From: an uncultured SAR86 cluster bacterium
GTDB lineage: Bacteria > Pseudomonadota > Gammaproteobacteria > Magnimaribacterales > D2472
Assembly (NCBI GenBank): GCA_902586925.1
Contig: CACIJE010000001.1
Location: forward strand, 671,666 to 735,665
Direction: 5' to 3'
Length of the DNA: 64,000 bases
The notes under the pieces: model-generated
Seen by the model: only the letters and a program-made list of their open reading frames with translations
Told to the model about the DNA's origin: nothing
Databases searched by the model: none
Shown: positions 1-64,000 of the stretch, one piece after another
How the letters are laid out: each line of letters opens with the position of its first letter
How positions within the stretch are numbered: position 1 is the first letter of the stretch
Made by a program: the position numbers and the translations under genes

Positions 1-592
1 TCCACAAAGCTGAATGAAAATCACGTAGAGTACCTGGAGACTCTTTTATATTTGGTTCTAAGTTATATGCAGAAGAAAAAAACTCGAAATGTCTCTTTTG
101 TTGTTCAACATATTTAGCATTGAAAAAATCATTTTTAGACCACAATTTTGATAATGCGTTATTGATTTTTGTGTCCATTTCTTTGTTTGAGACAATTGAG
201 CGTCTTGTTAAGTAAGATGTAAACTCTTTAAGATCTGTTTTTGATATTTTTTTAATATCTGATAACGATCTTACTGAATGACCAACCTTATATCCTTGAT
301 CCCAAAGGAACGAAATAAACTCTTCAAGATTTCTATAGTTTTTTGGGACATCTTTCTCAATTATTGATATATCAACATCAGAAATAGGAAAAATCTCCTT
401 TCTACCAAAACCGCCATTTGCGTATATTGCAAAACTTTTGTCAAGGTTAAGATTTAAAAATTTGTTTTTTAGATTTTTTTCAACTTCATTTGAATGTTTA
501 TTTAGAAATTTATTAATTTTAGAGGGTCTTGAATAAATTTCAGGAAAGTTTTTAAGAAACTCTTTATTAATGGTCGCAATATTATCTATCAT
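1..592 (-). CDS. glnD: [Protein-PII] uridylyltransferase GlnD, N-terminal part (3' end outside the window)
   Basis: The minus-strand frame is open from the window edge to an ATG at 592-590, which overlaps the map stop (TAATG). My translation is MIDNIATINKEFLKNFPEIYSRPSKINKF...FAIYANGGFGRKEIFPISDVDISIIEKD...FLWDQGYKVGHSVRSLSDIKK. This matches the GlnD nucleotidyltransferase N-terminus. map-glnD adjacency is as in E. coli. Confidence 0.75.
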   Translation of the reverse strand, partial: MIDNIATINKEFLKNFPEIYSRPSKINKFLNKHSNEVEKNLKNKFLNLNLDKSFAIYANGGFGRKEIFPISDVDISIIEKDVPKNYRNLEEFISFLWDQGYKVGHSVRSLSDIKKISKTDLKEFTSYLTRRSIVSNKEMDTKINNALSKLWSKNDFFNAKYVEQQKRHFEFFSSAYNLEPNIKESPGTLRDFHSALW

Positions 593-1383
593 TAAAATTC
601 ATCATTTCTTTTAGTCAGAATTTCTGAGCCATTTTTTGTTACTACGATAGTATGCTCCCACTGCGCAGAATTTCTTCCATCTTTTGTTTCAACAGTCCAT
701 CCATCCTTCAATACTTTACAAAATTTTGTTCCTTGATTGATCATTGGCTCAATTGTAAAGCACATACCTTCTTGCAGTTTAATACCACTACCTGATTTTC
801 CATAATGAAGAACTTGAGGCTCCTCATGATAAGTTGCTCCAATACCATGACCACAATAGTCTTCAACAACGCTATAGTAATTTTTCTCGGCATGTTGTTG
901 TATAACATTTCCAACATCACCTAAATATGCGCCTGGTTTAACAACTTCTATACCTTTATATAGACATTCTTGAGTAATCTTGACCAATCTTTCATTATGT
1001 GGAGCACACTTACCAACAAGAAACATTTTGGATGTATCTCCATGCCAACCGTTTTTAATTACAGTAACATCTATATTTAAAATATCACCATTTTTTAAAA
1101 TTTTCTCATTGTCAGGAATCCCATGACATATTACATTATTTATACTTGAGCATATGGTCTTTTTATATCCTTTGTAGCCAACATTTGCAGGAATTGCATT
1201 TTGAATATTTACAATATGTTCATAACATAATTTATCTAACTCTCCTGTTGATATACCTGGAACAACATGAGGTGTAATCATTTCTAGAACTTCGGCAGCA
1301 AGCCTTCCCGCAATTCTCATTTTGTCAATTTCTTCAAATGATTTAACTAATTTATCCATTTTTTTTCGTTTAATTGTAGACAT
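592..1383 (-). CDS. map: Methionine aminopeptidase type I
   Basis: 263 aa. The pita-bread fold metal-ligand context is present (VICHGIP, NIDVTV..GWHGDTS, GHGIG, FTIEPM, QWEHT). Confidence 0.95.
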   Translation of the reverse strand: MSTIKRKKMDKLVKSFEEIDKMRIAGRLAAEVLEMITPHVVPGISTGELDKLCYEHIVNIQNAIPANVGYKGYKKTICSSINNVICHGIPDNEKILKNGDILNIDVTVIKNGWHGDTSKMFLVGKCAPHNERLVKITQECLYKGIEVVKPGAYLGDVGNVIQQHAEKNYYSVVEDYCGHGIGATYHEEPQVLHYGKSGSGIKLQEGMCFTIEPMINQGTKFCKVLKDGWTVETKDGRNSAQWEHTIVVTKNGSEILTKRNDEF

Positions 1384-1511
1384 AAGGCAACTTAATCTAT
1401 AAAGTACAATTTTAATGTCAGCATGTAATTTTAGCTCATTAAAATTAAAACATTCTTTAAATAGTCAACCTAAAATTTTCCTTAAATTATACTTTTATTC
1501 GGTGTTTTTTA

Positions 1512-2633
1512 ATGTCTTTTAATGCAATTTTAGCACTTGAAGATGGAAGTGTATTCTATGGTAAGGGTTTTGGGAAAGAGAAATTTGATGTTGGTGAATT
1601 AGTATTTAATACATCAATGACTGGCTACCAAGAAATTATTACTGATCCATCATACAAAAAACAAATTATTACATTTACACACCCTCATATTGGAAATACT
1701 GGAATTAACATTGAAGACAGTGAATCCACTTCAATTCATGCCTCAGGTATAGTTGTAAAAAATTATTGCTCGAAACCAAGCAATTGGAGATCAAAATTTA
1801 ACCTAGAGGAATTTTTAATTAACAACGAAATTATTGGGATCTCTGATATTGATACAAGAGAAATCACATCATTGCTCAGAGAAAAAGGTGCAATGGGTTG
1901 TTGTATTGCATCCCTGTCATTGATTTCAGAAAATGAAGCAGTTTTAGCTGCAAAAAATTTTGATGGCCTCGAGGGAATGGATTTAGCAAAGGTTGTTTCA
2001 ACAGATTCCGATTATGAGTGGGATAAGGGTGTCTGGCCGGAAAATAATTCATCAGAAAAATCATATTCAGTAGTGGCATATGATTATGGGATAAAGGAAA
2101 ATATCTTAAGGCTTTTAACTGAGTATGTTGGAAAAGTAAAAGTAGTAAATGCTAAAACTACCTTTGAAGAGATAATCGAATTAAATCCTCAAGGTATATT
2201 TTTATCAAATGGTCCTGGAGATCCTGAACCATGCGATTATGCAATTAAAAATATTAGGAAGTTTATATCTCAAAAAATTCCAATTTTTGGAATTTGTCTT
2301 GGCCATCAATTATTAGCTTTAGCAGGTGGCGCTAAGACATACAAGATGAAGTTTGGTCATCATGGTGCTAACCATCCTGTTCAAGATATTCTTACAAAAG
2401 AAGTTTTTATCACAAGTCAGAATCATGGTTTTGCAGTAGATGAAAAGACATTGCCTAAAAATATTAGTGCAACACATCTGTCTCTTTTTGATCAGTCTCT
2501 CCAAGGTATAGAATTTAAAGATGTGCCCGCTTTTAGCTTTCAAGGCCATCCCGAGGCAAGCCCTGGACCTCAAGAGATTCAAACTCTTTTTAAAAAATTT
2601 AGTTTAATGGTAAAAGAGTATGCCAAAACGTAA
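1512..2633 (+). CDS. carA: Carbamoyl-phosphate synthase small (glutaminase) subunit
   Basis: 373 aa. It has a CPSase small-chain N-domain ([18 protein letters not shown]) and a class I amidotransferase triad region (GICLGHQLL ... HGFAV). It overlaps carB by 14 nt. Confidence 0.95.
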
Positions 2634-5600
2634 AGATATTTCTTCAATACTTATAATAGGCGCAGGCCCAATAATCATTGGTCAAGCTTGTGAATTTGAT
2701 TACTCAGGTGCTCAAGCCTGCAAGGCATTAAAAGAAGAAGGTTTTAGAGTAATTTTAGTCAATTCAAATCCAGCAACAATTATGACCGATCCATTTATGG
2801 CTGATGCCACATATATTGAACCAATTCACTGGAAGTCTGTTGAAAAGATTATTGAAAAAGAAAAACCAGATGCAATTTTACCAACTATGGGAGGACAGAC
2901 CGCCTTAAACACAGCACTTACATTAGACAAAGAAGGAGTTTTAAAAAAACACGATGTTGTTTTAATTGGAGCAAATAGAACAGCAATTGATAAAGCAGAA
3001 GATCGGCAACTTTTTGATGAAACAATGAAAGCAATTAATCTTGAAACACCTGCATCAGGAATTGCTCATTCAATGCAAGATGCATTGAAAGTTCAAAAAA
3101 GAATCGGTTTTCCCTGTATTATTAGGCCATCCTTTACAATGGGAGGAACAGGCGGCGGAATTGCCTATAACATATCAGAGTTTAAATCGATTTGTGAAAA
3201 AGGCTTGGAGCTATCTCCTACTAATGAGCTCCTAATTGATGAATCTTTAATTGGTTGGAAAGAATTTGAGATGGAAGTAGTAAGAGATTGTGAGGATAAC
3301 TGTATTATTGTTTGTTCTATAGAAAATCTAGATCCTATGGGCATCCACACTGGTGATTCAACAACTATTGCTCCTGCACAAACATTAACTGATAAAGAAT
3401 ATCAATTAATGAGAAATGCTTCTTTTAAAATTTTAAGAGAGATAGGAGTTGATACAGGAGGATCAAATGTTCAATTTGCTGTAAATCCTGAAGATGGAAA
3501 AATGGTTGTCATAGAAATGAACCCCCGAGTAAGTAGATCTTCAGCATTAGCTTCAAAAGCTACAGGTTTCCCAATTGCAAAAGTAGCTGCCTTGCTTTCA
3601 GTTGGTTATACATTAGATGAACTTAAGAATGACATTACAGGTGGACTAACACCTGCATCTTTTGAACCTAGCATCGATTATATCGTCACAAAGATACCAA
3701 AATTTGCTTTTGAAAAATTTCCTCAAGCAAGTCCAAAGTTAACAACTCAGATGAAATCAGTCGGAGAAGTAATGTCAATGGGCTCAAATTTTCAAGAATC
3801 ATTTCAAAAAGCTTTATGCAGTATGGAAGAAGGTCTAAATGGACTAAATTCGTTAGTTGAAAAATCCGTATTTCCTGATGATGATGAAATCACAAGTGAA
3901 TTAACAATTCCAGGACCTAAGAGAATATTTTACGTTGCAGATGCAATTCGAAAAGGTTGGAGCATAGAAAAAATTTATTCTCTAACAAAAATTGATAATT
4001 GGTTCCTTGATCAAATAAAAGAATTAATTGATATCGAAGAAAAACTTTATGATTCTAATATTGAAGAATTAGAAAAAGATTATCTTCAAGAAATTAAAGA
4101 AAAAGGATTTTCAGATAGCAGAATTGCTGAGATGATTGGAGTGCCTGAAGATGAATTAAGAGACCATAGAAAAAAACACAACGTTTATCCAATTTATAGA
4201 AGAGTTGATACATGTGCAGCAGAATTTGAAACTTCTACATGCTATATGTATTCGTCATATGGAGGTAAATGTGAGAGTAATCCAACTACAAAGAAAAAAA
4301 TATTAGTTATTGGCAGCGGTCCAAATAGAATTGGCCAAGGTATAGAGTTTGATTATTGTTGTGTTCATGCCTCCTTAGCAATGCAAGAGGAGGGCTATGA
4401 GTCAATCATGGTTAACTGTAATCCTGAAACTGTATCCACAGATTATGATGTTTCTAACAGACTATATTTTGAACCGATTACTTCAGAAAAAATATTAGAC
4501 ATTATCGATATTGAAAATCCAGAGGGAGTGATTATTCAATTTGGCGGTCAAACACCCCTAAAACTTGCAAATGTTTTATCAGATAAAGGCGTAAATATTT
4601 TGGGTACAAATGTAGATGCAATTGATAGGTCTGAGGATAGAGAAAGATTTCAGGAGTTGGTGAATAAGCTTAATTTGAAACAACCTACTAATGGAACTGC
4701 AAAAAATCAGAGGGAAGCTCTTAAAAAGGCTGAAAAGATTGGTTTTCCAATTGTTGTAAGACCATCTTATGTATTGGGAGGAAGAGCAATGCAGCTTGTT
4801 AATAATATAAAAGAACTTGAGAAATATTTGAATGAAGCTGTTGAAGTATCTAATAGCAAACCCATTCTGCTAGATAGCTATTTAACAGATGCCATAGAAG
4901 TTGACGTAGATGTGGTATCAGATGGTAAAAATATTGAGATTGGTGGAATTTTACAACACATCGAGCAAGCTGGAATACATTCTGGAGACTCTGCTTGTTC
5001 ATTGCCCCCATACAGCCTCACTAAAAAAATACAAAATAAAATGAAAGAACAGGCAATTGACATTGCTACTGAATTAAAAGTTATAGGGTTAATGAATATT
5101 CAGTTTGCTATTAAAAATGATGAGGTCTATATAATTGAAGTTAATCCTCGTGCTTCAAGGACAGTTCCATTCATTTCAAAAGCAATAGGAAGTTCTTTGG
5201 CAAAAGTAGCTTCCAAGGCAATGATTGGTAAGACACTTAAGGAACAGCAATTTTCTTCTGAATTACCAAATGGCCTATCATTTGTTAAAGAGGCTGTTAT
5301 GCCTTTTGATAAATTTCCACACGCTGATCCAATTTTAGGCCCAGAGATGAAATCAACAGGGGAGGTTATGGGTATTGGGCCAAATTTTGGAGAGGCTTAT
5401 GCAAAAGCACAAAAGGGAGCAAATAAAATACTAAGAAGATCGGGAGTAGTTTTTATTAGCGTAAAGTCTTCTGATAAAAAATACCTTGATGAATTTGTAC
5501 CTGAAATAATAAATGCTGGGTTTAAAATAGTCGCAACCCTAGGCACTGCAAATTATATAAACAGATTGGGGTATCAAGTTGAAATAGTAAATAAAGTATC

Positions 5601-5832
5601 AGAAGGAAGACCTCATATTGTTGATAGTTTATTAAATAATGAAATAGACCTAGTAATAAATACAACTGAGGGATCTCGTTCTATAAAAGACTCTGCATCA
5701 ATAAGACAAAGTGCATTGAGAAATAAAATTTTTTGTACAACTACCATGTTTGGGGCTTTTGCAATAATCGATGCTCTCAAAAGTAAAGAAGAAAATTGGA
5801 CTTTTGAAACTCTGCAAGAAATAAATACATAA
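2620..5832 (+). CDS. carB: Carbamoyl-phosphate synthase large subunit
   Basis: 1070 aa. It has duplicated ATP-grasp halves ([19 protein letters not shown] and [19 protein letters not shown]; [18 protein letters not shown] and [12 protein letters not shown]) and a C-terminal MGS-like domain. Confidence 0.97.
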
Positions 5833-5853
5833 TCATATTGTTATAATGCTCAA

Positions 5854-6330
5854 ATGAGTAGAATACCACTAACAAAAGAAGGTGAAATTTTAATAAAGGA
5901 AAAACTATCCAACCTAAAATTTGTAGAGAGACCACAAATCTCTAATGCCATTGCTGAAGCAAGAGCTCACGGAGACCTTAAAGAAAATGCTGAGTACCAC
6001 GCTGCAAAGGAATTACAGGGACTTATTGAGGCAAAGATAAGTGAAATGGAAAATGCTCTTGCAAATGCACAAGTCATAGATGTCAAAGATATCCCAGAAA
6101 CTGGAAGAGTAGTATTTGGTGCTACTGTAACAATTTATGATATTGATGAAGATCTAGAAATAAAATACAAGATTGTTGGGAATTTAGAGTCAGATCCAGA
6201 AATAGGAAAAATATCAATTGATACACCAATTGCTAAGGGTCTTGTTGGTAAATTTGTTGAAGATGAAATTACTATTAAAACACCATCTGGAAATCTAAAT
6301 TACGAGATCTTAGAAGTAAAACACATATAG
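5854..6330 (+). CDS. greA: Transcription elongation factor GreA
   Basis: 158 aa. The GreA N-terminal coiled coil has the acidic tip motif (AEARAHGDLKENAEYHAAKE), followed by a C-terminal FKBP-like domain. Confidence 0.93.
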   Translation: MSRIPLTKEGEILIKEKLSNLKFVERPQISNAIAEARAHGDLKENAEYHAAKELQGLIEAKISEMENALANAQVIDVKDIPETGRVVFGATVTIYDIDEDLEIKYKIVGNLESDPEIGKISIDTPIAKGLVGKFVEDEITIKTPSGNLNYEILEVKHI

Positions 6331-6334
6331 CTTT

Positions 6335-6895
6335 ATGCTTTCAGATAATTGGGCTCAAAAAGCACGAAATCAAGGTTATCGCTCAAGAGCGGTCTTTAAG
6401 CTTAAAGAAATTCTTGAAAAAACGAAACTCACTAAAATAGAAAAAGTGTTGGATCTTGGATGCGCTCCAGGAGGATGGTCACAATTTATTATAAAAAAAT
6501 ACCCCAAATCAATAGTATTCGCTATAGATATTCTCGACATGGAAAAGATCGAGGGAGTAAACTTCTTTCAACAAAGTATAAATAATATTGAAAAAATTAA
6601 ACAAATTTACAAATTTAAAGGCAAATTTAATCTTGTAATTTCTGATATAGCCCCAAACTTATCTGGAATAAGTGCAATTGATAACGAGAATATATTAGAT
6701 TTAAATAAATTGACTATCAATACAGGCTTCGATTTTTTAGATAGTGGTGGATCATTTATAATGAAAACATTTCAAAACAGTAATTTAAAAAGTTTAAGAA
6801 AAGATATGGAATTATCATTTAAGATAGTTCAAACTTACAAACCTGCTGCATCAAAAAAACAATCAGGTGAAATTTACCTATATGGAGTTAAGTAA
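6335..6895 (+). CDS. rlmE: 23S rRNA (U2552-2'-O)-methyltransferase RlmE/FtsJ
   Basis: 186 aa. Motifs GYRSRAVFKLKEI and the SAM motif VLDLGCAPGGWSQ are present. It lies directly upstream of ftsH, as in enterobacteria. Confidence 0.9.
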   Translation: MLSDNWAQKARNQGYRSRAVFKLKEILEKTKLTKIEKVLDLGCAPGGWSQFIIKKYPKSIVFAIDILDMEKIEGVNFFQQSINNIEKIKQIYKFKGKFNLVISDIAPNLSGISAIDNENILDLNKLTINTGFDFLDSGGSFIMKTFQNSNLKSLRKDMELSFKIVQTYKPAASKKQSGEIYLYGVK

Positions 6896-6898
6896 AGT

Positions 6899-8809
6899 AT
6901 GAATAGTTTTATGAGAAATTTAATGGTTTGGGTGGTATTGGGTTCACTTATGGTTTACGTCTTCAATAATATAGAGAACTCATCTTCAAGAGAGCAAATT
7001 AGCTACTCTCAATTCAAGCAAGAAGTTTTATCAGACAGAGTCGCTAAAGTTGTATACAAAGGCGACCAAATGACAATCATTGGAGATAGATTAGATGGTT
7101 CAAAATTTGAAACAACTCATCCAATTTTTAAAAGGGATGAAGCCGTTGAAAATGCAATAGAGCAGAATGGTATAATTGCTGAGTACGAAAAAATAGAACA
7201 ACCATCTTTATTCTCTCAATTACTTGTTGGAGCATTTCCAATAATTCTTCTTTTAGCAATATTTTTCTTTTTTATGCGTCAAATGCAAGGTGGTATTTCA
7301 GGAAAAGGCGGACCAATGTCATTTGGTAGAAGTAAGGCCAAACTAATGGAAGGCGGTAAAGTAAAAACAACATTTAAAGATGTTGCAGGTTGTGAAGAAG
7401 CTAAACAAGACGTTCAAGAGCTTGTAGATTTTCTAAGAGATCCAACAAAGTTCCAGAAGCTTGGTGGCAAAATACCTCGAGGAGTTCTTATGGTTGGTCC
7501 TCCTGGAACAGGTAAGACTTTAATTGCCAGAGCAGTTGCTGGAGAAGCAAAAGTGCCTTTCTTCACAATTTCTGGATCAGATTTTGTAGAAATGTTTGTT
7601 GGTGTTGGAGCATCTAGAGTAAGAGATATGTTCGAGCAAGCAAAAAAACAATCTCCTTGCATTGTTTTCATTGATGAAATTGATGCAGTTGGTAGACACA
7701 GAGGAGCTGGTCTTGGCGGTGGACATGACGAAAGAGAACAAACACTTAATCAATTACTTGTTGAAATGGATGGCTTTGAAGGAAATGATGGAGTAATTGT
7801 CATTGCTGCCACAAATAGACCTGATGTACTTGACCCTGCACTTTTAAGACCTGGGAGATTTGACAGACAGGTTGTAGTAGATTTACCAGATATCAGAGGA
7901 AGGGAAGCGATTCTAAAAGTTCACATGAGAAAGGTTCCTCTTGCATCGGATGTAGATCCATTAGTTATAGCTAGAGGCACGCCTGGATTTTCAGGGGCTG
8001 ACTTAGCTAATCTTATCAATGAGGCTGCGTTATTTGCAGCAAGATACTCAGATAAAAAAATTGATCAATCGCATCTAGATTTGGCTAAAGACAAAATAAT
8101 GATGGGTGCTGAGAGAAAATCGATGATACTTAGTGAAGAACAAAAAAGAATTACTGCATATCATGAGGCAGGACATGCAATTGTAGGAAGGTTATGCCCA
8201 ACTCATGATCCTGTTTATAAAGTAACTATTATCCCAAGAGGGCGAGCTTTAGGTGTAACTATGTTTTTGCCAGAAGAAGATACGTATATGCAAAGTAAAG
8301 AGTATCTTCTTGGAAGAATTGCTACTTTATTTGGTGGAAGAATTGCTGAAAGCATTATTAATGGTAATCAAGGCATTACAACCGGTGCTTCCAATGACAT
8401 AGAGGTCGCTACAGGTATTGCAACAAATATGGTTACTAAGTGGGGTTTCTCTGATGCTCTTGGCACTATTAAATATGGAGAAGAGGAGGGCAGTCCATTT
8501 TTAGGAAGATCCGTTTCTAATCCTGCTCCAATAAGGAGTGACCAAACATCAAAATTAATTGATTCAGAAGTAAAAGCTATTATTGATTCATGCTATGAAA
8601 GAGCTGAGAAGTTGTTAAAAGAAAACTTAGATAAACTTAATGTTATGGCAGACGCACTTCTCAAATATGAAACAATTGATGCTCCTCAAATCGATGATAT
8701 TATGGCAGGAGCAGTCCCCAGAGAGCCGAAAGGTTGGTCTGACGATGATCAATCCAAAGGCAAGCCATCTAAAAAAACTTCGATAAAAGGTGCTGCTGAA
8801 GAGTTATAA
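6899..8809 (+). CDS. ftsH: ATP-dependent zinc metalloprotease FtsH
   Basis: 636 aa. It has two N-terminal TM segments, Walker A GPPGTGKT, Walker B IVFIDEID, an SRH ([20 protein letters not shown]) and the zinc motif HEAGH. Confidence 0.97.
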
Positions 8810-8818
8810 TTCTTTGTA

Positions 8819-10141
8819 ATGGACTTAAAATTTGGTACCGACGGTATTAGGGGGCCTGTCGAAAGCAAAATAACACCTGAAGCATGTCTTAAAATAGGAC
8901 ATGCAACTGGTCTTGTTATGAAAGAACTTGGCTGGAGTACCGTTGTTATTGGTAAAGATACTAGAATTTCTGGTTATATGCTTGAGTCTGCTCTTCAAGC
9001 AGGCTTTATCGCTGCTGGTGTGAATGTAAATCTTCTTGGACCACTCCCTACACCAGGAGTTGCATATTTAACTAAAACTTTAAGAAATAAGTTTGGTTTA
9101 GTTATAAGCGCATCTCATAATGATTTTCTTGATAATGGAATTAAGATATTCAATGAGAGTGGTGAAAAAATATCTCGAGAGATTGAAAAAAGAATTGAAA
9201 AATATTTGTCATCTAGCCTAATTCCAGTAGAAACATCCCAAATTGGCAAAGCTTACAGATTTGATGAGTCTGGGCCTAGATATATAGAATTTTGTAAATC
9301 CACTGTTCCATCAGATATTTCTTTTTCCTCTCTTAGAATTGTTGTCGATTGTGCAAATGGTGCATGTTATAAAGTAAGCCCAGAAGTATTTGAAGAGCTA
9401 GGGGCAGAAGTAATAACAATTGGTAATAAACCAGATGGTTTTAATATTAATCAAAAATGTGGTTCAACTCACCCAGAAATTGTTAAAGAAGCCGTAATAA
9501 AACATAGAGCAGATTTTGGAATATCATTAGACGGTGATGGAGATAGAGTAATTCTCGTTGATGAAAAAGGATCTATTTTGGATGGCGATGATCTTCTATA
9601 CATATTAGCATTTGCAAATCCAAATAGAACTGGACCATGGTCAGGCGTGGTAGGTACCCTAATGAGTAATATTGGTCTAGAGGACGGAATTAATAAACTT
9701 GGATATAAATTTGTAAGGGCTGATGTTGGCGACAAGCATGTTAGCAAAATGCTATCAAAAAAAGGTTGGTTGCTTGGTGGTGAAACTTCTGGACATATTA
9801 TATGCAAAGATCTAGTAAGTACAGGTGATGGGACCATAGCAGCCTTAAAAGTTATCTCTTCATTAATACTTCTAAAAAAGAAACCAAGTGAGGTTTTAGC
9901 AAATTATACTAAAGTACCACAAGTTAATATTGCTGTAACCGTAAAAAATAAAGACATTATTAATGACAAGGAATTAAATTTACTATTGGCAGAAATTGAA
10001 TCAGATTTAACTGTTGGCAGGGTGCTCGTAAGACCGTCTGGAACTGAATCAAAAATAAGAATTATGGTGGAAGCCTCTGAAGAAAAAGTTGCCAACAAGT
10101 TTGCTAAAGACATAAAAAAAATTATTGAGTCAAAAAGATAG
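8819..10141 (+). CDS. glmM: Phosphoglucosamine mutase
   Basis: 440 aa. It has N-terminal FGTDGIRG, the phosphoserine loop ISASHNDFLDNGIK, the metal loop DGDGDR and GGETSGH. Confidence 0.95.
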   Translation: MDLKFGTDGIRGPVESKITPEACLKIGHATGLVMKELGWSTVVIGKDTRISGYMLESALQAGFIAAGVNVNLLGPLPTPGVAYLTKTLRNKFGLVISASHNDFLDNGIKIFNESGEKISREIEKRIEKYLSSSLIPVETSQIGKAYRFDESGPRYIEFCKSTVPSDISFSSLRIVVDCANGACYKVSPEVFEELGAEVITIGNKPDGFNINQKCGSTHPEIVKEAVIKHRADFGISLDGDGDRVILVDEKGSILDGDDLLYILAFANPNRTGPWSGVVGTLMSNIGLEDGINKLGYKFVRADVGDKHVSKMLSKKGWLLGGETSGHIICKDLVSTGDGTIAALKVISSLILLKKKPSEVLANYTKVPQVNIAVTVKNKDIINDKELNLLLAEIESDLTVGRVLVRPSGTESKIRIMVEASEEKVANKFAKDIKKIIESKR

Positions 10142-10897
10142 ATGATTATTGCTAATTGGAAATGTAATGGAAGTAAGTCCATGATTGATGAGTGGTTTGA
10201 ATCATATAAAAGCACAATTAAAAATAATGGAGTTTATGCTGGTATTTTAGGAATTGCACCACCTGCTATATTTATTAATGAGGTTTATGACCAAATTAAA
10301 AAAAATAATTTAGATATAGATACTATTTCGCAAGATATTGCCGGATATACGAGAAAATTTACTGGAGCAATATCTGCTAAGATGCTGCATGAAAATTGCG
10401 CATATTCTTTCTGCATAATTGGACATTCAGAAAGGAGAATATCTTATAATGAGGATAATAAAATAATAAAAGATAAAATACTTGAATGTTTGTCGTGTGA
10501 TATTAATCCAATACTATGCATTGGAGAATCTAATGAAGAAAATAAACTTGGTAAAACTAAAGAAATTTTGGAAAATCAACTTATGATATTAAAAAATATG
10601 ACTACTTCTGATAGCTTAACAATTGCTTATGAGCCAATATGGGCTATTGGGACAGGTAAAACACCAAACCCTAAGGATGTTAACGATATTCATAAATTTA
10701 TAAAAGATATTGTACAATCCATTTCTGGTAATTCTGCTACTCCAATAGTTATATATGGTGGAAGTGTGAATGAGGATAATGCTCAGAGTTTTTTGAAAGA
10801 GAAATTTGTAGATGGTGCTTTAATTGGTGGCGCTTCTTTAGACGGAAGTAAATTTGCTAATATTGTTAATACGTTTAATGGAATAAATTTAAAATGA
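10142..10897 (+). CDS. tpiA: Triosephosphate isomerase
   Basis: 251 aa. Motifs NWKCNG, IGHSERR and AYEPIWAIGTGKT are present. Confidence 0.93.
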   Translation: MIIANWKCNGSKSMIDEWFESYKSTIKNNGVYAGILGIAPPAIFINEVYDQIKKNNLDIDTISQDIAGYTRKFTGAISAKMLHENCAYSFCIIGHSERRISYNEDNKIIKDKILECLSCDINPILCIGESNEENKLGKTKEILENQLMILKNMTTSDSLTIAYEPIWAIGTGKTPNPKDVNDIHKFIKDIVQSISGNSATPIVIYGGSVNEDNAQSFLKEKFVDGALIGGASLDGSKFANIVNTFNGINLK

Positions 10898-11205
10898 TTA
10901 CTTTTTTAACTGTAGTATGTGTTCTTCTTGCAATAGTCATAGTCATAATAGTTCTTCTTCAACAGGGTAAAGGTTCCGATCTTGGGTCTGCATTTGGAGG
11001 TGGATCTTCAAATTCTATGTTTGGCGCTTTGGGGCCATCAGGTTTTTTAGGAAGACTGACATATGTTCTTGTCACAGTATGGTTAATTTTGTCATTTTTA
11101 TTAGCTTATTTATTAAAAAATGAAAACACAGAGGTATTTTTTGAAACTCCATTAATTGAAGAAGCTGTTAAAGAGGGTTTTTCTGACGAAATACCTATTG
11201 AGTAA
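10894..11205 (+). CDS. secG: Preprotein translocase subunit SecG
   Basis: 103 aa. It has two hydrophobic helices flanking a Gly-rich loop (QQGKGSDLGSAFGGGSSNSMFG). It sits next to tRNA-Leu(GAG), as E. coli secG sits next to leuU. Confidence 0.85.
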   Translation: MITFLTVVCVLLAIVIVIIVLLQQGKGSDLGSAFGGGSSNSMFGALGPSGFLGRLTYVLVTVWLILSFLLAYLLKNENTEVFFETPLIEEAVKEGFSDEIPIE

Positions 11206-11210
11206 AATAT

Positions 11211-11297
11211 TGGTGCCGAAAGCGGGACTCGAACCCGCACGAGTTTTCACTCACTAGCCCCTCAAGCTAGCGTGTCTACCAATTCCACCACTTCGGC
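11211..11297 (-). tRNA. tRNA-Leu (anticodon GAG), class II long variable arm
   Basis: The reverse complement reads GCCGAAGTGGTGGAATTGGTAGACACGCTAGCTTGAGGGGCTAGTGAGTGAAAACTCGTGCGGGTTCGAGTCCCGCTTTCGGCACCA. It folds into a cloverleaf by hand, with anticodon loop TTGAGGG and an encoded CCA. Confidence 0.9.
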
Positions 11298-11308
11298 AAA
11301 AAAACGAG

Positions 11309-11317
11309 ATTATAACA
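11309..11317 (-). promoter_or_regulatory. Candidate extended -10 promoter element (TGtTATAAT) for tRNA-Leu
   Basis: The minus strand reads TGTTATAAT, followed by 10 nt and then tRNA-Leu position 1. The -35 is only weak. Confidence 0.4.
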
Positions 11318-11347
11318 ACATTATTAATCTTCTAACATAAAATTAAC

Positions 11348-11376
11348 TTGACCATTTTGTGTTACTCTCATAAACT
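11348..11376 (+). promoter_or_regulatory. Candidate sigma70 promoter for tRNA-fMet / rimP-nusA-infB operon
   Basis: TTGACC (11348-11353), a 17-nt spacer, then TAAACT (11371-11376). A GC-rich discriminator (CGCTGCG) follows just before the tRNA. This is analogous to E. coli metY-P. Confidence 0.5.
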
Positions 11377-11391
11377 TCATGTTCGCTGCGT

Positions 11392-11468
<77 letters not shown>

Positions 11469-11486
11469 CAGTTAAATAAATTTTGT

Positions 11487-11506
11487 GGGGCAAATGCCCC
11501 TTTTTT
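11487..11506 (+). terminator. Rho-independent terminator/attenuator after tRNA-fMet
   Basis: A GGGGCAAATGCCCC hairpin is followed by TTTTTT, immediately upstream of the rimP ATG. The ORF-track extension of rimP translates through it. Confidence 0.6.
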
Positions 11507-11517
11507 GTATTAAAAAT

Positions 11518-12006
11518 ATGAATATAGATGATTACAAAAACATTATTAGACCTGTTGTTGTTAGAAACAACTGCTACTTGTGGGGTATTGAAATACTAAG
11601 GGGCAAGAAAAAAAATACATTAAGAGTTTATATCGATTCAAAAAATAATGTAGATATAAACGATTGTGAAGTTATTTCAAAAGACTTGTCTTATGAACCT
11701 GAGATAGATATTAATTTAGGTGACAATTATACATTAGAGGTATCAACACCCGGTATTGACAGAAAATTTTTTGAATTAAGTCAACTCACAGACTATTTAG
11801 GCGAAGAAATTGAAATTAAAACTAAGACTCTAAATAATGGAAATAGGAAATTTTTGGGTAAATTACTAAGATGTAATAAAACTTGTATTGTAATTTTAGA
11901 AACAAAAAGTTTAACTGAAATTAAATTTAAATTTTCTGATATTGATTTATGCAAATTAAAACCGGATTATAATAATCTTATGAGGGACAGTTCAAATGGA
12001 AAGTAA
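11518..12006 (+). CDS. rimP: Ribosome maturation factor RimP
   Basis: It occupies the conserved position between metY and nusA, and its size is about 160 aa from the ATG at 11518. The track ORF starts at a GTG at 11485, inside the terminator hairpin. It has the typical LEVSTPGIDR motif. Confidence 0.85.
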   Translation: MNIDDYKNIIRPVVVRNNCYLWGIEILRGKKKNTLRVYIDSKNNVDINDCEVISKDLSYEPEIDINLGDNYTLEVSTPGIDRKFFELSQLTDYLGEEIEIKTKTLNNGNRKFLGKLLRCNKTCIVILETKSLTEIKFKFSDIDLCKLKPDYNNLMRDSSNGK

Positions 12007-13459
12007 CGAAATATTGGCTGTAGTAGATTCTGTTTCTACAGAAAAAGGCATTGAAAAAGAAATAATTTTCAGTGCAATTGAAATTGCAATTGCATCAGCA
12101 TCACAAAGACATTTTCACGAGGATGCAGATCTCTATGTGAAGATTGATAAAGATACAGGAGAATACTCAACTTTCAGAAATTGGATTGTTTTTGACGAAT
12201 CTAATGAAGAGTTTCATCACGAAACTCATATATCAAAAATTGACTCTGATCTGGAGTTAGGAGAAGTTTTTTCACAGCAACAAGAAAATATCACATTTGG
12301 CAGGATAGAGACTCAAGCTGCAAGACAAGTAATGCTTCAAAAAGTAAGAGAAGCTGAAAGAGAAAAAGTTGTTGATCAATTTAGATCAAAAGATAACAAA
12401 CTTGTTAGCGGCTCTGTAAAAAGAGTTACAAGAGATAATATTATTGTTGATATTACACATGAAGCAGAAGCATTACTCCCAAGAGATAAGTTAATGCCTG
12501 GCGAAATCTACAAAATTAATGATAGGATCAGAGCTATTCTTCAAATTGTTGAGATTGAAGGAAGAGGGCCTCAACTAATGTTAAATCGTTCATGCCCAGA
12601 AATGGTAACAGAGTTATTTAATATCGAAGTTCCTGAGATAAATGAAGATATTATTGAGATAAGAGGAATTGCAAGGGATGCAGGTTCGAGATCGAAAATA
12701 GCGGTAAAAACAAACGATGGTCGAATTGATCCTGTTGGTGCATGTGTTGGTATGAGAGGGTCAAGAGTTCAAGCAGTATCATCTGAATTAGGCAATGAAA
12801 GAATAGACATAATTATCTATGATGATAATCCTGCTCAACTAGTTATAAACGCACTATCCCCAGCAAAAGTTGAATCAATTGTTATGGATGAGGACTCAAG
12901 ATCGATGGAAATTGCTGTGAATGAAGATAATCTTGCTTTAGCTATTGGATCTAGGGGTCAAAATATTAGACTAGCCTCTAGATTAGTTGGATGGGATCTA
13001 AATATAATCAGTAACGAAGAGGCTGAAGCAAAAGTTAAAGTAGATGAAACAGAGTTTTTAGCAAAAATTATAGACTCTCTCTCTGTCAAAGAAGAAATTG
13101 CAGAAAAATTAATTAATTCAGGATTTTCGTCCTTCGATGATATAGCTTATGCAAATGACGATATTTTGAAAGAATTCATTGATTCTAATGAGGAAGTTGT
13201 AAGAATTAAATCAGCATCTGAAGATGCAGCACTTCTTGAGGCGATGGTTGTAGTTACTGAAGAGGAAGATAATATTGAATCACTATCAGATTTGAAATTG
13301 GATGAAGAAAACATTAAAAAATTATCAAATAAAGGTATTAAAAATAAAGATGATCTGGCTGAACTCTCAATAGATGAACTTCAAGATATTATTGAGATTA
13401 CCTCAGATGAAGCCTCAGACATGATAATGAAAGCAAGAGAACATTGGTTCAGCAAATAG
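11996..13459 (+). CDS. nusA: Transcription termination/antitermination factor NusA
   Basis: 487 aa. It has an N-terminal domain, S1, KH1/KH2 (GACVGMRGSRVQAVSSELGNERIDII; AIGSRGQNIRLASRLVGW) and acidic C-terminal repeats. Confidence 0.96.
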   Translation: MESNEILAVVDSVSTEKGIEKEIIFSAIEIAIASASQRHFHEDADLYVKIDKDTGEYSTFRNWIVFDESNEEFHHETHISKIDSDLELGEVFSQQQENITFGRIETQAARQVMLQKVREAEREKVVDQFRSKDNKLVSGSVKRVTRDNIIVDITHEAEALLPRDKLMPGEIYKINDRIRAILQIVEIEGRGPQLMLNRSCPEMVTELFNIEVPEINEDIIEIRGIARDAGSRSKIAVKTNDGRIDPVGACVGMRGSRVQAVSSELGNERIDIIIYDDNPAQLVINALSPAKVESIVMDEDSRSMEIAVNEDNLALAIGSRGQNIRLASRLVGWDLNIISNEEAEAKVKVDETEFLAKIIDSLSVKEEIAEKLINSGFSSFDDIAYANDDILKEFIDSNEEVVRIKSASEDAALLEAMVVVTEEEDNIESLSDLKLDEENIKKLSNKGIKNKDDLAELSIDELQDIIEITSDEASDMIMKAREHWFSK

Positions 13460-13469
13460 GTAAAATATT

Positions 13470-15737
13470 TTGGCAGTCACAGTAAAAGATTTCGCAAAAA
13501 CATTAAAGATTACAGATAAAGCTCTTCTTGATAGAATGCAAAAAGCAGGTCTGAGACACTCAAAAGGCACTGACGAAATCACTCCGTCTGATAAACAAGC
13601 ACTTTTGAAATCCTTAAAAGGTGTTCAGTCATCACCAACCTCCAAGTCAGTTACTTCTGAATCTGGAGTTAAAGTTACATCAAAAGGTAAGGTTGTTTCT
13701 ACTTCTTCATCACAAAGGAGTTATTCAGATAATATTGAAGCAAAAAGAGCAGCTGCTTCTGAGCAACTCAGAGAACAGCAAACTAAAAGAAAAGAACAAT
13801 TAAAAGAGGCGGTTAAACAAAAACAAGATCAAAAAAATAAAAAAGTAATTAAAACAAAAGAGTCTTCAAATCAAAAAATTATAAATGTAAAAGATCAGTT
13901 ATCTAGTGCTGTAAAAGCTTTTAAAAGTAAAGAAGAGTCAATATTTGATGATAAACACCAATTTGAAGTACCTACGGAATTTATAAAAAAAGATATTGAG
14001 GTACCTGAAACAATTCAAGTTGGAGAACTTGCAAAACTGATGGCAGTCAAAGGAGGCGTGGTTGTAAAAAATCTAATGAGTTTAGGTGTAGTTGCTACTA
14101 TCAATGATGTTATTGATCAAGAAACAGCAATATTAGTTATAGAAGAAATTGGACATAACGGAATAGCATTAGAAAAAGAAAATCTAGAAGAAGATTTGGC
14201 TAATTTAATTAAGTATGAAGATCAACCCAAAACAAGGCCACCAGTTATTACAGTTATGGGTCACGTTGACCATGGTAAAACAACTCTTCTTGATTATATT
14301 AGAAAAACAAAAGTAGTTGATGGTGAGGCTGGAGGAATAACTCAGCACATAGGTGCATATGATGTAATTACTTCAAAAGGAAAGTTAACCTTTATTGATA
14401 CCCCTGGCCATGCTGCATTTTCATTAATGAGAGCAAGAGGGGCAAATACAACTGATATTGTTGTTTTGGTAGTTGCTGCTAATGATGGCATTAAGCCACA
14501 AACAGAAGAAGCAATCGATCATGCAAAAGCGGCTAATGTTTCGATAGTTGTTGCAATAAACAAAATTGACTTAGATGGTGCAGACATTGATAAGGTTAAA
14601 GGCGACCTTGCTGCAAAAGATTTAACACCAGAAGATTGGGGTGGAAATATTCAAATGATTCCAGTATCAGCATTAAAAGGTGATGGTATTGATGATCTTC
14701 TCGAGAGAATTGCTCTTGAAGCAGAAATACTTGAATTAAAAGCCCATTATGATGGAGCAGCACAAGGAGTGGTTATTGAATCTGAACTTGATAAATTTAG
14801 AGGTTCTGTCGCAACATTATTAATTCAAAATGGCACACTTCAAGCCGGTGATTTAGTAGTTTCTGGGAATGCAATGGGAAAAATTAAAAGTATTATTAAC
14901 AGTGATGGAAATAAAATTAAATCAGCATTACCGTCAGCAGCCGTTGAGGTTTTAGGTTTAAATCTTGTTCCAAATGCAGGAGATAAATTTCAAGTTGTTA
15001 AAAATGAAAAGCAGGCAAGAGAAATTGCACAATATAGATTAACAAAAGAAAAAGAGAAGAAACTTCTCAAGCAGAAAGATGAAACAACAGGCGATTTATT
15101 TGAAACTCTTGGCCAGGACGCTAAAAAAGTGCTGAACGTCATTGTAAAAACTGATGTAGGAGGAACATGTGAAGCTATAAATGCAGCATTGAATGACTTA
15201 GGTAATGAAAAAGCTAAAGTAAAAATTGTTTCTAGTGGCGTTGGAGGTATTAGTGAGTCGGATGCAAATCTCGCGGTTGCAGTTGACTCTATAATAATTG
15301 GATTTAATGTTAGGGCAGATAGTACTGCAAAGAAAATTATAGAGTCCGAATTAGTACCTTTAAGCTATCACAGCATTATTTATGAGCTTTTAGACGATGT
15401 AAAAGCAAGAATGAGCGGTATGTTAGATCCTATAGTAAAAGAGGTTATTGTCGGAACTGCAGAAGTTCTTGAAGTATTCAATTCTCCTAAGTTTGGTCAA
15501 GTTGCAGGTTGTAATGTTATCGAAGGTAATGTCTTACGGAATAAACCGGTCAGAGTTTTAAGAGATGATATAGTTATATTTGAAGGAGAACTTAATTCTT
15601 TGAGGAGATTTAAAGAAGATGTAAATGAGGTAAAGAATGGTAACGAATGTGGAATGGGAATTAAAAACTATAAAGATATTAAGCCTGGTGACAAAATAGA
15701 AGTTTTTGATAGAAAGGAAGAATCACAGTCAATATAG
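13470..15737 (+). CDS. infB: Translation initiation factor IF-2 (TTG start)
   Basis: 755 aa. G-domain motifs are [17 protein letters not shown] and NKID. It has a Lys/Ser/Gln-rich N-terminal region and the conserved C2 domain. Confidence 0.96.
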
Positions 15738-15743
15738 TCTTTT

Positions 15744-16091
15744 ATGTCATCAAATAGACCTGAAAAAATTGCAGATTTACTTAAAAAAGAAGTTTCAATA
15801 ATTCTGAGTCAGGAGGTAAGAGACCCTAGATTACATAACATTAATATAACTGCTGTAAAAGTTACAGATGATATCAGCATAGCATATGTTTATTACACAA
15901 TAATTGGGAAATCTATAAACATTAAAGAAAGCAAAATTGAAAACGATGTTTTAATAAAACTTTCTGGTATGGTTAGATCTAAAATATCAAAGTTAATTAA
16001 AATGCGAAGAGTTCCAAAAATCATTTTTAAATTTGATGAAAGTATAGAATATAGTGAAAATATAGAGAAACTTTTAAAAAATATAAATTAA
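15744..16091 (+). CDS. rbfA: Ribosome-binding factor A
   Basis: 115 aa, with the typical RbfA start (R..KIADLLKKEVS.IL..EVRDPRL). It sits in the infB-rbfA-truB position. Confidence 0.88.
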   Translation: MSSNRPEKIADLLKKEVSIILSQEVRDPRLHNINITAVKVTDDISIAYVYYTIIGKSINIKESKIENDVLIKLSGMVRSKISKLIKMRRVPKIIFKFDESIEYSENIEKLLKNIN

Positions 16092-16092
16092 A

Positions 16093-16944
16093 ATGAACGG
16101 CTTTTTGCTTGTAAATAAAGAAAAAGGACATTCATCAAATAGTGTTGTTCAAAAAATTAAAAAAAATTTTTCAGTCAATAAAGTAGGACATTTAGGTACC
16201 TTAGATCCTGATGCAGTTGGCCTGTTAATAATTGCCATAAACAGAGCAACTAAATTTTCTAGTTATTTTTTAAATTCTGATAAATCTTATTTTGTTGAAA
16301 TTCAACTTGGAATTATTACAGATACTGACGATGCAACTGGCAATATAATAAAACAATGCGATGTAAATTGTAAGCAAGATGAGGTGAGAAAAGAAATTGA
16401 GGGTTTTAGAGGCTTATCTATGCAAAAACCACCTTTTTTTTCTGCGTTAAAGCATAAAGGTAAACCGCTATATAAATATGCACGAAAAGGGGTGTTTATC
16501 AATAAAGATTTAAGAAAAATAGAAATAAAAAAAATTAAAAATATTACTTACAAGGACAGTATATGTGCCTTTGAGATTAGTTGTTCAAAGGGAACATATA
16601 TCAGATCAATTGCTAGAGACTTGGGTGAAAATCTTGGTTGTGGCGGTCATATGCTATCTTTAAAAAGGATTAGCCAACACAATTTTAATATTAAAAATGC
16701 CTTCACTATTAATAAAATTTCCATGAATCAGTTAATCGGGATAGATCATGCCTTTAAAAACTTTAATGAAATTAATCTTAACGAAAGCGACACTAAAAAA
16801 TTTGTTAATGGTGTGAGGTTCACCAATGAGGAATTAAGAGAATTATGGAAAATTAATTTAAACAGAATTTATAGTGATCGGGGAGCATTTCTTGGTATAG
16901 GGGAAATAAAAATGGGTTATCTTAAGCACAAACAACTTGTTTAA
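16093..16944 (+). CDS. truB: tRNA pseudouridine-55 synthase TruB
   Basis: 283 aa. It has the GFLLVNKEKGHSS motif and the catalytic Asp motif GHLGTLDP. Confidence 0.92.
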   Translation: MNGFLLVNKEKGHSSNSVVQKIKKNFSVNKVGHLGTLDPDAVGLLIIAINRATKFSSYFLNSDKSYFVEIQLGIITDTDDATGNIIKQCDVNCKQDEVRKEIEGFRGLSMQKPPFFSALKHKGKPLYKYARKGVFINKDLRKIEIKKIKNITYKDSICAFEISCSKGTYIRSIARDLGENLGCGGHMLSLKRISQHNFNIKNAFTINKISMNQLIGIDHAFKNFNEINLNESDTKKFVNGVRFTNEELRELWKINLNRIYSDRGAFLGIGEIKMGYLKHKQLV

Positions 16945-17031
16945 TATATTAATAAGTTATAATATTCGCACGCTTACTTTAGTAATGTGAGGTTTGCATA
17001 ATTCATATATAACATTACGAGGATAAATATA

Positions 17032-17301
17032 ATGGCATTATTAACTGAAGAGAAAGCTAGTATAGTAGAGAAATTTAAAAGAAATGAGGGTGATACTGGA
17101 TCGCCTGAAGTTCAGATAGCGCTTTTGACACAGAATATTAATAAACTTCAAAGTCATTTTAAAAATCATAATAAAGATCATCATTCCAGATCTGGTTTAA
17201 TCAGAATGGTAAATCTCAGAAGGAAGTTATTAGCATATTTAAAGAGAAAAGATTCTAAAAGTTACTCGGAGTTAGTAAAGAAACTCAACATAAGAGGCTA
17301 A
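17032..17301 (+). CDS. rpsO: 30S ribosomal protein S15
   Basis: 89 aa, with [28 protein letters not shown]. The SD GAGGA lies upstream. Confidence 0.96.
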
Positions 17302-17327
17302 TATCAACAATTATAAAAAGGAAAATC

Positions 17328-19433
17328 GTGGAAAGTAATAAATTAGAATCTACAAATGTAGAATTTCAGTACGGAAATCAAACAGTAAAACTAGAAACAA
17401 ATAAAGTTGCAAGACAGGCAACTTCAGCAGTAATGGTAACAATTGGAGACTTGGTAGTTCTTACAACAGTGGTTGCAAAAAAAGAATCAGATCCTAGTAA
17501 GGATTTTTTTCCACTCGCAGTTTTTTACCAAGAAAAATTTTACGCAACAGGAAGAATTCCAGGAGGTTTTTTTAAAAGAGAAGCAAGACCAACCGAAAGA
17601 GAAACCCTTACATCAAGACTTATTGATAGACCAATAAGGCCAATGTTCCCAGATTATTTTACAAATGAAGTACAGATTTTTTGTACAGTTATGTCATCAG
17701 ATAAAAAACAAAATCCTGACATTGCTGCAATGATTGGTGCTTCAGCAGCTCTTTCAATTTCGGGTGTTCCTTTTGATGGACCTATGGGTGCTGCGCGCGT
17801 TGGTTTTATAGATGGTGAATATATTTTAAATCCTAGTTTTGAACAATTAAACGAATCATATCTAGACATGGTTGTTGCAGGCACAGATGAGGCAGTGCTA
17901 ATGGTTGAGTCAGAAGCAAAAGAACTTAATGAAGATTTAATGTTAGGTGCAGTTCTCTTTGGACATCAAGAAATGAAAGCAGTCATTAATGCTTGTAATG
18001 AATTGAAAGAAAAAACTGGTAGCGAAATGTGGAATATAGAAATACCTGTTAATGAAAATACATATTATCAGGAGATAGAATCTGAATTTAAAGTACAAAT
18101 TGACAAAGCTTTTAAAATTTCAAACAAATCCCAACGTAATGAAGCATTGAAAGTTATACGAAATGACATACAAGAAAAATATAACGAACTTGATGAGATT
18201 GAAATGGATAAATTAATGGGAGATTTTAAGAAACTAGAAAAAGACTTAGTTAGAAGTAATATCTTAAATAATTTGCCTAGAATTGATGGAAGAGATCTTG
18301 ATACTGTAAGACCAATTTTTGTCGAAACTAACGTTTTACCAGCAACACATGGATCAGCACTTTTTACTAGGGGAGAAACACAAGCGATTGTAGTAGCAAC
18401 TCTAGGGTCCTCAAGAGATGCGCAAAGAATTGAATCAATTGAGGGTGAAGGTAGTGACAATTTTATGTTGCACTATAATTTTCCTGCATATAGTGTTGGT
18501 GAAATTGGAATGCCAATGGGTCCAAAAAGACGTGAAATTGGACATGGTAACTTAGCTAAAAGAGCTATAAAAGCAGTTTTACCTGATTTAGATGATTTTG
18601 GATATACAATGAGAGTTGTATCTGAGATAACAGAATCAAATGGTTCAAGCTCAATGGCTTCAGTGTGTGGCACATCTTTGTCACTTATGGATGCAGGTGT
18701 GCCTCTCTCTAGTCCGGTCGCAGGTATTGCTATGGGGCTTATTAAAGAAGGAGATGATTTTGCAGTTTTAACAGATATATTAGGTGATGAAGATCACCTT
18801 GGTGATATGGATTTTAAAGTTGCAGGAACAGAAACTGGAATAACAGCTTTACAAATGGACATAAAAATATCCGGTATTAATGAGTCTATAATGGAAACGG
18901 CCTTAATAAAGGCAAAAGCAGCTAGAGAGCATATTTTAAAAATAATGAATGAAACAATATCAAAACCAAAAGAATTATCAGAAAATGCTCCAGCAATGAA
19001 GTCATTTATAGTAGACAAAGATAAAATTAAAGAAATCATCGGTAAAGGCGGTGCCGTAATTAAATCTATGCAAGAAAAAACAGGCGCAACAGTTGATATT
19101 AACGATGATGGAGTTGTTTCTGTGTTTGGTCAGAATCAATCTTCAATGCAAGAGTGCCTGGAGATTATCGAAGGGATTTTAGAAGAACCAGAATTAAACA
19201 AAGTATATAAGGGTAAAGTTGTTAAGATTGTTGAATTTGGTGCTTTTGTAAACATATTACCTGGAAAAGATGGTCTCCTCCACATATCTGAGATATCACA
19301 TGATAGAACTGAAAACGTTCAAGATGTTTTAGAAGAAGGACAAGAGGTTGATGTGAAATTAATTGGTTTTGATAGAGGAAAAATGAAACTATCGATCAAA
19401 GCATTGGCTTCCAAAGAAAAAGAATCTGAATAA
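17328..19433 (+). CDS. pnp: Polyribonucleotide nucleotidyltransferase (PNPase), GTG start
   Basis: 701 aa. It has two RNase PH domains ([22 protein letters not shown]; [16 protein letters not shown]), a KH domain (IGKGGAVIK) and a C-terminal S1 domain. Confidence 0.97.
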
Positions 19434-19566
19434 CCTTTGCTTATTCTATATATTTACATATGTCAAATATTGTGTCTAAATTGTATTCACACAATTTGAT
19501 AAGCAAATTATTTTGTGCTTTTATTACCCCTGCGTACATAAATAAACCTAATAGGGGGGAGTAATT

Positions 19567-19788
19567 ATGAAAGCAATTGATACACTTAAAGGCATAGTAT
19601 CTGATCTAACATCACTTTTAATTGGTGTAGTAGGTTTGGGTGTTGTTGCTGGTATTGTATTTGGCGGCAATGTAGCATTTTTCAATGATGTTCTTGATGG
19701 ACTTCTTGGAGTTGTTTCAGTGCTTGGCGAAAATGGACTAGTAGGGCTATTAGTAGCTGCTATTCTAATTGGTTTGCTTAATAAGTAA
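19567..19788 (+). CDS. Small (73 aa) Gly/Val/Leu-rich two-helix membrane protein, unknown function
   Basis: A strong SD (GGGGGGAG) lies 5 nt upstream of the ATG. It has two hydrophobic segments separated by FGGNVAFFNDV and a paralog immediately downstream. Confidence 0.6.
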   Translation: MKAIDTLKGIVSDLTSLLIGVVGLGVVAGIVFGGNVAFFNDVLDGLLGVVSVLGENGLVGLLVAAILIGLLNK

Positions 19789-19797
19789 GCTTATAAT

Positions 19798-19822
19798 AAG
19801 AAGGGTCTTCTCGACCCTTCTT
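19798..19822. terminator. Perfect 10-bp inverted repeat hairpin between the two small membrane-protein genes
   Basis: AAGAAGGGTC-ttctc-GACCCTTCTT. There is no clear U-tract on either strand, so it could be an attenuator, RNA-processing site or stability element rather than a full terminator. Confidence 0.35.
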
Positions 19823-19832
19823 ACTTAATAAA

Positions 19833-20063
19833 ATGAAATATAAAACAATTTTAAATTCAACAAAAGATTTTTTTAAAAGGGTTACAGACGTATTAGTACC
19901 AGTTGTTTCTGTTGCATTATTGCTTGGTATTATATTTGGCCCTGATGCTCCATTCGTTGGTGACGTGTACAAAAATATTTCAGATCTTTTAAATCTTATT
20001 GGACCGGATGGCATTCTAGGACTTGTTGCAATAATAATTATTCTTGCATATCTAAAAAAATAA
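19833..20063 (+). CDS. Small (76 aa) two-helix membrane protein, paralog of 19567..19788
   Basis: It has the same architecture and aligned residues as the upstream ORF (G-I-[IV]-FG, F..DV, L.G..G[IL].GL, C-terminal L.K). Confidence 0.55.
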   Translation: MKYKTILNSTKDFFKRVTDVLVPVVSVALLLGIIFGPDAPFVGDVYKNISDLLNLIGPDGILGLVAIIIILAYLKK

Positions 20064-20068
20064 AAATC

Positions 20069-20145
20069 TGGTGGCTATGGGTGGAATTGAACCACCGACC
20101 CCAGCGTTATGAGTGCTGTGCTCTAACCATCTGAGCTACATAGCC
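20069..20145 (-). tRNA. Elongator tRNA-Met (anticodon CAT)
   Basis: The reverse complement is GGCTATGTAGCTCAGATGGTTAGAGCACAGCACTCATAACGCTGGGGTCGGTGGTTCAATTCCACCCATAGCCACCA. It closely resembles E. coli elongator tRNA-Met. A lysidine-modified tRNA-Ile2 cannot be fully excluded. Confidence 0.85.
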
Positions 20146-20188
20146 AATCGTTGAATGATAATATCAAAAACTTAAGAGTCAATTATTT

Positions 20189-21277
20189 CTATACATTAAA
20201 TTTGAAATGAATTATGTCTCCATCTTTTACAACATAATCCTTTCCTTCTAATCTGAGCTTTCCTTTTTCTTTTGCACCAGCTTCTCCTTTAAACATAACA
20301 AAATCGTCATAGTCAATAATTTCAGCTTTTATAAAGCCTCTTTCAAAGTCGGTATGTATAACACCTGCAGCATTTGGAGCTAAATCACCTTTTTTTATTG
20401 TCCAGGCTCTAATTTCATTTAAACCAGCAGTAAAAAATGTTTGAAGACCCAGCATTTTGTAGCCTTCAAATATAATTTTGTTAAGAACAGGCTCATCCAT
20501 TTCCATTAGCTCTAGATATTCTTTTCTTTCGCTTTCATTAAGTTCAGATATTTCTTGCTCAATTTTTATAGAGGCAGGGATAACAAATGATCCAAATCTT
20601 TTTGCTATTTCTTTAAGTTTTTCAAGCTCTTCAGAAGATTTATTTATATCTGAAACATTACCGATATAGAAAGTAGGCTTTGATGATAGTAATTGAAACT
20701 TTTTAATTGTTTTTTGTTGCTCTAGATCAAATTTTTTGATGTCAATAAGTTTTTCTTGCTCTAAATCTTTTTTTAAAATGTTAAGAAGTTCATATTGAAA
20801 TTTATTATCTTTGTCGTTAGTTTTTAGTAACTTTTCACATTTTAAAATTCTTTTATTTATGCTATCTAAATCTGACAAAATTAATTCAAGATTAATTATT
20901 TCAACATCTCTAATAGCGTCAACAGAACCATTCACGTGAGTGACATTCTCATCACTAAAACATCTTACAACGTGCGCAAGAGCACTCATTTCTCTTATAT
21001 TTGATAAAAATGAATTTCCTAAACCCTCACCTTCAGAAGCTCCTTTTACAAGACCAGCAATATCAACTAAATCTAAAGTTGCAGGCACAATTTTTTTTGA
21101 TTTGACTATATCATTTATATTATCAAGACGTTTATCAGGTAAAGGAACTTTACCTACATTAGGATCAATAGTGCAAAAGGGAAAGTTCTCAGCGGGTATT
21201 TTTGATTTTGTTAATGCATTAAACAAAGTAGATTTGCCTACATTCGGAAGACCAATTATTCCACATTTAAAACCCAT
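20189..21277 (-). CDS. ychF: Ribosome-binding ATPase YchF
   Basis: 362 aa, with G1 GIIGLPNVGKST, DIAGLV.GAS.GEGLGN and a C-terminal TGS-like domain. pth-ychF adjacency is conserved. Confidence 0.95.
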   Translation of the reverse strand: MGFKCGIIGLPNVGKSTLFNALTKSKIPAENFPFCTIDPNVGKVPLPDKRLDNINDIVKSKKIVPATLDLVDIAGLVKGASEGEGLGNSFLSNIREMSALAHVVRCFSDENVTHVNGSVDAIRDVEIINLELILSDLDSINKRILKCEKLLKTNDKDNKFQYELLNILKKDLEQEKLIDIKKFDLEQQKTIKKFQLLSSKPTFYIGNVSDINKSSEELEKLKEIAKRFGSFVIPASIKIEQEISELNESERKEYLELMEMDEPVLNKIIFEGYKMLGLQTFFTAGLNEIRAWTIKKGDLAPNAAGVIHTDFERGFIKAEIIDYDDFVMFKGEAGAKEKGKLRLEGKDYVVKDGDIIHFKFNV

Positions 21278-21280
21278 AAT

Positions 21281-21847
21281 TTACTTTGTATGAAGTGTTT
21301 TTTGGGCTGATTCAAATTTATTGTTTAATATTAATTCAAATATGTTTTCTAATTTTATAAAAGAATCTTCAATTATTTTTTTTTCATTTAATGAAAATTT
21401 AGTTAATACCCAATTCGTAACTTCACTTTTTGATCCAGGATGCCCTATTCCAATTCTAAGTCTTTTAAAATTATAATCACCAAGTTTAGATATGATGTCT
21501 CTTAATCCGTTATGACCTCCGTGACCACCATCCTCCTTTAATCTTAGTTCACCTATATCAAGATCAAGATCATCGTGCATTATTAAAATGTCTGTAATCT
21601 TTAAATTAGTTTTTTTAAGAATTTTTATAACAGTTTTACCAGAATTATTTACATAATTATCTGGTACTACCCATAAAATATTACCATTATGTGATTCTGC
21701 AACATCAGCCTCAAACCTTGATTTATTTTTAAATTCTTCAATAAAACTCTTTGATAAATTCAATAACCAATCTTTTCCAATATTATGTCTAGTATTGTTA
21801 TATTTTGAGCCTGGATTACCAAGCCCTATGATACAAAGCTTGTACAC
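21281..21847 (-). CDS. pth: Peptidyl-tRNA hydrolase
   Basis: The motif KLCIIGLGNPGSKYNNTRHNIG lies right at the N-terminus when started from the GTG at 21847-21845, 4 nt after the rplY stop. The 239-aa track ORF would overlap rplY by about 150 nt, so I reject it. Confidence 0.88.
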   Translation of the reverse strand: MYKLCIIGLGNPGSKYNNTRHNIGKDWLLNLSKSFIEEFKNKSRFEADVAESHNGNILWVVPDNYVNNSGKTVIKILKKTNLKITDILIMHDDLDLDIGELRLKEDGGHGGHNGLRDIISKLGDYNFKRLRIGIGHPGSKSEVTNWVLTKFSLNEKKIIEDSFIKLENIFELILNNKFESAQKTLHTK

Positions 21848-21851
21848 AGAA

Positions 21852-22565
21852 CTATGACTCTTCAGTTTCTTTATCGCCAGAAGATTCTGAAGGTGCATTA
21901 TCTCCAGATTCATCTTTTTCTTCGCCTCCATCTTCAGAAACTTCTTCTCCTTCAACAGTTTCATCAATGATGGGTTCTTCCTCCACAGCCTTCGGTGCAT
22001 TTACCGATACAACCATTTGATCAGTTTCATCACTAAGACCGGGTATTTCAGAACCCTCTGGTAAAGATATTTCAGTTAGTCTTAAAGAATCCCCAAGATT
22101 AAGATTAGCTATGTCAATATCTATAGATTCAGGAATATTTCCTGCAAGACACATAATTTCAATTTCTCTTATAGCTTTTGCAACGACCCCACCATCTTCT
22201 TTAATACCAACACAGTCCTCTTCATTTAAAAAGTTAACAGGTATTATGACTTTTAATTTAGTTTTGCTAGAAACGCGTTGAAAATCTGCATGAAGAAATT
22301 TACCTTTTGCAGGATCTTTTTGTAGTTCTTTTAATACAACCTTTTCTTCACTACCCTCAGTTTTTATGAGCAAAACCTGCGTATAAAAGAGCTCATTTTG
22401 AGCAGCTTTTGTAAGTTCATTCAACCGTAATTTTAGGTTTAGAGTTTCTTTTTCATCACCATAAACAATTGCAGGAATCATTCCATCAACTTTTCTTATA
22501 ACGCGTGCCTTGTTAGAGCCTGTTCTTTCTCTCAAATCTGCATTTAAAATAATTTGATCTGTCAT
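21852..22565 (-). CDS. rplY: 50S ribosomal protein L25 / general stress protein Ctc (long form, acidic tail)
   Basis: 237 aa. It has the L25 N-domain (R...GS..ARR.R..G.IPAIVYG pattern) plus a Ctc C-domain and an acidic C-terminus. It sits in the prs-rplY-pth position. Confidence 0.9.
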   Translation of the reverse strand: MTDQIILNADLRERTGSNKARVIRKVDGMIPAIVYGDEKETLNLKLRLNELTKAAQNELFYTQVLLIKTEGSEEKVVLKELQKDPAKGKFLHADFQRVSSKTKLKVIIPVNFLNEEDCVGIKEDGGVVAKAIREIEIMCLAGNIPESIDIDIANLNLGDSLRLTEISLPEGSEIPGLSDETDQMVVSVNAPKAVEEEPIIDETVEGEEVSEDGGEEKDESGDNAPSESSGDKETEES

Positions 22566-22573
22566 AATTTTCC

Positions 22574-23533
22574 TTATAAAAACATCTCGCTAAGCGATTC
22601 TTCGTTACTTAAGCGCGTTATACATTCTGCAATAGTTTTTGCTATTGAAATGACGCGTATTTTACTGCATTTTTGAGCTTCTTTGGATAATGGTATCGAA
22701 TTTGTCACAACTAGCTCGTCCAATTCTGATTCATTTATTCTATTAATTGCAGGTCCAGACAATACAGGATGTGTTATGTAGGCTTTAACTGCTTTTGCTC
22801 CTTTTTCTTTAAGAGCATTAGCTGCGTTACATAATGTACCAGCTGTATCAATAATATCGTCTGGAACAATACATACCTTATCTTTAATTTCACCGATTAT
22901 ATTCATAACTTCTGATTGATTAGCAGCTGCTCTTCTTTTATCAATGATTGCTAAATCAGTATCATCTAAAAGTTTTGCAATAGCTCTTGATCTGACAACT
23001 CCTCCAACGTCAGGGGATACAACAATGACTTCTTTTCTCTCATTTGTATCTTTGATGTCATTAACCATAAGCTTGGTTGCATAAACGTTATCTGCAGGCA
23101 TATCAAAGAAACCTTGAATTGTCTCAGAGTGAAGATCAATTGTAAGAACCCTATCAATTCCAACAGATGCAAACATATCAGCAACAACTTTTGCACTTAT
23201 AGGCACTCTTGCAGACCTTACTCTTCTATCTTGTCTTGCATATCCGTAATAGGGCACAACAGCAGTAATCCTGGAAGCTGAGGATCTTTTTAAAGCATCA
23301 GCCAGTAACATAATTTCCATTACATTTTTATTTGTAGGAGAACATGTAGATTGAATTATAAAAGTGTCATGACCTCTAACATTTTCTTCAATTTCAACTC
23401 TTAATTCACCGTCAGAAAAATATCCTACATCAGCTTCAGAAATTCTAATTCCCAAGATCTGAGAAACCTCGTCCGCTAGTTCGGGATTAGCAGTACCAGT
23501 AAATATATCTAAGCCTTTATTTTTAGTATTCAT
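22574..23533 (-). CDS. prs: Ribose-phosphate pyrophosphokinase
   Basis: 319 aa, with [10 protein letters not shown]-type motif ([12 protein letters not shown]) and PRPP-binding loop [11 protein letters not shown]. Confidence 0.96.
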
Positions 23534-23560
23534 ATATCCCCTTTAATATATTATAAAAAA

Positions 23561-23635
23561 TGGCTGGGGTGGTAGGATTCGAACCTACGCATGACGGGAT
23601 CAAAACCCGTTGCCTTACCGCTTGGCTACACCCCA
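23561..23635 (-). tRNA. tRNA-Gln (anticodon TTG)
   Basis: The reverse complement is TGGGGTGTAGCCAAGCGGTAAGGCAACGGGTTTTGATCCCGTCATGCGTAGGTTCGAATCCTACCACCCCAGCCA. The cloverleaf and U1:A72 end are typical of bacterial tRNA-Gln. Confidence 0.9.
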
Positions 23636-23638
23636 AAG

Positions 23639-24454
23639 CTATTTGATGTAACATATCGGCGAATATTGTAATGGTTTACAGAAAAAGAGTCTCCAATTAG
23701 AAGGTATTTTTTTCAAAATTTTATTCAATTCTTTTTTTTCATCGTATGTTACATAAATACAAGATCCAGTTCCAGTTAAATTTAAATCGTATTCTTCGTT
23801 ATTTTCATTATAAAAATTTTTAACAGTATTATTTTTTCTTAGAAAAATATCCCAGAAGTCATTTTGTGGAGAACTTCTTATCAAATTATCATTTTCTCTA
23901 CGTATATCAAGTTCATCAAACATTTTTTTTGTTGAATTGTGTATATTTGGCTTAATAAGCAGTATCTTAGCTTTAAGTGAACTAGTATCTTCCAATTTCT
24001 CTCCAATTCCTTTTGCCAATGAATTTTTACCATAGATAAAAAAAGGCACATCAGCTCCAATTTCTTTTCCAATATTAATCAACTCTGCAATGCTAAGATT
24101 TAATTTCCATAGACTATTAAGTGCAACAATTGTTGACGCAGCATTTGAACTCCCCCCTCCAAGACCTGCACCAATAGGTATTCTTTTATTAATATGTATT
24201 TTGACACCATCATTAACCTTAAAAAGGCCTTTAATTTTTTGAGCAGACTTAAAAACCGTATTTTCAGTATTGCAAAGAAAATCTTTGTTGGAGGCTATTG
24301 ATACATCTTTATCACAAACCTCAAAAGACATATCATCAGCTAAATCAATTAATTGAAATGATGTTTCAAGATTATGGTATCCATCAACCCTTTTATTTAG
24401 AACTTTTAAATAAAGATTAATTTTAGCAGGACATTCAGTTTTAATTTTATTCAT
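23639..24454 (-). CDS. ispE: 4-diphosphocytidyl-2-C-methyl-D-erythritol kinase
   Basis: 271 aa, with CPAKINLYL at the N-terminus and the GHMP kinase loop PIGAGLGGGSSNAAS. It sits in the lolB-ispE-prs order. Confidence 0.92.
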   Translation of the reverse strand: MNKIKTECPAKINLYLKVLNKRVDGYHNLETSFQLIDLADDMSFEVCDKDVSIASNKDFLCNTENTVFKSAQKIKGLFKVNDGVKIHINKRIPIGAGLGGGSSNAASTIVALNSLWKLNLSIAELINIGKEIGADVPFFIYGKNSLAKGIGEKLEDTSSLKAKILLIKPNIHNSTKKMFDELDIRRENDNLIRSSPQNDFWDIFLRKNNTVKNFYNENNEEYDLNLTGTGSCIYVTYDEKKELNKILKKIPSNWRLFFCKPLQYSPICYIK

Positions 24455-24930
24455 ATTTTTACAATAAAACCCTTCAAATCATATTCTTCGTATTTAATAA
24501 AAATATTAAATTTATCACCATCTTTCTTACAATTAATTTTAAAATTATGATTATCAATTTGTTGATCTATTTCTAGCATATTATTGTAAAAACATTCTTT
24601 AACAAAATACTCTATGTTTTTATTTAAATAATCTGATAAATTTAAAATTTTATTATACTTAAGGGGAGACATAATCGTTTTCTGCCCTTGAATTGCTTTA
24701 ATTTTTAAGACATTTCCATATAATGGCTTCTTAATCTGTATAATAGTTTCATTTTTAAGGATTTTTACGTCAACGTTGAATGTAGATAATTCGATATTAT
24801 TTTGGCTTACTAATACTTTTCCATTAAATTGTGATGAGTTAATGTCTTCCAAAATAGCACAAGATGAAATTAAACAAATAAAAAAAACATAATAAGTTTT
24901 ATTAAGTATGGAATTACAACTTTTTGGCAT
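24451..24930 (-). CDS. lolB: Outer-membrane lipoprotein LolB (short form), assignment mainly positional
   Basis: 159 aa with a lipobox-like LISSC. It lies upstream of ispE and divergent from hemA, exactly as E. coli lolB does. I saw little recognisable sequence similarity by eye. Confidence 0.55.
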   Translation of the reverse strand: MPKSCNSILNKTYYVFFICLISSCAILEDINSSQFNGKVLVSQNNIELSTFNVDVKILKNETIIQIKKPLYGNVLKIKAIQGQKTIMSPLKYNKILNLSDYLNKNIEYFVKECFYNNMLEIDQQIDNHNFKINCKKDGDKFNIFIKYEEYDLKGFIVKI

Positions 24931-26140
24931 AAATCACAAAACCTCAAATGTCTCAGAAAGAGAAAAGATTATTATAAATGAGTCTAATCAAATTTTATTA
25001 GATAGTCATTTAAAAGAAATCTTTAAGGATGATATTGAATCATTTTTTGGTATCTCAACTTGTAACAGAACTGAACTTTATTTGATTGGAAGAAAAAATA
25101 TTTGTAAAGAAGTTCTTAATGAGGTTCTCAGAATCTTAAAAATTGAAGATCTTTCTAAAGAAAACTTTTATTTTTTAAGTGGTCATGATGCCTTGGTTCA
25201 TATGTGTAAAGTTGCTTCAGGAATAGATTCACAGGTCCTTGGTGAGCAAGAGATATTTGGACAATTTAAGCTAGCATATAAAAATGCAAAAAATATAAAT
25301 ATAATTGGAACAAATTTGTCTTTTTTAGCTGAGAAGGTTATTGAAATATCAAAAAAAGCTAGAACACAAACCAATATTGGATTAAATTCTCTTTCAGTAA
25401 GTGGATTGGCTATTAAACTTGTAAAAAATATTTTTGAAAATCCTGAAAATCAAAATATTTTAGTTGTTGGCGCTGGATCATTAGCACAAGATGTTATCAA
25501 AAGCTTATATCGTAAAGGCATCAATAATATTAAATCTGTTAATAGGTCAATCAGAAAAATAGCAATTAATGATACATATGAAATCTTATCGTCTTCCTTA
25601 GAGGCTTTGCATGATCATTTAGAGTATGCAGACATTGTAATAGCTTCTTCAGCGACTGAACTTCCACTAATTGGCAAGGGTGCTATAGAAAATGCTCTTA
25701 AGGCTAGAAGAAATAAACCAATGCTTTTGATAGATCTTGGAGTTCCAAGAAATATTGAAGAAGAAATTAGAGATATCGAACAGGCCTATCTTTTTTCAAT
25801 TGACGATATAGAAAAAATCACTCAAGAAAATTATGGTCAGCGTTCTATTGAAGCTGAAAAGGCGATGAATATAATCGTAATGGATGCACAAGCAGCTTTA
25901 GATTTATATTCACAAAAATCTCTAAAAGGAGACATTAATATTCAGCTGGAAGCTTTTTTAAAAACACTATCAGAAAAAGAATTTCAACAATTTAAAACAT
26001 CAAAAGATTTTGCTGAACTTGTAAAAGCAATTAAAACGTCAAAAACTGAAAATAAAAACTTAAATAATTTTGAAAATATCAAAAATATTGATGATCATAT
26101 TATTGAATCAATGATTAAAAGATTTTTTGATAATGCATGA
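24908..26140 (+). CDS. hemA: Glutamyl-tRNA reductase
   Basis: 410 aa, with FGINHKT, catalytic Cys motif STCNRTELY and the NADPH Rossmann motif VVGAGSLA. Confidence 0.93.
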   Translation: MELQLFGINHKTSNVSEREKIIINESNQILLDSHLKEIFKDDIESFFGISTCNRTELYLIGRKNICKEVLNEVLRILKIEDLSKENFYFLSGHDALVHMCKVASGIDSQVLGEQEIFGQFKLAYKNAKNINIIGTNLSFLAEKVIEISKKARTQTNIGLNSLSVSGLAIKLVKNIFENPENQNILVVGAGSLAQDVIKSLYRKGINNIKSVNRSIRKIAINDTYEILSSSLEALHDHLEYADIVIASSATELPLIGKGAIENALKARRNKPMLLIDLGVPRNIEEEIRDIEQAYLFSIDDIEKITQENYGQRSIEAEKAMNIIVMDAQAALDLYSQKSLKGDINIQLEAFLKTLSEKEFQQFKTSKDFAELVKAIKTSKTENKNLNNFENIKNIDDHIIESMIKRFFDNA

Positions 26141-27218
26141 TTCAATGCTTAAGAAGCTCGATCAGCTTCGAACAAGAATAAATGAAATAGAAAATTCTCT
26201 AGTAGATCCAAACATTGTTAAGGATATTGATAAATATACTCAACTAAATAAAGAATTCTCGGACTTGAAACCAATAGTTCAAAAATTTAATGAATATAAT
26301 GATATTTTAAAAGGCATCAAAGATGCAAATGAGATTCTTGAATCTGGAGATGAGGAGCTAAAAATATTAGCTGAAGATGATCTCAAAAATTATGCTGATA
26401 AGCCAGAAAATTTAGAACAAGAACTTAAGCTTATGCTTCTTCCAAAAGATGCTGCTGATGATGGCTCAGCTTTTCTAGAAATTAGAGCGGGTGCTGGAGG
26501 AGACGAAGCAAGTATTTTTGCTGGTGATTTATTCAGAATGTACTCAAGATTGTCTGAAAGAGAAGGATGGAATTTAGAAGTAATAGATATTAAACCTTCA
26601 GAGCAAGGAGGTTTAAGAGAGGTAGTTACAAAGCTTAATGGTAAAAGTGTATTCAAGATTCTTAAATTTGAATCTGGAGTTCATAGAGTTCAAAGAGTTC
26701 CTGAAACAGAATCACAAGGCAGAATTCATACTTCAACATGCACAGTAGCTGTTTTGCCTGAGGTAGAAGAGGTTCAAGAAGTCAATATTGATAAAAATGA
26801 TTTGAGAGTAGATACGTTCAGAGCTTCTGGCGCTGGAGGACAGCATGTTAATAAAACTGATTCAGCTGTCAGACTTACACATATTCCAACAGGGCTAGTT
26901 GTTGAGTGCCAAGATGGAAGATCCCAACATAAAAATAAAGAGAAAGCAGTATCACTTCTTGCCGCAAAGTTAAAACAGCAAGAAATTGATAATCAACAGG
27001 AAAGCATTGCAAGTGAAAGGAAAATATTAGTAGGAACAGGAGATAGGAGTGAAAAAATAAGAACATATAATTTTCCTCAAGGAAGAGTGACGGATCATAG
27101 GATCAAGCTGACTCAACATAATCTTGATCAAATTATGGATGGAGATATAAAAGAAATATGTGATGCACTGTTGGCAGAAAATCAATTAGCAATGCTTTCT
27201 CAACTTGAATCAGAATAA
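26127..27218 (+). CDS. prfA: Peptide chain release factor 1
   Basis: 363 aa, with the GGQ motif (RASGAGGQHVNKTDSAVRLTH) and a PxT-type codon-recognition tripeptide (PET). It sits in the hemA-prfA-prmC order. Confidence 0.96.
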   Translation: MIMHDSMLKKLDQLRTRINEIENSLVDPNIVKDIDKYTQLNKEFSDLKPIVQKFNEYNDILKGIKDANEILESGDEELKILAEDDLKNYADKPENLEQELKLMLLPKDAADDGSAFLEIRAGAGGDEASIFAGDLFRMYSRLSEREGWNLEVIDIKPSEQGGLREVVTKLNGKSVFKILKFESGVHRVQRVPETESQGRIHTSTCTVAVLPEVEEVQEVNIDKNDLRVDTFRASGAGGQHVNKTDSAVRLTHIPTGLVVECQDGRSQHKNKEKAVSLLAAKLKQQEIDNQQESIASERKILVGTGDRSEKIRTYNFPQGRVTDHRIKLTQHNLDQIMDGDIKEICDALLAENQLAMLSQLESE

Positions 27219-28031
27219 TTGAAAAAACAATTAAGTCATTACATTAATATGCTAAATAGCGAAGCTATTAAAAAAGATTTTGTTTTTTTTCTCAAAGAAA
27301 AATTAGGCTTCAACGATAACAAGATTTATATAAATCCAAACATAGTTCTTAAAAATAAAGATAAAACTTTAATTGAGAAGTTCCTAAAACAAAAAGAAGA
27401 GGGTATTCCGTTAGACTACATTTTAAATTCTTCAAAATTCTATGAATATGAATTCTTTGTTGATTTACGGGTTTTAATTCCAAGACCAGAGACAGAAATC
27501 ATAGTTGATTATGTAAATAATCATTTTTCATCTCCTATTAACGTTTTAGATGCTGGCACAGGCTCTGGATGTATTGGTATTTCAATAGCTCTTCAAAATC
27601 CAAATTTAAATGTTTATGGCTCAGATCACTCAGCAGATGCATTAAATGTTGCTTTGATTAACAAGAATAAGCTTGATGTAGATAATTTTTCTCTTGTTCA
27701 TGCAGATTGGCTTTCATCTTTTAAAAAAGAATCTTTTGATCTAATAGTATCCAATCCTCCTTACATTGCAGATCAGGATCCTCACTTAGAAAATCTAAAA
27801 TATGAACCCAATAAGGCATTAGTAGCAAAAGATAATGGATTAGGAGATATAAGATTAATTATTGAACAGTCAACTGAAGTTCTTAAGAGGGGAGGTATGC
27901 TTATTTTGGAACATGGATATCAGCAACAAGAAGAAGTTGAGCATATTTTTAAAAAAAATCATTTTTCAGATATTTCAAATTTAAAAGACTTTCAGGGGCT
28001 TCCTAGAATTACTTTAGGAACTTTAGAATAA
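27219..28031 (+). CDS. prmC: Release factor glutamine N5-methyltransferase PrmC (TTG start)
   Basis: 270 aa, with VLIPRPETE, SAM motif DAGTGSGCIG and catalytic NPPY (SNPPYI). Confidence 0.92.
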   Translation: MKKQLSHYINMLNSEAIKKDFVFFLKEKLGFNDNKIYINPNIVLKNKDKTLIEKFLKQKEEGIPLDYILNSSKFYEYEFFVDLRVLIPRPETEIIVDYVNNHFSSPINVLDAGTGSGCIGISIALQNPNLNVYGSDHSADALNVALINKNKLDVDNFSLVHADWLSSFKKESFDLIVSNPPYIADQDPHLENLKYEPNKALVAKDNGLGDIRLIIEQSTEVLKRGGMLILEHGYQQQEEVEHIFKKNHFSDISNLKDFQGLPRITLGTLE

Positions 28032-28032
28032 T

Positions 28033-29559
28033 TTATTTAATCTGTTTGATATAACCACTATTTAGATCATAAAGAATATCTTGCGTTATTGGAGATGTAT
28101 GTTTCTTATAGGTTTTCCTATCAATACATTCCCTATAAGTTGAATTTTTTGCATTCAGTTCTTTAAAAGTCTTGCCTTTACCAATCCATTCCCATCTTCT
28201 TTTATTATGATCTGCCACTCTGCCAAATATTTCTTTATCAGTCCTTGCAAACATATCATTATCATTAAATATTACAGATTTCTTTTTTGATTTTTCAATA
28301 GCTTGTCTAGCTTTGATTATTTCTCCAGAAAGATATTTATAATCAATATCTTTTTCTGGTTTTTCATCTATAGGCTCATGAACTACATACTTTCTTTTTT
28401 TATCTAAAGCCCAGTTTATAGCTGAGTTCTTTGCAGGTTGACCTTCAGCATCTTTAATAATTGATTTTCCAGAAAAAGTTTCTATTTCACCATTATTAAT
28501 GGCATTTTTTACTGAATTTGGATTTGATAGACCAGCAACTGAAGCTAAAGTATCTTCAGTAACAAATTCTTTAAAAAATAGTTGATCAAAAAATAGATAT
28601 TCTCTAGATCGAATAAGAGTATCTAAAGTGTCTATCGAGTGAGAAATAACACTCTCAAGTGTATTACCCCAACCACGTGCCAATTCTTCATCATTATCAA
28701 AATATTCCTTCATAACAGACTCAAAAATTCCATAGAAACCTATTTTTCCCTCAATAGGATCTTCAATGTCACCTCTAAAATTAATCTGTTTTAAAAACTC
28801 ATCCAACTTAAGCTCAATATAATTAGTATCCCAATTGAACGAATTATTAAACTCAATATAGGTTAATTCTTCTAATCTATCCTTATGTTTCTTGCTTGCT
28901 TTTTTTAATAGATTATTTTTAATTAAAAAGTTTATATCTTTATTTGATATCTTTTCATGAAAGTAACTTTCAGTACCTAGCCCTGATATAACTCTAAGAC
29001 CATAAATATTAAAAATCATTTTAGTTATGATTGATTTACCATGATCAATAATTGGATTTAGTGATTCATCATCATCATTTAAAAGAGCTAACGCACCAAA
29101 ACCTTTCCATTGTGTGAGAGTAGGAGTAAATTCAATCTGAGTTTTAGAAAATGTTCTAAGCAGTCCATTTTGAGAGATGAAGTTCTTAAATTTACTTAAG
29201 GTTAATTCTAGAGATTTATTTTTTTTTGATTCTTTTTCCAACGAAACAATAATGTTTTTTATATCATCAACACCCATATCATCTATAAATAAATTATTAC
29301 TAACTTGATATGTTTGTGCATATGATTTCCAAAAAATTTCGCTAAATACGTTTTCTTCATTGAGGAGCAAAAATGCTAAATTAAGAGAATTATGATAGCT
29401 ATTAAATTTTTTATGCTTCGATTTTGAATTAATTTTAGGTTCGACTTCATCATCATAAATCTTATTAATTAATTCCCATGGATTTACTGCATTTGATTTA
29501 GCTATGTTACTAGCTATTTCATTAATCCTTGATGCAATATTTTTATTTTCATAATACAT
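28033..29559 (-). CDS. Hypothetical 508-aa protein (islet gene 1), no family recognised; possible internal HTH
   Basis: It is a long uninterrupted ORF in an AT-rich, stop-rich background. An HTH-like stretch is present (TLASVAGLSNPNSVKNAINNGEI). There is no Walker A in a plausible position, no TM segment and no signal peptide. It is divergent from the ORF122 operon. Confidence 0.6.
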   Translation of the reverse strand: MYYENKNIASRINEIASNIAKSNAVNPWELINKIYDDEVEPKINSKSKHKKFNSYHNSLNLAFLLLNEENVFSEIFWKSYAQTYQVSNNLFIDDMGVDDIKNIIVSLEKESKKNKSLELTLSKFKNFISQNGLLRTFSKTQIEFTPTLTQWKGFGALALLNDDDESLNPIIDHGKSIITKMIFNIYGLRVISGLGTESYFHEKISNKDINFLIKNNLLKKASKKHKDRLEELTYIEFNNSFNWDTNYIELKLDEFLKQINFRGDIEDPIEGKIGFYGIFESVMKEYFDNDEELARGWGNTLESVISHSIDTLDTLIRSREYLFFDQLFFKEFVTEDTLASVAGLSNPNSVKNAINNGEIETFSGKSIIKDAEGQPAKNSAINWALDKKRKYVVHEPIDEKPEKDIDYKYLSGEIIKARQAIEKSKKKSVIFNDNDMFARTDKEIFGRVADHNKRRWEWIGKGKTFKELNAKNSTYRECIDRKTYKKHTSPITQDILYDLNSGYIKQIK

Positions 29560-29613
29560 TTATAAATTATATCATATATTTATAATATCTTTACTTGTAA
29601 TTATTTTATATAT

Positions 29614-29982
29614 GTGTACAATGTACATATGAAATATATTTTACAACTAAATGATAGAATAAATCTTGATAAAATTAGAAAATCTATAAAAGATAAAAAC
29701 AAAACTAAAACTTATAAAGAAAATTACGACGAAGAACAAGAAATTGTCTATACGATACTGCATGAGTTCTCTAATTACGATGAAGTAATTTGGTCTTTGT
29801 ATAAAACTAATAATAGAAAACTAATTCATAATCAACTGCAATTTATATTAGTAGAAATTTCAAAATTAGATTCATCTTTAACTTGGACTTGTAGAAAAAT
29901 CCTTAAAAGATATAAGAATCAATACAATCAAAGAAAGCTCAGAAATAGCTTTGTAAATACTCCTTCATTGGCATTAGGATAA
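29614..29982 (+). CDS. Hypothetical basic 117-122 aa protein (islet gene 2)
   Basis: The ORF ends 2 nt before the ARPP-1-like gene, so it is probably co-transcribed. The start is ambiguous (GTG 29614 or ATG 29629). No family was recognised. Confidence 0.5.
   Translation: MYNVHMKYILQLNDRINLDKIRKSIKDKNKTKTYKENYDEEQEIVYTILHEFSNYDEVIWSLYKTNNRKLIHNQLQFILVEISKLDSSLTWTCRKILKRYKNQYNQRKLRNSFVNTPSLALG
29615..29627. promoter_or_regulatory. Tandem TGTACA palindromes (TGTACA-A-TGTACA) in the divergent control region of the islet
   Basis: This is read directly from the sequence. It is embedded in the imperfect larger palindrome ATATGTGTACAATGTACATAT and overlaps the candidate start codons (GTG 29614, ATG 29629) of the 122-aa ORF. 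Confidence 0.35.
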
Positions 29983-29984
29983 TC

Positions 29985-30941
29985 ATGACATTAAATAACA
30001 TACAACCTCGTCCGAACTACACCTCATCATTCATTCAAGAGCCATTTTTCTCAAAAATGCAAAGATTTGATAAATATGGAGGTATTTTTATTCCTGTTTT
30101 ATCAAATGAAGATAAAAAAGCTGATTTCATAACAATAGATAAAAATAATACAAAAGATTTTTCTTTACATGAAACTGAGAGAGTTAATTCTCTTTTAGTT
30201 AAAAATTTATCTAATAAACCATTATTAGTATTAAACGGAGAGATTTTTGATGGTGCCAAACAAGATCGTGTGGCAAATGAGACAGTTCTTGTTCCAGCTA
30301 ATTCTTCTCTAGAGATTAAAGTTAGTTGTGTTGAGCAGGGGAGATGGGCATACAAAACAAGAGCATTTAGTAGAGGTAAAAATATGTTTAATTATCACTC
30401 TAAAGGAGTGAAAGATTTGCATAATAATTCTGCAAAACATAACCAACCGTCTGGTTCTGTGCAAGATAATGTTTGGAGATCAATCCGTGATAAACAAACA
30501 AGAATGGGGGTATCTTCAAATACTGGTTCTGTTAACGATACATATATGAGATTTGATGAAACACTTTCTCATTTAAGAGAAGAAATTATAGAGGAATGCA
30601 ATCAAATGGGATTATTAGTCATGATTCCTGGAAAATACATTGGATTAGATTTATTTGTAAATAATGAGACTTTTAGGAAATACAAAGACAGGCTTTATAA
30701 AAGCCATTTAATAGAATTGTTAGATAACAATCAAAGGAATCTTAGATATCCTGAAAACAAAATAAATTCTTTTATGCTTCAGCTCATGTACGGAAAAGAA
30801 GTTATAAATCCTAAGGAATTAGGAGTTGAGTATAGTATTTATGAAAGAGACTGCCAGATTACTTCTAATGCATTAGTTTTCAATAATGATTTGATTCATC
30901 TCACAGCAATTCAGAATATGGAAAGAAGATATGCAAGATAA
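29985..30941 (+). CDS. ARPP-1-like (formerly DUF-type) protein, islet gene 3
   Basis: 318 aa. The stretch LLVKNLSNKPLLVLNGEIFDGAKQDRVANETVLVPANSSLEIKVSCVEQGRWAY (aa 70-123; VSCVEQGRW at nt 30321-30347) matches my recollection of the ARPP-1 family signature (..N.s..PvLl.dGEel.GAKQNRvlN...l.......iPVsCVEqGRW). It is followed by the conserved Q..VW element (VQDNVWRSI). Not verified by HMM. Confidence 0.6.
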   Translation: MTLNNIQPRPNYTSSFIQEPFFSKMQRFDKYGGIFIPVLSNEDKKADFITIDKNNTKDFSLHETERVNSLLVKNLSNKPLLVLNGEIFDGAKQDRVANETVLVPANSSLEIKVSCVEQGRWAYKTRAFSRGKNMFNYHSKGVKDLHNNSAKHNQPSGSVQDNVWRSIRDKQTRMGVSSNTGSVNDTYMRFDETLSHLREEIIEECNQMGLLVMIPGKYIGLDLFVNNETFRKYKDRLYKSHLIELLDNNQRNLRYPENKINSFMLQLMYGKEVINPKELGVEYSIYERDCQITSNALVFNNDLIHLTAIQNMERRYAR

Positions 30942-31677
30942 AATTTTAAAACTTAGAGACTTGCTAGTATCCACTGGTCTTCAGGAGGAATCTGGCTCTA
31001 TTATTTATTCTGGTGACTCGACACTTAAGAAGGGATTGTTTTATTTTTTAGGAACAAATCCTGGCGGGAACAATCTTAATTATCCAGATACAATTTTAAA
31101 TCAAGTAATGCTATCAAAAGAGAAAAATGAATATTTTGAAGGTAATTGGGGTAATAGCACACACCAAGAAACAATAAAAAGAATGTTTAAAACCTTTGAT
31201 ATTAGTCTTAAGGATACGTTCTCAACTAATACATCCTTTATTAGATCACCTGGAGAACAAAATTATCAACCAAGATACCCCATAAATGAATTAAGTATTA
31301 AAAAAGAAAGCAAAGCAATAAAGCAATTAAAAAAAGATGGCAGGGAGACTTTTTGGCCAATACAAGAATATTTTCTTTCAGTTGTTAAACCAAAATTAGT
31401 GATAGCTAATGGCAGCATCGCAAGAGATCTTTTTTGGAAAAAAATTAAGGGTAAGGAGTTTAAGGACTTCGAAATAGAAATAGAAAATAAGTTTGAATAT
31501 CCAAAGCTACTTAGAGGAAGAAAATTTTGTCATTTATTTAAAGGTGATTTAATAACTGAAAACATATTCTTAGAAAATTTAATGGTTATTTCTCTACCCC
31601 ATTTAAGTTTCCAAGATTATGCTTTTCACGAACCAGGAATAAATTGGGTAAAAAAAATAATACAAAATAATTTTTAG
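30931..31677 (+). CDS. Uracil-DNA glycosylase superfamily-like protein (predicted DNA/nucleotide glycosylase fold), islet gene 4
   Basis: 248 aa. It has a motif-A-like FYFLGTNPGG (aa 37-46, compare GxNPG of MUG/SMUG families), a central strand KLVIANGS (aa 155-162) and a motif-B-like VISLPHLS (aa 219-226, compare HPS/NPS). The order and spacing fit the UDG fold. It overlaps the upstream gene by 11 nt. Confidence 0.5.
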   Translation: MQDKILKLRDLLVSTGLQEESGSIIYSGDSTLKKGLFYFLGTNPGGNNLNYPDTILNQVMLSKEKNEYFEGNWGNSTHQETIKRMFKTFDISLKDTFSTNTSFIRSPGEQNYQPRYPINELSIKKESKAIKQLKKDGRETFWPIQEYFLSVVKPKLVIANGSIARDLFWKKIKGKEFKDFEIEIENKFEYPKLLRGRKFCHLFKGDLITENIFLENLMVISLPHLSFQDYAFHEPGINWVKKIIQNNF

Positions 31678-31764
31678 AGATACAGATGGACTTTTTTCCT
31701 TGGATGCTATTAATACTATTTATTTTTTTTATTGTTGATGATGTTTTATAGGAGTAAAAATATT

Positions 31765-31971
31765 ATGAAAAGAATTACATTAAAAGAATATATTGAATTT
31801 ATTGGTCAAAAAAATGCAGCGGTGATTTTTGATTGTTCTGAAGCGGCATGCAAAGCTTGGAGATACGGATATAGACAACCAACAATAAACCAAGCAAAAA
31901 AAATCATTATCGCAACTAAAGGGTCGCTCAATTATGACTCAATTTATGGTCCAGTAACTGAACATAGATAA
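31765..31971 (+). CDS. Cro/YdaS-like phage-type HTH DNA-binding protein
   Basis: 68 aa from the ATG at 31765, which is preceded by AGGAG at 31750-31754. The sequence ITLKEYIEFIGQKNAAVIFDCSEAACKAWRYGYRQPTINQAKKIIIATKGSLNYDSIY fits the YdaS/Cro pattern (G...aA..lgvs..av..W..g.R.P...a..Ie.aT.G.v). Confidence 0.55.
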   Translation: MKRITLKEYIEFIGQKNAAVIFDCSEAACKAWRYGYRQPTINQAKKIIIATKGSLNYDSIYGPVTEHR

Positions 31972-31973
31972 TA

Positions 31974-32351
31974 TTGATGAAAAAAAAGGATCTACATTTA
32001 ATTGGGGTGGAGCAAGAGCTAATAGATAGACTTTTTTTATTTAAAAAACAGATAAAAGAACTTAAAAATATTATTGATAGTCATAAAAATGAAGTATGCA
32101 AGTATAAAAAAGATAAACCTGAAAAAAAAGATTACCAATTATCAAATGGAACCTTATCCTTTTTACAGTATAAAAAAATAAAATTAACGAATGAAATTAT
32201 AGATCTACTAGAATCTGAAAGTGTAATGGCAGAATGTAACTTATTATATAGATTGAACTGGATAAAAGATCTTCAAGAACACGTTCATTATCTAGAAAAT
32301 CAAAAGAACCTAAAAGAACAAAAAATATACTCTCTTTCTAAAATATTCTAA
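31974..32351 (+). CDS. Hypothetical 125-aa Lys/Glu-rich coiled-coil protein (islet gene 6)
   Basis: The ORF starts 2 nt after the Cro-like gene. Its stop codon overlaps the convergent selO stop. No family was recognised. Confidence 0.45.
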   Translation: MMKKKDLHLIGVEQELIDRLFLFKKQIKELKNIIDSHKNEVCKYKKDKPEKKDYQLSNGTLSFLQYKKIKLTNEIIDLLESESVMAECNLLYRLNWIKDLQEHVHYLENQKNLKEQKIYSLSKIF

Positions 32352-33787
32352 GTACCACAATAGGTAACATATGGTTCATTCGAGGATGAGGGCGTTGCGT
32401 ATTTTTCATATTCATCTTTTTCTATAAAAGGATCTTTTAGTAACTCAGCAATCAAATTAATTTCTTTCATGTCTCCATTAACAGCATTTATAAGCGCATC
32501 TTCAACAATATGATTTCTAGGTATGTAACAAGGATTTTTTAAATTCATTTGGTTAGAAACATTTGCAACATTAATCTCTTTTTCCCAGGATTTGTACCAT
32601 ACTGAAAAATCTTTAGATTTATTAAAAACTGAATCTTCAATAGTAAGTGATTGATCAATAATTTTTGCAAGATTTCTAAATGACAACGTAAAGTCTATTG
32701 ATTCAGAATGTAATATTTTTAAATAGTCATCAATTATTTTTGAATTATCATTATCAATATTTTGAAGGCCTAATTTTTCACCAAATTCTTTGTAGAAATA
32801 TTCTTGATATGACGGCATTGCAAGTTGAAGAACTTCTGTGAGTTTTTTTACTGAAATCTCTTCATCTTCATCAACTAATGGTATGAGTGTTTCAGCAAAT
32901 TTTGCCAGATTCCATATTACTATTGCTGGTTGGTTTTGATATGAGTATCTTCCGTTATGATCAATCGAGCTAAATACTGTTTTTGGATCATAAGTATTCA
33001 TGAATGCACAAGGACCATAGTCAATAGTTTCACCAGAAATCGTCATGTTATCAGTATTCATAACTCCATGAACAAATCCAAGACCCATCCATTTTGATAT
33101 CAATGAAGCCTGCTTATCACAAACAGCTGCAAAAAAACTTAGATATTTGTTTTCGGTTTGCTCTAAATCTGGATAGTGCCTATCGATAGAGTAATCGGCA
33201 AGTGTTTTAAGTACTTTATTATTTTTTGTTCTTGCATATTCAAATGTACCAATTCTGATATGACTTTTTGCGACCCTGGTTAAAATTCCACCTGGAAGTA
33301 CTGTTTCTCTTAAGACATCTTCATTTGTTTTTAATGCAAAAAGAGACCTTGTTGTTGGTATTTTTAATGCATGCATAAATTCACTTATTACATACTCTCT
33401 CAACACTGGACTTAAAGCTGACCTGCCATCACCTCTTCTAGAATATGGCGTTTGACCAATTCCTTTTAATTGAATATCCATCTTATTAATTTCACCTAAT
33501 AAAATTGCTCTTCCATCACCAAGTTGAGGATTAAAGTGACCAAATTGATGACCAGAGTAGGCTTGAGCAATTGGTATTGAGTTTTGCAGTAGTTTATTCC
33601 CAGCAAATATATCTAGACAGTCACTGGAGTCTACATAGTCTTTATCAAAACCTAGTTCTTCGGCAAGAGAATAATTTTTTAAAATCATCTCAGCATGTTT
33701 AAAACCTTTTGGAGGACATTTTTCTGAAATTTCATGAAGTTCTTCAGCATAAGAGTTCATAATATTTAGGTTTTTGATATTTTCCAC
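32348..33787 (-). CDS. selO: Protein adenylyltransferase SelO (YdiU family pseudokinase-fold AMPylase)
   Basis: 479 aa, with AQAYSGHQFGHFNPQLGDGRAILLGE, HGVMNTDNMTISGETIDYGP and other SelO hallmarks. Confidence 0.9.
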   Translation of the reverse strand: MENIKNLNIMNSYAEELHEISEKCPPKGFKHAEMILKNYSLAEELGFDKDYVDSSDCLDIFAGNKLLQNSIPIAQAYSGHQFGHFNPQLGDGRAILLGEINKMDIQLKGIGQTPYSRRGDGRSALSPVLREYVISEFMHALKIPTTRSLFALKTNEDVLRETVLPGGILTRVAKSHIRIGTFEYARTKNNKVLKTLADYSIDRHYPDLEQTENKYLSFFAAVCDKQASLISKWMGLGFVHGVMNTDNMTISGETIDYGPCAFMNTYDPKTVFSSIDHNGRYSYQNQPAIVIWNLAKFAETLIPLVDEDEEISVKKLTEVLQLAMPSYQEYFYKEFGEKLGLQNIDNDNSKIIDDYLKILHSESIDFTLSFRNLAKIIDQSLTIEDSVFNKSKDFSVWYKSWEKEINVANVSNQMNLKNPCYIPRNHIVEDALINAVNGDMKEINLIAELLKDPFIEKDEYEKYATPSSSNEPYVTYCGT

Positions 33788-33794
33788 TTTTATC

Positions 33795-34460
33795 TTAATC
33801 GATAAATTTCACAAAAGATTCTAAATTTTCTCTTCTTGTTCTGTATTGATTTATTGGATGATTTTCATCTTCATAACCAATAGCAACACCACACCAAACA
33901 ATTTCATTGTCTGGATGGTTAATATGTTTTTTTACAGTTTTAGGATAAATTGACCAAGATTCTTGAAGACAAAGACCTAAGCCAAAGTGAATAGCACTTA
34001 ACCATAGATTTTCTAGGAACATGCCAACATGCCCCCATCCATTACTTCCAAATGATCTATCTATAGTTATTATCATTCCAATGGGAGCCCCAAAAAAATT
34101 GTAGTTTTCTTTAATTTGTTTAAAACGAGAATCAAGATCATCCTTTTCAATTGATAAAGCATTGTACATATCCGCACCACATTCATATCTTCTTTTTTTG
34201 TATTCATCTGCAAGAGGTTTTGGATAAATGTCATATTCAATTTCTTCTTGAACTCCAGTGTCAAAATTTTGAAGCGTTTCTTTTGCTAAATTATTTTTTG
34301 CTTGTTCATTAAGAACATAAACTTTCCAAGGCTGTATATTTCCTCCTGAGGGTGCTGCATTAGCAGTTTTTAGAATTTCACTTATCAATTTCATATCAGG
34401 AACTTCTTTTGTAAAAGCTCTCACAGAAAATCGTTTTTCAATACCTTCTTTTATATTCAT
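33795..34460 (-). CDS. Nitroreductase-family flavoprotein
   Basis: 221 aa, with an N-terminal RFSVRAFT motif and APSGGNIQPW, typical of the NfsA/NfsB-like nitroreductase fold. Confidence 0.8.
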   Translation of the reverse strand: MNIKEGIEKRFSVRAFTKEVPDMKLISEILKTANAAPSGGNIQPWKVYVLNEQAKNNLAKETLQNFDTGVQEEIEYDIYPKPLADEYKKRRYECGADMYNALSIEKDDLDSRFKQIKENYNFFGAPIGMIITIDRSFGSNGWGHVGMFLENLWLSAIHFGLGLCLQESWSIYPKTVKKHINHPDNEIVWCGVAIGYEDENHPINQYRTRRENLESFVKFID

Positions 34461-34527
34461 TATTTTGTTATCAAATTTTGTCGGTTCTTATATAATTTAT
34501 AACAAACATCTTAAGGGAGCAATTTAT

Positions 34528-36144
34528 ATGATTGGAGATATGCAAAATTGGAGGCCTAATGTAGCTGGTATTATCGAGCATGCGAGGTCAATGCACCCAA
34601 ATACTGAAGTTGTTAGCAGACTTGTATCTGGTGAAATACATAAAACAAATTATGAAGAGGTCTGTATAAGATCTAGGAAATTAGCTTCAGCACTTGAAAA
34701 AGATGGCATTAAAAAAGGTGATGTAGTTGCGACATTGGCATTAAATACTTATAGACATCTTGAAATGTACTATGGAATTTCTGGAATGGGAGCAATTACT
34801 CATACTTTAAATTTTAGATTACATCCAGAGCAAGCTGTCTACATCATTAATCATGCTGAAGATAAGATGATTTTTGTTGAATTGCCTTTTGTACCTATCC
34901 TTGAAGGACTTCAAGATAATCTTAGCACTGTGAAAAAATACGTTTTCTTGTGCAATGAAGATGAAATGCCAGAAACCTCATTAAAGAATGCTTTATCTTA
35001 TGAAGAATACATTAAAAATGGTGATGAAAATTATTCATGGCCTGACATGGATGATGATGCAGCCTGTGCACTGTGTTATACATCTGGAACAACGGGTAAT
35101 CCAAAAGGTGTATTGTACAGCCACAAATCAAATATTCTCCATGCTCAAGTTGCGTTAACCGCAATGACAATTCAAGCAGATGATTCAATATTAATGGTAG
35201 TTCCATTGTTTCACGTTTTGGCATGGGGAATTCCATATTTTGGTCCTATGAATGGAAATAAACTTGTTATGCCAGGCATGCAAATGGAAGGCGAGCATCT
35301 TTATGAACTTATTGATAAAGAAGATGTAACCCTTGCTTTCGGAGTTCCTACCATATGGATGGGTCTATTAGCATACTGTAGAGATAATAATAAGATTTTA
35401 AATTCAGTAAAAAATACAATTATTGGAGGGTCAGCATTATCTTTATCAACATTACAAGAGTTTGATGCAGTTCATGATGTAAATGTAATACATGCCTGGG
35501 GGATGACTGAAATGAGTCCAATGGGCACCACAAATATACCAACTCCAGCTATGAAAAATATGTCTAAAGATGAAAAATATTCTGTTCAATTAAAACAGGG
35601 AAGGCCAATATATGGTGTTGAATTAAAGGTTGTTGATGATAAGGGTAATGAATTACCTAAAGATGGAGAGTCGCAAGGACATTTAATGGTAAGAGGCCCC
35701 TGGATCCTTCAAAAATACTTTAAATCAGATGAGGACGCAGTGGATGCAGATGGTTGGTTTGACACTGGAGACATATCCGTTCTTGATGAAGATGGATATA
35801 TGACTATAAAAGATAGGGCAAAAGATGTTATTAAATCTGGTGGTGAATGGATCAGTTCTATTGATCTTGAAAATGCTGCATTTGGACATCCAGAAGTTGC
35901 AGAAGCATGTGTTGTTGGCATTCCTCATCCAAAATGGGATGAAAGGCCAATGTTATTTATTGTTACAAACTCTGGAGAACCAATTGAAAAAGATAGCATT
36001 ATTGAATTTTTAAGTGACAAAGTTGCAAAGTGGTGGTTACCTGACGAAATTATATTTTTAAAAGAATTGCCTCATGGTGCTACTGGAAAACTTCAAAAAT
36101 TTGAACTCAGAGAAGAATACAGCAACCATTATATGGAGAAATAA
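34528..36144 (+). CDS. AMP-dependent acyl-CoA synthetase/ligase (fatty-acid-CoA ligase family)
   Basis: It has AMP-binding motif [25 protein letters not shown] and a C-terminal GK (ATGKLQK). I prefer the ATG at 34528 (SD AAGGGAG at 34512-34518) over the track start 34465. Confidence 0.88.
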
Positions 36145-36145
36145 T

Positions 36146-36607
36146 ATGTTTAAAATTGTGAAACCATCAGAAATTGATACAGTAATTGGAACGGAGGTTG
36201 GAGTATCAGATTGGGTCACAATTGATCAAGAACGTATTGATAAATTTGCTGATGCCACTATGGATCATCAGTTTATTCATGTAGATCCGGAAAAAGCTAC
36301 CCCAGTATTTGGCTCTACTATTGCACATGGATTTCTTTCACTCTCTATGGTTGCTGGAATACCATTTGAACAAGAAATAGGTATGGTTCTAGATGGCACA
36401 AAGATGGGATTGAACTATGGATTAGATAAAGTAAGATTTCTCAGTCCTGTACCAGTTAATTCTGAAGTAAGAATTAGAATGAAGTGTATTGATGTGACTG
36501 AAAAGAATCCAGGCCAATATCTTGCAAAGACTGAGGTAACAATGGAAATAAAGGGTATTGAGAAGCCAGCATTTGTTGCTGAGACCCTTAGTATGTTTAT
36601 TGTTTAA
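36146..36607 (+). CDS. MaoC-like (R)-hydratase / hot-dog fold protein
   Basis: 153 aa from the ATG at 36146, 1 nt after the ligase stop. Features include DQERIDKFADATMDHQFIHVDPEKA and GSTIAHGFLSLS, typical of MaoC dehydratase. Confidence 0.82.
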   Translation: MFKIVKPSEIDTVIGTEVGVSDWVTIDQERIDKFADATMDHQFIHVDPEKATPVFGSTIAHGFLSLSMVAGIPFEQEIGMVLDGTKMGLNYGLDKVRFLSPVPVNSEVRIRMKCIDVTEKNPGQYLAKTEVTMEIKGIEKPAFVAETLSMFIV

Positions 36608-38031
36608 CCTAATATTTTTTTAAGAATTTCGTTAACGCTTTTTGGATTAGCTTTTCCCTGTGTTTCCTTCATTACTTGTCCAACAAAGAAACCAAATAAT
36701 TTTTCTTTACCTCCTTTGTATGCTTCAACCTGATTTGGGTTTGAGCCTACAATCTTATTAGCTATTTCTTCAAGCAATGATTCGTCCTGAATTTGAACTA
36801 GACCTTTTGATTCAATTATATTGTCAACGTCAGAACCACTTTTCCATATTTCCTCAAGAACTGATTTAGCGATTTTTCCAGAAATAGTATTATCTGTGAT
36901 TCTCTCAATTAACTTTCCAAAATTTTCTGGAGACAAATTTGATTCGTCAATTTCAATATTATCTTTATTAAGCAAAGCACTAACGTCACCAACCAGCCAT
37001 TTAGCTACCAACTTAGTGTCATCTGTTTTTCTTGAAGCACCTTCAAACATGTTAGCCATTGTTTTAGACGAAGATATAATTTTTGCTTCGGACTCCTCAA
37101 GCCCAATTTCAGAAATATACCTATGTTCTTTTTGTTCTGGAAGCTCAGGAAGACTATCTTTTATTTCTTTTAACTCCTTGTCTGAAATTACCACTGGCAG
37201 AAGATCTGGACAAGGAAAGTATCTATAATCGTTTGCTTCTTCTTTGGACCGCATTGATCTAGTTTCATTTTTTTCACTATCATATAATCTTGTCTCTTGA
37301 ACAACAGATTCACCGTTTTCAATTACTCTAATTTGACGCTCTATTTCATAATTAATAGCTTTTTCTATAAATTTAAAAGAATTAATATTCTTTAGCTCAG
37401 CTCTTGTTCCTAACTCTTTATCACCACTTTTTTTAATAGAAACATTCACATCACATCTCATAGACCCTTGCGCCATATTTCCATCACATATATCTAAAAA
37501 AGTTACCAACTGTTTTACTGCTTTAAAATAAGCAACTGCTTCTTTTGCACTTGAAATCTCTGGCTCAGAAACAATTTCAAGAAGGGGTGTTCCAGCCCTA
37601 TTAAGATCTACACCAGTTTCTCCTTCAAACAAATCATGAATTGATTTACCTGCATCCTCTTCAAGATGAGCTCTTGTTATATTTATTATTTTTTCACCAT
37701 TGTCTGTTGAGACTTTTATTGAGCCCTTTTCAACTATTGGTTTCGTCATTTGGGTTATTTGATAGCCTTTTGGCAAATCAGGATAGAAATAATTCTTTCT
37801 ATCAAATGACGAAACTTGGTTTATCTCGGCACCAGTTGCAAGACCAAATCTAATTGCTTTGTAAAAAGCTTCTTTATTAGCAACAGGAAGAACACCAGGT
37901 AATCCCATATCAACTAAATCAACATGTGTATTAGATTCTGCACCAAATTCAGTAGAACCACCTGAAAATAATTTAGATTTTGTTGAAAGTTGTGCATGTA
38001 TCTCTAAACCAATTACTGTTTCCCAGCTCAT
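36604..38031 (-). CDS. gatB: Asp/Glu-tRNA(Asn/Gln) amidotransferase subunit B
   Basis: 475 aa, with WETVIGLEIHAQL, MRCDVNVS and a C-terminal YqeY-like domain. It sits in the gatCAB order. Confidence 0.95.
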   Translation of the reverse strand: MSWETVIGLEIHAQLSTKSKLFSGGSTEFGAESNTHVDLVDMGLPGVLPVANKEAFYKAIRFGLATGAEINQVSSFDRKNYFYPDLPKGYQITQMTKPIVEKGSIKVSTDNGEKIINITRAHLEEDAGKSIHDLFEGETGVDLNRAGTPLLEIVSEPEISSAKEAVAYFKAVKQLVTFLDICDGNMAQGSMRCDVNVSIKKSGDKELGTRAELKNINSFKFIEKAINYEIERQIRVIENGESVVQETRLYDSEKNETRSMRSKEEANDYRYFPCPDLLPVVISDKELKEIKDSLPELPEQKEHRYISEIGLEESEAKIISSSKTMANMFEGASRKTDDTKLVAKWLVGDVSALLNKDNIEIDESNLSPENFGKLIERITDNTISGKIAKSVLEEIWKSGSDVDNIIESKGLVQIQDESLLEEIANKIVGSNPNQVEAYKGGKEKLFGFFVGQVMKETQGKANPKSVNEILKKILG

Positions 38032-39479
38032 TGTTTTAATCCCTCAGGTGTATACATATGCCAATTCGTTTTAGTTTGATACATATGACCAAAATTCAAG
38101 ATCGTACTTTCTTTAAGAAAATTTCCAATTATTTGAAGTCCAATAGGTTTATTATCAATACTTCCGTTAGGCAAAGACATTGCTGGCAATCCAGCAAGAT
38201 TAGCAGAAATAGTAAATAAATCTTCTAAATACATTTGAATTGGATCACTACCTTTTGAACCCATTTCAAAAGCAGGACCTCTTGTTGTTGGGGTCATGAT
38301 TACATCCACATTAGAAAATGCTTCATCAAAGTCTTTTTTAATAAGTCTTCTGACTTGTTGAGCCTTTTTATAATAAGCATCATAATATCCAGCAGAAAGA
38401 ACGTATGATCCTATTAAAATTCTTCTCTTAACCTCATCACCAAAACCTTCTGTTCTAGTTTGAATATAAAGCTCTTCAAGATCTTTTGGATTTTCAGACC
38501 TTCTTCCAAATTTTACTCCATCAAACCTTGATAAATTTGAGGAACATTCTGCAGGTGCAACAACATAATATGTTGGAACTGATAAAGAAAGATTTGGTAG
38601 GGAAATATCTACTAACTCAGCACCAAGAGAAACATATTCTTTAAGAGAATTCTCATATACTTTAAGAACACTATTATCCAAACTTGATAAATCAAGATCT
38701 TTTACAACCCCAATTTTTCTTCCATTCAATGATTGATTTAAATTTTCTTCAAAATTTGGAATATCTTCATCTAGGGAGGTTGTATCTTTATTATCATGAG
38801 AGCACATCTCATTCAGAAGCATTGCACAATCTTCAACAGTTCTTGCCATAGGTCCGGCTTGGTCTAAGCTAGATGCGAAAGCAATCATTCCCCATCTTGA
38901 TACTCTTCCATAAGTTGGCTTAATTCCTGTTATTCCACATAATGAAGCTGGTTGTCTAATTGATCCTCCTGTATCTGTTCCTGATGCAGCAGGTACTATC
39001 CCAGCGGCAACTGCAGAAGCAGATCCTCCAGAACTGCCGCCAGGGACCAACTTATCACCCCATGGATTATGCACATTACCGAAATAACTGGTTTCATTTG
39101 AGGAGCCCATTGCAAATTCGTCCATATTTGTTTTTCCAATAGATATACAATCTGCATTTTCAAGATTTTCAATCACCGTCGCTGAATAGGGTGGAACAAA
39201 ATTATCAAGAATTTTTGAACCACATGTTGTTCTTAGTCCTTTTGTACAAAACAGATCTTTTTGTGCAATTGGAATACCTGCTAAGGAACAATCTGATGGG
39301 TTGTTGTCTAGATCTTGTGCTTTTTTAATTGAACTTTCTTCATTTAACGTTACAAAGGCATTTAAATGTGAATTTTCATTAATTAGTCTATAAACCTCTT
39401 GAACAACCTCTTTATTTGATATCTCTTTTTCAGATATCATTTTTTTGATTTCTTTTATTGTTTTATACTTTATCGTCAC
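38028..39479 (-). CDS. gatA: Glutamyl-tRNA(Gln) amidotransferase subunit A
   Basis: 483 aa, with the amidase signature GGSSGGSASAVAAG and a Ser-cisSer-Lys context (GTDTGGSIRQPA). Confidence 0.95.
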   Translation of the reverse strand: MTIKYKTIKEIKKMISEKEISNKEVVQEVYRLINENSHLNAFVTLNEESSIKKAQDLDNNPSDCSLAGIPIAQKDLFCTKGLRTTCGSKILDNFVPPYSATVIENLENADCISIGKTNMDEFAMGSSNETSYFGNVHNPWGDKLVPGGSSGGSASAVAAGIVPAASGTDTGGSIRQPASLCGITGIKPTYGRVSRWGMIAFASSLDQAGPMARTVEDCAMLLNEMCSHDNKDTTSLDEDIPNFEENLNQSLNGRKIGVVKDLDLSSLDNSVLKVYENSLKEYVSLGAELVDISLPNLSLSVPTYYVVAPAECSSNLSRFDGVKFGRRSENPKDLEELYIQTRTEGFGDEVKRRILIGSYVLSAGYYDAYYKKAQQVRRLIKKDFDEAFSNVDVIMTPTTRGPAFEMGSKGSDPIQMYLEDLFTISANLAGLPAMSLPNGSIDNKPIGLQIIGNFLKESTILNFGHMYQTKTNWHMYTPEGLKQ

Positions 39480-39757
39480 TCAACAACCCTTGGCACTAAA
39501 AAGTAATCTTCATTAGAAGAGGGAGCGATTTCAAGCAATTCTTCCTTTAAATTATTTGCCGTAACCTTGTCATCTCTTGTTTTTGCAGTTTTTTCTAGAG
39601 GATTTGTTAGTGGTTCTATGTCAGATGTATTAACTTCTTCTAGTTGATTAACAAATTGAATGATATTCTTTAAATCATTTGTTATTTTTTCTTCTTTTTC
39701 ACCGTCTAATTTGAGTCTTGATAAGTAAGATATCGTTGTAACTGTTTTCTTGTCCAT
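39476..39757 (-). CDS. gatC: Glutamyl-tRNA(Gln) amidotransferase subunit C
   Basis: 93 aa, overlapping gatA by 4 nt. It has the typical GatC pattern (LSRL.L...E........I..FV.QL.EV.T..IEP). Confidence 0.85.
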   Translation of the reverse strand: MDKKTVTTISYLSRLKLDGEKEEKITNDLKNIIQFVNQLEEVNTSDIEPLTNPLEKTAKTRDDKVTANNLKEELLEIAPSSNEDYFLVPRVVE

Positions 39758-39862
39758 ATATAGGATATTATTATAAAGCTTAGTGTGGGGATATTAACCT
39801 AACTAAGAAATTAATTAAATTAATTTATTTTGGGATGGCGTGTGAAATTTAACTTATTCAAA

Positions 39863-40891
39863 ATGATTGGCGGTTACTTCTCGAATGATTTGTCTATCGA
39901 TTTAGGTACAGCAAACACTCTTATTTACACAAAAGATGTTGGTATAGTGCTAAATGAACCCTCAGTGGTAGCAATTCGGGAAAGTCGTGGTCAAAAAACT
40001 GTTGTTGCTGTTGGTACCGAGGCAAAGAAAATGCTCGGAAGAACTCCTGGAAATATTAAGGCCATACGACCACTTTCTGAAGGTGTGATTGCTGATTTCC
40101 AGGTTACGGAAAAAATGTTGCAACACTTTATAGCAAAGGTTCACGAAAAACTGTTTATAAAGCCAAGTCCACGAGTGCTTGTTTGTGTACCATGCAGATC
40201 AACGCAAGTTGAAAGAAGGGCAATAAGAGAGTCCGTACTTGGTGCAGGTGCGAGAGATGTAAAGTTAATTGAAGAACCAATGGCAGCTGCAATTGGTGCA
40301 GGCCTTCCTGTTGAAGAAGCATCTGGAAACATGGTTGTTGATATAGGAGGCGGCACTTCAGAAATCGCAATTTTGTCTTTAAATGGAGTTGTTTATTCTG
40401 AATCTGTAAAAATTGGTGGTGATAAGATGGACGAGTCAATAACATCATGGATTAGAAGAAATTATGGATGTGTTATAGGAGAATCATCAGCTGAAAAAAT
40501 CAAATATACAATTGGTTGTGCTACACCTGATTCTGAAAAATTAGAAATGTCTATAACAGGAAGAAATTTAGCAGAAGGTATCCCAGAAACTTTTACAATT
40601 AATAGCGAGCAAATTTATGAGGCAATGAAAGATCCATTATATGGCATGGTAAGAGCTATTAGGAATGCTTTGGAGTTGTCTCCTCCAGAATTAGCAGCCG
40701 ATATTGCTGAGAGAGGTATCGTTCTAACAGGCGGTGGAGCTCTTCTTAGAGATCTTGATAAATTAATTTCAAGCTCAACAGGAATTCCAGTAATTGTTGC
40801 TGAAGATCCATTGACATGTGTAGCTAGAGGAGGCGGTCAAGCACTAGAAATAATGGACAAATATAATATTGATCTTTTATCATCTGAGTAG
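39863..40891 (+). CDS. mreB: Rod shape-determining actin homolog MreB
   Basis: The N-terminus [17 protein letters not shown] matches E. coli MreB, and phosphate-binding loops are present ([23 protein letters not shown]). I prefer the ATG at 39863; the track uses TTG at 39830. Confidence 0.95.
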
Positions 40892-40896
40892 TAGAT

Positions 40897-41718
40897 ATGG
40901 CTAGAACAGTGCCAACAACTGGTCAAAAATTGAACTTTTTATTATTTCTTGTTATAAGCATATTAATCTTATATTTAGATTTGAGTTCGAACAACTTTCA
41001 AAATATAAAAAATGGTTTTAAGTCATTTAAAATCTCAAGTTATTTCATCTTAAAAGAAATTACAATTGAGCCTTTGAAATTCTTACAAAATCGTTACAAA
41101 ACTAAAAGTAGTTTGATAAAAGAAAATGAGATATTAAGAGAAAAACTTAAATTGAGTGATCTAAACAATTTTATCACCTCAAAAGAAAATATTTTTTCTA
41201 AAAATAAAGAAATTTATGAAGATAAATATAACTTTTTTTATGATGTTGCCAAATTGAGAAGCATTAATCCTAATATGTTTAAATGCTGTGATAAGCATAG
41301 AATGCAAATTGAGGTTATTGCAAAAGATAAAACAGATAACATTGAAAAATTTGTATTTAACAAGATAGGTATAATTGGACAAATAATCCATCAAAATAAG
41401 TATAGCGAAGTATTGCTTTTAACAGATACATCTCACTCTTTACCTATAAAATCTGAGTCAGACAATTTCTTTTGCAATGCAAGAGGTAGCGGAAGAGAGG
41501 GTTATATAATTTGTAAGTATAATCCACTAGTTTGGAGTGAAGAAATTATCAAAAATCAGATCTTTTACACATCTGGAATGGGCGGGATTTATCCAAAAGA
41601 TATTGAAGTTGGGCATGTAACAAATATTGAAGTTGTCAACTCAATTGAACAGAGCCTATTAATCAAGTTAAATGCCAGCCCTTTGGATAGTAATATTTTT
41701 GGAGTTTTGAAAAATTAA
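40897..41718 (+). CDS. mreC: Rod shape-determining protein MreC
   Basis: 273 aa. It has an N-terminal TM segment, a coiled coil (ENEILREKLK) and a C-terminal beta domain with TSGMGGIYPKDIEVG. It sits in the mreB-mreC-mreD order. Confidence 0.85.
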   Translation: MARTVPTTGQKLNFLLFLVISILILYLDLSSNNFQNIKNGFKSFKISSYFILKEITIEPLKFLQNRYKTKSSLIKENEILREKLKLSDLNNFITSKENIFSKNKEIYEDKYNFFYDVAKLRSINPNMFKCCDKHRMQIEVIAKDKTDNIEKFVFNKIGIIGQIIHQNKYSEVLLLTDTSHSLPIKSESDNFFCNARGSGREGYIICKYNPLVWSEEIIKNQIFYTSGMGGIYPKDIEVGHVTNIEVVNSIEQSLLIKLNASPLDSNIFGVLKN

Positions 41719-41720
41719 CT

Positions 41721-42191
41721 ATGAGTTTTATAAAAAGATTACTTTTTCTTAGTGTAATAAATTTTTTAGATCAGAATATATCAAATTTTTTATCTGAATT
41801 TTTTATTATTATTCCTTTAACATTTTTATCATATTGCTTTTATGTTTATAGATCTGATAAAAATATAAGTGCATTAGAAGCTTTTTTACTTGGTTTATTT
41901 TTTGATCTAATTTCTGGTACATATTTTGGTCTTAATACAATATTTTTCTGTCTGGTCGCATATTATTTAAATTCTAATGCAAATTCATTTAAATTATTTT
42001 CTTACCTCCAAGTATGTATATTTTTTGGTTTATCAGCATCAGCTTATGTAGGATTTACTCAATTAATAGTAAATTTATACAATTTTTCATATCTCACACT
42101 TTTTTTAAGTTCTATTGTGAATATTATTTTTTGTTTTATCATTGCTTTTATCGCTGCTTATTTTCCAAAAAGCATAAATATGAAACTTTAG
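41721..42191 (+). CDS. mreD: Rod shape-determining protein MreD
   Basis: 156 aa polytopic membrane protein immediately after mreC. The call is positional and by hydrophobicity. Confidence 0.75.
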   Translation: MSFIKRLLFLSVINFLDQNISNFLSEFFIIIPLTFLSYCFYVYRSDKNISALEAFLLGLFFDLISGTYFGLNTIFFCLVAYYLNSNANSFKLFSYLQVCIFFGLSASAYVGFTQLIVNLYNFSYLTLFLSSIVNIIFCFIIAFIAAYFPKSINMKL

Positions 42192-42192
42192 A

Positions 42193-44544
42193 ATGAAAAC
42201 TTTTAAAAATTTTTTTAAATTTTTTTCAATATTATCAATATCTTTAATATTTGTTATATCTGCTGCTTACTTTTTTTTAATAAGTAAGCCAGAAAATATT
42301 GTCAACATTGCAAATAAAATTCTTAATGAAGAACTTCTAATTCAATATAAAAACATTGATTCAGATTTAAGAGTTTTTTCACCCAAAATTATCATTAACG
42401 ACCTTTTGATTTTAGACGATCAAAAACAAGGAATTATAAAATTACATGAAATAACAATATCCATAAAATTAATTGAATCCATATTAAATAATTATATTTT
42501 TCTAGATTTACTTTCATTAAAAAAGATCGAATTTTTAAAAAGTACAAAATTTGAGAATAGCAGTGCATCACTAAAGTTTAAAATTAAAGACTTATTTATT
42601 GAAACTGATAAATTTATATTCTCATCAAAAATAGCACATGTTCTTAGCTTAAATGGTAATCAGTCTTTCTATATCAAAGACGGTTTTATTAATAATATTC
42701 CTTACTCAGAAATCAGTATTTTCAAACAATCTGACTCAAATAATTATTTTTATAAAGCATCTCTCAAATTAGATGAAAATTTAATAGAAAAAGAGGAATT
42801 TATCGATTTAAATCAATTTTCATTTAAGAAAATTAACTTAGATTTTCTTACTAAAGGCTACTTCGATTTTGTTCAGCAGAAATTTTTTAGTATAGAAAAA
42901 TATTTAATAACTGACTCAAAGCTCACCACTGATTCGAAATTTGAATTGAGTAATTTAAATGCAATACTGTTCACTAATCTTAATAAAGAATTAAATGGCA
43001 TTTTTTCTCTTAAAACTTTAGATCAAGAAATTAAGGGTGTTTTAAAATCAAATAATGAAAAGACTACTTTGAACACTGACATATTTTTAGAGATGGGTGA
43101 CATTTATAATTATGGTGAGTATCTGAGTTTAAATGGCTTAGAAAATTTTAATACCATTGTGACAATAGGTGATAGCGTCTCTCTTGAGTTGACCAGTGAC
43201 CTAAAAAATACCTCAATTAAATCAATCGTAAGCGAAATAAATAAAGACAAGAATGAGACCTTAAAAACAAAAATTTATATTGATAACCTTACCAATCCCT
43301 CATATTTTATTGAAAATCTAAAATTTGAGGCATTTTTAAATACTAAAGGAAATGGATATTTTTCACTTGGTCAAAGTTTTAAAAAAGATATTGAGTCAAT
43401 AGACACAAGTGAGGGCTTTTTTGTTTTTTTAGAGTTAGATAAGTTCAATGCTCTGAGCTTATTCAATCAAAATCAATCTGAATATGATTCAAATTTAAAA
43501 CTCGTTAAGTTAAAAATTAATGAACTTAATCTTCTTGATAACATTTACATTGATCAAAATTTTGAAATTAAGTTCAATGAAAGTGAATCCAAAGCATCAT
43601 TTAACGGCATTGATCTGAATGGAACATTTAGAATGGATTCTACAGGATTTGCAAGAATTGATATTTTTGATACTAAATTTGAATTTGATGGAATAAATAG
43701 TTTTGAATCAGATTATTCTCTTGACTTTAAAAATATTAATCTTCGATTTGTGGGGAAAAATATTCAAACCTTTGATAATGTATTTCAAAATGTTGATTTT
43801 TATTTTTTAAGAAATAATTCAATTTCTACAATTGATAACATTAAAATCTCTAGTATTAACTTGAATATTCAACCATCTAATCAAAACGATAAAGCCTACA
43901 TTAGTTATGACAATAAAAGTGATTTGTATAAAATTAAAGGATCATATGAACTCATTAACGAAAAAAATTTGTTTGACAATCTAATTAGCTTTGATTTTGA
44001 TTATCTTTACTCCGATTTAAATATTCAGTGGATAGGTACTGACCAATTAAAAAACTTAGAGGGAAGAATTAAATTTAAAATCAAAGATCTTGAATCCAAT
44101 AGATCTTTGCCAGACTCAGCATTATTAAACACTTTAAAAATATTCAACCTAAATGCATTAATATCAAATTTAAATGATGAAGCAAATTTTAATCCTTCAA
44201 AATTAATTATAACTAGGGCAGAGGGAGACATTTATATTGGAAAGAACAGAGCTTTATTAGATATACCAATTAAATTAGAGACAGCTGAGGCAAAAATGAT
44301 ATGGAAAGGTAAAATTTTAAAAAATGATAAAGGACTTTTAGATCAATTAGACTTAAGTTTAGATATGAGATTAAAGGTATCAGAAAATATTCCCTGGTAT
44401 GCAGCAATTTTTGGCGGAATACCTGCTCTTGCTGGTGGTTTTGTTATCGAAAATATAATAGATGAAAGGCTTGATGATGCATCAACTTTTAAATTTGATG
44501 TAACTGGTTCAGTAAATGAACCTGAAATATTAAGATTAAATTAG
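42193..44544 (+). CDS. YhdP/AsmA-like large envelope protein (short, 783 aa)
   Basis: It has an N-terminal membrane anchor and a long Asn/Lys/Ile-rich repetitive beta-type body. The C-terminal segment (IPWYAAIFGGIPALAGGFVIENIIDERLDDASTFKFDVTGSVNEPEI) resembles the conserved AsmA_2/YhdP C-terminus. It lies downstream of mreBCD, as E. coli yhdP does. Confidence 0.5.
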   Translation: MKTFKNFFKFFSILSISLIFVISAAYFFLISKPENIVNIANKILNEELLIQYKNIDSDLRVFSPKIIINDLLILDDQKQGIIKLHEITISIKLIESILNNYIFLDLLSLKKIEFLKSTKFENSSASLKFKIKDLFIETDKFIFSSKIAHVLSLNGNQSFYIKDGFINNIPYSEISIFKQSDSNNYFYKASLKLDENLIEKEEFIDLNQFSFKKINLDFLTKGYFDFVQQKFFSIEKYLITDSKLTTDSKFELSNLNAILFTNLNKELNGIFSLKTLDQEIKGVLKSNNEKTTLNTDIFLEMGDIYNYGEYLSLNGLENFNTIVTIGDSVSLELTSDLKNTSIKSIVSEINKDKNETLKTKIYIDNLTNPSYFIENLKFEAFLNTKGNGYFSLGQSFKKDIESIDTSEGFFVFLELDKFNALSLFNQNQSEYDSNLKLVKLKINELNLLDNIYIDQNFEIKFNESESKASFNGIDLNGTFRMDSTGFARIDIFDTKFEFDGINSFESDYSLDFKNINLRFVGKNIQTFDNVFQNVDFYFLRNNSISTIDNIKISSINLNIQPSNQNDKAYISYDNKSDLYKIKGSYELINEKNLFDNLISFDFDYLYSDLNIQWIGTDQLKNLEGRIKFKIKDLESNRSLPDSALLNTLKIFNLNALISNLNDEANFNPSKLIITRAEGDIYIGKNRALLDIPIKLETAEAKMIWKGKILKNDKGLLDQLDLSLDMRLKVSENIPWYAAIFGGIPALAGGFVIENIIDERLDDASTFKFDVTGSVNEPEILRLN

Positions 44545-45876
44545 ATATATTGTTGCTAAACCTAAAAAAGACAAGAATCCTACAACATCAGTTACAGTTG
44601 TAACAACTACACTTCCTCCAATAGCAGGGTCTTGCTTAAATTTTCTCAAAATTAAAGGAACTGCAATACCAGCTATTACAGAACTAACAAGATTAATTAC
44701 TAATGCAGAAGATATAAGAATTGAAATTGTAACATCTTCAAACCAAATATAAGTTGAAAATCCTACAAGAACTGACAAAACGATTCCATTTAATATTGAT
44801 ACTGCTAGTTCTCTTTTGAACAACCAACGTATATTTGATGCATTGATTTGCTCTAAGGTAAGTCCTCTTAGAACAATAGTAAGTGTTTGTGTTGCAGCAA
44901 CACCACCCATACTAGCAACTATTGGCATTAAAACTGCTAAATATACTATCTTATCAATGACATCCTGAAATAAATTTATTGTGCTTGCCGCGATGAAGGC
45001 GGTAACAAGATTCATGCTTAACCAGAATACTCTACTTTTAGCAGCTCTTCCAGGAGGTGCAAAAGTGTCTTCAGCGACGCCAGCCATTCCTAACAAATTT
45101 TGATCAGCATCTTCTCTAATGACATCAACTACGTCGTCAATTGTTATTCTTCCAATTAACTTTCCTTTTTCATCAATCACAGGCGCAGAGATTAAGTCAT
45201 TTCTTTCAAAAGTAGTTGCAACCTCTTTATCATCAAGATCAAAATCTAATGGTATAGCTTCTGTTTCCATTATTTCCCTAACAAGCATTGATAATTTCGA
45301 AGTAATTATCTTGCCAATCGAAAGCTCACCTAAATATTCATTTTCATGATTCACAACAAAAATTTTGTCAGTATTTTCAGGAAGATCGCCTTGATCTCTC
45401 AAATAATTTATTACTTCATTTATCGAGTTATTTGGCCTTACACTTATAACATCGGTATTAAGCAATCCACCAGCAGTATTATCTGAATAATTAAGTCCTA
45501 TTTCGATCCTTTGTCTATCAACCATAGACATATTTTCTAGAATTTTTTTCATTCTTTCTTCAGGAAGATTTTGTAAAATATCTACGATCTCATCTAACTC
45601 AAGTTCTTTTACAGCCTCAGTCAATTCGTCATTTGAAATATTTGATACAAGATCTTGTTGAATTTCTTCTCCTAATTCAAAAAGTACATCTCCTTCTTCA
45701 TCAGTTTTTAACAGTGAAAATAATAATGTTCTTTGTTTAGGCGGAGATGATTCAAGAGCATGAGCAATTTCTGGTGCTGTCATTTTATTTAATAGTTGCC
45801 TTATTTGATTCAAAGATAAGTCAGACGCATCATCTAAAATGATATTTAAGTTGTTCCTTTCTTTTAAATCACTCAT
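44536..45876 (-). CDS. mgtE: Magnesium transporter MgtE
   Basis: 446 aa. It has an N-domain, a CBS pair (DVISVRP..., APVIDEKGKLIGRITIDDVVDVI) and a 5-TM MgtE channel domain with PIVASMGG and GGSVVVTTVTDVVGF. Confidence 0.93.
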   Translation of the reverse strand: MSDLKERNNLNIILDDASDLSLNQIRQLLNKMTAPEIAHALESSPPKQRTLLFSLLKTDEEGDVLFELGEEIQQDLVSNISNDELTEAVKELELDEIVDILQNLPEERMKKILENMSMVDRQRIEIGLNYSDNTAGGLLNTDVISVRPNNSINEVINYLRDQGDLPENTDKIFVVNHENEYLGELSIGKIITSKLSMLVREIMETEAIPLDFDLDDKEVATTFERNDLISAPVIDEKGKLIGRITIDDVVDVIREDADQNLLGMAGVAEDTFAPPGRAAKSRVFWLSMNLVTAFIAASTINLFQDVIDKIVYLAVLMPIVASMGGVAATQTLTIVLRGLTLEQINASNIRWLFKRELAVSILNGIVLSVLVGFSTYIWFEDVTISILISSALVINLVSSVIAGIAVPLILRKFKQDPAIGGSVVVTTVTDVVGFLSFLGLATIYLI

Positions 45877-45900
45877 ATATCAATTCTAACCTGAAAAGAT

Positions 45901-47172
45901 TTATCTATTTCTAGATGAGGGTATATTATTTTTTTTTCTATATTTTGAAACTGTTCTTCTTGCAAGACTAAACCCTCTTTTATTGAGTTCAATTGCAATC
46001 TTTTTATCACTTTTTGGCTTCTTTTCAGAGTTAATAATATCTTCAATAAGTTTCATTAATTGAATTGCAGAAATATCTCTAGTTTTTGAAACTGAAGATA
46101 CCATAAGAGATTTTAGTGGCATAACTCCTTTTGGAGTATCAATATATTTATGTCTTAGTATTCTTGAAACAGTAGAAGGATGAACTCCAATTTCATTAGC
46201 AATTTCTTTATTGCTTAGAGAATTAATTTTTAATGGATTTTCATTAAAAAAAGCTTGTTGTTTTAAGCAAATATATTTTCCTACTTTTTGAACTGTTTCA
46301 TTCCTTTTTTTTACAGATGTTATTAGCCATTTTGCATCATTTATTTTCTGCAAAATTTGATCATTTTTATTTATCTTAAGTTCCTTTTTCACGTTATCAA
46401 TAAGATCACTATCTAAAACTATTTTTGGAAAATTATACTCATTAAAATTAATCTTAAAATCATGACCCTCAAAAGCAACTTTTAAATCTGCTTCAATATA
46501 ATCTGTTTTTTCATAGTTTAGTCCTGGACTTAAATCACAACTTTTTATTTCATCTAATGCTGAATTAAAATCTTTTTCAGAATAGCCATCTTCAATTACT
46601 AATTTTTTTATTTCATTAAGATTATCAAGTTTTTCATTCAAAAGTATTTCTTTAATTAACTTTCTTTGAACATCTGAAAGATTCTCTTTATTATCAATCT
46701 GAATGTTTATACACTCTTTATGACTCCTAAAGCCAATACCAAAAGGGTTTAATTTATGAATAATATTTTTTAGAACAGTGTCAATTTCTTTTTCAGAATA
46801 CTTAAAGTTTGAAATCTCCTCAATGTTTTCAGTATTTTCACTAAGCTTTCCAGATTCATCCAGACATCCAATGATAAGTTTTGCAATATTTTTGTTTTTT
46901 TTATCCAGATGAAAATCATCAAGTTGCTTAATTAGATACTCTCTAAGACTTAGTTTAGATTCGATATCAAAATTAAAGTCATTAGTATTAAAATCCTTTG
47001 AATCATTATTTAATTCAGTTTTTTCTAAAAAGGGATTTTCAACTATTTCCTTATCAATTTTTTTAATTAATTCATATCTGGATAATTGGAGTAAATCGAT
47101 TGATTTTTTTAAAGAAGGCGTAAGTCTTAGACTTTGTTTTTGCTTTAAACTTTTAGATAAGGTTATGCTCAT
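45901..47172 (-). CDS. rpoN: RNA polymerase sigma-54 factor (compact, 423 aa)
   Basis: It has region I (LRLTPSLKKSIDLLQLSRYELIKKIDKEIVENPFLE), a C-terminal HTH (EIANEIGVHPSTVSR) and the RpoN box ARRTVSKYR. It lies downstream of lptB. Confidence 0.92.
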   Translation of the reverse strand: MSITLSKSLKQKQSLRLTPSLKKSIDLLQLSRYELIKKIDKEIVENPFLEKTELNNDSKDFNTNDFNFDIESKLSLREYLIKQLDDFHLDKKNKNIAKLIIGCLDESGKLSENTENIEEISNFKYSEKEIDTVLKNIIHKLNPFGIGFRSHKECINIQIDNKENLSDVQRKLIKEILLNEKLDNLNEIKKLVIEDGYSEKDFNSALDEIKSCDLSPGLNYEKTDYIEADLKVAFEGHDFKINFNEYNFPKIVLDSDLIDNVKKELKINKNDQILQKINDAKWLITSVKKRNETVQKVGKYICLKQQAFFNENPLKINSLSNKEIANEIGVHPSTVSRILRHKYIDTPKGVMPLKSLMVSSVSKTRDISAIQLMKLIEDIINSEKKPKSDKKIAIELNKRGFSLARRTVSKYRKKNNIPSSRNR

Positions 47173-47886
47173 TTACGAATACATATTCCCTAGATAAACT
47201 TTTTTTACTAAATCATTTTCAATTAGAGTTCTTGAGGTACCTTCTGCAATAATTTGGCCATCATGGATTATGGCAGCTTTGTCACAAATTTCTAAAGTTT
47301 CTCTTACGTTATGATCAGTAATTAAAATTGCTATATTTTTCTGTGATAAATTCATTAATACATTTTTAATATCATCAATAGCCATAGGATCTATTCCCGC
47401 AAATGGCTCGTCTAATAAAATTACTTTTGGTTTTGAGGCAAGCGTTCTTGCTATTTCAACCTTTCTTCTTTGGCCACCAGATAATTGTCTTCCTTTATAA
47501 TTTAATATACTGGACAAATCAAACTCCTCAACAGAGGATTCAATAAAATCCAAAATATCGTTTTTATTTTTAAAGGATAACTCAGCAAGACCATATAGAT
47601 TTTCATACACTGTTAGATTTTTAAAGATAGATGGCTCTTGAGGCAAGTATTTTATTCCAAGATTAGATCTCAAATGCATCGGTAATTTAGATATATTCCT
47701 ATCTGCAAAATTTATTTTTCCGTTATTAGATTTTGTTAATCCAGCAATAATATAAAAAATTGAAGTCTTTCCAGCCCCATTGGGGCCTAGAAGTCCAAAA
47801 ATCTCTCCACAGTTGATATTAAAAGAAACATTTGAAACAATTTTTTTACCATTGATCATCTTATCTATTTTATATACTTCTAACAT
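47173..47886 (-). CDS. lptB: LPS export ABC transporter ATPase LptB
   Basis: 237 aa, with Walker A GPNGAGKTS, signature LSGGQRRKVEIAR and Walker B ILLDEPFAGIDP. It sits in the lptA-lptB-rpoN order. Confidence 0.94.
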   Translation of the reverse strand: MLEVYKIDKMINGKKIVSNVSFNINCGEIFGLLGPNGAGKTSIFYIIAGLTKSNNGKINFADRNISKLPMHLRSNLGIKYLPQEPSIFKNLTVYENLYGLAELSFKNKNDILDFIESSVEEFDLSSILNYKGRQLSGGQRRKVEIARTLASKPKVILLDEPFAGIDPMAIDDIKNVLMNLSQKNIAILITDHNVRETLEICDKAAIIHDGQIIAEGTSRTLIENDLVKKVYLGNMYS

Positions 47887-47891
47887 CTTGT

Positions 47892-48302
47892 TTATTCAGT
47901 TGAAATGTTGCCAGTTATTGGATTAAAAATAATAAGATTTGATGTAATAGATATACCCTCGTATTCCATAGTTGCATTTCCAATTAAGTGAACTCTTTCG
48001 TTATTGAAAAAAAGTATTTTGTCTGCCAATCCATAAAAAATATTATTTTCTTTATTTGATGTAATTTTACTCGGAGCTCCAGACATATTAATAACTTTAT
48101 TTTTGTCATCATAAACTGCTGAATTGGCACTTATGCTTATGTATTTTGAATCAATAGAAACGTTATCTAAAAAACTAATTTTATTAATATCAATTTCAAA
48201 TTCAACTTTATCAGACCTTATTTCGATGTTACTTAGAACCTCAGCATTAATAAAAGACGATCCGATTAAAAAAAGAATTTTTAAAAGATAAATATTTTTC
48301 AA
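47892..48302 (-). CDS. lptA: LPS transport periplasmic protein LptA (OstA-like, short 136 aa)
   Basis: It has a signal peptide (…SFINA/EV) and OstA-like beta-jellyroll repeats (IEIRSDKVEFE...FLDNVSIDS..ISISANSAVY...HLIGNATMEY). It lies immediately upstream of lptB. An LptC identity cannot be fully excluded. Confidence 0.7.
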   Translation of the reverse strand: MKNIYLLKILFLIGSSFINAEVLSNIEIRSDKVEFEIDINKISFLDNVSIDSKYISISANSAVYDDKNKVINMSGAPSKITSNKENNIFYGLADKILFFNNERVHLIGNATMEYEGISITSNLIIFNPITGNISTE

Positions 48303-49268
48303 TTAAAGAATCCTTGCCTCAATTAAATCATGCATCGATATGACACCCGAATACCTATTTTTATCAATCACAACAAGTGTGAATATTTTATTACTTTCCA
48401 TAATTTTTGCAGCATCTACTGCTAGGGAATCCTTGCTAATAGTTTTAAAGTTTTTAGTCATTACATCTTTAATTTTTGTATTTTGTATATTTATTTTATT
48501 ATTGATGCATCTTCTTAAATCACCATCAGTAAAGATACCAATTATTTTTGATTTTTGTGCAATTAAAGTAATACCAAGATTTTTTTTGGTAATCTCAATT
48601 AATGCTTTATCTAACATGGTATTTGGATCAACTTTAGGGACATTAATACCAATATGCATCAAGTCTTTAACTTGTGTTATAAGCTTTTTACCCAATTTTC
48701 CTGCTGGATGTGAAGAAGCAAAATCTTTCTTTGTAAAACCTTTTGCTTCAAAAAGTGCTATTGCTAACGCATCGCCAAAAGCAAGCACATTTGTTGTAGA
48801 AGATGTAGGAGCTAAATCAAGAGGGCATGCCTCCTTTTTAGATTTAAGTTGAATTTTAACATCTGCAAATTTTGCAATTGTTGATTTGTTATCACCAGTC
48901 AATGAAACTATTTCTTTTGCATGTCTTTTTAGGGATGAGAGTATATTAATAATCTCGTCTGTTTCGCCTGAATTTGAAATTAAAAACACGATATCTTTTT
49001 TAATAATTAATCCCATGTCTCCATGAGCGGCTTCTGTAGGATGAATAAATATAGATGGTGTACCAGTACTAGATAAAGTTGCAGATATTTTTTGAGCAAT
49101 GTGGCCAGATTTACCAACACCCATTATTACAATCTTTCCATCACATCGGATCACCTTATCGCAAAGAACCTCAAATGATTTATCTAATTGATTAGATATA
49201 GATTTAATTGAATCGGATTCAATTTTTAAAGTTCTTTTCGCTGATGCTATATAGTTATATTTTTTCAT
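48303..49268 (-). CDS. kdsD: Arabinose-5-phosphate isomerase KdsD
   Basis: 321 aa, with a SIS domain (GVGKSGHIAQKISATLSSTGTPS, ISNSGET) plus a C-terminal CBS pair. Confidence 0.92.
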   Translation of the reverse strand: MKKYNYIASAKRTLKIESDSIKSISNQLDKSFEVLCDKVIRCDGKIVIMGVGKSGHIAQKISATLSSTGTPSIFIHPTEAAHGDMGLIIKKDIVFLISNSGETDEIINILSSLKRHAKEIVSLTGDNKSTIAKFADVKIQLKSKKEACPLDLAPTSSTTNVLAFGDALAIALFEAKGFTKKDFASSHPAGKLGKKLITQVKDLMHIGINVPKVDPNTMLDKALIEITKKNLGITLIAQKSKIIGIFTDGDLRRCINNKINIQNTKIKDVMTKNFKTISKDSLAVDAAKIMESNKIFTLVVIDKNRYSGVISMHDLIEARIL

Positions 49269-49313
49269 ATTTAATTAAAAAATTTATTTTATCCCTAATG
49301 TTATAATAGACTA

Positions 49314-49973
49314 ATGTTATATACACATAAAAATTATTTATTTCTTTTTATAGTTATATCAAGCTCTTTAACAGCAAATTCAACACTTGAAATGAACAAT
49401 TTAAAGGAGGATGAAGAATTTAATCCATATGATTTTATAGACTCAAATGCTCAAAGAATGGTTGAAGTTCTCAAAAATGAAGCAGATTTATTTAATACTG
49501 ATAGACCAAAATATGAACAAAAAATTAAAGATATATTTGAACCAATGATTGATTTTAAAAGAGTTGCAGCAAGTGTAATGGGTAGAAAATACTATTTACT
49601 TGCAACAAAAGAACAACGAGAAGAATTTGTTTTAATTTTTAAAGATTCTCTGCTTGATACATATGCAGAAACTCTTGCACAGTGGGGAGATTCGACTATT
49701 AAGACAGAATTTGTAAATGATTATTCAAATCTGGAATTAAAAAATGTTGAAGTGAGACAGGTGCTAGATACTGGAAACAGCAAGTATCCAATATCATATA
49801 AATTAAGAAAGAATGGTAAAGATTGGAAGATAGTTAATATCATCATAAATGGAGTAAATTTAGGTCTAACTTTTCGAAATCAATTCCAAGCTTTAGCTAT
49901 TTCGCAGAACGAAGATATTGAAGCAACTTTAAATAACTGGGTATCTGATGCTGGAGATGCTGGTATCTCATAA
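49314..49973 (+). CDS. mlaC: Phospholipid-binding periplasmic protein MlaC (Ttg2D family)
   Basis: 219 aa. It has a signal peptide and the MlaC pattern (IDFKRVAASVMGRKYY...REEF...FKDSLLDTYA...WKIVNIIINGVNLGLTFRNQF). Confidence 0.8.
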   Translation: MLYTHKNYLFLFIVISSSLTANSTLEMNNLKEDEEFNPYDFIDSNAQRMVEVLKNEADLFNTDRPKYEQKIKDIFEPMIDFKRVAASVMGRKYYLLATKEQREEFVLIFKDSLLDTYAETLAQWGDSTIKTEFVNDYSNLELKNVEVRQVLDTGNSKYPISYKLRKNGKDWKIVNIIINGVNLGLTFRNQFQALAISQNEDIEATLNNWVSDAGDAGIS

Positions 49974-49974
49974 A

Positions 49975-50190
49975 ATGAAGGAACTAATTAATAACATAAT
50001 TCTTGAAAATATACCTGATGCAAATTGTTACTTTGAAGGTGACTCATGCAATCTAAAATTGATTGTTTCATCTGCAGAATTTAAGGGTATGTCACTACTA
50101 GATCAACATAAAAAAGTTATGAAACTCCTAGAAAACAAGTTTGAATCAGGTGAGCTACATGCTTTAAGTCTTGAAACAAAACTAATATAA
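49975..50190 (+). CDS. ibaG: BolA-family protein IbaG (YrbA)
   Basis: 71 aa from the ATG at 49975, 1 nt after the mlaC stop. It has a BolA-like core (F.G.S...QH..V...L......ELHALSL.T). It lies directly upstream of murA, as in E. coli. Confidence 0.7.
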   Translation: MKELINNIILENIPDANCYFEGDSCNLKLIVSSAEFKGMSLLDQHKKVMKLLENKFESGELHALSLETKLI

Positions 50191-51450
50191 ATGGAAAAGC
50201 TTTTAATTAAAGGAGGAAATTCTCTTTCAGGCACGATAAAGTGTTCAGGCGCAAAGAATGCAGCTTTACCCATGATTGCGTCAACAATTCTTTGTGATGA
50301 AAAAGTTATACTTAAAAATTTGCCCTACCTTCAGGATATTACAACAATGTTTGAACTTCTAGGCTCAATGGGAGCAGATATACTATTAGATGAAAATATG
50401 GATTTTACTGTGACTTCAAAAAATCTTATAGATATTGAAGCAAGATATGAACTTGTTAAGACTATGAGAGCCTCAATTTTAGTTCTTGGTCCTTTGGTTG
50501 CAAAGTATGGCAAAGCAAGAATTGCTTTACCAGGAGGATGTGCAATTGGCTCGCGACCTGTAAATTATCACTTAGATTCATTAAAACAGATGGGTGCAAA
50601 AATAGTTTTAAAAAATGGTTATATTGAGGCAACAGCTGCTAAATTAAAAGGAGCAAACATAAAATTTGATGGGATTACCGTCACAGGAACTGAAAATATA
50701 ATGATGGCTGCAACACTTGCAGAGGGAAAAACAACTCTTACAAATGTTGCGAAGGAACCCGAAATTATAGACTTAGCAGATATGTTAAATTCCATGGGAG
50801 CAAAAGTAGAGGGAGCTGGATCAGATCAAATTACAATTACTGGTGTAGAAAAGTTAAATGGCACAAAGTATGAAATTCCAGCTGATAGGATAGAAGCTGG
50901 AACATACCTTGCTGCAGCAGCTGTTACAAAAGGTAAAATAACTATTGAGGGTATAAATCCAAATCGGTTAATGGTGGTTATTGATAAATTGAAAAGTACA
51001 GGAGCAGAAATAAATTTGGATACAGATTCAATTTCTATTTATATGAAAAAGAATGTTCCTAATCCAGTTGACATAACTACTGCACCATTTCCAGAGTTCC
51101 CTACAGATATGCAAGCACAATTCTCTGTAATAAATGCCATTTCAAGCGGAACTGCAAATATCTATGAAACAGTTTTTGAAAATAGGTTTATGCATATTCT
51201 TGAATTAAATAGGATGGGTTGCAATATTTCTGTTGAGGGTAATCGTGCAATTATTAGAGGAGTTAATTCTTTATATGGGGCTGAAGTTATGGCAACTGAT
51301 TTGAGAGCATCAGCAAGCTTAATACTTGCTGGTCTATGTGCTAAAGGTGAAACTATTGTTGATAGAATCTATCACATTGATAGAGGTTATGAACGTATTG
51401 AGGAAAAATTAAACTTCTTAGGTGCAGATATTGTTAGACTTCCTAGTTAG
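50191..51450 (+). CDS. murA: UDP-N-acetylglucosamine 1-carboxyvinyltransferase
   Basis: 419 aa, with SGAKNAALP, the catalytic Cys loop LPGGCAIGSRPV and FPTDMQAQ. Confidence 0.96.
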   Translation: MEKLLIKGGNSLSGTIKCSGAKNAALPMIASTILCDEKVILKNLPYLQDITTMFELLGSMGADILLDENMDFTVTSKNLIDIEARYELVKTMRASILVLGPLVAKYGKARIALPGGCAIGSRPVNYHLDSLKQMGAKIVLKNGYIEATAAKLKGANIKFDGITVTGTENIMMAATLAEGKTTLTNVAKEPEIIDLADMLNSMGAKVEGAGSDQITITGVEKLNGTKYEIPADRIEAGTYLAAAAVTKGKITIEGINPNRLMVVIDKLKSTGAEINLDTDSISIYMKKNVPNPVDITTAPFPEFPTDMQAQFSVINAISSGTANIYETVFENRFMHILELNRMGCNISVEGNRAIIRGVNSLYGAEVMATDLRASASLILAGLCAKGETIVDRIYHIDRGYERIEEKLNFLGADIVRLPS

Positions 51451-52450
51451 GATCTAATATTTCAGAATCAAATTCAACTCTGGTTATTTTGTTACTTTGA
51501 TTAATCAAGTCAATACTTAGCTTTTCTCCCAAAGTTGCAAATTTTAGTGAACTAATTAGATTTTTCCAGCTCGCACTTTCATTATTTATTTTTATAATAA
51601 TATCATTTGTTCTAACACCTTTTTCGAACATAGGACCTTTATCTTGCATTTCAATAATTCTTAGACCATTGATGAAACTGTTTTCATTTTTTATTACAAC
51701 CTTTCCTACTCTAAAGTTTCCTATCCAAAGACTTTTAACCTTTCCAAATCTTATTAATTGTGTAGAAATCTGAACAACTAAGTTTGATGGAATTGCAAAT
51801 CCAATTCCTTGATATGCTCCAGTTCTTGAAAATATCTTTGAATTAATACCTATAAGATTTCCATTTTCGTTTATAAGCGCACCCCCAGAATTACCTGGAT
51901 TAATAGCAGCATCTGTTTGTATTAATTGAAGATATGGATTACCGTAATCTCTTCCCGTAGCGCTAATAATTCCATTGGAGACAGAAAGGCCTATTCCATA
52001 TGGATTTCCAATTGCTAAAACACTATCACCAACTTTTAGAACTTCTGAGTCTCCAAAAACTATTGGCTTTAAGTCTTCTTCAGGCGATATTTTTAAAACT
52101 GCAATGTCGGTATTTTTATCTAAACCAATAATCTTTGCAGGAAAAATCTTACCATTGTGCAGCTTCACACTAATTTTTTCGCCAGAAATTATGTGTAAAT
52201 TTGTAACGATATAACCATCTTTTGAAAAAATAACTCCTGAACCCAAACCGTTTCTATTTTTTGAGACTGAACTATTATTAGAAGAAATACTAACCACAGA
52301 TGGAATAGATTTTTCAGATGCAGAAACTAATTTATTTTTATCATCAGATAAAAAGTACCATGTCATTGCAAATGTTAGTAATATAACTAAAAAATAATTT
52401 ACAAAATTTGTTTGAAAAGATTTCATAATGCCTAAAGCTAAAAATATCAT
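51443..52450 (-). CDS. degS: DegS-like HtrA-family periplasmic serine endoprotease (one PDZ)
   Basis: It has an N-terminal anchor, a trypsin-fold triad context (TNLHII; DIAVLKI; NPGNSGGALIN) and a single C-terminal PDZ. An alternative start at M9 (ATG 52426) would remove the 23-nt overlap with zapE. Confidence 0.82.
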   Translation of the reverse strand: MIFLALGIMKSFQTNFVNYFLVILLTFAMTWYFLSDDKNKLVSASEKSIPSVVSISSNNSSVSKNRNGLGSGVIFSKDGYIVTNLHIISGEKISVKLHNGKIFPAKIIGLDKNTDIAVLKISPEEDLKPIVFGDSEVLKVGDSVLAIGNPYGIGLSVSNGIISATGRDYGNPYLQLIQTDAAINPGNSGGALINENGNLIGINSKIFSRTGAYQGIGFAIPSNLVVQISTQLIRFGKVKSLWIGNFRVGKVVIKNENSFINGLRIIEMQDKGPMFEKGVRTNDIIIKINNESASWKNLISSLKFATLGEKLSIDLINQSNKITRVEFDSEILDPN

Positions 52451-53459
52451 CGATAATCTAAAAAACCAAGGCGCAAATCCAAATTTTAATCAAATAAATC
52501 TTATTAACACTTTATGTGAAATCAATTCTTATAAAAATTTTTTCTTAAAAAACAAAAACATGGGTCTTTATGTATGGGGTGACGTAGGGAGGGGTAAAAC
52601 ACTTCTCGTAAATTCATATTTAAGTCAGTTAAAATCAGATGACTACATGAGCTTTCACTTTATTGATTTTATGAATTTTGTTCACGAAGAGCTTAATACT
52701 CATTCTGGAAAAAAAAATCCTTTACATATTGTTTGCAAATCTCTTACTTATAGCAAAAAAATAATTTTTATTGATGAATTTCAAGTTGAAGATGTTGCAG
52801 ATGCAATGATTATTGGAGAGCTACTAAAAAAAATAATAAAAAGAGGCACAAAAGTAATACTAACTTCAAACGCACATCCAATGAATTTGTATAAAGATGG
52901 ACTTCAAAGAAAAAAGTTCTTAGATTCAATAAATATTTTTTTAGAATATATTAATATTTTTGAGTTAACTGGTGAAATTGATTACAGGACTAGAAATATA
53001 ATTAAATTAATTGACAAACCTAGCAATAAAAATTTCTCTGATAAAAAAATATCTAAACTAATCTCTGAAAATTTTACAGTAAATACCTCTGAATCAAGCA
53101 AAATAACTATTAATGACAGAAAATTTAGCTGTAAATTAGCTTTAAATAATATTTTATGGATAGAATATATTAGCTTCTTTGATCAACCAACAAGTTCAAA
53201 AGATTATAAATATATTTCAGAAAAATTTGATTGGATTTTTATTAGTAATTTTATTGTTTCCAATGATGATCAAATTGACATTGTAAGGAGATTTATCTCC
53301 TTCGTAGATATTGTTTACAAAAAAAAATCAAAAATAAAATTTTTCCTAAATAATATTGAAATTAATGAAATATATAGTGGCTCTAAAATAGATAATTTGT
53401 GGGTAAGGTGTCAAAGTAGACTCAGGGAAATGCAAACCAATGAATATTTTTTCGATTAA
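52428..53459 (+). CDS. zapE: Cell division factor ZapE (AFG1-like ATPase)
   Basis: 343 aa, with Walker A GDVGRGKT and Walker B IIFIDEFQV. It lies next to rplM-rpsI, as E. coli yhcM/zapE does. Confidence 0.85.
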   Translation: MPKAKNIIDNLKNQGANPNFNQINLINTLCEINSYKNFFLKNKNMGLYVWGDVGRGKTLLVNSYLSQLKSDDYMSFHFIDFMNFVHEELNTHSGKKNPLHIVCKSLTYSKKIIFIDEFQVEDVADAMIIGELLKKIIKRGTKVILTSNAHPMNLYKDGLQRKKFLDSINIFLEYINIFELTGEIDYRTRNIIKLIDKPSNKNFSDKKISKLISENFTVNTSESSKITINDRKFSCKLALNNILWIEYISFFDQPTSSKDYKYISEKFDWIFISNFIVSNDDQIDIVRRFISFVDIVYKKKSKIKFFLNNIEINEIYSGSKIDNLWVRCQSRLREMQTNEYFFD

Positions 53460-53537
53460 ATATTTAAAAATAAAAATGAATATATATTGCTATATTTCTT
53501 TCTAAACATTAATATTCGATTTTCGATTTAAATGATT

Positions 53538-53969
53538 ATGAAAACATACACTCTTAAAAAAGAAGAAGTTGAAAGAAACTGGTTTGTATTAGATGTAAAA
53601 GATAAAGTTCTTGGAAGAATTGCAACAAAAATTGCTGACAGGATTCGTGGAAAAGATAAACCAACATTTACACCTCATACAGATGGAGGCGACTATGTGA
53701 TTGTTATTAATGCTGAGAAAATTAAGGTTACTGGCTCTAAATTCGATACAAAAAAATATTATCATCATTCTTTGTATCCGGGAGGTTTAAAGACTCAAAC
53801 TTTCAAAGAACTAAATATTAAAAATCCTGAAAAGATAATTTTTAATGCTGTCAAAGGCATGTTACCTAAAAATAAGCTTGGTAAATCAATCATTAAGAAA
53901 CTTAAGGTCTTCAAGGGACCTTTACATGATCATGATTCCCAAAAACCGATAGAATGGAATCCTAACTAA
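53538..53969 (+). CDS. rplM: 50S ribosomal protein L13
   Basis: The start [19 protein letters not shown] parallels E. coli L13. Motifs [12 protein letters not shown] and [16 protein letters not shown] are present. Confidence 0.96.
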
Positions 53970-54361
53970 TGGCTGCTGAGATTTATTACGCAACCGGTAG
54001 AAGAAAAACTTCCTCAGCAAGAGTTTACTTAAAAAAGGGTAAAGGAAATATTTCTGTAAATGATAGGAAACTTGATGAGTACTTTGGAAGAAAAGTAGCT
54101 CAGATGTTAGTTTTACAACCATTAGAACTTGTTGATCTCTCTGAAAAAATTGATCTTAGAATAAAAGTTAAGGGCGGAGGTAGTTTTGGTCAAGCTGGTG
54201 CAATAAGACATGGTATATCAAGAGCTCTTATTTCATATGATGAAGAACTTAGACCACAATTAAAAAAAGCAGGATTACTTACTAGAGATCCAAGAAAAGT
54301 TGAAAGGAAAAAGCCAGGATTGGTCAAAGCTAGAAAAAGTAAACAGTTTTCAAAAAGATAA
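53969..54361 (+). CDS. rpsI: 30S ribosomal protein S9
   Basis: 130 aa, with [30 protein letters not shown] and a C-terminal KKPGL.KARK..QFSKR. Confidence 0.96.
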
Positions 54362-54420
54362 TACAGAGTATATAAATTTAGTTATTTTATATTATAACTA
54401 GCTTTTATATTACTTAAATA

Positions 54421-54429
54421 TGCTATAAT
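54421..54429 (+). promoter_or_regulatory. Candidate extended -10 element (TGcTATAAT) upstream of petABC
   Basis: This is read directly, about 32 nt upstream of the petA ATG. I found no convincing -35. Confidence 0.35.
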
Positions 54430-54460
54430 ATCTAAGATTTTTGATTAGCGCACACCCTAC

Positions 54461-55042
54461 ATGCAAGATAAAGATAAAACTAGAAGAAAAGTGTTAATTG
54501 GTTTAACAAGTGCAGTTGGATTGTCGGGTATACCTTTTGCAGCAACCCCTTTTATAGCTGCATGGAATCCAAGTGCAAAAGCAAAAGCTGCAGGCGCACC
54601 AGTAAAACTTGACGTATCTAAAATGCAATATGGTCAACAAATACAAGTTTCTTGGAGAAAACAGCCAGTGTTTATAGTGAGACATACAGATAATAGTCTT
54701 AAAAGTTTGGATCTTTCAGTATCAAAGTTAGCTGATCCAAATTCTGATCAAATTGAAGAGCCATATAGAGGTTTAAATCTTTCAAGATCAAAGAGTCCTG
54801 AATATTCAGTATTTTCAGGAGTATGTACTCATTTAGGCTGTGCCCCAAAATATTTTCCAGAGATTGAGCCAAAGCCATGGGATGCTTCTTGGAAAGGTGG
54901 ATTTTTCTGTCCATGTCATGGTTCAATGTTTGATATAGTTGGAAGAGTTTTTAAAGGTGTTCCTGCTCCAACAAACTTGTTGGTACCACCACACATGTTT
55001 GATGGAAGTATTTTAACAATTGGAGAGGATAGGGAGTTATAG
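54461..55042 (+). CDS. petA: Ubiquinol-cytochrome c reductase Rieske iron-sulfur subunit
   Basis: 193 aa. It has a Tat-like N-terminus (TRRKVLIG) and Rieske boxes CTHLGC and CPCHGS. Confidence 0.94.
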   Translation: MQDKDKTRRKVLIGLTSAVGLSGIPFAATPFIAAWNPSAKAKAAGAPVKLDVSKMQYGQQIQVSWRKQPVFIVRHTDNSLKSLDLSVSKLADPNSDQIEEPYRGLNLSRSKSPEYSVFSGVCTHLGCAPKYFPEIEPKPWDASWKGGFFCPCHGSMFDIVGRVFKGVPAPTNLLVPPHMFDGSILTIGEDREL

Positions 55043-56260
55043 ATGAGTGAAATTGCTGGAAAATTATATACATGGGTTAATGCACGTCTTCCAATTGCAA
55101 ATACGTTTGAAAGACATCTCTCAAAACATCCAGTGCCATCAAAAGTTAACTTTTGGTATTTATTTGGAGCTCTCGCGGCGGTTACATTAATAATTCAGGT
55201 TGTAACCGGCATCTGGTTAATAATGCCATATTCAAATACAGAGGAACAGGCATTCTCTTCAATAGAATATATCATGAGAGATGTTGATTATGGGTGGGTT
55301 ATAAGATACATGCATACCACAGGAGCCTCTTTATTTTTTGCTGTTGTTTATCTACATATGTTCAGAGGCCTGCTTTACGGATCATATCAAAAACCAAAAG
55401 AGCTCGTTTGGATATTTGGCTGTACAATATATTTGGCTATGATGGCTGAAGGTTTCCTTGGTTATGTTTTACCTTATGGTCAAATGTCCTATTGGGGAGC
55501 CCAAGTAATTATTTCGCTTTTTGGTGCAATACCCTACATTGGTGAATCTTTAGAATTATGGGTTAGGGGAGATTATTATATTTCGGGAATAACTGTTTCA
55601 AGATTCTTTGCTTTACATGTTGTTGCTCTCCCTTTGGTTCTAATAGCTTTAGTATTTCTTCATTTAGTTGCTTTACATGAGGTTGGTGCTGGTAATCCTG
55701 AAGGAGTAGATATTGAGAAGTATCTTGATGATGATGGTGTTCCTCTAGATAGTGTTCCATTTTTTCCCTATAAAGTTCTAAACGCTTTGATTGCTATTGG
55801 TGTTTTTATGACAGTTTTTTCTATAATAATGTTTTTCTTTCCAGAAGGTGGAGGATACTTTATTGAAATGGCTAATTTTCAAGAAGCTAATCCATTAGTT
55901 ACTCCAGATCATATTGCTCCTGTTTGGTACTATGCGCCTTTCTACACAATGTTAAGAGCAATTCCAGATCCTTTAGGTGGTTTAATTGTAATGGCCGCTG
56001 CAGTAGCCATATTTTTTGTCGTACCTTGGTTAGATAGAAGCAAAGTAGCATCAATAAGATATAAAGGTATATATAGCAAAATAGCTATAACTTTATTTGG
56101 TGTAAGTTTTCTAACCTTAGGGTATCTGGGAACTGTTGGTGTAACTGAAGTAAGAAAGACAATGAGCATTATTTGCACAGTCATATATTTTGCATATTTT
56201 TTATTGATGCCTTTATATACAAAGTTCGAAAAAACATACCAAGTTCCTGAGAGATTGTGA
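55043..56260 (+). CDS. petB: Cytochrome b (bc1 complex)
   Basis: 405 aa polytopic protein, with RYMHTTGASLFF, conserved His pairs, and PEWYF-like VWYYAPFY. Confidence 0.95.
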   Translation: MSEIAGKLYTWVNARLPIANTFERHLSKHPVPSKVNFWYLFGALAAVTLIIQVVTGIWLIMPYSNTEEQAFSSIEYIMRDVDYGWVIRYMHTTGASLFFAVVYLHMFRGLLYGSYQKPKELVWIFGCTIYLAMMAEGFLGYVLPYGQMSYWGAQVIISLFGAIPYIGESLELWVRGDYYISGITVSRFFALHVVALPLVLIALVFLHLVALHEVGAGNPEGVDIEKYLDDDGVPLDSVPFFPYKVLNALIAIGVFMTVFSIIMFFFPEGGGYFIEMANFQEANPLVTPDHIAPVWYYAPFYTMLRAIPDPLGGLIVMAAAVAIFFVVPWLDRSKVASIRYKGIYSKIAITLFGVSFLTLGYLGTVGVTEVRKTMSIICTVIYFAYFLLMPLYTKFEKTYQVPERL

Positions 56261-57072
56261 TGATAAATAAATTAATTTTAAGAATTAATTTATTCGTATT
56301 TTTTTTATTTTTTTTCATAACCATTGATGCAGCAGAGGGAGGAGCTTGTAAGGACTATGGAGAGTGCGATAAGTTTAAATATACATTAAATGATACTGAA
56401 TCTCTTCAGAGAGGCGCCTCTACATTCATAAATTATTGTTATGGCTGTCATTCATTAAAATACTCTAGATGGGGAAGAGTGGCAAAAGATTTAAAAATTC
56501 CTGAAGAAATCTTTTTTGAAAATCTTGTTTTTGATGATTCAATTAAGTCTGGTGATTTAATGGTCGGAGCCATGCCAAGCGAATCTGCTGAGTGGTTTGG
56601 TGTTATGCCTCCTGATCTAACTCTTGTTTCAAGATATAAAGGTGATGATTGGATATATTCTTATTTAAGAGCATATTATGAGGATTCATCAAAGCAATAT
56701 GGCGTAAATAATTTGGTCTATCCTGGAACAGCAATGCCAAATGTTTTACTGTCTTTACAGGGAAACCAAAAATTAGTTTGCAAAAATGTGCCGTTAATTG
56801 CTTCAAATGGTGGGGAACAACGTGACGATTTTGGTAATACAGTTTTTGAGGAAAAATGTGGATTCCTTGAGGTTGAAGAGGGAACTGGAACGCTTTCAAA
56901 AGAAGAGTTTGATAAATTGATTTATGACTTAACAAATTTTTTAGTTTATGTTGGTGAGCCCATCAAGGCTACGAGAGAAAGGATTGGTTGGTATGTAATT
57001 TTTTATTTTTTGATTTTTACTGCCTTATCAATATTACTATATCGTGAGTTCCATAAAGATTATAATACATAA
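56257..57072 (+). CDS. petC: Cytochrome c1
   Basis: 271 aa. It has a signal peptide, heme motif CYGCHS, MPPDLT and a C-terminal TM anchor. Confidence 0.9.
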   Translation: MMINKLILRINLFVFFLFFFITIDAAEGGACKDYGECDKFKYTLNDTESLQRGASTFINYCYGCHSLKYSRWGRVAKDLKIPEEIFFENLVFDDSIKSGDLMVGAMPSESAEWFGVMPPDLTLVSRYKGDDWIYSYLRAYYEDSSKQYGVNNLVYPGTAMPNVLLSLQGNQKLVCKNVPLIASNGGEQRDDFGNTVFEEKCGFLEVEEGTGTLSKEEFDKLIYDLTNFLVYVGEPIKATRERIGWYVIFYFLIFTALSILLYREFHKDYNT

Positions 57073-57084
57073 AATGGAAATAAA

Positions 57085-57699
57085 ATGATTTTATATTCAG
57101 ACAGAGAAGATCACTATAGTCAAAGAGTCAGAATAGTGCTTGCAGAAAAAGATATTTCTGCAGAAATTAGAGAGTCTAAGCAGAATGAAACATCTGACGA
57201 AATATTATCTATCAGTCCTTATTTTAAATTACCAATTCTGGTTGATAGAGATTTAGCAATATATGATCCAAGTGTAATCATGGAGTACCTGGATGAAAGA
57301 TTTCCTCATCCTCCACTTTTACCAGTTTATCCTGTGGCAAGAGCTAAATGCAGAACTTTAATGTTAAGAATTGACAGAGAGTGGTCTCCAATGATTGATA
57401 CCTTAATTGAAGGAAAAAAATCCGATAAAGAATCAATGAAAATCAGAGAAGAACTTTTGCATGAAATATCATCAATTGCGCCAACCTTTAAAGAGTTTAA
57501 ATACTTTATGAGTGACGATTTTACATTGGTTGATTGTTTTTTTGCCCCCATACTATGGAGACTACCATCAGTTGGCATTAAATTACCAATTAATAGACAC
57601 TTAAAACCTCTTATAGACTATCAAAATACTATTTTTGAAAGACCTGGCTTTTTAGATAGTCTTTCTTCTCTTGAGAGAGATCTGAAGTCTGAATTTTAA
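57085..57699 (+). CDS. sspA: Stringent starvation protein A (GST-like)
   Basis: 204 aa. YSQRVRIVLAEKDIS parallels E. coli SspA YSHQVRIVLAEKGVS. PxL.DR.L.I..S.IIMEYLDERFPHPPL is present. Confidence 0.9.
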   Translation: MILYSDREDHYSQRVRIVLAEKDISAEIRESKQNETSDEILSISPYFKLPILVDRDLAIYDPSVIMEYLDERFPHPPLLPVYPVARAKCRTLMLRIDREWSPMIDTLIEGKKSDKESMKIREELLHEISSIAPTFKEFKYFMSDDFTLVDCFFAPILWRLPSVGIKLPINRHLKPLIDYQNTIFERPGFLDSLSSLERDLKSEF

Positions 57700-57703
57700 A
57701 ATC

Positions 57704-58615
57704 TTAACTGGTAACTTTCCAAAAATTTAAATCTCTAGCTACACAGCTATTTTTTTCAATGCTTAGATTCCCGGAGTCTGGTTTTATTCTATTTCTAAAT
57801 AGACTTTTTTGTCGAATTTTTTCTATTGTAAGAAAATCCTTAAGCAAAGTTTTTTCTATTTCACTTTTAATGGTTGTTTGCTGAGAATTATTAAGATTTT
57901 CTAAAACTTTTTTAGTAATTGGTATAAAGGTACCTTCAAAATCAACTAACTTCTTAAAATCAGTCGCATCATGAAAAATTTCACTTGAAGAATAGTAATT
58001 AATATCTAATGTATAACTTTTAAATATTGGAACAACTGTCTTACCAGTATTGTAGTCAGTAATAAAATAAATACTTAAAATGTCATTTCTAACTCTAGGC
58101 GTATGAGATATTTGTATTTTTGTATCTAATTTTGATAATTTTTTATTCTTTATGCTACTTTTATCAACATTAAGTATTTTCTGAATTTGTGTTTCATAGT
58201 CATTTGAATCTAAGATAAAGTACTCTTCATATGGATATTTTTCTTTTAGAGTCAAGACAAGATCATCAAATTTCTTTGAGTAAATAATAAGAATTTTTTT
58301 ATTGAAATCTTTTTTATCTCTAAATAAGGTTTTTTCAATAATTTTTCTTTCATCTTGAAGCAGACTATTACAAAAAAAATTTAAATCTGAATTAAGTAAG
58401 TCATCCTCTAAAAAGTATGAATTATTATTTGTAAAATTAACATCAAAGTTAATTTTATCTTTTAAAAGGATCTCAATAATTCTTTCCTTATTTATGCTGT
58501 TAGTTTGAATATTTAATTTGAGCTTTTGTTTCGAAATCTCATTTTTTGATATCGATGAACAAGAAGAAATAAAAAAAATTAGACAAGCTATAATGATTAT
58601 TAAATTAAATTTCAT
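57704..58615 (-). CDS. Lipoprotein of unknown function at the LpoA (YraM) position, about half the LpoA length
   Basis: 303 aa with a signal peptide and lipobox (FISSC). It is divergent from rsmI, as lpoA is in E. coli and Pseudomonas. I saw no clear sequence similarity by eye. Confidence 0.4.
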   Translation of the reverse strand: MKFNLIIIIACLIFFISSCSSISKNEISKQKLKLNIQTNSINKERIIEILLKDKINFDVNFTNNNSYFLEDDLLNSDLNFFCNSLLQDERKIIEKTLFRDKKDFNKKILIIYSKKFDDLVLTLKEKYPYEEYFILDSNDYETQIQKILNVDKSSIKNKKLSKLDTKIQISHTPRVRNDILSIYFITDYNTGKTVVPIFKSYTLDINYYSSSEIFHDATDFKKLVDFEGTFIPITKKVLENLNNSQQTTIKSEIEKTLLKDFLTIEKIRQKSLFRNRIKPDSGNLSIEKNSCVARDLNFWKVTS

Positions 58616-58632
58616 ATAGTTATTATCTTAAA

Positions 58633-59448
58633 ATGTTAAATTTTGTTTCAACTCCAATTGGCAATTTAAATGATATATCACTTAGAGCTATTGATGTTAT
58701 TAAAAATTCTGATTATTTGTATGCAGAAGATACAAGAAATGTAAAAAAATTATTAAATTTTATAAATGTAAGAATTCTTTGTAAGAGCTTTCATGAGCAT
58801 AATGAAGAAAAGGTAACACATAATATAGTGAAACAATTAAATAACGGTAAAGTAATTTCTGTTGTTTCTGATGCCGGCACTCCCTCAATATCAGATCCAG
58901 GTTATAGATTAATTACAAAATGTATTTCAGAAAACATTAAATATACTCTCATACCTGGACCTTCATCAGTAATTAGTGCAATGGTAATGTCGGGTCTCCC
59001 TTCCAACAGATTTGCTTTTTATGGTTTTGTTCCAAGAAAACTCTCAGATAAAAGAAAGTTTTTTGAAAATCTAGATAAGGAGACTAAAACTTCAATTCTT
59101 TTTGAATCTTCAAGGAGAATTTTGGATACTTTGAAAAATATACAAGATTTATTAAAGTCTGATAGAAGAGTTTCGGTATGTAAAGAGATGACGAAGATAC
59201 ATGAGAATATTTCTAGGGGAACAGTTTCAGAAATTATTAAATTTATGGAAGAAAATCAAAATAATATTAAGGGAGAAATGGTAATTGTCATTGAGGGTAA
59301 AATAAAAAAAACTACAATTCCAACAATTAATTCAAGAATAAAAAAAGAATTTCTTGCAAAGCTTTCAGCATCTGATTCTGCGAAACTCATTTCTTTGATA
59401 ACAGGAGAAAACAAAAGGGATATTTATAAAAAACTTATACAATCTTAA
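58633..59448 (+). CDS. rsmI: 16S rRNA (C1402-2'-O)-methyltransferase RsmI
   Basis: 271 aa. FVSTPIGNLNDISLRAIDVIKNSDYLYAEDTR matches the RsmI N-terminus, and VSDAGTPSISDPG is present. Confidence 0.92.
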   Translation: MLNFVSTPIGNLNDISLRAIDVIKNSDYLYAEDTRNVKKLLNFINVRILCKSFHEHNEEKVTHNIVKQLNNGKVISVVSDAGTPSISDPGYRLITKCISENIKYTLIPGPSSVISAMVMSGLPSNRFAFYGFVPRKLSDKRKFFENLDKETKTSILFESSRRILDTLKNIQDLLKSDRRVSVCKEMTKIHENISRGTVSEIIKFMEENQNNIKGEMVIVIEGKIKKTTIPTINSRIKKEFLAKLSASDSAKLISLITGENKRDIYKKLIQS

Positions 59449-59469
59449 AAAATCATTATAATAGCCTTT

Positions 59470-59797
59470 GAGTTGGTTGGATGATCGCTAAATTTTTAGA
59501 GGAAAGTCCGGACTTCAGAGAGCAGGGCTCCAGGTAACTCCTGGGAAGTGTGAACTTACGGCTAGTGCAACAGAAAATATACCGCCATTTTTGGTAAGGG
59601 TGAAAAGGTAAGGTAAGAGCTTACCGCTTGAGTGGTAACACTTAAGGCATTGTAAACCCCAGCCCGAAGCAAAACCAAATAGAAATCTTATAAGGTTGCT
59701 CGCCTTAGATTTGGGTAGGTTGCTAGAGTATTATGGCAACATAATATCGAGATAGATGGTCATCTTTAACAGAATCCGGCTTATAAACCAACTCAAC
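59470..59797 (+). ncRNA. rnpB: RNase P RNA, bacterial type A (compact, about 330 nt)
   Basis: P1 pairs GAGTTGGTT with AACCAACTC. Universally conserved blocks are present: AGAGGAAAGTCCGGAC, GGTAAGGGTGAAAAGGT, ACAGAATCCGGCTTA. It lies between rsmI and mraZ, as in Pseudomonas. Confidence 0.9.
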
Positions 59798-59829
59798 TTC
59801 ACTTTTTTAAATATATAACTTGCATATAT

Positions 59830-59864
59830 GTGTGAAAAAGTGTGTAAAAGTGTTGCAAAGTGTG
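59830..59864 (+). promoter_or_regulatory. MraZ-type operator: four direct GTGTG/GTGTT repeats at exact 10-bp phasing
   Basis: GTGTG at 59830, 59840 and 59860, and GTGTT at 59850, each followed by an A-rich 5-mer. It lies directly upstream of mraZ. This is analogous to the phased repeats bound by MraZ in E. coli and Mollicutes. Confidence 0.6.
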
Positions 59865-59887
59865 TGAAAAGCCTTTATATTTTGAAG

Positions 59888-60355
59888 ATGTTTGGATTTA
59901 ATACGCCATCAAAAGATAACAAAGGCAGAATAGCTATTCCTGCAAGATATAGAATTGATTTTAAAACACAAAGTCAAAATGAAATAGTTATTACTAAAGA
60001 CCCACAATATCCATCTTTAAAGCTTTATTCTCAACTAGAGTGGCAAAAGATTTCGACAAAACTTCAATCTCTTCAAGGACTAGATCCTATTGTCAGAAAT
60101 TTGCAATGGACAATTCTGGGTAACGCTTATCAAACTGAGATTGATATTGAAGGCAGAATGTTAATAAGAATTCCAACAGATCTTCAAAACTATGCTGATA
60201 TCAAAGATCAAAATCAAATTGCCTTAGTAGGGATGGGAAACAAATTTGAAATTTGGAATATTGAAAATTGGGAAATGCGACAAACGGGAGGCTCTCTTTC
60301 AACAGAAATTCTTGATGTAGTCCTACCTGACAGTATCAAAGAAATGTCATTTTAA
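59888..60355 (+). CDS. mraZ: Transcriptional regulator MraZ
   Basis: 155 aa from the ATG at 59888. It has two SpoVT/AbrB-like halves with DxxGR motifs (KDNKGRIAIPARYR; DIEGRMLIRIP). The track's 20-codon N-terminal extension is just the translated operator repeats. Confidence 0.88.
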   Translation: MFGFNTPSKDNKGRIAIPARYRIDFKTQSQNEIVITKDPQYPSLKLYSQLEWQKISTKLQSLQGLDPIVRNLQWTILGNAYQTEIDIEGRMLIRIPTDLQNYADIKDQNQIALVGMGNKFEIWNIENWEMRQTGGSLSTEILDVVLPDSIKEMSF

Positions 60356-60365
60356 AAAGGGGTAT

Positions 60366-61478
60366 ATGATGAATTTTGAGGTAGTTGAAACTAAACAAGA
60401 AAATGCAAAAATAAAAGTGGTGGGAGTAGGCGGAGGCGGTGGAAATGCCGTACTTCATATGATTAATCACGATATTAAGGGAGTGGATTTTATTTGTGCA
60501 AATACTGATACTCAAGCACTAAAATCTGTTAAAAGTGCAATCACATTAAAACTTGGTAACGGCCTAACTAAAGGATTAGGCGCTGGAGCAGATCCAGACA
60601 TTGGTAGAAGAGCTGCTGAAAGTGACAGAATGGCAATTGAAGAACTACTATCTGGAGCAGACATGGTCTTCATTACTGCTGGAATGGGTGGCGGTACTGG
60701 AACAGGAGCTGCGCCAGTAATAGCATCGATTGCAAAAGAACTAGGAGCATTGACTGTAGCAGTAGTTACAAAGCCTTTTAGATTTGAAGGAAAAAATAGA
60801 ATGTCAGCTGCTGAAAAAGGTTTGGCATCTTTAGTCGAAGAAGTAGATAGCCTTGTAACCATTCCAAATGAAAAGCTTTTTGAAATAATGGGATTAGATA
60901 CTCCTATGAAAGACGCCTTTGCCAAATCTGACGATGTTTTAAAAGGTGCTGTACAAGGTATTTCAGATATTATTATGCAAAGAGGGCATGTAAATGTTGA
61001 TTTTGCAGATGTTAAAGCTGTTATGTCTGAAAAAGGGATTGCAATGATGGGAACTGGTATAGCGAGTGGAAAAAATAGAGCTGAATCTGCAGCTAATATG
61101 GCTGTAAAAAGTGAATTACTTGATGATATAAACCTTAAAAATGCAAGAGGCGTTTTAGTTAATATAACTGGCAAGGAGCCGACACTTAGAGATCAAGCAG
61201 AAGTGGCAGATATTATTGATGAGATTGTTAGTGAAGACGCAAATATTATTTATGGTCTTGTATTTGACAAAAGCTATAAAGATGAAATTAAAGTAACTAT
61301 TGTAGCAACAGGCGTTGATCAAAGAGCGCCTTCTCTTGTAATTGATAATGAACCTTCAATAAAACTAAATCCTGTTGGATTAGATAAAGATAAAACTAGT
61401 CAAAAAGTTGGCACGTCGTCTGCAGAGGAAATTGATTTCCTTGATGTGCCGACTTTTATGAGAAAGCAAGTAGACTAA
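60366..61478 (+). CDS. ftsZ: Cell division protein FtsZ
   Basis: 370 aa, with IKVVGVGGGGGNAV, the tubulin signature GMGGGTGTGAAPV, the T7 loop region and the C-terminal FtsA/ZipA-binding peptide DVPTFMRKQVD. Confidence 0.96.
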   Translation: MMNFEVVETKQENAKIKVVGVGGGGGNAVLHMINHDIKGVDFICANTDTQALKSVKSAITLKLGNGLTKGLGAGADPDIGRRAAESDRMAIEELLSGADMVFITAGMGGGTGTGAAPVIASIAKELGALTVAVVTKPFRFEGKNRMSAAEKGLASLVEEVDSLVTIPNEKLFEIMGLDTPMKDAFAKSDDVLKGAVQGISDIIMQRGHVNVDFADVKAVMSEKGIAMMGTGIASGKNRAESAANMAVKSELLDDINLKNARGVLVNITGKEPTLRDQAEVADIIDEIVSEDANIIYGLVFDKSYKDEIKVTIVATGVDQRAPSLVIDNEPSIKLNPVGLDKDKTSQKVGTSSAEEIDFLDVPTFMRKQVD

Positions 61479-61479
61479 T

Positions 61480-62373
61480 ATGCTTCACTTTCCAGTTTTG
61501 CTGGAAGAATCCGTTGATTTTTTATTAAATGATTTAAATGGTCACTACATTGACTGTACTTTTGGCAGAGGCGGACATTCAATGTTAATCTTAGAGAAAT
61601 TATCTAAAGATGGGTTTTTGACAGGAATTGATAAAGATCCTGATGCATACGAATATGCAACAAAACTTAAAAACAACAACTTCAAAATCATTAATGATTC
61701 ATTTACAAATATTGATAAATATTTTAAGGAAGAAAGTATAAGTGGCATTCTTTATGATCTCGGAACATGCTCTACTCATCTTGATCAGCCTGAAAGAGGG
61801 TTTAGCTTCAATAAGGAAGGCCCTTTAGATATGCGTTTTAATAATAAAATAGGTATTTCACTCTCAGATTGGCTTGAAAATGCTTCAGAAGAAGAAATTA
61901 GAGACATTCTTTATCAATATGGTGATGAAAAACATGCAAAATTAATTAGTAATGCAATTTTTATAAGCAAAATTAGAAATAAGATCACTACCACAACACA
62001 ACTCTCAAAAATAATTAAAGACATATATCCCGAAAAAGATAAAAAAATTCATCCAGCAACTAAATCTTTTCAAGCATTTCGTATTTTTATAAACAATGAG
62101 CTTGAAGAAATCACGAGGTCATTAAAAGCTGCAGAAAAACTTATAAAGTTAGGAGGTTTTATAGTAACAATAGCTTTTCACTCATTAGAAGATAATATAA
62201 TTAAGAATTTTTTTAAGCCGTCCCTTGTTTCTTTCCCAAAGGATATTCCTTTAAATAATCAAGAAGAAAAGAAGTTTGTTTGTGTTGCAAAAAAAGTTAG
62301 GGCATCTAAAGATGAAATTAGTATTAACCTAAGATCAAGAAGTGCAATAATGAGGGTCTTTCAAAAGATATAG
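61480..62373 (+). CDS. rsmH: 16S rRNA (C1402-N4)-methyltransferase RsmH (MraW)
   Basis: 297 aa, with FPVLLEESVDFL, YIDCTFGRGGHS, DLG.S..HLDQPERGFSF and AFHSLEDNIIKNFF. Confidence 0.94.
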   Translation: MLHFPVLLEESVDFLLNDLNGHYIDCTFGRGGHSMLILEKLSKDGFLTGIDKDPDAYEYATKLKNNNFKIINDSFTNIDKYFKEESISGILYDLGTCSTHLDQPERGFSFNKEGPLDMRFNNKIGISLSDWLENASEEEIRDILYQYGDEKHAKLISNAIFISKIRNKITTTTQLSKIIKDIYPEKDKKIHPATKSFQAFRIFINNELEEITRSLKAAEKLIKLGGFIVTIAFHSLEDNIIKNFFKPSLVSFPKDIPLNNQEEKKFVCVAKKVRASKDEISINLRSRSAIMRVFQKI

Positions 62374-62378
62374 TTAAA

Positions 62379-62639
62379 ATGAAAATGATACTTCATTACT
62401 TATTTTTACTAGCACTAGTCTTTATCCTAAGTATTGAAAAAATAAAATTATCTTGGGAAATAAGCACCCTTTATAACAATAATGAGAATTTAAAAGTTGA
62501 ATTTGAAAATTTTAAAGATCTTAATCTTAAACTAACAACACAATTTTATTTAGAAAACTCGCCAGCAAATATTGAAAAAATTGCTAAAGAAGATTTAGGA
62601 ATGATTAAAAAAAGACCTAAAAAAGTTAAATATGAATAA
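62379..62639 (+). CDS. ftsL: Cell division protein FtsL
   Basis: 86 aa bitopic protein (TM then coiled coil) between rsmH and ftsI. The C-terminal E.IA...LGM motif is typical of FtsL. Confidence 0.75.
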   Translation: MKMILHYLFLLALVFILSIEKIKLSWEISTLYNNNENLKVEFENFKDLNLKLTTQFYLENSPANIEKIAKEDLGMIKKRPKKVKYE

Positions 62640-64000
62640 TAAACTTAATTATTTAAATTGGAGATTTATTCTAATAGCTGCAGTTATTTTAGCTTGTTCG
62701 ATAACAATAATTTTTAAGATATTTTCAATACAATTCTTTGAAAGTAATTTTCTTCAGAATGAAGGTAATAAAAGGTACGTTAAATACAAAGATATCGTTC
62801 CGGTAAGAGGAACTATTTATGATCGAAATAACTTCCCATTAGCGGTATCAGTTATTAATTATGATCTTTATGCTTTAAAAGGATTTACAAAATCTCAACT
62901 ACTTAATATTTCAGAAATGATCGAACTAGATATTGATCCAAAGATTGAGACTTTCAATAAAAAAACACTTTTAAAGAAAAATGTTTCAAATGAAATGTTA
63001 CTAAAAATCAGAAACTCAAGATTTAAAAATATTGAGATCGAGGTCCGTCATAGTAGACATTATCCTTTAGGCGATCAAATTGCGCCCCTAATTGGTTTTT
63101 ATGGAAAAGATGGAGCTCAAGAGGGGTTAGAGAAAAGTTATGACACAGTTTTGTCTGGTAAAAAGGGGCGACAAAAATATTTCAAAAACGCCAAGCAAGA
63201 AATAATTTCAAAGCCAATTGAGGTATCCAAGACAATTCAAGGAAATGATATATATTTAACTATCGATAGTACATTGCAGTTTTATGCCTATAAGTTCTTA
63301 GTCGAGGCAATAAAAAGTAATAATGCGAAATCTGGAACAGCAATTATTTTAAATAATTTAGACGGGGAGGTTTTGGCGATGGCTAGTTATCCATCATATA
63401 ACCCTAATCATCCTCAACGAAAAATACAAAAAAATAGAGCTTTGGTAGATGCATATGAGTTGGGTTCGGTTTTAAAACCTATTGTTTTGTCAAAAGCCCT
63501 TGAAGAAAATATTGTCAATATAGATCAATATATAGATATTCCTAGTAGACTAAATCTTAACGATAAAATTATCGTAGATTCAAAACAATATGAGAAACTA
63601 ACTTCAGCAGAAATAATTTCATATTCTAGTCAAATTGGAGCTTCTAAAATCGCTCTTGAACTAGGATACAAAGATCTAAAATCAAATTTCTATGAATTTG
63701 GTTTTACAAAACCAATTTCAATTAACTTTCCTTCATCAGCATTTGGTTATATGAGCATTAAAGATAAAATTGTTGATAAGGAACTTGCGAGTTTAGGATA
63801 TGGTTATGGCTTAACTATTAGTCCTTTTCAATTAGCATCAGCTTATTCAGTTTTTGCAAATAACGGAATTTTTAAAGATTTTAAGCTGCTTAAAGATGCA
63901 GAAGTTCATTCAAGAAGAGTAATTTCTCAATCAACTGCCTCAAATATTTTAAAAGCTTTAGAAATGGTAACCATAGACGGAACAGGAAAAGCTGCAAATG
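62632..64000 (+). CDS. ftsI: Peptidoglycan D,D-transpeptidase FtsI (PBP3), N-terminal about 456 aa; continues beyond the window
   Basis: The frame is open from the ATG at 62632 (overlapping ftsL by 8 nt) to the window end. My translation is MNNKLNYLNWRFILIAAV... (TM anchor), RGTIYDRNNFPLAVS (PBP dimer domain) and active-site SxxK in YELGSVLKP. Confidence 0.88.
   Translation, partial: MNNKLNYLNWRFILIAAVILACSITIIFKIFSIQFFESNFLQNEGNKRYVKYKDIVPVRGTIYDRNNFPLAVSVINYDLYALKGFTKSQLLNISEMIELDIDPKIETFNKKTLLKKNVSNEMLLKIRNSRFKNIEIEVRHSRHYPLGDQIAPLIGFYGKDGAQEGLEKSYDTVLSGKKGRQKYFKNAKQEIISKPIEVSKTIQGNDIYLTIDSTLQFYAYKFLVEAIKSNNAKSGTAIILNNLDGEVLAMASYPSYNPNHPQRKIQKNRALVDAYELGSVLKPIVLSKALEENIVNIDQYIDIPSRLNLNDKIIVDSKQYEKLTSAEIISYSSQIGASKIALELGYKDLKSNFYEFGFTKPISINFPSSAFGYMSIKDKIVDKELASLGYGYGLTISPFQLASAYSVFANNGIFKDFKLLKDAEVHSRRVISQSTASNILKALEMVTIDGTGKAAN

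What the first reader, a model, noticed from the sequence alone, without database searches (positions are those of the whole stretch)
29985..31677. Translationally coupled ARPP-1-like protein plus UDG-fold protein: possible modified-base or nucleotide glycosylase effector pair
Seen in the sequence:
- The 318-aa ORF contains LLVLNGEIFDGAKQDRVANETVLVPANSSLEIKVSCVEQGRW (nt about 30220-30347) and a downstream VQDNVW element.
- The 248-aa ORF overlaps it by 11 nt and has FYFLGTNPGG / KLVIANGS / VISLPHLS in the order of UDG-superfamily motif A, central strand and motif B.
Established knowledge, as I recall it:
- ARPP-1 was defined by comparative genomics as a partner of ADP-ribosylglycohydrolase and rhodanese-phosphatase enzymes in predicted conflict or nucleotide-modification systems.
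- UDG-superfamily glycosylases have been shown to act as antiphage effectors that excise modified phage bases (Brig1-type).
Inference: an ARPP-1 plus UDG-fold pairing is not an association I know of. It could sense or process a modified base or an ADP-ribosylated nucleic acid.
Basis: partly seen in the sequence, partly recalled or inferred. Interest (0 to 1): 0.75.

Follow-up and report, generated by a model that had tools for sequence, protein, structure and literature searches.

The report
ARPP-1 plus UDG-fold glycosylase cassette
A marine SAR86 bacterium carries a small movable gene cassette in which an uncharacterised sugar-acting protein (ARPP-1) is co-translated with a divergent DNA-glycosylase-like enzyme, a pairing not described before that suggests a two-step attack on, or repair of, DNA bases and gives a first testable substrate for ARPP-1.

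Summary
ORF 29985-30941 is a bona fide ARPP-1 (PF20208, 203 bits) with every invariant residue intact. ORF 30931-31677 overlaps it by 11 nt and has a UDG-superfamily fold: the 50 PDB matches listed by Foldseek are all UDGs. It keeps an SMUG/MUG-like motif A (G-T-N43-P-G-G), an invariant Asn100 and a motif-B His224. It belongs to a broad family (814 representatives) with no model in Pfam, NCBIfam or PADLOC.

The pair, with the same 11-nt junction, recurs in at least six SAR86 lineages. It sits in a 4.3-kb AT-rich cassette (508-aa ORFan, Cro-like repressor, 122-aa ORF, ARPP-1, UDG-like) found in different chromosomal contexts.

Coupling is clade-specific. Other SAR86 UDG-like genes stand alone or pair with a PNKP-type HAD phosphatase or an HNH-HIT protein. 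One close ARPP-1 is followed by an SNF2-NOV_C helicase. Of 72 broad-family loci, one has ARPP-1 nearby, in a WYL/REase-ARP system.

In canonical systems an ADP-ribosylglycohydrolase (ARG) follows ARPP; here the glycosylase takes that slot. Best reading: an anti-phage module in which base excision makes abasic sites and ARPP-1 acts on the exposed sugar. Function is inferred. This is a new variant of a known kind.

The parts
28033..29559 (-). p508: a 508-aa, mostly alpha-helical ORFan. It is the constant, divergently transcribed partner of the cassette.
   Evidence: It is present next to the ARPP-1/UDG-like operon in L001-3 and L093-98 at 45-56% identity. Its homologs are marine only, and none has a Pfam domain. 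The AF2 model has pLDDT 79.4. There is no significant PDB fold match (best E=0.34) and no PDB profile match. A 31%-identical 663-aa relative occupies the same prmC/SelO site in L088 with different cargo.
29560..29613 (.). AT-rich divergent intergenic region between p508 and p122, the likely site of divergent promoters.
   Evidence: The best sigma-70-like match of the region lies at 29559-29586 (10 of 12), with others at 29546-29575 and 29595-29622. These are consensus matches only. The region as a whole has fewer promoter-like sites than shuffled sequence.
29614..29982 (+). p122: a conserved small ORF immediately upstream of ARPP-1. Its function is unknown. The likely start is the ATG at 29630.
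   Evidence: It is conserved at 50-56% identity directly upstream of ARPP-1 in L001-3, L093-98 and L099. No family match was found. The sequence around the start is shown.
29985..30941 (+). ARPP-1 domain protein (PF20208; NCBI name DUF6569), 318 aa, with all invariant residues intact.
   Evidence: Pfam E=8.6e-60. In an alignment with relatives at 20-30% identity, the invariant residues are G90, A91, Q93, R95, C115, V116, E117, G119, R120, W121, Q160 and W164, and Q118 is nearly invariant.
30931..30941 (+). 11-nt overlap of the ARPP-1 stop with the UDG-like start (ATGCAAGATAA).
   Evidence: The same junction geometry is conserved in L001, L002, L003, L093 and L096.
30931..31677 (+). Divergent UDG-superfamily-fold protein, 248 aa. 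Motif A is L40-G-T-N43-P44-G-G46. Asn100 sits in FSTN-x-x-FIRS. The central strand is K155-LVIANG. Motif B is P223-H224-L-S226.
   Evidence: AF2 model. Foldseek against PDB and BFVD returns UDGs. The family profile hits 4zbx at E=4.3e-5. PF03167 is hit by 12 of 70 relatives. Column conservation is given. The exhaustive search found 814 representatives.
31732..31971 (+). Cro/CI-type HTH repressor-like protein, 79 aa.
   Evidence: Pfam Cro E=1e-4, below the gathering score. PHROG 35 'transcriptional repressor' E=2.2e-6. Its ortholog (59% identity) lies between p508 and p122 in L001-3 and L093-98, so its position differs in the window.
31974..32351 (+). p125: an unknown 125-aa ORF that closes the low-GC cassette. 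Its stop overlaps the SelO stop on the other strand.
   Evidence: No family match was found. No ortholog was detected in the other cassette loci. Its GC content is 0.241.

Best explanation
The pair is the enzymatic core of a small, swappable conflict (most likely anti-phage) cassette in a variable region of a SAR86 genome. The UDG-fold protein is a monofunctional N-glycosylase that keeps a water-positioning Asn (N43, as in MUG, TDG and SMUG1), a base-contacting Asn (N100) and a leaving-group His (H224). It excises a base from DNA, most plausibly a modified pyrimidine of invading DNA, and leaves abasic sites. ARPP-1 is made from the same mRNA through an 11-nt overlap. It then acts on the unmasked C1' sugar of the abasic site through its invariant Cys115/Glu117/Gln118/Arg120 cluster, either capturing it covalently or cleaving it, which makes the lesion a replication block or prevents its repair. 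In this reading the UDG-fold enzyme takes the place that the ADP-ribosylglycohydrolase (ARG) holds in canonical ARPP systems: both are glycohydrolases that expose a reducing sugar for ARPP. The Cro-like protein probably represses the operon. The roles of p122 and p508 are unknown.

Shown here: domain identities, fold, conserved residues, conserved gene order and overlap, variable genomic location, and partner swapping. Inferred: DNA as the substrate, which base is removed, ARPP-1's chemistry, and the defence role.
For: ARPP-1 identity and intact invariant residues. UDG fold with conserved motif A, N100 and motif B.

Pair and 11-nt junction conserved in at least six SAR86 lineages. Identity rankings of p122, ARPP-1 and UDG-like agree with one another and disagree with p508, so the three genes travel as one block.

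The cassette is AT-rich (GC 0.277 against 0.316). It sits in different housekeeping contexts: prmC/SelO in the window, ilvC/ADH in L002, MFS/TonB receptor in L001, and peptidase S46 in L003. In L093-95 it lies next to a GmrSD-like type IV restriction gene. The same prmC/SelO site in L088 holds a p508-like gene with different cargo.

In sister SAR86 loci the glycosylase is instead linked to DNA-end or DNA-cleaving enzymes: a PNKP-type HAD phosphatase, an HNH-HIT fusion, a DndB-like protein, and a RecQ-like helicase with DUF559. The close ARPP-1 in L099 is followed by an SNF2-NOV_C helicase. Both sides therefore associate with DNA-acting partners.

In L055 a broad-family UDG-like gene is immediately followed by REase-ARP (PF22558, E=1e-25) and lies beside an ARPP-1/WYL pair. 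The canonical order ARPP, small ORF, ARG, nuclease is seen on a Pimelobacter plasmid.

The defining paper predicts that ARPP acts on sugar moieties, possibly by covalent linkage through its Cys, and notes a HIRAN (DNA 3'-end) partner (PMC9503650). UDG-fold single-gene defence glycosylases exist (Brig1, Brig2), and Brig1's closest structural homolog is the same 4ZBY (PMC11078745; bioRxiv 10.1101/2025.10.29.685425).
Against: No biochemical data exist for either family. The window protein alone gives no significant sequence hit to any UDG model. TM-scores to solved UDGs are modest (0.5 on the query, 0.64 on the target).

In the window clade, His145, which is conserved in 66 of 70 relatives, is Gln. 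The family-consensus Cys97 and Cys141 are Phe. Activity or specificity may therefore be altered.

ARPP-1's conserved Cys is internal, not N-terminal, so SRAP-type thiazolidine chemistry cannot apply as such. This rests on established knowledge of SRAP.

The coupling is confined to one clade. Most UDG-like relatives are solitary, with only 1 of 72 loci holding ARPP-1 within 5 kb, and none of the five distant ARPP-1 genes whose neighbourhoods were inspected pairs with a UDG.

No PADLOC model hits any cassette gene. No integrase or transposase explains the cassette's mobility. Neither protein family gave a confirmed match in phage genomes, and modified bases in SAR86 phages were not examined.
Confidence: 0.42

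Rival explanations
1. Reversal or excision of DNA ADP-ribosylation. The UDG-fold enzyme removes ADP-ribosylated bases (for example those made by a DarT-like or phage ADP-ribosyltransferase) from host DNA, and ARPP-1 processes the released ADP-ribose or sugar. This would make the cassette a DNA-directed version of the ARG-centred systems proposed to counter viral ADP-ribosylation.
For: ARPP's defining association is with ARG, phosphatases, Macro and NADAR in ADPr-processing systems (PMC9503650; Pimelobacter plasmid). L055 links a UDG-like gene to REase-ARP, WYL and ARPP-1. WYL regulators are the most recurrent partner of the broad UDG-like family.
Against: No ARG, Macro, NADAR, Nudix, WYL or phosphatase gene is in the window cassette. 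The alternative partners in SAR86 (PNKP-type phosphatase, HNH-HIT, helicases) point to DNA ends and strand breaks rather than to ADPr metabolism. The conserved N43/N100/H224 set resembles pyrimidine-excising UDGs; that comparison is from recall and was not tested here.
Confidence: 0.15
2. A toxin/antidote or abortive-infection pair. The UDG-fold protein is a toxin that removes normal bases from the cell's own DNA when released. ARPP-1 is made first from the same mRNA and neutralises it, or shields abasic sites in the protective manner of SRAP/YedK.
For: The two ORFs overlap in the order typical of antidote-then-toxin operons, under a Cro-like repressor. The location is mobile and variable. The glycosylase can be exchanged for other DNA-damaging partners, namely the SNF2-NOV_C helicase in L099. 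SRAP proteins protect abasic sites; this last point is established knowledge.
Against: Closely related UDG-like genes occur alone, with no ARPP-1 or other obvious antidote, in housekeeping contexts (L004, L005, L089). That is hard to reconcile with an intrinsically toxic enzyme. ARPP-1 is large (318 aa), looks enzymatic, and elsewhere partners non-toxic glycohydrolases.
Confidence: 0.18
3. Housekeeping base-excision repair. The UDG-like protein is simply SAR86's uracil or damaged-base glycosylase, and ARPP-1 is an accessory repair factor.
For: Short-form relatives in L004 and L005 are solitary genes among metabolic genes. The catalytic motifs are conserved.
Against: The cassette occupies different loci in different SAR86 genomes and is absent from the same site in L088. 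It is AT-rich, fast-evolving (p508 at 45-56% identity), linked to a phage-type repressor, and adjacent to GmrSD in L093-95.
Confidence: 0.06
4. The two genes are adjacent without any functional link, or the 248-aa ORF is a degenerate, inactive UDG-fold remnant.
For: The window protein has no direct Pfam hit. H145Q, C97F and C141F depart from the family consensus.
Against: The 11-nt overlap and the gene order are kept across lineages that have diverged to 63-79% identity. N43, P44, N100 and H224 are strictly conserved, and 57 columns are invariant in the 23-sequence alignment of SAR86-type relatives.
Confidence: 0.03

Closest known systems
ARG-centred ARPP systems (Iyer, Burroughs, Anantharaman and Aravind 2022, Viruses 14:1977; PMC9503650)
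   Same: The same ARPP domain with its invariant Cys/Gln signature. It is tightly linked, just 5' of, a glycohydrolase. The location is variable and fast-evolving, a one-component repressor is present, and nuclease or helicase modules are optional (L099, L055). An example of the canonical order is the Pimelobacter plasmid: ARPP, small ORF, ARG, RecB-like nuclease.
   Different: The window has no ARG, no rhodanese-type or other phosphatase, and no WYL or Nudix regulator. A UDG-fold N-glycosylase sits where ARG would be, which shifts the implied substrate from ADP-ribose adducts to DNA bases. The repressor is Cro-like. The cassette also includes two SAR86-specific ORFans, p508 and p122.
Brig1 and Brig2 defence DNA glycosylases (PMC11078745; bioRxiv 10.1101/2025.10.29.685425)
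   Same: A divergent UDG-superfamily fold whose nearest solved structure is the S. tokodaii family-4 UDG (4ZBX/4ZBY). The genes lie in AT-rich, mobile or defence-type regions. Abasic-site formation is the presumed damaging step.
   Different: Brig1 and Brig2 work as single genes, whereas here the glycosylase is co-translated with ARPP-1. Sequence relatedness to Brig1 and Brig2 was not tested because their sequences were not at hand. Substrate and defence activity are unknown for this protein.
UDG families 2 and 3 (MUG/TDG, SMUG1) and family 4 (UDGa, UdgX)
   Same: The fold. Motif A, G-x-N-P-G, has the Asn of MUG, TDG and SMUG1. Motif B has a His, as in families 1, 3 and 4. An Asn (N100) aligns with the Asn of family 4's T-N-V-V-K-C-R-P segment.
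   Different: It lacks the family-4 G-E-A-P-G motif and a full Fe-S Cys set. It has its own conserved elements (W73, Q79, W142-x-x-H/Q145, an N-terminal helix and SG-x-I-Y-S). No dedicated model exists in Pfam, NCBIfam or PADLOC. The family has 814 representatives, and the source names seen for its members are 'hypothetical protein', with one plasmid copy labelled 'uracil-DNA glycosylase family protein'.
SRAP domain proteins (HMCES, YedK)
   Same: The authors who defined ARPP proposed this analogy: a conserved Cys that could bond covalently to a sugar aldehyde. An abasic site is exactly what a partner glycosylase would supply.
   Different: The fold is unrelated. The SRAP nucleophile is the N-terminal Cys2, which forms a thiazolidine, whereas ARPP-1's Cys115 is internal. 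No experimental evidence exists for ARPP.

Membership tests
ARPP-1 (Pfam PF20208; NCBI 'DUF6569') | Full-length match to the family HMM above the gathering score | tested here: met
   203 bits against a cut-off of 27, E=8.6e-60, covering profile positions 16-296 of 297.
ARPP-1 (Pfam PF20208; NCBI 'DUF6569') | Absolutely conserved residues, including a Cys and a Gln (PMC9503650) | tested here: met
   The VSCVEQGRW motif is present. C115, E117, G119, R120 and W121 are invariant and Q118 is nearly invariant. The G-A-x-Q93-x-R95 and Q160-x-x-x-W164 elements are invariant in a 20-sequence alignment that goes down to 20% identity.
ARPP-1 (Pfam PF20208; NCBI 'DUF6569') | [quoted passage not shown] | not tested
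ARG-centred ADPr-countering system (PMC9503650) | An ADP-ribosylglycohydrolase (ARG) gene in the operon | tested here: not met
   No cassette ORF hits an ARG model in Pfam or NCBIfam.
ARG-centred ADPr-countering system (PMC9503650) | A coupled phosphatase (rhodanese-phosphatase, calcineurin-like, HD or HAD) | tested here: not met
   None is in the window cassette. A HAD-PNKP phosphatase is coupled to sister UDG-like genes that lack ARPP-1.
ARG-centred ADPr-countering system (PMC9503650) | A WYL- or Nudix-sensor transcription factor | tested here: not met
   The only regulator-like gene is a Cro/CI-type HTH. WYL is present in L055 and near several broad-family UDG-like genes.
UDG superfamily (Pfam PF03167 and relatives) | The UDG alpha/beta/alpha fold | tested here: met
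   The AF2 model has pLDDT 81.7. The 50 Foldseek PDB matches listed are all UDG-superfamily members (family 4, UdgX, TDG), with probabilities of 0.97-1.00 and best E=6.6e-6. The BFVD matches with E below 1e-3 that carry a name are UDGs or a polymerase-fused UDG-like domain.
UDG superfamily (Pfam PF03167 and relatives) | Significant sequence-profile relationship | tested here: met
   The window protein alone gives no hit. The 70-member family profile hits UDG 4zbx at E=4.3e-5. PF03167 is hit by 12 of 70 members, best E=4.7e-7.
UDG superfamily (Pfam PF03167 and relatives) | Motif A (G-x-[N/E/D/Q]-P-G) after strand 1, and a motif B His | tested here: met
   In G41-T-N43-P44-G45-G46, N43 is kept in 68 of 70 members and P44 in 70 of 70. 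In P223-H224-L-S, H224 is kept in 69 of 70. Motif A aligns with G-E-A-P-G of 4zbx.
UDG superfamily (Pfam PF03167 and relatives) | N-glycosylase activity on DNA | not testable with these tools
   Requires an enzyme assay.
Family 4 UDG (UDGa/UdgX) | Four Cys ligands of a 4Fe-4S cluster, and motif A G-E-x-P-G | tested here: not met
   Motif A is G-T-N-P-G. Positions 97 and 141 are Phe in the window protein, although they are Cys in most of the broad family. No N-terminal C-x-x-C is conserved.
MUG/TDG and SMUG1 (UDG families 2 and 3) | The G-[IM]-N-P-G motif with catalytic Asn, and closest overall similarity to these families | tested here: inconclusive
   The motif pattern matches, but that comparison is from recall. 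TDG structures first appear at rank 12 (E=5.6e-4), SMUG1 is not among the 50 matches listed, and family 4 ranks first.
Brig1/Brig2-type defence glycosylases | A UDG fold nearest to 4ZBY, in an AT-rich, mobile or defence context | tested here: met
Brig1/Brig2-type defence glycosylases | Sequence homology to Brig1 or Brig2, and protection against phages with modified bases | not tested
Protection needs experiments.
SRAP (HMCES/YedK) abasic-site cross-linkers | An N-terminal catalytic Cys2 and the SRAP fold | tested here: not met
   ARPP-1 starts MTLNN, and its conserved Cys is residue 115. There is no SRAP Pfam hit. The resemblance is a mechanistic analogy only.

The most novel reading that the evidence does not exclude
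ARPP-1 is an enzyme that reacts with unmasked reducing sugars, and in this cassette its substrate is the DNA abasic site made by its co-translated UDG-fold partner. Together they would form a previously unknown two-component immunity mechanism: a base-excising glycosylase plus an abasic-site capturing or cleaving protein. The same logic (a glycohydrolase exposes C1', ARPP acts on it) would explain ARPP's ARG, HIRAN and polysaccharide-deacetylase partnerships. In addition, the p508-like ORFan would mark a new integrase-less carrier of swappable defence cargo in streamlined marine genomes.
Probability: 0.2. Interest if true: 0.85.

Novelty: new variant of a known kind. Interest (0 to 1): 0.62.

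Why it matters
ARPP is a widespread bacterial domain that is conserved like an enzyme but has no experimental data. Only one paper in the searchable library mentions it. A conserved, overlapping pairing with a DNA-glycosylase-fold enzyme narrows its likely substrate to an abasic-site or free-sugar product. That substrate can be made with ordinary oligonucleotides, so the published 'acts on sugars, maybe covalently' prediction becomes directly testable.

The finding also brings to light a large UDG-superfamily clade (814 representatives at 50% identity) for which no model was found in Pfam, NCBIfam or PADLOC. This comes at a time when UDG-fold enzymes (Brig1, Brig2) are emerging as anti-phage effectors. 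It would also be one of very few candidate defence modules described for SAR86, an abundant uncultured marine lineage with a streamlined genome. Finally, it shows modular partner swapping (ARPP-1, PNKP-type phosphatase, HNH-HIT, SNF2 helicase) around a single glycosylase.

Tried and rejected
The following searches and ideas led nowhere or were rejected.

- Direct family searches of the 248-aa protein against Pfam, NCBIfam, PADLOC, PHROGs and PDB sequences gave nothing significant.
- p508 gave no result by any route: no Pfam, PADLOC or PHROG hit, no PDB profile hit, and no fold match. The weak TniQ-like hits (probability 0.33 or less) were rejected as noise.
- I tested whether L007 carries the same cassette with ARPP-1 replaced. 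I rejected this because its 83- and 122-aa ORFs look like membrane proteins (judged from their sequences) and give no tblastn match to cro79 or p122. Only the 63-aa ORF resembles the p508 C-terminus.
- I tested whether the 17-aa insertion (residues about 107-125) or the H145Q change marks the ARPP-1-coupled glycosylases. I rejected this. P0015 has the insertion but no ARPP-1, and Q145 also occurs in the HAD-PNKP-coupled forms.
- A phage origin found little support. The viral-contig scan confirmed no relative of the UDG-like protein and gave one partial ARPP-1 match. There was no tblastn hit in 50,697 phage genomes.
- A conserved partner for the broad UDG-like family was not found. Neighbours are heterogeneous, and WYL is only modestly recurrent.
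- The first metagenome scan with alignment A2 failed because no stretch was conserved enough. It was repeated with the narrower alignment A4.
- Promoter and terminator scans were uninformative, with fewer promoter-like sites than in shuffled sequence.
Full report
**Observation**

The window encodes, on the + strand, a 318-aa ORF (29985-30941) and a 248-aa ORF (30931-31677). They overlap by 11 nt, ATGCAAGATAA.

The 318-aa protein matches Pfam PF20208 (ARPP-1) nearly end to end, at 203 bits and E=8.6e-60. I aligned it with relatives at only 20-30% identity. It keeps every invariant position: G90, A91, Q93, R95; C115, V116, E117, G119, R120, W121 (with Q118 nearly invariant) in the VSCVEQGRW motif; and Q160 and W164. 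These include the 'absolutely conserved cysteine and glutamine' stressed by the authors who defined the domain (PMC9503650).

**The 248-aa protein has a UDG fold**

On its own the protein hits nothing in Pfam, NCBIfam, PADLOC, PHROGs or PDB sequences. Three independent lines nevertheless place it in the UDG superfamily.

- An AlphaFold2 model built on 23 homologs (pLDDT 81.7, pTM 0.84) was compared with the PDB. The 50 matches listed are all UDG-superfamily structures, with probabilities of 0.97-1.00. The S. tokodaii family-4 UDG comes first (4zbx, E=6.6e-6), followed by T. maritima and T. thermophilus UDGs, UdgX and human TDG. Against viral models, the named matches with E below 1e-3 are UDGs or a UDG-like domain fused to a phage DNA polymerase.
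- A 70-sequence family profile hits 4zbx at E=4.3e-5.
- Scanned singly, 12 of 70 relatives reach PF03167 (best E=4.7e-7).

In motif A, L-G-T-N43-P44-G-G, N43 is kept in 68 of 70 members and P44 in 70 of 70. Asn100, in F-S-T-N-x-x-F-I-R-S, is kept in 70 of 70. In motif B, P223-H224-L-S, H224 is kept in 69 of 70. KLVIANG is a predicted strand.

Motif A aligns with G-E-A-P-G of family 4. It carries Asn where MUG, TDG and SMUG1 have their catalytic Asn; that comparison is from my own knowledge. The Fe-S ligand set of family 4 is absent. Three positions depart from the family consensus in the window clade: C97F, C141F and H145Q.

**How big is the family?**

An exhaustive profile search of 1.84 billion representatives found 814 relatives at E<=1e-3 and 392 at E<=1e-10. 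Where a source names them, the name is almost always 'hypothetical protein'. One plasmid copy is labelled 'uracil-DNA glycosylase family protein'. This is therefore a sizeable UDG-superfamily clade with no matching model in Pfam, NCBIfam or PADLOC.

**Organism and cassette**

Close homologs of both proteins come only from marine metagenomes. In the genome collection they come from SAR86 cluster bacteria. One distant, split homolog of the UDG-like gene lies in a Bacteriovorax MAG (L006).

In the window the pair lies in a 4.3-kb block (28033-32351) wedged between two convergent housekeeping genes, prmC and selO. The block reads p508 (minus strand), p122, ARPP-1, UDG-like, a Cro-like 79-aa HTH protein, and p125. 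Its GC content is 0.277 against 0.316 for the rest of the window, which places it among the lowest 4.3-kb windows.

The same block is found elsewhere in the order p508 (minus strand), Cro-like, p122, ARPP-1, UDG-like. It occurs in SAR86 genomes L001-L003 and in metagenome contigs L093-L098. The flanking genes differ: ilvC and a CDP-alcohol phosphatidyltransferase on one side and ADH and a 5'-nucleotidase on the other in L002; MFS and TonB-receptor genes in L001; peptidase S46 in L003; and a GmrSD-like type IV restriction gene in L093-95.

The ARPP-1/UDG-like junction, an ATG placed 11 nt before the stop, is kept in all of these loci.

Identity rankings to the window agree among p122, ARPP-1 and UDG-like, with L001 and L003 closest. 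They disagree with p508, for which L002 and L096 are closest. This indicates that p122, ARPP-1 and UDG-like are inherited as a unit and that recombination has occurred relative to p508.

No integrase or transposase is present in the cassette. At the very same prfA-prmC...selO site, another SAR86 genome (L088) carries a 663-aa p508-like gene and an unrelated 174-aa gene, with no ARPP-1 or UDG-like gene. So p508-like genes look like the constant element and the rest looks like cargo.

p508 itself is a fast-diverging helical ORFan with no sequence or fold match.

**How specific is the pairing?**

It is clade-specific on both sides.

On the UDG-like side, within SAR86:
- L004 and L005 (41-44% identity) are solitary genes among metabolic genes.
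- L089 is solitary.
- L007, L090 and L091 carry a conserved triad. It consists of a 63-aa ORF that resembles the p508 C-terminus, the UDG-like gene overlapping that ORF by 8 nt, and a PNKP-type HAD phosphatase (PF25109, E=3e-19). The triad sits beside a DndB-like protein in L090 and beside a RecQ-like helicase with DUF559 in L007.
- L092 sits beside an HNH-HIT fusion.

On the ARPP-1 side:
- An ARPP-1 81% identical to the window's, still preceded by p122, is followed by an 1177-aa SNF2/DEAD/NOV_C protein instead of the glycosylase (L099).
- Distant ARPP-1 genes (32% identity or less) have other contexts. These are often a divergent ECF sigma factor plus an M78 peptidase, HEAT proteins, or helicases.
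- A Pimelobacter plasmid shows the canonical order: ARPP (DUF6569), small ORF, ADP-ribosylglycohydrolase, RecB-like nuclease.

Among 72 metagenomic loci of the broad UDG-like family, only L055 has ARPP-1 within 5 kb. That locus is telling. An ARPP-1/WYL-regulator pair is divergent from an operon of TPR, HEAT, UDG-like and REase-ARP genes. REase-ARP (PF22558, E=1e-25) is the nuclease family named for its association with ARG/rhodanese-phosphatase systems. Otherwise the neighbours of the broad family are heterogeneous, and WYL regulators are the only recurrent specific partner. A Roseomonas plasmid copy lies next to an integrase, a PIN/AbrB pair and IS elements.

The viral-contig scan confirmed no relative of the UDG-like protein and one partial ARPP-1 match. 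Neither protein hit any of 50,697 phage genomes by tblastn.

**Interpretation**

What is shown:
- A bona fide ARPP-1 and a divergent UDG-fold protein with intact-looking catalytic motifs form a conserved overlapping pair.
- The pair lies inside a small AT-rich cassette that occupies different chromosomal sites in SAR86 genomes.
- Either partner can be exchanged for other DNA-acting enzymes.

My inference rests on two points. A UDG-fold N-glycosylase and an ARG are both glycohydrolases that expose a reducing C1' sugar. In this cassette the glycosylase also occupies the slot directly 3' of ARPP that ARG occupies in canonical systems.

I therefore propose the following. The glycosylase creates abasic sites in DNA, most plausibly at modified bases of invading DNA, as Brig1 and Brig2 do. 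ARPP-1 then captures or cleaves the abasic sugar. The alternative partners in sister loci (3'-phosphatase of PNKP type, HNH-HIT, helicase-nucleases) fit the same theme of lesion and strand-end processing.

I put this mechanism at about 0.42. The rivals are:
- excision of ADP-ribosylated bases, as a DNA-directed version of the ARG systems (0.15);
- a toxin/antidote or abortive-infection pair in which ARPP-1 neutralises the glycosylase or shields abasic sites (0.18);
- housekeeping repair (0.06);
- no functional link (0.03).

Points against the favoured model:
- There is no biochemistry for either family.
- Structural similarity scores are modest.
- The window clade departs from the family consensus at H145Q, C97F and C141F.
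- ARPP-1's Cys is internal, which rules out SRAP-type thiazolidine chemistry as such.
- The pairing is narrowly distributed.

**Comparison and novelty**

ARPP-1 membership is met on the features tested. Membership of the ARG-centred system is not met, because the window has no ARG, no phosphatase and no WYL or Nudix regulator. UDG-superfamily membership is met by fold, profile and motifs. Family 4 membership is not met (motif A and Fe-S ligands). The relation to families 2 and 3 is suggestive by motif only. Relatedness to Brig1 and Brig2 could not be tested for lack of their sequences.

The ARPP-UDG association is absent from the defining paper, and no other paper in the library mentions the domain. 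I classify the finding as a new variant of a known kind: an ARPP conflict system in which a UDG-fold glycosylase displaces ARG. It involves a large UDG clade with no dedicated family model and two lineage-specific ORFans.

It matters mainly because it offers a concrete, cheap biochemical test of what ARPP does, using abasic-site DNA. It also adds a candidate two-component glycosylase-based immunity module in an abundant uncultured marine lineage.

Noticed in passing
L088:1-4061 (same site as window 26127-33787): Another SAR86 genome has, between prmC and selO, a 663-aa p508-like gene (31% identity) and an unrelated 174-aa ORF. It has no p122, ARPP-1, UDG-like or Cro-like gene. p508-like genes may be carriers of swappable cargo at a hotspot, with no integrase in sight.
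   Followed up: partly
L007:4817-6187; L090:63-1413; L091:98-1448: A conserved triad: a 63-aa ORF resembling the p508 C-terminus (residues 439-504; motif R-x-x-W-x-x-x-GKTF-x-E...YD-x-x-x-GYI), a short-form UDG-like gene that overlaps it by 8 nt, and a PNKP-type HAD phosphatase. L090 also has a DndB-like gene. L007 also has a RecQ-like helicase with DUF559.
   Followed up: partly
L099:1-5385: An ARPP-1 81% identical to the window's, still preceded by p122, is followed by an 1177-aa SNF2/DEAD/Helicase_C/NOV_C protein instead of the UDG-like gene.
   Followed up: partly
L055:47-5227: An ARPP-1/WYL regulator pair lies divergent from an operon of TPR, HEAT, UDG-like and REase-ARP (PF22558) genes. 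It is the only one of 72 broad-family UDG-like loci with ARPP-1 nearby.
   Followed up: yes
L013, L014, the contig of P0088 (no DNA held), L102: Distant ARPP-1 genes are repeatedly divergent from an ECF-type sigma factor. In three metagenomic contigs the sigma factor is followed by a ~208-aa ORF. In L013 and L014 a ~63-aa ORF and an M78 peptidase follow as well. On the Granulicella plasmid the sigma factor is followed by a zf-HC2 protein. This context is not among those listed in the part of the defining paper that I read.
   Followed up: no
window 42193-44544 (+): A 783-aa ORF with no Pfam domain lies in the lowest-GC stretch of the window (0.239), directly after mreB, mreC and mreD. It may be another lineage-specific or acquired gene.
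   Followed up: no
window 31732-31971 versus L001-3 and L093-98: The Cro-like repressor gene lies downstream of the UDG-like gene in the window. In every other cassette copy it lies between p508 and p122. The window also has an extra ORF, p125, that is not found in the other copies.
   Followed up: partly
L006:5938-6640: The Bacteriovorax UDG-like homolog is split into two ORFs of 170 and 80 aa, a likely frameshift or pseudogene. It lies next to large unknown proteins of 1002, 268 and 561 aa.
   Followed up: no
L092:1805-3799: A UDG-like gene that has the 17-aa insertion but no ARPP-1 lies divergent from an HNH-HIT fusion protein.
   Followed up: partly
L093-L095, about 4421-6440 (-): A GmrSD_N (DUF262-type, type IV restriction-like) 651-aa gene lies immediately downstream of the cassette.
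   Followed up: no
window 59469-59799; 11211-11297; 11392-11468; 20069-20145; 23561-23635: RNase P RNA (class A, 315 bits) and four tRNA genes (Leu-GAG, two Met-CAT, Gln-TTG). These are ordinary chromosomal features.
   Followed up: yes
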